Origin: a bacterium | GTDB taxonomy: Bacteria > Sysuimicrobiota > Sysuimicrobiia > Sysuimicrobiales > Humicultoraceae | Reading direction: 5' to 3' | DNA: 18,895 nucleotides | NCBI GenBank assembly: GCA_041497675.1 | Contig: JBGQGY010000075.1 | Span: 1-18,895 of the forward strand | Shown: positions 1 to 18,895 of the stretch, in pieces | Layout of the letters: every line of letters starts with the position of its first letter | How positions within the stretch are numbered: position 1 is the first letter of the stretch | Position numbers and translations under genes: made by a program | The notes under the pieces: generated by a model | What the model was told of the DNA's origin: nothing | Database searches by the model: none | What the model saw: the letters and a program-made list of their open reading frames with translations, nothing else

Positions 1-159
1 ATGCTGGCAGACGGCCGGTCCTTCATTCTCACGTATCCGCAGATCGCGATCGCGCCGGGTGTGATGATCTCGCTGACGGTCCTGGCGTTCAACCTGGTCG
101 GTGATGGCCTGCGGGACGCGTTGGACCCACGCCAGAAGGACTCGCCGGTGGCGAGGTAA
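1..159 (+). CDS. ABC transporter permease, DppC/OppC family, C-terminal fragment (5' truncated by window)
   Basis: Not in the ORF track. Frame +1 reads [52 protein letters not shown], containing the DppC/OppC C-terminal signature (PG...[14 protein letters not shown]). TAA at 157-159. Confidence 0.93.
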
Positions 160-167
160 GGAGCGAG

Positions 168-596
168 TTAGGGCCGGGCGCGCTTCAACCCTGCCACCTG
201 CAATCCGGGGACTCTCTCGAACTCTTTCAGGTTCGCAGTCACCAATCGGAACCCGTGCGCGAGCGCCGTTGCGGCGATCTGGAGGTCGTGAGCGCCGATT
301 GACGCCCCCGAACCGGCGAGCGACACGGCGAGGCGCGCATGCGTGCGCGCGCACAGCAGGTCAAACGGCACAACGGGGATTCGCGCGAGCATGGCCTCGA
401 CGAACGCCTCTCGTCGGGCCCGTTGCGCGTCCGTACGCGCTCGATGGACGCCCGCGAGCAACTCGGAGGCCGTGATGGCGGCGATCGCTACGATCTCGTC
501 CGGATCTCCGGGCAGCACATCCCCGAGCGCTGCGGCCTCGCGACTGCGGCCTCGCTCCACAGCGATCAACGCGGTTGTATCAATCAGGAGCGCCAG
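168..596 (-). CDS. vapC: PIN-domain ribonuclease toxin (VapC family)
   Basis: PIN motifs ITASELLAG, GAHDLQIAATA and LVTANLKEFERVPGL. Extending upstream of the tracked TTG (569) gives (L/M)ALLIDTTALIAVER, restoring the first catalytic Asp. The only plausible start is CTG at 596-594, with GGAGG 10 nt upstream. Start position less certain than the product. Confidence 0.88.
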   Translation of the reverse strand: MALLIDTTALIAVERGRSREAAALGDVLPGDPDEIVAIAAITASELLAGVHRARTDAQRARREAFVEAMLARIPVVPFDLLCARTHARLAVSLAGSGASIGAHDLQIAATALAHGFRLVTANLKEFERVPGLQVAGLKRARP

Positions 597-856
597 CGGC
601 GAAAAGCCTCCAGGGCCGGGGACTGGCCCGCGTGGACGCGCTCGAGGTCGTCGGCAAAGTGCTCATCGACCGGAGGGGCACCACGGAGCAAGTCTGTGAG
701 CCCCCGAAGCGTCAGGCCGCCCGTCGGACCACCTGACGGCCGGGCCAGAAGCTCGTCCACCGCCCGCCGCACGGCCTCGGACTCACTGGTCCCCAGTCTC
801 GTCGCCAACCGGTGAATCTTTCGCGAATCCACCATCAGGTTCTTCCGAGTGTTCAA
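584..856 (-). CDS. Antitoxin with ribbon-helix-helix-like N-terminus (VapB-type), about 90 aa
   Basis: RKNLMVDSRKIHRLATRLGTSESEAVRRAVDELL fits an RHH pattern; acidic C-terminal segment DEHFADDLERV; 3' end overlaps the toxin start. TTG at 856 follows GGAG. The tracked start at 946 would run through the promoter/operator. Confidence 0.75.
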   Translation of the reverse strand: MNTRKNLMVDSRKIHRLATRLGTSESEAVRRAVDELLARPSGGPTGGLTLRGLTDLLRGAPPVDEHFADDLERVHAGQSPALEAFRRWRS

Positions 857-874
857 TTCACCCAGTCTCCGCCG

Positions 875-924
875 AAGTGTGTATTGATACACACAAGTTA
901 CACACTTACTCGTCCGCGCGTCAA
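875..924 (-). promoter_or_regulatory. Sigma70-like promoter and operator of the vapBC pair
   Basis: Minus strand TTGACG (924-919), 18-nt spacer, TAACTT (900-895). Palindrome GTGTGTAT-TG-ATACACAC at 877-894 and a third TACACAC at 899-905, in a locally AT-rich patch. Confidence 0.65.
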
Positions 925-942
925 CCGCAGCCGGCACGTCGA

Positions 943-2100
943 TCAAACCGGCGGGCGCAATGGCAACGTGAACCGGATGGTCGTCCCCCCGCCAACATTG
1001 CTTTCGGCACTGATCTGCCCGCCATGCAGGGTAATGAGATTCCTGGCGATCGTCAGCCCGAGCCCCGTCCCCCGCGACATCTTGGACTTGTAGAAGCGTT
1101 CGAAGATGTGTGGAAGATCGTCGGGCGCGATGCCTTCACCTGTATCGGTGACGAGCACCGCCACCACCGCCGGTTGATCTGCTTGTCCGCGAGCGGGTTC
1201 GGTGGCATCAACGCGACACGCGATGCGGATCGATCCGCCGGCGGGAGCGTGCTGCAGCGCATTGGTGACGAGGTTGCTCATCACCTGCCGGATGCGGACC
1301 GGATCAATCTCCAGGACGGGCAGGCCCGGCGCGCTGTCGACCATGATGCCTACACTCCCCGACTCCGCCTGTGTGCGAAACGCTGCGACTGTCTCCTCAA
1401 TCAGCGCCACGAGATCCGTCGGTTCGCAGTGCAGGGCGCGCGCACCGGTCTCGGCAAGCGCCAGGGTGCGCAGATCTTCGATCAGCGTCGAGAGGATTCG
1501 CGTTTCTTCGAGGATGGGCGCGAGATGGGCGTCGTCACGGGGGTAGACCCCGTCGATCAGGGCTTCGAGGTTCCCCTGGATGACCGCCAGCGGTGTCCGC
1601 AGCTCGTGTGCAAGATCGGCCAACAAACTGCGGCGCTCTTCCTCGTGAGCCTGCAGGCGGGTCGCCATCTGATTGAACACGACCGTCAACCGGCGCACCT
1701 CGGGCGGTCCCCGTTCGTTGACCCTGGCCTCGTAGTCTCCCGCCGCCAGTTGCCCTGCCGCTTCCATCACGTCGGCAACCGGAGACGTCGCGTGCCGCAG
1801 CGCGCGTCCGGCGATCACGACCCCGACGGCCAGTACCACCATGAGCACCGCCGCGGCCGCAAGAATTGTTGAGGCGCCTCCGGGGACGACTGTGGCCACA
1901 AGCCACACGAGCAGCGTGATCACCGCGACAGTCAAGGCGAAGAAGATCCCCATCAAGACCGCGATGCGCCAGAAAAACCGTCCGCGCATCGACCGCCATG
2001 TTCGCCACGGAGGACCCGGGGGCGGCCATGGTTCGCCAGTGGGCCACCAGGGCGGCGGCTGCCGCGGTCGGTCATGCCACCGGTGACGCCAGTGTCCCAT
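943..2100 (-). CDS. Sensor histidine kinase (2 TM, HAMP, HisKA, HATPase; BaeS-like)
   Basis: H-box LAHELRTPL, N-box NLVTNALQH, G1 DTGEGI, F-box IFERFYK, G2 GTGLGL; two hydrophobic helices then HAMP (GPPEVRRL...FNQMA). Start overlaps the regulator stop (TGATG). Confidence 0.95.
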   Translation of the reverse strand: MGHWRHRWHDRPRQPPPWWPTGEPWPPPGPPWRTWRSMRGRFFWRIAVLMGIFFALTVAVITLLVWLVATVVPGGASTILAAAAVLMVVLAVGVVIAGRALRHATSPVADVMEAAGQLAAGDYEARVNERGPPEVRRLTVVFNQMATRLQAHEEERRSLLADLAHELRTPLAVIQGNLEALIDGVYPRDDAHLAPILEETRILSTLIEDLRTLALAETGARALHCEPTDLVALIEETVAAFRTQAESGSVGIMVDSAPGLPVLEIDPVRIRQVMSNLVTNALQHAPAGGSIRIACRVDATEPARGQADQPAVVAVLVTDTGEGIAPDDLPHIFERFYKSKMSRGTGLGLTIARNLITLHGGQISAESNVGGGTTIRFTLPLRPPV

Positions 2101-2786
2101 CAGAGATCGGCCAGTTTGTAGCCGACGCCGTAGACGGTCAGCAGATAGTGTGGACGCCGCGGATCGGGTTCGAGTTTCCGCCGGATGTTCTTGACGTGCG
2201 CGTCGATTGCACGCTCATACGACTCAAAGGCGACGCCGTGGAGCGCATCGAGCAGCTGCCCGCGTGTATAGACGCGGCCGGGATACCGGGCCATCGCGGC
2301 CAGCAAGTGAAACTCCGTGGGGGTGAGATCGATCGACCGGCCCGCCACGCCGGCGCGCATGCGGGGCAGGTCGAGGACCAGATCGCCGGCGCGCAGCGTG
2401 TCGCCGCCGACCCTGGCGAGTTCCCAGCGCCGGAGCACCGCCCGGACGCGTGCGACCAGCTCTTTGGGGCTAAACGGTTTGGTCATGTAGTCGTCGGCGC
2501 CCAGTTCCAGACCGACGAGCTTATCCGCTTCCTCGCCCCGCGCCGTCAGCATGATGATGGGGACGGAGGATTCTTTGCGGAGCGCCCGTGTGACGTCGAG
2601 GCCGTCGATGTCCGGCAGGCGCAGATCGAGGACGATCAGATCGGGCCGCTCGCGCGTCGCCGCTTGCAGCGCGGTCTTGCCGTCCGCCGCCGTCGCCACG
2701 CGAAAACCGGCGTGTTCGAGATAGTCTCGCGCGAGTTGCGCGATCTTCGGTTCGTCGTCCACGACGAGCACGGTCGCCATCCTCAT
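2100..2786 (-). CDS. OmpR/PhoB-family response regulator
   Basis: Receiver motifs VVDDE, LDLRLP (phospho-Asp), MLTAR and GADDYMTKPF; winged helix with RAIDAHVKNIRRKL and TVYGVGYK. True start may be the second ATG at 2780. Confidence 0.96.
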   Translation of the reverse strand: MRMATVLVVDDEPKIAQLARDYLEHAGFRVATAADGKTALQAATRERPDLIVLDLRLPDIDGLDVTRALRKESSVPIIMLTARGEEADKLVGLELGADDYMTKPFSPKELVARVRAVLRRWELARVGGDTLRAGDLVLDLPRMRAGVAGRSIDLTPTEFHLLAAMARYPGRVYTRGQLLDALHGVAFESYERAIDAHVKNIRRKLEPDPRRPHYLLTVYGVGYKLADL

Positions 2787-2797
2787 CCTCGAAGAAC

Positions 2798-2828
2798 GGG
2801 CGGGGCCGCGCGGTGGGCAGCCCCGCCC
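2798..2828 (-). terminator. GC-rich stem-loop between the membrane-protein gene and the regulator (weak terminator or mRNA stabiliser)
   Basis: GGGCGGGGC (2798-2806) pairs perfectly with GCCCCGCCC (2820-2828), 13-nt loop; followed on the minus strand by GTTCTTC, only a weak U tract. Confidence 0.5.
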
Positions 2829-2837
2829 CTCGACGCG

Positions 2838-3215
2838 TTAGACCTTCTGGCTGGGCCCCGGCACTTCATGCGCCCGGCGGTGCCACTCCTCGAACATCGG
2901 CGGGACACCCGCGGTCTTCCACGACCCGTGGCGTCCGCCGCAGTGCCGTCCCCGAAACAGGCTAAAGATCAGGAAGAGGAACAGCAGAGGGAAGAGGAAG
3001 CCAAACCCAAACCCGTGATGCCAATACGGGCCATAGTACCCGTGGGGACCGTAGTACGGGTACGGTGGAGCGCCGGCACCGGGCGCGGGGAGCTTGCCCG
3101 ATTCCTCCAGACCGCGGGCGATACCCGCGTGGTACGCGTTCGTCCCGATCGCCACGGCGCCCACGACCGCCACCAGCACCAGCACGATGCCCAAAACGAT
3201 TCTTCTGTCCATCAT
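2838..3215 (-). CDS. Small two-TM membrane protein, His/Gly/Tyr/Pro-rich, function unknown (about 125 aa)
   Basis: C-terminal part of tracked ORF 2838..4013. AAAGGAG precedes ATGATG (3215/3212). TM1 IVLGIVLVLVAVVGAVAIG; linker PPYPYYGPHGYYGPYWHH; TM2 GFGFGFLFPLLFLFLIFSLF; tail PPMFEEWHRRAHE. Confidence 0.85.
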   Translation of the reverse strand: MMDRRIVLGIVLVLVAVVGAVAIGTNAYHAGIARGLEESGKLPAPGAGAPPYPYYGPHGYYGPYWHHGFGFGFLFPLLFLFLIFSLFRGRHCGGRHGSWKTAGVPPMFEEWHRRAHEVPGPSQKV

Positions 3216-3261
3216 CGTCTCCTTTGCTCCTCGGTTTTCACCATCCAGCATCGTGCACACT

Positions 3262-3279
3262 TGTGAACTGGGTGTGAAC
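3262..3279 (-). promoter_or_regulatory. Putative OmpR/PhoB-type binding site (direct repeat)
   Basis: TGTGAAC-TGGG-TGTGAAC: perfect 7-mers with an 11-bp period, about 45 nt upstream of the first gene of the two-component unit. Confidence 0.6.
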
Positions 3280-3322
3280 GCGCCGAGGAGGTCTTGGGAG
3301 ACGAACGGGCCCGGTCGCCTCG

Positions 3323-4813
3323 TCAGGCCGGTGCAGGTGTGTAGGGCGTGTTCAGGTCCAGCGGATAGATCGGCCGCCGCACCTTCTTGTAGGGAAACCT
3401 CGACAGGTTTGACGTGCTCAACCCCGGCGGGTCGGTGGTGATGATTGCCTTCGCCAGGGTGTCGTAGCCCGCGCGGAAGTGTGCGCTCGACTTCAAACCC
3501 ACGATGCGACACCGCGTCACGTCGATCCCGTGCAGCAGAAACGGCTCGGGGTCGAGCACCTGCGTCCGATGGCTCGCCACGACGACGTCGACGCCACCGC
3601 ACGCGAGCCGCGCCATCTTGCCCAAGTCGACCGGCGACCCCTTCCCCATGGGCGTCGAGAGCGTGAACTTCCCGTCGGTGAGGACTTTCACGTAGACCTC
3701 GAGATCGAGCGGCTCGCCGTGCATCGCATCGGTCTTGCCGCCCACACGCACGCGGATCGTCGCGCCGACGCCGGCCTTGTGCGCGGCTTCGGCCACCTCG
3801 GGATCGTAGAGCGTCCCAAAGACGCTGTCGGTGAGCCCGGCCTTCAGCATGGCGCGGAGCAAATGGGTGCCGTCGCCGGGCGCGCCGCCGCCCGGGTTGT
3901 CGCTCAGTTCGTTCACGATCACCGGCGTGCCGGATTCGGCGGCCTTCACCGCGAGCGCCACCGCCTGATCGGGTTCGGGGAACTTCGCCTGAAAGATCTC
4001 GCGCCGGTCCCAAATCTCTTCCGCAATCGCCCGCACCGCGCGCCCGGCCAGTCGGGCGTCGCGGTCGGCCAGCGCCACCACCGTCACGCCCACTTCGGGG
4101 ATGTCGGTCTGCACGAACCCGTGGATAAACGTGCAGTGCAGCATGCCGGGCTCACGTTCCCACTGGTGGCACAGGGCGTTGATCGAGCGCGCGGGCTCCA
4201 GGCGCGTCGTCGAGGCGGGGATCATCAACGGCAACACTTCGATCGCCATCACCGGGTGAGTCTTGCCGGCGAGCACGCCGACCAGGAATTCCATCGCCTC
4301 CTGCCCACGCTCGAACGCATCGGTGTGCGGGTACTCATGGACGCAAAACAGCCCGGTTGCCAGTTCCACGGTCCGCGGGGTGATGTTCCCGTGGAGGTCG
4401 AGCGTCACGGCAATGGGCATCGACGGCCCGACGACCTCACGGACCGCCGCGAGCACCGCGCTCTCGAGATCGGTGATGCCTTCGGCCACCCCCGCACCGT
4501 GCAATGCCAGACAGAGCGCGTCAAGCGGCATCGCGGCCCGGATCCGCGTCAGCAGCTCGCCGAGCATCGTGTCGTAGGCCTCCCGGGTGATCGTCCCCCA
4601 CGGTTCGGTGGTGGCCGCGAACGTGGGAATCAGCGTCACACCGAGTCGCTCGCCGGCTTCGACCATCCCCCCGAGATAGGTCCGCACGCCACGCGCGCGC
4701 TGGATCACCTCGTCGTCGCGATACCACATGCGGTCCTTGAACATCTGCAGCGTCGTAGCCGGGCAGAAGGTATTCGTCTCGTGGCTGATCTCGCCGATCG
4801 CGATGCGATACAT
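3323..4813 (-). CDS. M81 family metallopeptidase/amidohydrolase (MlrC-like)
   Basis: Motifs SHETNTF, LALHGAG, TLDLHGN, EYPHTD, DNPGGGAPGDGT and LKSSAHFRA. ATG at 4813 follows AGGAGGAGG; the tracked start at 4837 is probably too long. Confidence 0.93.
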   Translation of the reverse strand: MYRIAIGEISHETNTFCPATTLQMFKDRMWYRDDEVIQRARGVRTYLGGMVEAGERLGVTLIPTFAATTEPWGTITREAYDTMLGELLTRIRAAMPLDALCLALHGAGVAEGITDLESAVLAAVREVVGPSMPIAVTLDLHGNITPRTVELATGLFCVHEYPHTDAFERGQEAMEFLVGVLAGKTHPVMAIEVLPLMIPASTTRLEPARSINALCHQWEREPGMLHCTFIHGFVQTDIPEVGVTVVALADRDARLAGRAVRAIAEEIWDRREIFQAKFPEPDQAVALAVKAAESGTPVIVNELSDNPGGGAPGDGTHLLRAMLKAGLTDSVFGTLYDPEVAEAAHKAGVGATIRVRVGGKTDAMHGEPLDLEVYVKVLTDGKFTLSTPMGKGSPVDLGKMARLACGGVDVVVASHRTQVLDPEPFLLHGIDVTRCRIVGLKSSAHFRAGYDTLAKAIITTDPPGLSTSNLSRFPYKKVRRPIYPLDLNTPYTPAPA

Positions 4814-4826
4814 GGTGCCTCCTCCT

Positions 4827-6017
4827 CTAGCCGTCAATCGTCAGGCGCTCGAGATCCCTCGGGTAGTATGTGAGGAACTCGATACCGTCCTTGGTGACGA
4901 GGACCGTGTCCGAATGGCGAAAGCCCGCAAACCCGGGCACGTAGATGCCCGGCTCGACGCTGAAGACCATCCCCGGTTGAATCAACCGCTCGTCGCCGAT
5001 GTCGAAGAACGGCGCCTCGTGGATGCCCATCCCGAGCGCGTGACCCACGTGGTGGCGCCAGTACGGCATCAGCGCGTGCTTGTCGAAAAACGCCCGCACG
5101 GCGCGGTCGACATCGGCGCACGGCCGGCCCGGCTTGATCGCGTCGAACCCCACCTGCTGCATATCGACCATCAACTGAAACGAGCGTCGCTGCTCGGACG
5201 ATGGGGTCCCCACGATCATCGTCCGCTCGAGTTCGCTGATATAGCCACCGACGGCCGCCGATGCTCCGGTCACGAGCACGTCACCGCTGCGGATGCGAAC
5301 GTTGTTGGTCATGGCGTGCGGGATCGCCGACTGCGCGCCGATCTGGCCGCGGAATCCCGCGTGCGCGCCGGGGAAGGTCCACGAGAGCGGCCGGTAGTCG
5401 GGGCCGAGCGCGCGAATCATCGCCGACGTCGCCTCATTCGAGGCACGCGTGGCGATTTCGCTCTCGATAGCACCGCGCCTCGTATACTCCTGCAGGTAAC
5501 TGTGGGCCAGGTTGCCCCACCGCGCGCTCTCGCGGATCAGGTCGATCTCTTCCGCCGACTTGATCATGATTATGTCTTCGATCAGGTCGCGCGCCACCGT
5601 GACCGTGGTCTGCGGCAGCACCTCGCTCAAGCGCGGCCCGCGGTAGCCCATCACGCCCGGATAGCCGTCGCCGTCCACACCGAGCCGCACCCGCTCAAGG
5701 TTGAGCCCGGTCACCGTCTCGGCCAGCCGCGCCATCGGGTGCTTCTCGCCGGGATACTCTGGGTAGGACACCACCCGGTCGACCGTGGCGTAGGCCGTCG
5801 CGTGTTCTTCCTCGAGCCTGGGGACGAACAGCAGCGTCGTGTTGGTCGCGACGACCAGTGCGATCGGCCGCTCGGTGGCGATAAAGGCGAATCCGGTGAG
5901 ATAGAACACCTGCATCGGACTGAAGAGGATCATGGCGTCGAGCCCCCGCCGGGCCGCCTCGGCGCGGACCTGTGCCGTGCGCCGCAGGTGCTCGTCGCGG
6001 CTGATATACAGTCGCAT
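4827..6017 (-). CDS. M24 (pita-bread fold) Xaa-Pro peptidase/creatinase-family hydrolase
   Basis: Creatinase-N-like domain (VFYLTGF), linker IKSAEEIDLIRES, GHALGMGIHEAP and FSVEPGIYVPG. ATG at 6017 follows AAGGAGG. Several metal ligands are substituted (see findings). Confidence 0.92.
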   Translation of the reverse strand: MRLYISRDEHLRRTAQVRAEAARRGLDAMILFSPMQVFYLTGFAFIATERPIALVVATNTTLLFVPRLEEEHATAYATVDRVVSYPEYPGEKHPMARLAETVTGLNLERVRLGVDGDGYPGVMGYRGPRLSEVLPQTTVTVARDLIEDIIMIKSAEEIDLIRESARWGNLAHSYLQEYTRRGAIESEIATRASNEATSAMIRALGPDYRPLSWTFPGAHAGFRGQIGAQSAIPHAMTNNVRIRSGDVLVTGASAAVGGYISELERTMIVGTPSSEQRRSFQLMVDMQQVGFDAIKPGRPCADVDRAVRAFFDKHALMPYWRHHVGHALGMGIHEAPFFDIGDERLIQPGMVFSVEPGIYVPGFAGFRHSDTVLVTKDGIEFLTYYPRDLERLTIDG

Positions 6018-6134
6018 TGCTGCCTCCTTGACAGGTGGGATGCGACTATGGGGTTCTGGTGCAACGCGCAGGACTCCTGGCGGGTAGCGTGGAAAGGCCT
6101 GCACGCCAACGCGCTCTGTGAAAGGGGGAACGTC

Positions 6135-7448
6135 ATGTCAGACCGGAGGATCACCCGAAGACAGGCTCTCAAGGCCGCCGGCGTGCTGGTCGGCGCGAGC
6201 GCCGCCAGCCGCTTCATAGGGCCGCTCTCGATCGACCCCGCGCTCCGCTCCGCCGTGTACGCGGCCGCGCCGTCAGGCACGCCGCTGCGGATCGGCTTCC
6301 AGGTGCACCGCACGGGCATCGGCGCCACCTACGGCAAGTGGTACGAGCGCACAGGCGCGGCGGCCGTCGCAGAGATCAACGGGATGGGCGGTATCGGCGG
6401 GCGGCCGGTCGAACTCGTCGCCGAGGACGACGGCACCGATCCCAAGCGCGGCGTTGAAGTCGTCGAGAAGCTTGCCCAGCAGCACAAGGTCGACTTCATC
6501 TTCGGCACGCTGTTTTCGCACGTGGTCATCGCTGCCGCGCCGCGGGCCGGTGAACTGAAGATCCCGTACCTGGTCGTCAGCGAGGGCTATCACGTCGCGT
6601 CCGGCAAGATGAACCGGTACACCTTCCAGCCAGGTATCACCGACGTGCGCTCCCAGGTCACGGCGCTGGCGCCGTGGATCGTCAAGAACCTGGGAAAGAA
6701 GATCACGATGGTCTACCCCGACTACGCGTTTGGCTACGACCACCGCGACTTCTTCAGCAAGGCGGCGGAAAAGCAGGGTGGCAAGATCGCGGCGTTCGTG
6801 CCGATTCCGCTCGCGGAAACGTCGTTCACGAAGTTCTTCCCCAAGATCCCGAAAGACACCGACGCTCTCTACCACGTCATGGTCGGTCCTGGTGTGCTGA
6901 CGTTCGTGAAGGAACTGGGTGAGTTCTTTGGCAAGCGCAAGCCCAAGATGTTCGGTTTCATCGATTCGCTCGAAGGTGTCGACATTGGGACGCCGGGTCT
7001 CGAGTACCTCGAAGGCTCCTACCTCTGGGAGGCGTTCCCCCGATACGCGAGCGGCGACGATACGCAGTCGAAGAAGACCTACCGCCAGAAGGTGGGCGTC
7101 GATGCAAACGGCGCCAGCAAGCAAGACGCCAAAGACGTTTCCACGTACTCGCACATGTTTGGCGTCTGGGAAACGCTCTTTGTCATCAAGGACGCCGTCG
7201 AAAAAAGCGGCTACAAGAACCCCTCGGACTACAAGGGCTTCATCGAAGCGCTCGAAAAGATGGAGTCGTTCCCGGCAAGCCTTGCCCACCCGCAGGGGCC
7301 GAAACGCTTCAACGGAAAACTGCACCAGGTGTACGGGCAGCAGTTCGTTTCGCAGGTGTCCGGCAAGAAGCTCAAGGTCGTGCACACGACAAAGATCGAA
7401 GACGGCATGTACGCGCCCGAAGCAGACTACACTAAACAGCCGCTATAG
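6135..7448 (+). CDS. ABC transporter substrate-binding protein, HAAT/LivJ-like type I fold, Tat signal
   Basis: C-terminal 437 aa of tracked ORF 4728..7448. ATG at 6135 follows AAAGGGGGAA. TRRQALK twin-arginine motif; INGMGGIGGRPVELVAEDDGTDP and DYAFG are typical of this family; lies upstream of Liv-type permeases. Confidence 0.93.
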   Translation: MSDRRITRRQALKAAGVLVGASAASRFIGPLSIDPALRSAVYAAAPSGTPLRIGFQVHRTGIGATYGKWYERTGAAAVAEINGMGGIGGRPVELVAEDDGTDPKRGVEVVEKLAQQHKVDFIFGTLFSHVVIAAAPRAGELKIPYLVVSEGYHVASGKMNRYTFQPGITDVRSQVTALAPWIVKNLGKKITMVYPDYAFGYDHRDFFSKAAEKQGGKIAAFVPIPLAETSFTKFFPKIPKDTDALYHVMVGPGVLTFVKELGEFFGKRKPKMFGFIDSLEGVDIGTPGLEYLEGSYLWEAFPRYASGDDTQSKKTYRQKVGVDANGASKQDAKDVSTYSHMFGVWETLFVIKDAVEKSGYKNPSDYKGFIEALEKMESFPASLAHPQGPKRFNGKLHQVYGQQFVSQVSGKKLKVVHTTKIEDGMYAPEADYTKQPL

Positions 7449-7533
7449 AATCGCCGAGACCAGCCGTGGCGCCGGCCCGTAGCCACCCGTACGCGGGGCG
7501 GGTCGGCGCTCGGCGTTTCGACCCTTCATCACG

Positions 7534-8403
7534 ATGAGCCTCGATATCGGGCAACTCATTCTTGCACTGCTCGAGGGCCTGACGTCGGGGTCGATCATCG
7601 CGCTCACCGCCCTCGGCCTCTCGCTGGTCTTCGGGGTCATGCGCGTCGTCAACGTTGCGCATGGCGAATTCTATATGATCGGCGCGGTAACGGCCTGGTA
7701 CGTGTCGACGGCGACGGGCAGCTTCGCGGCCGCCCTGGTCGTGGCGCCGCTCGTCGCCGGCGGCATCGCCCTGGCAGCCGAGCGTCTGGTGCTGCGGCCG
7801 CTCGAGTACAAACCCGAAGCCACGATCGTCGCCACGATCGGCATGCTCTACATCATCCAGCAGGCGGTCTTGAGCATCTACGGACCCGAAGCGCGCGCGG
7901 TCGTGGCGCCGGTGGCCTTTACGATCGAGTTCCCATGGTTCGGTTACTCGGGGTACCGACTTGTCGTCGTGGGTCTGGCGGCGTTGCTGTTGTTCGCCGT
8001 CTGGTTGCTGATCACGAAGACGACACTTGGGCTCTACATGCGCGCCACCCAGCAAGATCGCGAGATCGCCCAGGCCTTCGGCGTGCCCGTCCATCGCATC
8101 TACGCCGCGTCGTTCGCGCTTGGCGCGGTCCTCGCCGCCGTCGCCGGTGTGTTGATCGTGCCGGTGCAACAAGCGCACTACCTGATGGGCCTCGACGCGC
8201 TGCTGCTGTCGTTCATGGCCGTGATCATCGGAGGGCTCGGTAGTCTGCGGGGGACGATCGCCGCCGCGTTCTTGATCGGATTGATCGACGGCCTGGTCTC
8301 GGTGTTCTTCTCACCACCGCTCGCCCGAATCGTCGCCTCGTTGCTCGTGGCGCTGGTACTCGTCTTTCGGACCGGCGGGCTCTTGGGGGAGCAGACAGCG
8401 TGA
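7534..8403 (+). CDS. livH: HAAT-family ABC permease, LivH-like
   Basis: ALGLSLVFGVMRVVNVAHGEFYMIGA, TTLGLYMRATQQDREIAQAFGV and VIIGGLGSLRG; hydrophobic throughout. Symbol denotes family, not a proven substrate. Confidence 0.93.
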   Translation: MSLDIGQLILALLEGLTSGSIIALTALGLSLVFGVMRVVNVAHGEFYMIGAVTAWYVSTATGSFAAALVVAPLVAGGIALAAERLVLRPLEYKPEATIVATIGMLYIIQQAVLSIYGPEARAVVAPVAFTIEFPWFGYSGYRLVVVGLAALLLFAVWLLITKTTLGLYMRATQQDREIAQAFGVPVHRIYAASFALGAVLAAVAGVLIVPVQQAHYLMGLDALLLSFMAVIIGGLGSLRGTIAAAFLIGLIDGLVSVFFSPPLARIVASLLVALVLVFRTGGLLGEQTA

Positions 8404-9352
8404 CACACGCACGGCACGTGGCGATCCTGCACCTTGCCGTCGCAGCCGGCCTGTTTCTCTTGCAGTTTGTGCTACCGCCATTCCACCATGGCATGGTCGC
8501 GCGCGTCATGGTCCTGGCCGCCTTCGCGATCGGGTACAACGTCTTACTCGGCTACACCGGTCTGATGAGCCTGGGGCATGCGATGTTTTTCGCCGCCGGG
8601 ATGTACGGCACCGGGCTGACCGTCTACTACCTGCGCTTTGGCGCGGGCGAGGCCTTTCTCGCCGGCGTGATCGCCGGTGTCGTGCTTGCGGCGATCGTTG
8701 GGGCGATCACGCTGCGTACAAGCGGCGTCTCATTCCTGATCGTCACCATGATGTTCGCCCAGGTGGTCTTCCTCTCGATCCTCTACTTCAACCGCATCAC
8801 CGGCGGCGACCAGGGATTCAACCTGAGCGGACGCCTGGCCCCGTTTGCGCTCGCGGGCTTCGTCGCGCCATACTCCGACCCGCTCGTGAAGTACAACCTC
8901 GCCTTCGCGGTGTTCGTGATGTGCCTCGCCGTAAACCTGTGGCTCATCCGCTCACCGATCGGGCGTGTGCTGATCGCCATCCGTGAGAATGACGATCGCA
9001 CGCGCATGCTCGGCTATGACACGTTTCGCTACAAATGGTTCGGGCTCGTCGTCTCGGGCGCGCTGTCCGGTGCGGCCGGGTCGATGTACACACTGCTGTT
9101 CTCCTATGTCGGCGCCACGTTTGGATCGATCCTCTACTCAATCTACCCACTCCTCTGGACGCTGCTCGGCGGGGTGGGCACGGCGCTGGGGCCGCTCGTC
9201 GGCACGGGCGCGATGACCTACCTGATTGACAAGTCCAGCGAGTACACGCAAGGCTACCTGATCGTCGTCGGATTGGCGCTCGTGTTGATCATCCTGAAGT
9301 TTCCCACAGGGATCATGGGCGGCGTGCGGTCCAGGTGGTGGAAGTGGCTGCC

Positions 9353-9356
<4 letters not shown>
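8400..9356 (+). CDS. livM: HAAT-family ABC permease, LivM-like
   Basis: NVLLGYTGLMSLGHAMFF, ITGGDQG, SPIGRVLIAIREND and LLGGVGTALGPLVG. GTG start overlaps the previous stop (GTGA). Confidence 0.93.
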
Positions 9357-10095
<739 letters not shown>

Positions 10096-10099
<4 letters not shown>

Positions 10100-10824
10100 C
10101 GCTCACGGTTGATCGCATCGCGTGCGCCTATGGCGAGGCCCGCGTCCTGCACGACGTGTCGCTCGCGCTGGCGCCGGGGCACGTGCTCTCCTTGTTGGGA
10201 CGCAACGGCGCGGGCAAGACAACGATGTTGCGCGCCATCATGGGTCTGCTCCGCCCGCGGGCCGGAACCATCCGCGTGGATGATCAGGACCTCACCCGGC
10301 TGCCCGCACACGAGATCCCGCGCCTCGGCATCGCCTATGTCCCGCAGGGGCGCGGCCTCTTCCCGTTCTTGACCGTGGAAGAGAACCTCCGGATGGGACT
10401 GCTGGTGAAAGGCGCCGGGCCCGAGACGCTCGAGTCGGTCTTCGAACTCTTCCCGGTGCTCAAGGAACGCCTGCGCCAGCGCGCGGGCACGCTCTCCGGC
10501 GGCGAGCAACAGATGGTCGCGACCGCCCGGGCGCTGTGCACGAATCCGACGTATCTGTTGATGGACGAACCCACCGAAGGCCTGATGCCGATCCTGGTGC
10601 AGAGGTTGATGGACACGGTCATGACGCTCAAGACACGGGGCGTCGGGGTGTTGCTCGTCGAACAGCGGATCGACGCCGCCCTGCGCGTAGCCGATCAGGT
10701 TATCATCCTGGAGACGGGTCACGTCCGGTACGCGGGGCCGCCCGCAGGATTGGCGCAGGACGCCGACACGCTGCTCCGGTACCTCGGGGTCAGACACACG
10801 GACGAAGGGAGACACCGACTTTAG
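10096..10824 (+). CDS. livF: HAAT-family ABC ATPase, LivF-like
   Basis: Walker A GRNGAGKTT, YVPQGRGLF, LSGGEQQM, MDEPTEGL and LLVEQ. ATGA overlap with livG. Confidence 0.94.
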
Positions 10825-10842
10825 ATGAAGGGAGACATCGGC
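10801..10842 (+). repeat. Imperfect tandem duplication (19-nt unit, 23-nt period) containing the cupin RBS
   Basis: GACGAAGGGAGACACCGAC (10801-10819) versus GATGAAGGGAGACATCGGC (10824-10842); 16 of 19 positions identical. Confidence 0.75.
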
Positions 10843-10843
10843 C

Positions 10844-11290
10844 ATGACCGCAGACCGCAAGACTCGTGACGCCATCGACAGCCGCGCGGTCGAAGACCTC
10901 GACGGCATTACCGTCATCCGCGGCGGCGGGAGCGCTCGCGCCTGGAACAACATCCAGTACATGCAGGGGATGTCGGCCAAGAACGTCGGCTCGACGCACC
11001 TTTCGATCAACGTCGCCACTGTACCGCCCGGCGGGATCGCCTACGCGCACATCCACGAGGGGTTCGAGGTGATGCTGTTCATCGTCCAGGGGCGCGTGAA
11101 ACACACCTACGGCGAAAATCTGGCGGAGTCGGTCATCAACGAGGCCGGTGATTTCATCTACATCAAACCGGGCGTGCCGCACGAGGTGTTCAACATCGGC
11201 GACGAGCCGCTGGTCGCGTTCGTCGCGCGGTCGGCGGCAGACGAGTGGGACCGGATCGTCGACTATCCTTCACAACACAGACCGGCCTAG
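10844..11290 (+). CDS. Cupin-domain protein (RmlC-like) with metal-binding motif
   Basis: Motif 1 PPGGIAYAHIHEGFEVMLFIVQG and motif 2 GDFIYIKPGVPH give the His-His-Glu-His set. RBS AAGGGAG. Confidence 0.9.
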   Translation: MTADRKTRDAIDSRAVEDLDGITVIRGGGSARAWNNIQYMQGMSAKNVGSTHLSINVATVPPGGIAYAHIHEGFEVMLFIVQGRVKHTYGENLAESVINEAGDFIYIKPGVPHEVFNIGDEPLVAFVARSAADEWDRIVDYPSQHRPA

Positions 11291-11308
11291 CGGCTACTTG
11301 CCCCAGAT

Positions 11309-11593
11309 CTACCTCTCGACGGCGATACCTCTCCAGAACGCGACATGATTCTTGATGTGGGCCGCCGCCTCCTTTGGGGTGGGATAGTACCAGGCACCGT
11401 CCTTGTTCACTTTCCCATCTACGACGACATCGAAGTAACTGGCGACGCCTTTCCACGGGCACATCGTTTGTGTGACGCTGGGCTTGAAGAACTCGGCCCG
11501 GATCGACCCGGGCGGGAAGTACACGTTCCCTTCAACCTCCTCGAACACGTCGCTTTCGGCGAGCACGGTACCGTTCCATCGTGCCTTGGGCAT
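11309..11593 (-). CDS. DUF427 family protein
   Basis: MPKARWNGTVLAESD, VEGNVYFPP, TMCPWKGVASYF, AWYYPTPK and IKNHVAFW are the DUF427 pattern. ATG at 11593 follows AGGAGG. Confidence 0.92.
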   Translation of the reverse strand: MPKARWNGTVLAESDVFEEVEGNVYFPPGSIRAEFFKPSVTQTMCPWKGVASYFDVVVDGKVNKDGAWYYPTPKEAAAHIKNHVAFWRGIAVER

Positions 11594-11618
11594 GCGTCCT
11601 CCTATCGTGGTAGTCTCC

Positions 11619-13946
11619 TCAGCGTCTGAGCCACTCGACCACGCGCGGCGGGCTGATGGGCAGCGTATCCACGGGGTGACCCAACGCGTCACCGATGGCA
11701 TTCGCCACGCACGCCGGCGCGCCGATGGTAGCCGATTCGCCCATGCCTTTGAACCCGTGCACGGTGTTCGGCGATGGCGTCTCCAGGTGCACGACCGTCA
11801 CCCGGGGCGCCTCCATAGCTGTCGGGATCAGGTAGTCCATGAGGGTCGCGCTGAGCAATTGTCCCGACTCATCGTAGACCACTTCTTCCATTAACGCCTC
11901 GCCGATGCCTTGCGTCAGACCGCCGTGTGTCTGACCGTCGACGATCATCGGGTTCACCAGCGGCCCGCAGTCTCCGGCAACGACATACTTGAGGATGGCG
12001 ATATGACCCGTCTCGCGGTCGACCTCGACCATGGCCAAGTGCGCTCCGTTGCCAAACGCGGCCGGTGGGGGATCGTAGGTGCTCGACGCCGCGAGTCCCG
12101 GCTCGAGTCCCGCGGGCAGCCCCGAGGCACCCGGTGCGTGGGCCGCGCGCGCGACGTCGTGCCAGGTCACGCTGCGCCTCGGCGATCCTTTGACGAAGAA
12201 CCGGCCGCCGGCCAGCGTGACGTCCTCTGCCGACGCTTCGAGCAGGTGCGCGGCGATCTCGACGGCGCGTGTCCTGACTTTCGCCGCGGCCTGGACGAGC
12301 GCGCCGCCTCCCGACACCACCGCCCGGCTGGCGAACGTGCCGGTGCCGGTCGGGACGGTATCGGTATCGAGCGTCGCGACGGCGACGTCGGCCGGCTCGA
12401 GCCCGAGTTCCCCGGCCGCAAGTTGCGCAAAGACGGTCTGCAGCCCCTGACCCTGCGACGGGCAGGATACACCGACCTCGACGCGACCTGACGCATCGAC
12501 GGTCACCGTCGCGCTGTCGTAACCGCGCACCTCCACCATACCGCGCCGCTGAAACGTCTTCGACCCCATGCCCGTGTACTCGACGAATGTCGAGACCCCG
12601 ATCCCCACCAGCCGTCCCTGCCTCCGTAGCCGCGCCTGCTCCTGCCGCGCTTCCTCGTACGCGAACGCGTCGGCGGCGGCCCGCAGCGTCACGCCGTACC
12701 GCCCGCTGTCGTAGACGAGCCCGGTCGCTGCGGCGTACGGAAACTCGTCGGCGCCGATGAAATTCCGGTGGCGCACCTCGGCGGGATCGAGACCGGTGGC
12801 GGTTGCGAGCCGGTCCATCAGGCACTCCATCACGAACACGCCGACCGTCATCCCGACGCCACGATAGGCGCCGGCCGGACACTTGTTGGTGGCCATGGCC
12901 AGCGCGGTGTACGCATACGCCGGTACGCGGTAGGGTCCGGGCATGATCTGTACGGTGCCCATCGGCTCGAGCGCCGAGGTCGTCGGGTACGCGGAGTACG
13001 CGCCGCTGTCACACGCGACTTCGGCCCGCAGCGCAAGGATGTGACCGTCGCGGTCGGCGGCGATCGCGGCGTCGACCACCTGTTCTCGCGCCTGCGTCAT
13101 CGTCTCCAGATTCTCACGGCGATCCTCGATCCATTTCACAGGACGTTTGAGCGCGCGTGTCACGGCACACGCGACAACGTCCTCAGGATACAGGTGCATC
13201 TTCGGCCCAAACCCGCCGCCGACATCGGGAACGATCACACGCACCACACGTTCCGGCAGCCCGAGAAAGCGCGCGACACCCGACTTCAGACCGTGCGGCG
13301 TCTGGGTCGACGCCCACACGTTGAGCCGGCCGTCGGGCTGCCATGCTGCGACGATCCCGCGGCCTTCCATCGGCGCGCCGCAGAGACGCTGGTGCCGGAG
13401 CGTCGCGCGCACGGTGATGGCCGCGGCGGCGAAGGCGGCGTTGACGTCGCCCTGTCGATGATCATGGCGGAAGTACTGGTTGCCTGGCACCGCGTCGTGG
13501 ACACACGCGGCTCCGGCCCGTCGCGCCGCTTCGATCGACGCGATGACCGGCAGTGCGGCGTACTCGACCTCGACCAGATCAACCGCGTCTTCGGCCACGT
13601 ACCGATCGCGCGCCACGACGACGGCGACGGATTCGCCGACGAATCGCACCCGATCACGCGCGAGCGGCGGCCAGGCGGTCATGGCGTAGTTCTCGCCGGT
13701 GAAGTCCGCGACAATCGGCTGCATCACAAGATCGGCGGCCGTAAAGACCGCCTCGACGCCCGGAAGCGTCCTCGCCCGCGACGCGTCGATTCGCTCGAGC
13801 GCGGCGCTTGCATGCGGGGAGCGCACGAATGCCAGGTGCAGCATGCCCGGCAGCGTCAGATCGGGTACATACATTCCCCGACCCGTCAGAAGCGGCCGAT
13901 CCTCTTCTCGCCTGACCGACCGACCGATGTGCGGATTGGCCGTCAT
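11619..13946 (-). CDS. Xanthine dehydrogenase family molybdopterin-binding large subunit (active-site loop AYRGVG)
   Basis: IGRSVRREED, VRSPHA, STQTPH, DVGGGFGPK, AYRGVG, SQGQG, GTFASR, NPMIVDGQTHGG and KGMGES (catalytic Glu). Lacks the AYxCSFR loop of form I CO dehydrogenase. Confidence 0.95.
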   Translation of the reverse strand: MTANPHIGRSVRREEDRPLLTGRGMYVPDLTLPGMLHLAFVRSPHASAALERIDASRARTLPGVEAVFTAADLVMQPIVADFTGENYAMTAWPPLARDRVRFVGESVAVVVARDRYVAEDAVDLVEVEYAALPVIASIEAARRAGAACVHDAVPGNQYFRHDHRQGDVNAAFAAAAITVRATLRHQRLCGAPMEGRGIVAAWQPDGRLNVWASTQTPHGLKSGVARFLGLPERVVRVIVPDVGGGFGPKMHLYPEDVVACAVTRALKRPVKWIEDRRENLETMTQAREQVVDAAIAADRDGHILALRAEVACDSGAYSAYPTTSALEPMGTVQIMPGPYRVPAYAYTALAMATNKCPAGAYRGVGMTVGVFVMECLMDRLATATGLDPAEVRHRNFIGADEFPYAAATGLVYDSGRYGVTLRAAADAFAYEEARQEQARLRRQGRLVGIGVSTFVEYTGMGSKTFQRRGMVEVRGYDSATVTVDASGRVEVGVSCPSQGQGLQTVFAQLAAGELGLEPADVAVATLDTDTVPTGTGTFASRAVVSGGGALVQAAAKVRTRAVEIAAHLLEASAEDVTLAGGRFFVKGSPRRSVTWHDVARAAHAPGASGLPAGLEPGLAASSTYDPPPAAFGNGAHLAMVEVDRETGHIAILKYVVAGDCGPLVNPMIVDGQTHGGLTQGIGEALMEEVVYDESGQLLSATLMDYLIPTAMEAPRVTVVHLETPSPNTVHGFKGMGESATIGAPACVANAIGDALGHPVDTLPISPPRVVEWLRR

Positions 13947-16228
13947 CGGCTGCGCGCCGCCTGCCTCACCAGTGAGAGCAGGCGATCAGGAGACAGCGGC
14001 AGGTCGGTGATCTCGACCCCGAGGGGTCGCAGAGCATCCGCCACCGCGTTGCCAATCGCCGCGCCAGCCGCGGCGGTCCCGCCTTCGCCCGCACCCTTGA
14101 CGCCTAGCGGATTCAGCGGCGTTGGTGTCTCTTCAAGAATTCTCACCGTGACGTTCGCGGGCATCTCGAGAAACGTCGGCAGCAGGTAGTCCATGAACGT
14201 CACAGAGAGGGGCTGCCCGTCGTCGGCATAGGCCAGTTCTTCCAGGATGGCGCCGCCGATACCCTGCGCCAGCCCGCCCACCAGTTGACCTTCCACCAAC
14301 TTCGGGTTCACGGCCCGGCCAACATCATACGCGATGGCGTAGTCAAGGATGCTGATCGCGCCTGTCGCCGCGTCGATCTCGACCACCGCGGCATGCGCTC
14401 CGTACGGATACGTCATTTTAGTCGCCTCGTACCGATGCGACGCTTCCAGCAGACGATCGGGCGTCACGAGTTCACGAAAGGCCGCGCTCCGAGTCGGCGC
14501 TCCATTTACCCACACCCGACCGTCCTGGACCATGAGATCGTCACGCGCTGCTTCGAGGCGCGCCGCCCCTCGGTCGAGCAGCATCCCCTTCACCTTGCGC
14601 GCCGCGAACAGCACCGCGCTACCGCCCACAACCGTCACGCGGCTGCCCCATGCGCCGATGCCGGCTGCGACCGTCGTCGTGTCCCCGTGCTTCACCACGA
14701 CATCGTCGTATGCCGCGCCGAGTTCCTCCGCGCAGATCTGCGCCAGCACCGTCTCCATGCCCTGACCGACCGACGCGCCGCCCGAATAGACGGTGACGCC
14801 GCCGTCGGCGTCGACGGCCACCCGCGCCGTTTCCCACGGACCGGGTCCGGCCTTCTCGACGAAACACGCGAGACCGATCCCCAGAAAGCGCCCTTCGCCG
14901 GCTGCACGCTGCTGTTCGCGGCGCCGCCGTTCATAGTCGATCGCCGCGAGCGCCGCTTCCAGCGTCGAGACGTAGATACCGGTGTCATAGACGACCGGCT
15001 CTCCCAGGGCAAAGGTACCGATCGTGCACGGCATTGCCGTCGGTGGAATGAAGTTTCGCCGCCGGACGTCCGCCGGATCCAGACCCGTGGCTTCGGCCAG
15101 CAGATCCATGACGCGCTCGCGGACAAAATTGGACTCGAACCGCCCGGGCGACCGATAGGTCCCGGTGGGCGTCTTGTTCGTCAAGACGCACCGCACCTCA
15201 GCGTGGTAGTTCGGAATCGCATACGGCCCCGGCAGCATGGCGATCGTCAGTTCCGGCACCGACACGCCGTGCGTGCGCAGATATGCCCCCATATCAACGG
15301 CGATCCGATCAGTCAGCGCCACGATCCGGCCGTCGCGCGTCGCGCCGAGATCGACCTCATGCACCTGCTGGCGCGAGTGGTTCGCGGCCACCAGATGCTC
15401 GCGGCGGTCCTCGATCCACTTCACCGGCCGGCCGAGACGCACGGCCGCCCACGGGATCAGGAAATCCTCCGGATAGAACTCGCCGCGCACGCCAAAGCCC
15501 CCGCCGACGTCGGGCTCGACGAAGCGGATGCGGTCTTGGGGCCAGCCGAGAAAGTTCGCCAGCACCCCGCGGTTGAAGTGCGGCACCTTCGTCGGTCCCC
15601 ACACCGTCAGCAGGCCGGAAGCGTCATCGTACGAGGCAACGACCCCACGGGTCTCCATGGGCACGCCGGAGTGGCGCTGAATCGTGAAGCGTTGTCTGAT
15701 GCGCACGTCCGCGGCGGCAAGGGCGCGCTCGGGATCTCCCCTCCGCGCTTCGAGCCGATCAGCGAGATTGCTGCCCGCGGGCTCGTGGAGCAGCGGGGCG
15801 TCAACCGCAAGAGCCCGGTCGGTCGACACAATGACAGGCAAAGCCAAGTACTCAACATGTATCAGGTCGGCGGCGTCTTCCGCAGCGTAGCGGTTCGCGG
15901 CAACGACCAGCACGACGGGCTCACCGACGTATCGCACGCGATCACGTGCCAGCGCGGGCTGGAGAAACGGCGCGAGCGCAGGTTTTGCGCCAAGCCGGAT
16001 GGGGATCGTCCCGATGCCGCCCAGGTCGGCGGCGGTCGCGACCAGCGCGACACCAGGCGAACCCAATGCTACCGCGGCATCGATGCGTGCTATCTGCGCG
16101 TGCCCGTGGGGGCTGCGAAGGAGCACGGCGTGCAGGATTCCCGGCAGCCGCACGTCATCGACATAGCACCCCCGGCCCGCCAGCAGCTTGGGGTCTTCCT
16201 TCCGCTTGACCGACGCGCCGATGATCAT
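13943..16228 (-). CDS. Xanthine dehydrogenase family molybdopterin-binding large subunit (active-site loop TYRSPGR)
   Basis: IGASVKRKED, LRSPHGHA, DVGGGFGVRGE, GTYRSPGRFE, SVGQG, GAWGSR, NPKLVEGQLVGG and KGAGEG. Stop overlaps the next start (ATGA). Confidence 0.95.
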   Translation of the reverse strand: MIIGASVKRKEDPKLLAGRGCYVDDVRLPGILHAVLLRSPHGHAQIARIDAAVALGSPGVALVATAADLGGIGTIPIRLGAKPALAPFLQPALARDRVRYVGEPVVLVVAANRYAAEDAADLIHVEYLALPVIVSTDRALAVDAPLLHEPAGSNLADRLEARRGDPERALAAADVRIRQRFTIQRHSGVPMETRGVVASYDDASGLLTVWGPTKVPHFNRGVLANFLGWPQDRIRFVEPDVGGGFGVRGEFYPEDFLIPWAAVRLGRPVKWIEDRREHLVAANHSRQQVHEVDLGATRDGRIVALTDRIAVDMGAYLRTHGVSVPELTIAMLPGPYAIPNYHAEVRCVLTNKTPTGTYRSPGRFESNFVRERVMDLLAEATGLDPADVRRRNFIPPTAMPCTIGTFALGEPVVYDTGIYVSTLEAALAAIDYERRRREQQRAAGEGRFLGIGLACFVEKAGPGPWETARVAVDADGGVTVYSGGASVGQGMETVLAQICAEELGAAYDDVVVKHGDTTTVAAGIGAWGSRVTVVGGSAVLFAARKVKGMLLDRGAARLEAARDDLMVQDGRVWVNGAPTRSAAFRELVTPDRLLEASHRYEATKMTYPYGAHAAVVEIDAATGAISILDYAIAYDVGRAVNPKLVEGQLVGGLAQGIGGAILEELAYADDGQPLSVTFMDYLLPTFLEMPANVTVRILEETPTPLNPLGVKGAGEGGTAAAGAAIGNAVADALRPLGVEITDLPLSPDRLLSLVRQAARSR

Positions 16229-16233
16229 GCGGC

Positions 16234-17031
16234 TCAGACATCCATGATCGCTTTGCGTTGACCGCCGTCAAGCGTAATCCACGCGCCGTTCATATAGCTG
16301 GCGCGGGGAGACGACACGAACACGACCACCGAGGCGACTTCCTCCGGCGTACAAATGCGGCCGAGCGGCAGGCTCTTGACCGCCTGTCTACTCGCGTCGT
16401 CGAAGGACATGCCTTTGTCCCTCGCATACGCGCGCACGAGTCCATTCCAGCGCTCGGTCGCGACCGGCCCCGGGTTGACGGCGTTCACAAGGATCCCCTG
16501 CGACCCGTACTGCTCGGCGAGCGCGGCCGTCACCGCGAGATCGGCGGCGTTCGCCGCGCTCGCGGTCAGTTCCCAGTACGCGGGTTTGATCCCGTCGTTG
16601 CCGACCACGTTGACGATGCGACCGGCGCCGCGCTTGAGCAGATGCGGGACCGCGGCCTTTGCGCCGCGTACGTAACCCATGAACTTCAACTGCAGGCTGA
16701 GCTGCCACTCCTCTTCAGTGAGGTTCAGCAGCAGACCACCCGGCGAGGCGCCCGCGCAGTTCACCAGGACGTCCAGACCGCCGTAGTGCGCTGCCGCCTC
16801 GTCAACGCAGCGCTTGGCATCTTCCCACTTCATCATGTCGCCGGCAACGGTGAAGACCGGCCGGCCGGTCTCGGCGCGGATCTCCTCCGCGGTCTTTTTG
16901 AGCCCATCCTCCTGGCGAGCGCAGAGCGCCAGGACCGCGCCCTCCTTTGCGAACTCGAAGGCGCAGGCGCGGCCGATGCCCTTCGATCCCCCCGTAATCA
17001 ACACGACCATGTTCCGCAGGCCGAGGTCCAT
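16234..17031 (-). CDS. Short-chain dehydrogenase/reductase with atypical active site
   Basis: TGGSKGIG, LVNCAG, VNAVNPG, PLGR and DGG motifs; ASAAN occupies the usual YxxxK position. Confidence 0.92.
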   Translation of the reverse strand: MDLGLRNMVVLITGGSKGIGRACAFEFAKEGAVLALCARQEDGLKKTAEEIRAETGRPVFTVAGDMMKWEDAKRCVDEAAAHYGGLDVLVNCAGASPGGLLLNLTEEEWQLSLQLKFMGYVRGAKAAVPHLLKRGAGRIVNVVGNDGIKPAYWELTASAANAADLAVTAALAEQYGSQGILVNAVNPGPVATERWNGLVRAYARDKGMSFDDASRQAVKSLPLGRICTPEEVASVVVFVSSPRASYMNGAWITLDGGQRKAIMDV

Positions 17032-17034
17032 TGC

Positions 17035-17874
17035 CTATCCTCCCCTCACCAGATCGTCGTACAAGTCGGGCCGGCGATCGCGCACGAGATCCATCTCGGC
17101 CGTGGCGCGCTGCGCATCGACACCGGCCACGTCGATATCGGCGACCAGGACTTCCTCGTCGGTGTGCGACGCCGGTCCCGCAACGGCCATCCCCGATGCC
17201 GCAAAGATCGCACTGCACCCTAGCGCCCGCACGCGTCCATCGGGTCCGGCGCGGTCGGCACAGGCCACCCCCATGCGGCTCCCATAGGCATGGCCCGCCG
17301 CCAGATAGTTCGCCCCGCACCACCCTCGAGCATCGTAGGGCTCGGGCTTCCCCCGATCGGTCCACGTCGTGGGCACGCACAAGACCTGCGCGCCGTGCAG
17401 CAACAAGATCCGCACCGCTTCCGCGAAGCGCAAGTCGTAGCAGATCAGCACGCCGACGCGTCCCACCGGAGTGTCCCAGATCGGAAAGCCGTTATCCCCC
17501 GGCGTGAAGATGGCGCGCTCGTGATCGTACAGGTGAGCCTTTCGATACACGCCGAGCACCCCGGTGGGTCCGATCATCGCCGCGCTGTTGTACAGACGAT
17601 CGCCCGCGCTCTCGGGCCACCCGGCCACGATGTGCATCCCGGTCTCTCCGGCGAGCGCCGTCCATGCGGTCACACTCGGACCATCCAACGGCTCCGCGTG
17701 ACGCTCGACATCGGCGCGAACCTGAAAATCATACGATATCGTACTAAGTTCCGGCAGCACGCTCAGCGCCGCGCCCCGCGAGGCAGCATCACGCAGCAGA
17801 CGAAGCGATCGATCCCGCATGCGTGCCGGGGCCCTCCAGGGCGCCGCCATCTGGACGACGGCGACCCGACTCAT
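17035..17874 (-). CDS. Carbon-nitrogen hydrolase (nitrilase superfamily, probably an amidase)
   Basis: Glu-Lys-Cys triad in VLPEL, YRKAHL and ICYDLRF; also LYNSA and C-terminal DRRPDLY. Confidence 0.94.
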   Translation of the reverse strand: MSRVAVVQMAAPWRAPARMRDRSLRLLRDAASRGAALSVLPELSTISYDFQVRADVERHAEPLDGPSVTAWTALAGETGMHIVAGWPESAGDRLYNSAAMIGPTGVLGVYRKAHLYDHERAIFTPGDNGFPIWDTPVGRVGVLICYDLRFAEAVRILLLHGAQVLCVPTTWTDRGKPEPYDARGWCGANYLAAGHAYGSRMGVACADRAGPDGRVRALGCSAIFAASGMAVAGPASHTDEEVLVADIDVAGVDAQRATAEMDLVRDRRPDLYDDLVRGG

Positions 17875-18284
17875 CGCGATCTGCGGGGTGGTTGGACGAG
17901 CTCCACCATGTACCCTTCAACCGTTTCCTGCGCCAGGAACGCGATCATCGTATTGGCGGCGCCGGGGCGAGCGTGTTCATCCTGCAAGGCCACTCCACGG
18001 GACTTGAGGGTGTCGAGGGCCGCCTCGATGTCATCGACCTGAAAGGCAATGTGCTGGAGCCCCTCGCCGCGCTCGCGCAACCAGTCGACGCCGAATCCCT
18101 TCTCGCTCAGCGGCTGGACGAGTTCGAGCAGGGTGCCCCCGATCGGGATGAACCCGATCAGCGCCTGCCCGGGCCCGTAGTCTTCCCACGTGGTGACCTC
18201 GAGACCGAACGCGGTGCGAAACCGCTCGGCCGCCGCCCGTGCGTCGCGCACGAGGATACCGATGTGGTGAACGCCTCGGATCAC
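17871..18284 (-). CDS. VOC superfamily protein, methylmalonyl-CoA epimerase-like
   Basis: HHIGILV, LLELVQP, GEGLQHIAFQVDDI and MVELVQ give the His/Glu/His/Glu metal set. GTG start follows GGAGGAG; ATGA overlap with the nitrilase gene. Confidence 0.88.
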   Translation of the reverse strand: MIRGVHHIGILVRDARAAAERFRTAFGLEVTTWEDYGPGQALIGFIPIGGTLLELVQPLSEKGFGVDWLRERGEGLQHIAFQVDDIEAALDTLKSRGVALQDEHARPGAANTMIAFLAQETVEGYMVELVQPPRRSR

Positions 18285-18285
18285 G

Positions 18286-18895
18286 TTACTCCTCCACCCA
18301 GGCGGCGACGCGCGCCGGGCCGCCGTTGCCGCCCTTTACCGGGACGGGCATGGCGATCAGCGTGAACTGCCGCCGGCCGATCTTGTCCAGATTCACCAAA
18401 TTTTCGATCAGACAGACGTTGGCTCCAAGCGTGATCACGTGGACGGGATACTTGGGCTGACCCGCGGGTTTTGGCGGTCCTCCATCGACCGCAAAATCCA
18501 CGGCCAGCGCGCGCGCGCCGGCATCGACGAGCCACTGCGCGGCCTCATTCGACAGGTACGGGTTGTCCTTGTAGAACGAGGCATCGGCCCAGTGTTCCTG
18601 GGCCCACCCACTCCAGAGCACAACGCGCATTCCGCGCAACCCCAACGCGTCCCCGGCCGCAGCCTGCAGCGTCTCAGCCGTGAACGGCCACCCGGGCTTC
18701 GCCGCCGCCCGCAGATCGAGCAGCACCGCGGGGCCGTTGAGCCACTCGAGCGGTACCTGCTCCATCGTCAGGCCCGCTTTGATGAAGTGGAACGGCGCGT
18801 CGATATGGGTCCCGGTGTGGATGCTGAAGGTCGCGTACGCTGTGGAGTACCCTTGGAGTTCGTGGTGGTTGATCGGCACGTAGAAGATCCGAGGG
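18286..18895 (-). CDS. Cyclase family metal-dependent hydrolase (kynurenine formamidase/isatin hydrolase-like), 5' truncated
   Basis: HTGTHIDAPFH matches HxGTHxDxPxH; also LIENLVNL and GGPARVAA. The frame stays open (PRIFY...) to the window edge, so the tracked GTG at 18879 is probably internal. Confidence 0.93.
   Translation of the reverse strand, partial: PRIFYVPINHHELQGYSTAYATFSIHTGTHIDAPFHFIKAGLTMEQVPLEWLNGPAVLLDLRAAAKPGWPFTAETLQAAAGDALGLRGMRVVLWSGWAQEHWADASFYKDNPYLSNEAAQWLVDAGARALAVDFAVDGGPPKPAGQPKYPVHVITLGANVCLIENLVNLDKIGRRQFTLIAMPVPVKGGNGGPARVAAWVEE

Follow-up and report, generated by a model that had tools for sequence, protein, structure and literature searches.

The window, 18,895 nt of DNA that make up an entire contig (C75) of an uncultured bacterium, carries a real, conserved and uncharacterised operon that most likely breaks down a pyridine-like nitrogen ring through two molybdenum (Mo) hydroxylations, followed by hydrolytic opening and release of ammonia. 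The most likely class of substrate is one such as a pyridine carboxylate or a hydroxypyridine. To the more exact statement, a catabolic operon for a pyridine-type N heterocycle that is hydroxylated on both sides of the ring nitrogen, opened hydrolytically and deamidated, we give an even chance. The reading builds on observed gene content, tight spacing, conservation of the set, undamaged catalytic motifs and the fact that the large subunits are related to NdhL and KdhL; the substrate and the order of the steps are what we infer.

The operon consists of seven minus-strand genes (Table 1). Open reading frame calls and Pfam reproduce every coordinate, gap and family of the original prediction, which had read seven co-oriented genes separated, from the cyclase gene to the DUF427 gene, by 1, −4, 3, 5, −4 and 25 nt. 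It had also proposed retrieving the sequence past position 18895, where the cyclase gene is cut. The last 81 nt of C75 are identical to the first 81 nt of the reverse-complemented contig C82, on which the cyclase frame runs on to an ATG, and the completed protein has 222 aa, a length like that of its homologues. We joined the two contigs because of this exact overlap, the in-frame cyclase start and the upstream DUF58–DUF4129–methyltransferase–M24 synteny that C82 has in common with the genome G020. On C82 the cyclase start is preceded by a divergent gene; the operon is therefore complete with seven genes, none of them for an Fe-S or FAD subunit. Flavin monooxygenase and Rieske families were not found among the window ORFs scanned with Pfam, in agreement with the original prediction.

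Table 1. Operon genes and their neighbours in the window.
Feature	Position (nt)	Strand	Basis
Liv-type ABC importer, five genes	6135..10824	+	Pfam
Liv-type binding protein, Tat signal	6135–7448	+	Pfam; start codon and signal examined
Liv-type permeases	7534–8403 and 8400–9356	+	Pfam
Liv-type ATPases	9335–10099 and 10096–10824	+	Pfam
Metal-binding cupin, single domain, convergent with operon	10844..11290	+	Pfam Cupin_2
DUF427 (PF04248) small protein, 94 aa, last operon gene	11309..11593	−	Pfam E 6e-32
Mo2, second full-length large subunit, NdhL/Qor-type, 775 aa	11619..13946	−	Pfam
Mo1, XDH/CoxL-family molybdopterin-binding large subunit, KdhL-type, 761 aa	13943..16228	−	Three Pfam domains
Atypical SDR, 265 aa, NAD(P)-binding glycine motif kept, Ser-Tyr-Lys triad absent	16234..17031	−	Pfam; alignment A1, 12 sequences
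Nitrilase-superfamily C-N hydrolase, 279 aa, candidate amidase or decarbamoylase	17035..17874	−	Pfam CN_hydrolase E 3e-43
VOC/glyoxalase-fold protein, single module, methylmalonyl-CoA-epimerase-like, 137 aa	17871..18284	−	Pfam Glyoxalase_4 E 3e-19
Cyclase-family (PF04199) metal hydrolase, first operon gene, cut by contig end	18286..18895, plus 59 nt including ATG on C82	−	Pfam E 1.3e-27

The two large subunits are both present and different from each other, as first read. The hammerhead and the two molybdopterin-binding domains (PF01315, PF02738 and PF20256) score above the Pfam cut-offs in each. The best PDB match of Mo1 is 6-hydroxypseudooxynicotine dehydrogenase (7dqx, E 7e-170) and that of Mo2 is quinoline 2-oxidoreductase (1t3q, E 4e-192); a quick tree of 29 sequences with few reference enzymes places Mo1 in the KdhL clade and Mo2 in the NdhL clade, each with an SH-aLRT of 99. 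Mo2 and NdhL also have in common an insertion of ∼13 residues and a YRGVG loop. The catalytic Glu near the C-terminus, the GGGFG loop and the Arg of the YR loop are kept in both subunits, and a 10-sequence alignment that includes KdhL and NdhL shows no variation at E715, G242–G246 and R359 (Mo1 numbering). The predicted hydroxylation next to a ring nitrogen is what the nearest characterised relatives do (KdhL and quinoline 2-oxidoreductase by PDB, KdhL and NdhL in the tree), and xanthine dehydrogenases score far below these pyridine and quinoline enzymes as relatives of either subunit. Form I aerobic CO dehydrogenase has an active-site loop with a copper-binding Cys; this identity was rejected, as the loops GTYRSPGR (Mo1) and GAYRGVGM (Mo2) contain no Cys and the equivalog TIGR02416 scores 498 and 620 bits respectively against a cut-off of 991.

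The cyclase (97 bits for PF04199, cut-off 23) carries the metal motif HTGTHIDAPFH (H-x-G-T-H-x-D-x-P-x-H) in its translation, conserved in alignment A2, and its orthologues in G020 and G002 are 80–86% identical. An arylformamidase was rejected (TIGR03035, 51.8 bits against 223), and so was orthology to the trihydroxypyridine ring hydrolase PKC/HpoH: at 26–28% identity to PKC of plasmid pAO1 over ∼210 residues, the cyclase is, by sequence comparison, a member of the same family but of a different subfamily. The C-N hydrolase (148 bits in Pfam, best PDB match 3ivz) shows in its translation motifs that we read as the nitrilase Glu-Lys-Cys triad, LPEL, YRKAHL and LICYD, and nitrilase and N-carbamoyl amidase models score it about equally. 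All named NCBIfam amidases score far under their equivalog cut-offs and were rejected, as was orthology to the pAO1 omega-amidase NIT (25% identity). PDB matches of the VOC protein are epimerases and glyoxalases; it has the VOC fold, and methylmalonyl-CoA epimerase itself was rejected (TIGR03081, 85.4 bits against 114.95). The DUF427 protein has a single Cys, inside a C-P-W-K-G motif, and matches 3djm; a longer reading frame to 11701 would overlap Mo2, and the start at 11593 was used.

The SDR had been called atypical, and the alignment of 12 orthologues specifies how. Where sorbose reductase has the catalytic Ser, Tyr and Lys, the operon protein has Gly, Thr and Asn, and the replacement is conserved in 12/12 orthologues (Gly, Thr/Pro/Gly, Asn), with the motifs GNDG-K-P-x-Y-W-E and A-A-N-A-A in place of the triad. 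A classical SDR was rejected on this ground, although the glycine-rich cofactor motif is kept, and the alignment marks the triad-less proteins as a conserved subfamily.

Orthologues of Mo1 (63–95% identity, next best match 50%) occur in 18 of 94 genomes of the uncultured phylum and orthologues of the C-N hydrolase in 10. In nine of these ten, the block of cyclase, VOC, C-N hydrolase and SDR genes lies at most 6 kb from Mo large-subunit genes (G000, G021, G020, G001–3, G010, G080 and G086); the remaining one, G023, is in too many fragments for a verdict. Chance does not account for the arrangement, and the gene order is found again in other genera of the phylum, which together with the tight spacing bears out the single conserved operon that had been proposed. 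Mo1 and Mo2 are 77–95% identical to their counterparts in two sister genomes. The original prediction missed that relatives hold a fuller cluster, with an M29-like gene, an ABC importer, coxM-coxS and three C-N hydrolases. The usual companions of the block are the M29-like gene and a Liv-type importer, joined in three genomes by coxM-coxS; the M29-like gene has been lost from the window's genus, where the remainder is kept. The DUF427 gene, which had been counted in the set, follows Mo2 only in that genus (G021 and G022).

The Liv-type ABC importer beside the operon is likely the uptake system for its substrate, a putative role. In G021, G005 and G071 an orthologue of its binding protein (71–89%) has a Mo1 orthologue as neighbour, and the solved structures most closely related to this binding protein are 4ey3, 4evs and 4f06, which we take to bind benzoate-type aromatic acids. 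The cupin is also kept beside the operon (91%, 97% and 77% identity in G021, G022 and G009) and, as a canonical metal-binding cupin, could be an oxygenase.

Transport also bears on an alternative that we consider unlikely but that keeps appreciable weight, in which the operon acts on a pyrimidine, purine or pteridine, a nucleobase-type ring containing several nitrogens: the Mo enzymes would oxidise this ring, the cyclase would open a ureide ring, the C-N hydrolase would be an N-carbamoyl amidase and the M29-like hydrolase of relatives would cut a further C-N bond. ABC systems with a Bmp/PnrA-type (nucleoside-type) binding protein do stand beside Mo1 orthologues in G002, G005, G071 and one Xanthobacteraceae locus, but the window's own importer is Liv-type. 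Isochorismatase and amidohydrolase genes near Mo1 orthologues in relatives and the three C-N hydrolases of the fuller cluster favour a nucleobase, and the 155 bits of the C-N hydrolase with the N-carbamoylputrescine amidase model, together with its PDB carbamoylase matches, would fit a ureido intermediate. Against this stand the pyridine and quinoline rings used by the nearest characterised relatives of Mo1 and Mo2, and the loss of the M29-like gene from a genus that retains the rest.

Quite improbable, in our judgement, is that the operon joins two unrelated modules, a lactam or amide hydrolase block and a CoxL-like pair with another role, e.g. aldehyde or small-molecule oxidation. Mo1-Mo2 does occur without the block (G005, G077, G078 and G079), and an ABC transporter intervenes between the two parts in G001–3, G010 and G086 (probably also G080). 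Outside the phylum, none of 80 loci of Mo1 relatives has the block, and the full seven-gene set is absent from all 80 genome loci and from 80 metagenome loci. However, the two parts are only 5 nt apart in the window, and the SDR of the block (at least 45% identity) accompanies Mo1 relatives in other phyla at 21 of the 80 loci. At 19 of these loci there is a second Mo2-type subunit, and 6 have a cyclase of another subfamily. Within the phylum the block stays near Mo large-subunit genes in nine of ten holders, and in G080 and G086 it is tied to a partly different pair, one subunit being a different paralogue, which argues that the link is functional and not accidental.

Genes for the [2Fe-2S] and FAD subunits were found neither in the window nor on the joined contig end, a point missed in the original prediction. 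The operon does not encode a complete L+M+S holoenzyme, and Mo1 and Mo2 therefore cannot function from operon genes alone. A coxM-coxS pair follows the cluster in cis in G020, G080 and G086, and is also found in cis in G005 and G043. In the rest of the genome there are 6 Fer2_2 and 7 FAD_binding_5 matches, and the best match to the coxM/coxS of G020 is only 59–62% identical and lies on C15 beside its own large subunit. The six genomes counted have large and Fe-S subunits in ratios of 15:6, 11:6, 13:7, 14:9, 7:6 and 6:3; large subunits are in excess in all of them, and sharing of partners therefore looks normal in the phylum. In the window's genus the Fe-S and FAD subunits would be borrowed from other loci. 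That Mo1 and Mo2 are instead non-working relics, leaving only the hydrolase genes functional, because the operon lost the partners that G020, G005 and G043 have in cis and the genome has no close orthologue of them, is very unlikely given two intact, full-length genes with invariant catalytic residues, their 77–95% identity to both sister genomes and the general excess of large subunits. Of the original reading, the tight recurring operon, the two Mo hydroxylases, the hydrolase pair and the atypical SDR stand; the reduction and the possibly O2-free course that it proposed are putative.

A more speculative proposal, which we think unlikely, is that a single mixed enzyme contains both Mo1 and Mo2, with a dimer core of two different large subunits and a single kind of Fe-S and of FAD subunit. 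Both hydroxyls of a 2,6-dihydroxylated pyridine ring would then be added in one complex, a tandem hydroxylase, which would feed an oxygenase-free, fully hydrolytic ring opening, with a new SDR subfamily that lacks the Tyr-Lys site reducing or tautomerising the ring. Outside the phylum, 19 of the 80 loci have a coxM-L-coxS-L layout. By layout, not sequence, this is comparable to ndrB1B2B3B4 of Sphingomonas melonis TY, a cluster of two large-subunit-like genes with a single Fe-S gene and a single FAD-type gene that is needed for nicotine degradation and whose activity could not be reconstituted (PMC5239795). Unlike that system, the window has no Fe-S and FAD genes.

No characterised cluster was found that corresponds to the operon gene for gene, in keeping with the first impression of an unfamiliar set. 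The nearest parallel is the nicotine genes of pAO1 in Paenarthrobacter nicotinovorans (ndhLMS, kdhLMS, PKC and NIT), where two Mo hydroxylases act on both carbons flanking the pyridine nitrogen and to whose nicotine dehydrogenase (NdhL) and ketone dehydrogenase (KdhL) Mo2 and Mo1 respectively correspond by grouping. On the pAO1 map the genes after kdhL encode a PF04199 cyclase and a CN hydrolase, with a cupin gene nearby. The pAO1 cyclase is proposed to open 2,3,6-trihydroxypyridine to 2-oxoglutaramate, and NIT was shown to deamidate the latter to 2-oxoglutarate (PMC6214936; PMC9304392). Identities are low, 41% for KdhL, 37% for Mo1 to NdhL and those given above for the cyclase and the amidase, and the parallel to PKC and NIT therefore holds at the family level only. 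The pAO1 pathway further depends on the C-C hydrolase DHPONH and the O2-dependent flavin monooxygenase DHPH, and pAO1 carries SRPBCC and Dabb genes; all of these are absent from the window, which instead has the atypical SDR, the VOC protein and DUF427, and no Fe-S/FAD genes of its own. A pAO1-type lower-pathway cluster was rejected, since the correspondence fails for DHPONH, DHPH, SRPBCC and kdhMS; the two have in common only a KdhL-like subunit and the families of the cyclase, the CN hydrolase and the cupin.

For the predicted pairing of a cyclase-type hydrolase with a nitrilase-type amidase, the literature offers a parallel in pAO1 and also in the 2-hydroxypyridine pathway of Rhodococcus rhodochrous PY11, where the cyclase-family HpoH opens trihydroxypyridine and the 2-ketoglutaramate amidase HpoI follows (PMC6214936; PMC9304392). 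The likeness to PY11, a cyclase-family ring hydrolase and then an amidase, is drawn from the citing papers' description, not from sequence. Instead of Mo hydroxylases, a multicomponent oxygenase reportedly carries out the first step in PY11. Nicotinate in Bacillus niacini and isonicotinate in Mycobacterium sp. INA1 are said to be converted by two successive Mo hydroxylases to 2,6-dihydroxylated pyridine carboxylates, and to our knowledge no genes have been assigned to these two-step pathways, described decades ago. Judged by title or the start of the abstract, no bacterial genes for their intermediates were apparent among the matches listed. The Bacillus nicotinate route is mentioned in PMC9304392, which also describes the hxn nicotinate pathway of Aspergillus nidulans: a Mo hydroxylase, ring reduction, an SDR step, hydrolytic opening of a cyclic imide and an amidase. 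This is the logic that we propose for the window operon. By the same account hxn differs in having two flavin monooxygenases, an old-yellow-enzyme reductase, a classical SDR with a Tyr-Lys site, an imidase of the polysaccharide-deacetylase type and an amidase from another family.

In the preferred pyridine reading, the Liv-type system would bring the compound into the cell, and Mo2 and Mo1 would each put a water-derived hydroxyl on a carbon flanking the ring nitrogen, giving a 2,6-dihydroxypyridine, i.e., a cyclic-imide-type ring. The atypical SDR and the metal-binding VOC protein may then reduce, tautomerise or epimerise the ring, the weakest step of the scheme. The cyclase-family metal hydrolase would break the ring at a C-N bond, and the nitrilase-family hydrolase would free the remaining amide nitrogen as ammonia.

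Two testable questions of enzymology follow from the operon: how full-length large subunits lacking Fe-S and FAD partners of their own are served, and what role a triad-less SDR plays beside Mo hydroxylases in several phyla. Oxygenases are the usual means of opening pyridine rings, which occur in vitamin B3, alkaloids, many pollutants and drugs. If the proposed route is true, it would need only hydrolases and hydroxyls taken from water and would run where little oxygen is available.

Open reading frames and Pfam matches confirmed the coordinates, families and intergenic gaps (1, -4, 3, 5, -4 and 25 nt) of the seven co-oriented genes in the original prediction, which encode a cyclase, a VOC protein, a CN hydrolase, an atypical SDR, two XDH/CoxL-type molybdopterin-binding large subunits (Mo1 and Mo2) and a DUF427 protein. 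None of the seven proteins reached an NCBIfam equivalog cut-off. The window also encodes a histidine kinase paired with a response regulator, and the PIN-domain gene and adjacent ORF at its start (168-946) may form a toxin-antitoxin pair. The layout of M24 gene and importer is also kept in G021, a genome of the same genus. Promoter-like and terminator-like sites numbered 2 and 4, versus shuffled means of 0.8 and 3.0, and none looked meaningful.

Features of the window, with positions in nt
Feature	Position	Strand	Basis
Cyclase	18286 to beyond 18895	-	ORF and Pfam
VOC protein	17871-18284	-	ORF and Pfam
CN hydrolase	17035-17874	-	ORF and Pfam
SDR	16234-17031	-	ORF and Pfam
Mo1, full-length XDH/CoxL-type large subunit	13943-16228	-	ORF and Pfam
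Mo2, full-length XDH/CoxL-type large subunit	11619-13946	-	ORF and Pfam
DUF427 protein	11309-11593	-	ORF and Pfam
Cupin, convergent with DUF427 gene	10844-11290	+	
Liv-type ABC importer; binding protein with twin-arginine signal	6135-10824	+	
M81/MlrC-type gene and M24 creatinase/prolidase-like gene (11-nt overlap), divergent from importer	3323-6104	-	
120-aa ORF without Pfam match, just upstream of PIN-domain gene	584-946	-	
PIN-domain gene	168-569	-	

The window makes up contig C75 in full, and the genome assembly (3.97 Mb, 272 contigs, 66% G+C) allowed the operon to be followed past its end. Read as its reverse complement, contig C82 starts with exactly the 81 nt with which the window ends, the cyclase frame continues there to an ATG 59 nt past the window end, and the completed protein of 222 aa has the same length as most of its homologues. 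Farther along C82 lie DUF58, DUF4129, O-methyltransferase and M24 genes, a series that also precedes the cyclase in the related genome G020, in which an M29-like gene separates its M24 gene from the cyclase. The join is taken as sound. Fe-S and FAD subunit genes were sought beyond 18895 on C82 and none was found, the gene upstream of the cyclase being a divergent one for a family-5 (peptide-type) binding protein; the operon thus begins with the cyclase and has no CoxS-type Fe-S or CoxM-type FAD gene. At the other end, an exact copy of window nt 1-128 lies within contig C135 (near position 8418 of its 9288 nt) and represents either a repeat or a branch in the assembly.

Whether the genes co-occur elsewhere, the check proposed with the original prediction, was addressed in 94 genomes of the phylum, the window's own included. 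Mo1 orthologues are present in 18 of them, counting the unpublished genome G024, at 63-95% identity (next best match, 50%), and CN-hydrolase orthologues in 10, at 63-79%. In 9 of these 10 the block of cyclase, VOC, CN-hydrolase and SDR genes lies less than 6 kb from Mo large-subunit genes. The arrangements differ in detail. An M29-like gene and the block are followed by mo1, mo2, coxM (FAD subunit) and coxS (Fe-S subunit) in G020, by five Liv-type ABC genes, mo1 and mo2 in G001-G003, by ABC genes and one Mo2-type gene in G010, and by ABC genes, coxM, coxS and two large subunits in G080 and G086, which belong to another family and whose large subunits are 50% identical to Mo2 and 45-46% to Mo1. 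The gene order in G021 is that of the window, split over two contigs, and G023 is too fragmented for its arrangement to be judged. The fullest form seen, at about 2.6-16.8 kb of contig C39 of G086, has 14 co-oriented genes: the M29-like gene, the block, five ABC genes, coxM, coxS and two large subunits. Some Mo1-Mo2 pairs, such as those of G005, G077 and G078, lack the block; frequent neighbours at such loci are another cyclase subfamily, an isochorismatase, a Bmp-type ABC system or a regulator of the helix-turn-helix/cupin type. A mere juxtaposition of two modules, for which the block-free pairs speak and against which the proximity in nine genomes does, is a less likely reading.

Outside the phylum, Mo1 relatives (42-53% identity) turned up at 80 loci in a search of a genome collection, and at none of these was the complete seven-gene set present. 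coxS was found at 58 of these loci and coxM at 49; the atypical SDR, at an identity of at least 45%, at 21; a second, Mo2-type large subunit, typically in the layout coxM-L-coxS-L, at 19; the SDR and second large subunit together at 11; a second cyclase subfamily at 6; and the CN hydrolase at one. A scan with the cyclase alignment found cyclase, VOC protein and CN hydrolase together at 0 of 80 metagenome loci. In a plasmid search with the cyclase none of the matches listed exceeded 33% identity, and all 250 matching records were below 60%; homologues at 50-56% occur in Brevibacillus massiliensis, Aneurinibacillus and Alicyclobacillus dauci. An atlas search with the DUF427 protein returned DUF427 clusters only.

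By alignment, both large subunits retain three invariant elements, namely a catalytic Glu, the YR-loop Arg and a GGGFG motif. The best PDB match of Mo1 is 6-hydroxypseudooxynicotine dehydrogenase (7dqx, E 7e-170) and that of Mo2 is quinoline 2-oxidoreductase (1t3q, E 4e-192). In a quick IQ-TREE tree of 29 sequences, including 12 other paralogues from the same genome and with SH-aLRT support only, Mo1 groups with KdhL of the Paenarthrobacter nicotinovorans nicotine plasmid pAO1 and the 'second' subunit of alphaproteobacterial pairs (support 99), and Mo2 with pAO1 NdhL and the 'first' subunit of those pairs (99). Specifically, Mo1 and KdhL have a YR(S/A)PGR loop in common, and Mo2 and NdhL a YRGVG loop together with an insertion some 13 residues long. 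KdhL and NdhL were the only characterised references in the tree. A nucleobase is a less likely candidate substrate than a pyridine-type ring.

The window's genus has neither an M29-like orthologue nor coxM-coxS in cis, and has DUF427 instead. The genome of the window holds 15 large-subunit matches versus 6 Fer2_2 and 7 FAD_binding_5, and the ratios of large to Fe-S subunits in the relatives G001, G002, G020, G005 and G086 are 11:6, 13:7, 14:9, 7:6 and 6:3. Full-length CoxL-type large subunits far outnumber Fe-S subunits, and many of them have no partner nearby. For the coxM and coxS that G020 has in cis, the closest matches in the window's genome (59% and 62% identity) reside in a separate L-M-S cluster on contig C15. 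The simplest reading of these counts is that small subunits may be shared among large subunits. That the Mo genes have decayed in the window's genus, for which the missing cis partners speak and against which the intact catalytic motifs do, is a rather unlikely reading. A second cluster in the same genome (contig C12, about 27.7-36.4 kb) has an M29-like gene, a single Fer2_2 gene and two genes for large subunits, and no FAD subunit was present in it. This M29-like gene is 32-34% identical to the G020 copy, with one TAA within the match.

Among the other proteins, the cyclase keeps its metal motif (translation and alignment), and the CN hydrolase, on our own motif reading, retains its Glu-Lys-Cys sites. 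The SDR has the cofactor motif, with Gly/Thr/Asn at the Ser/Tyr/Lys positions, and a stretch GNDG-K-P-x-Y-W-E that all 12 orthologues, drawn from two phyla, contain unchanged and that PDB entry 6jh7 has as well; a literature search on the atypical SDR and this entry gave nothing useful. The VOC protein is epimerase/glyoxalase-like and scores below the epimerase cut-off, and the single cysteine of the DUF427 protein lies within a C-P-W-K-G motif. The M29-like protein encoded at the head of the relatives' clusters (loci L141, L146, L161-L163; 345-350 aa) has NicX, a 2,5-dihydroxypyridine dioxygenase, as its sole PDB match (E 1e-11). A role as dioxygenase was dropped because two ligand positions, His and Ser in NicX, align with Glu and His, which we take to be a peptidase-type set.

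The closest comparison is with pAO1. The genes after kdhL on this plasmid encode a Dabb protein, a cyclase-family protein, a flavin monooxygenase (dhpH), an SRPBCC protein and a CN hydrolase, and upstream lie the genes for a cupin and a C-C hydrolase. Published studies document nicotine-dependent expression of the pAO1 cyclase, propose that it opens 2,3,6-trihydroxypyridine to 2-oxoglutaramate, show deamidation of the latter by the amidase NIT, and name HpoH and HpoI as counterparts in Rhodococcus PY11 (PMC6214936; PMC9304392). The window cyclase is 26-28% identical to its pAO1 counterpart and the CN hydrolase 25%, so that the likeness is one of logic and family, not orthology. A Sphingomonas melonis cluster combines a single Fe-S gene and a single FAD gene with two genes resembling the large subunit, and its activity was never reconstituted (PMC5239795). 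A literature search for clusters of Mo hydroxylase, cyclase and CN hydrolase gave no matching bacterial pathway, and the claim that the set matches no characterised pathway holds in that no gene-for-gene characterised cluster was found.

The cluster belongs to a known type of system, in a form for which no such match was found. The proposed catabolism of an N-heterocycle is partly supported overall: the likeliest logic, with the chances for and against it about evenly balanced, is catabolism of a pyridine-type ring, and any particular named substrate is less probable than that. Ring carbons next to the nitrogen would be hydroxylated twice, the hydroxylated ring would be opened hydrolytically, and the product would then be deamidated.
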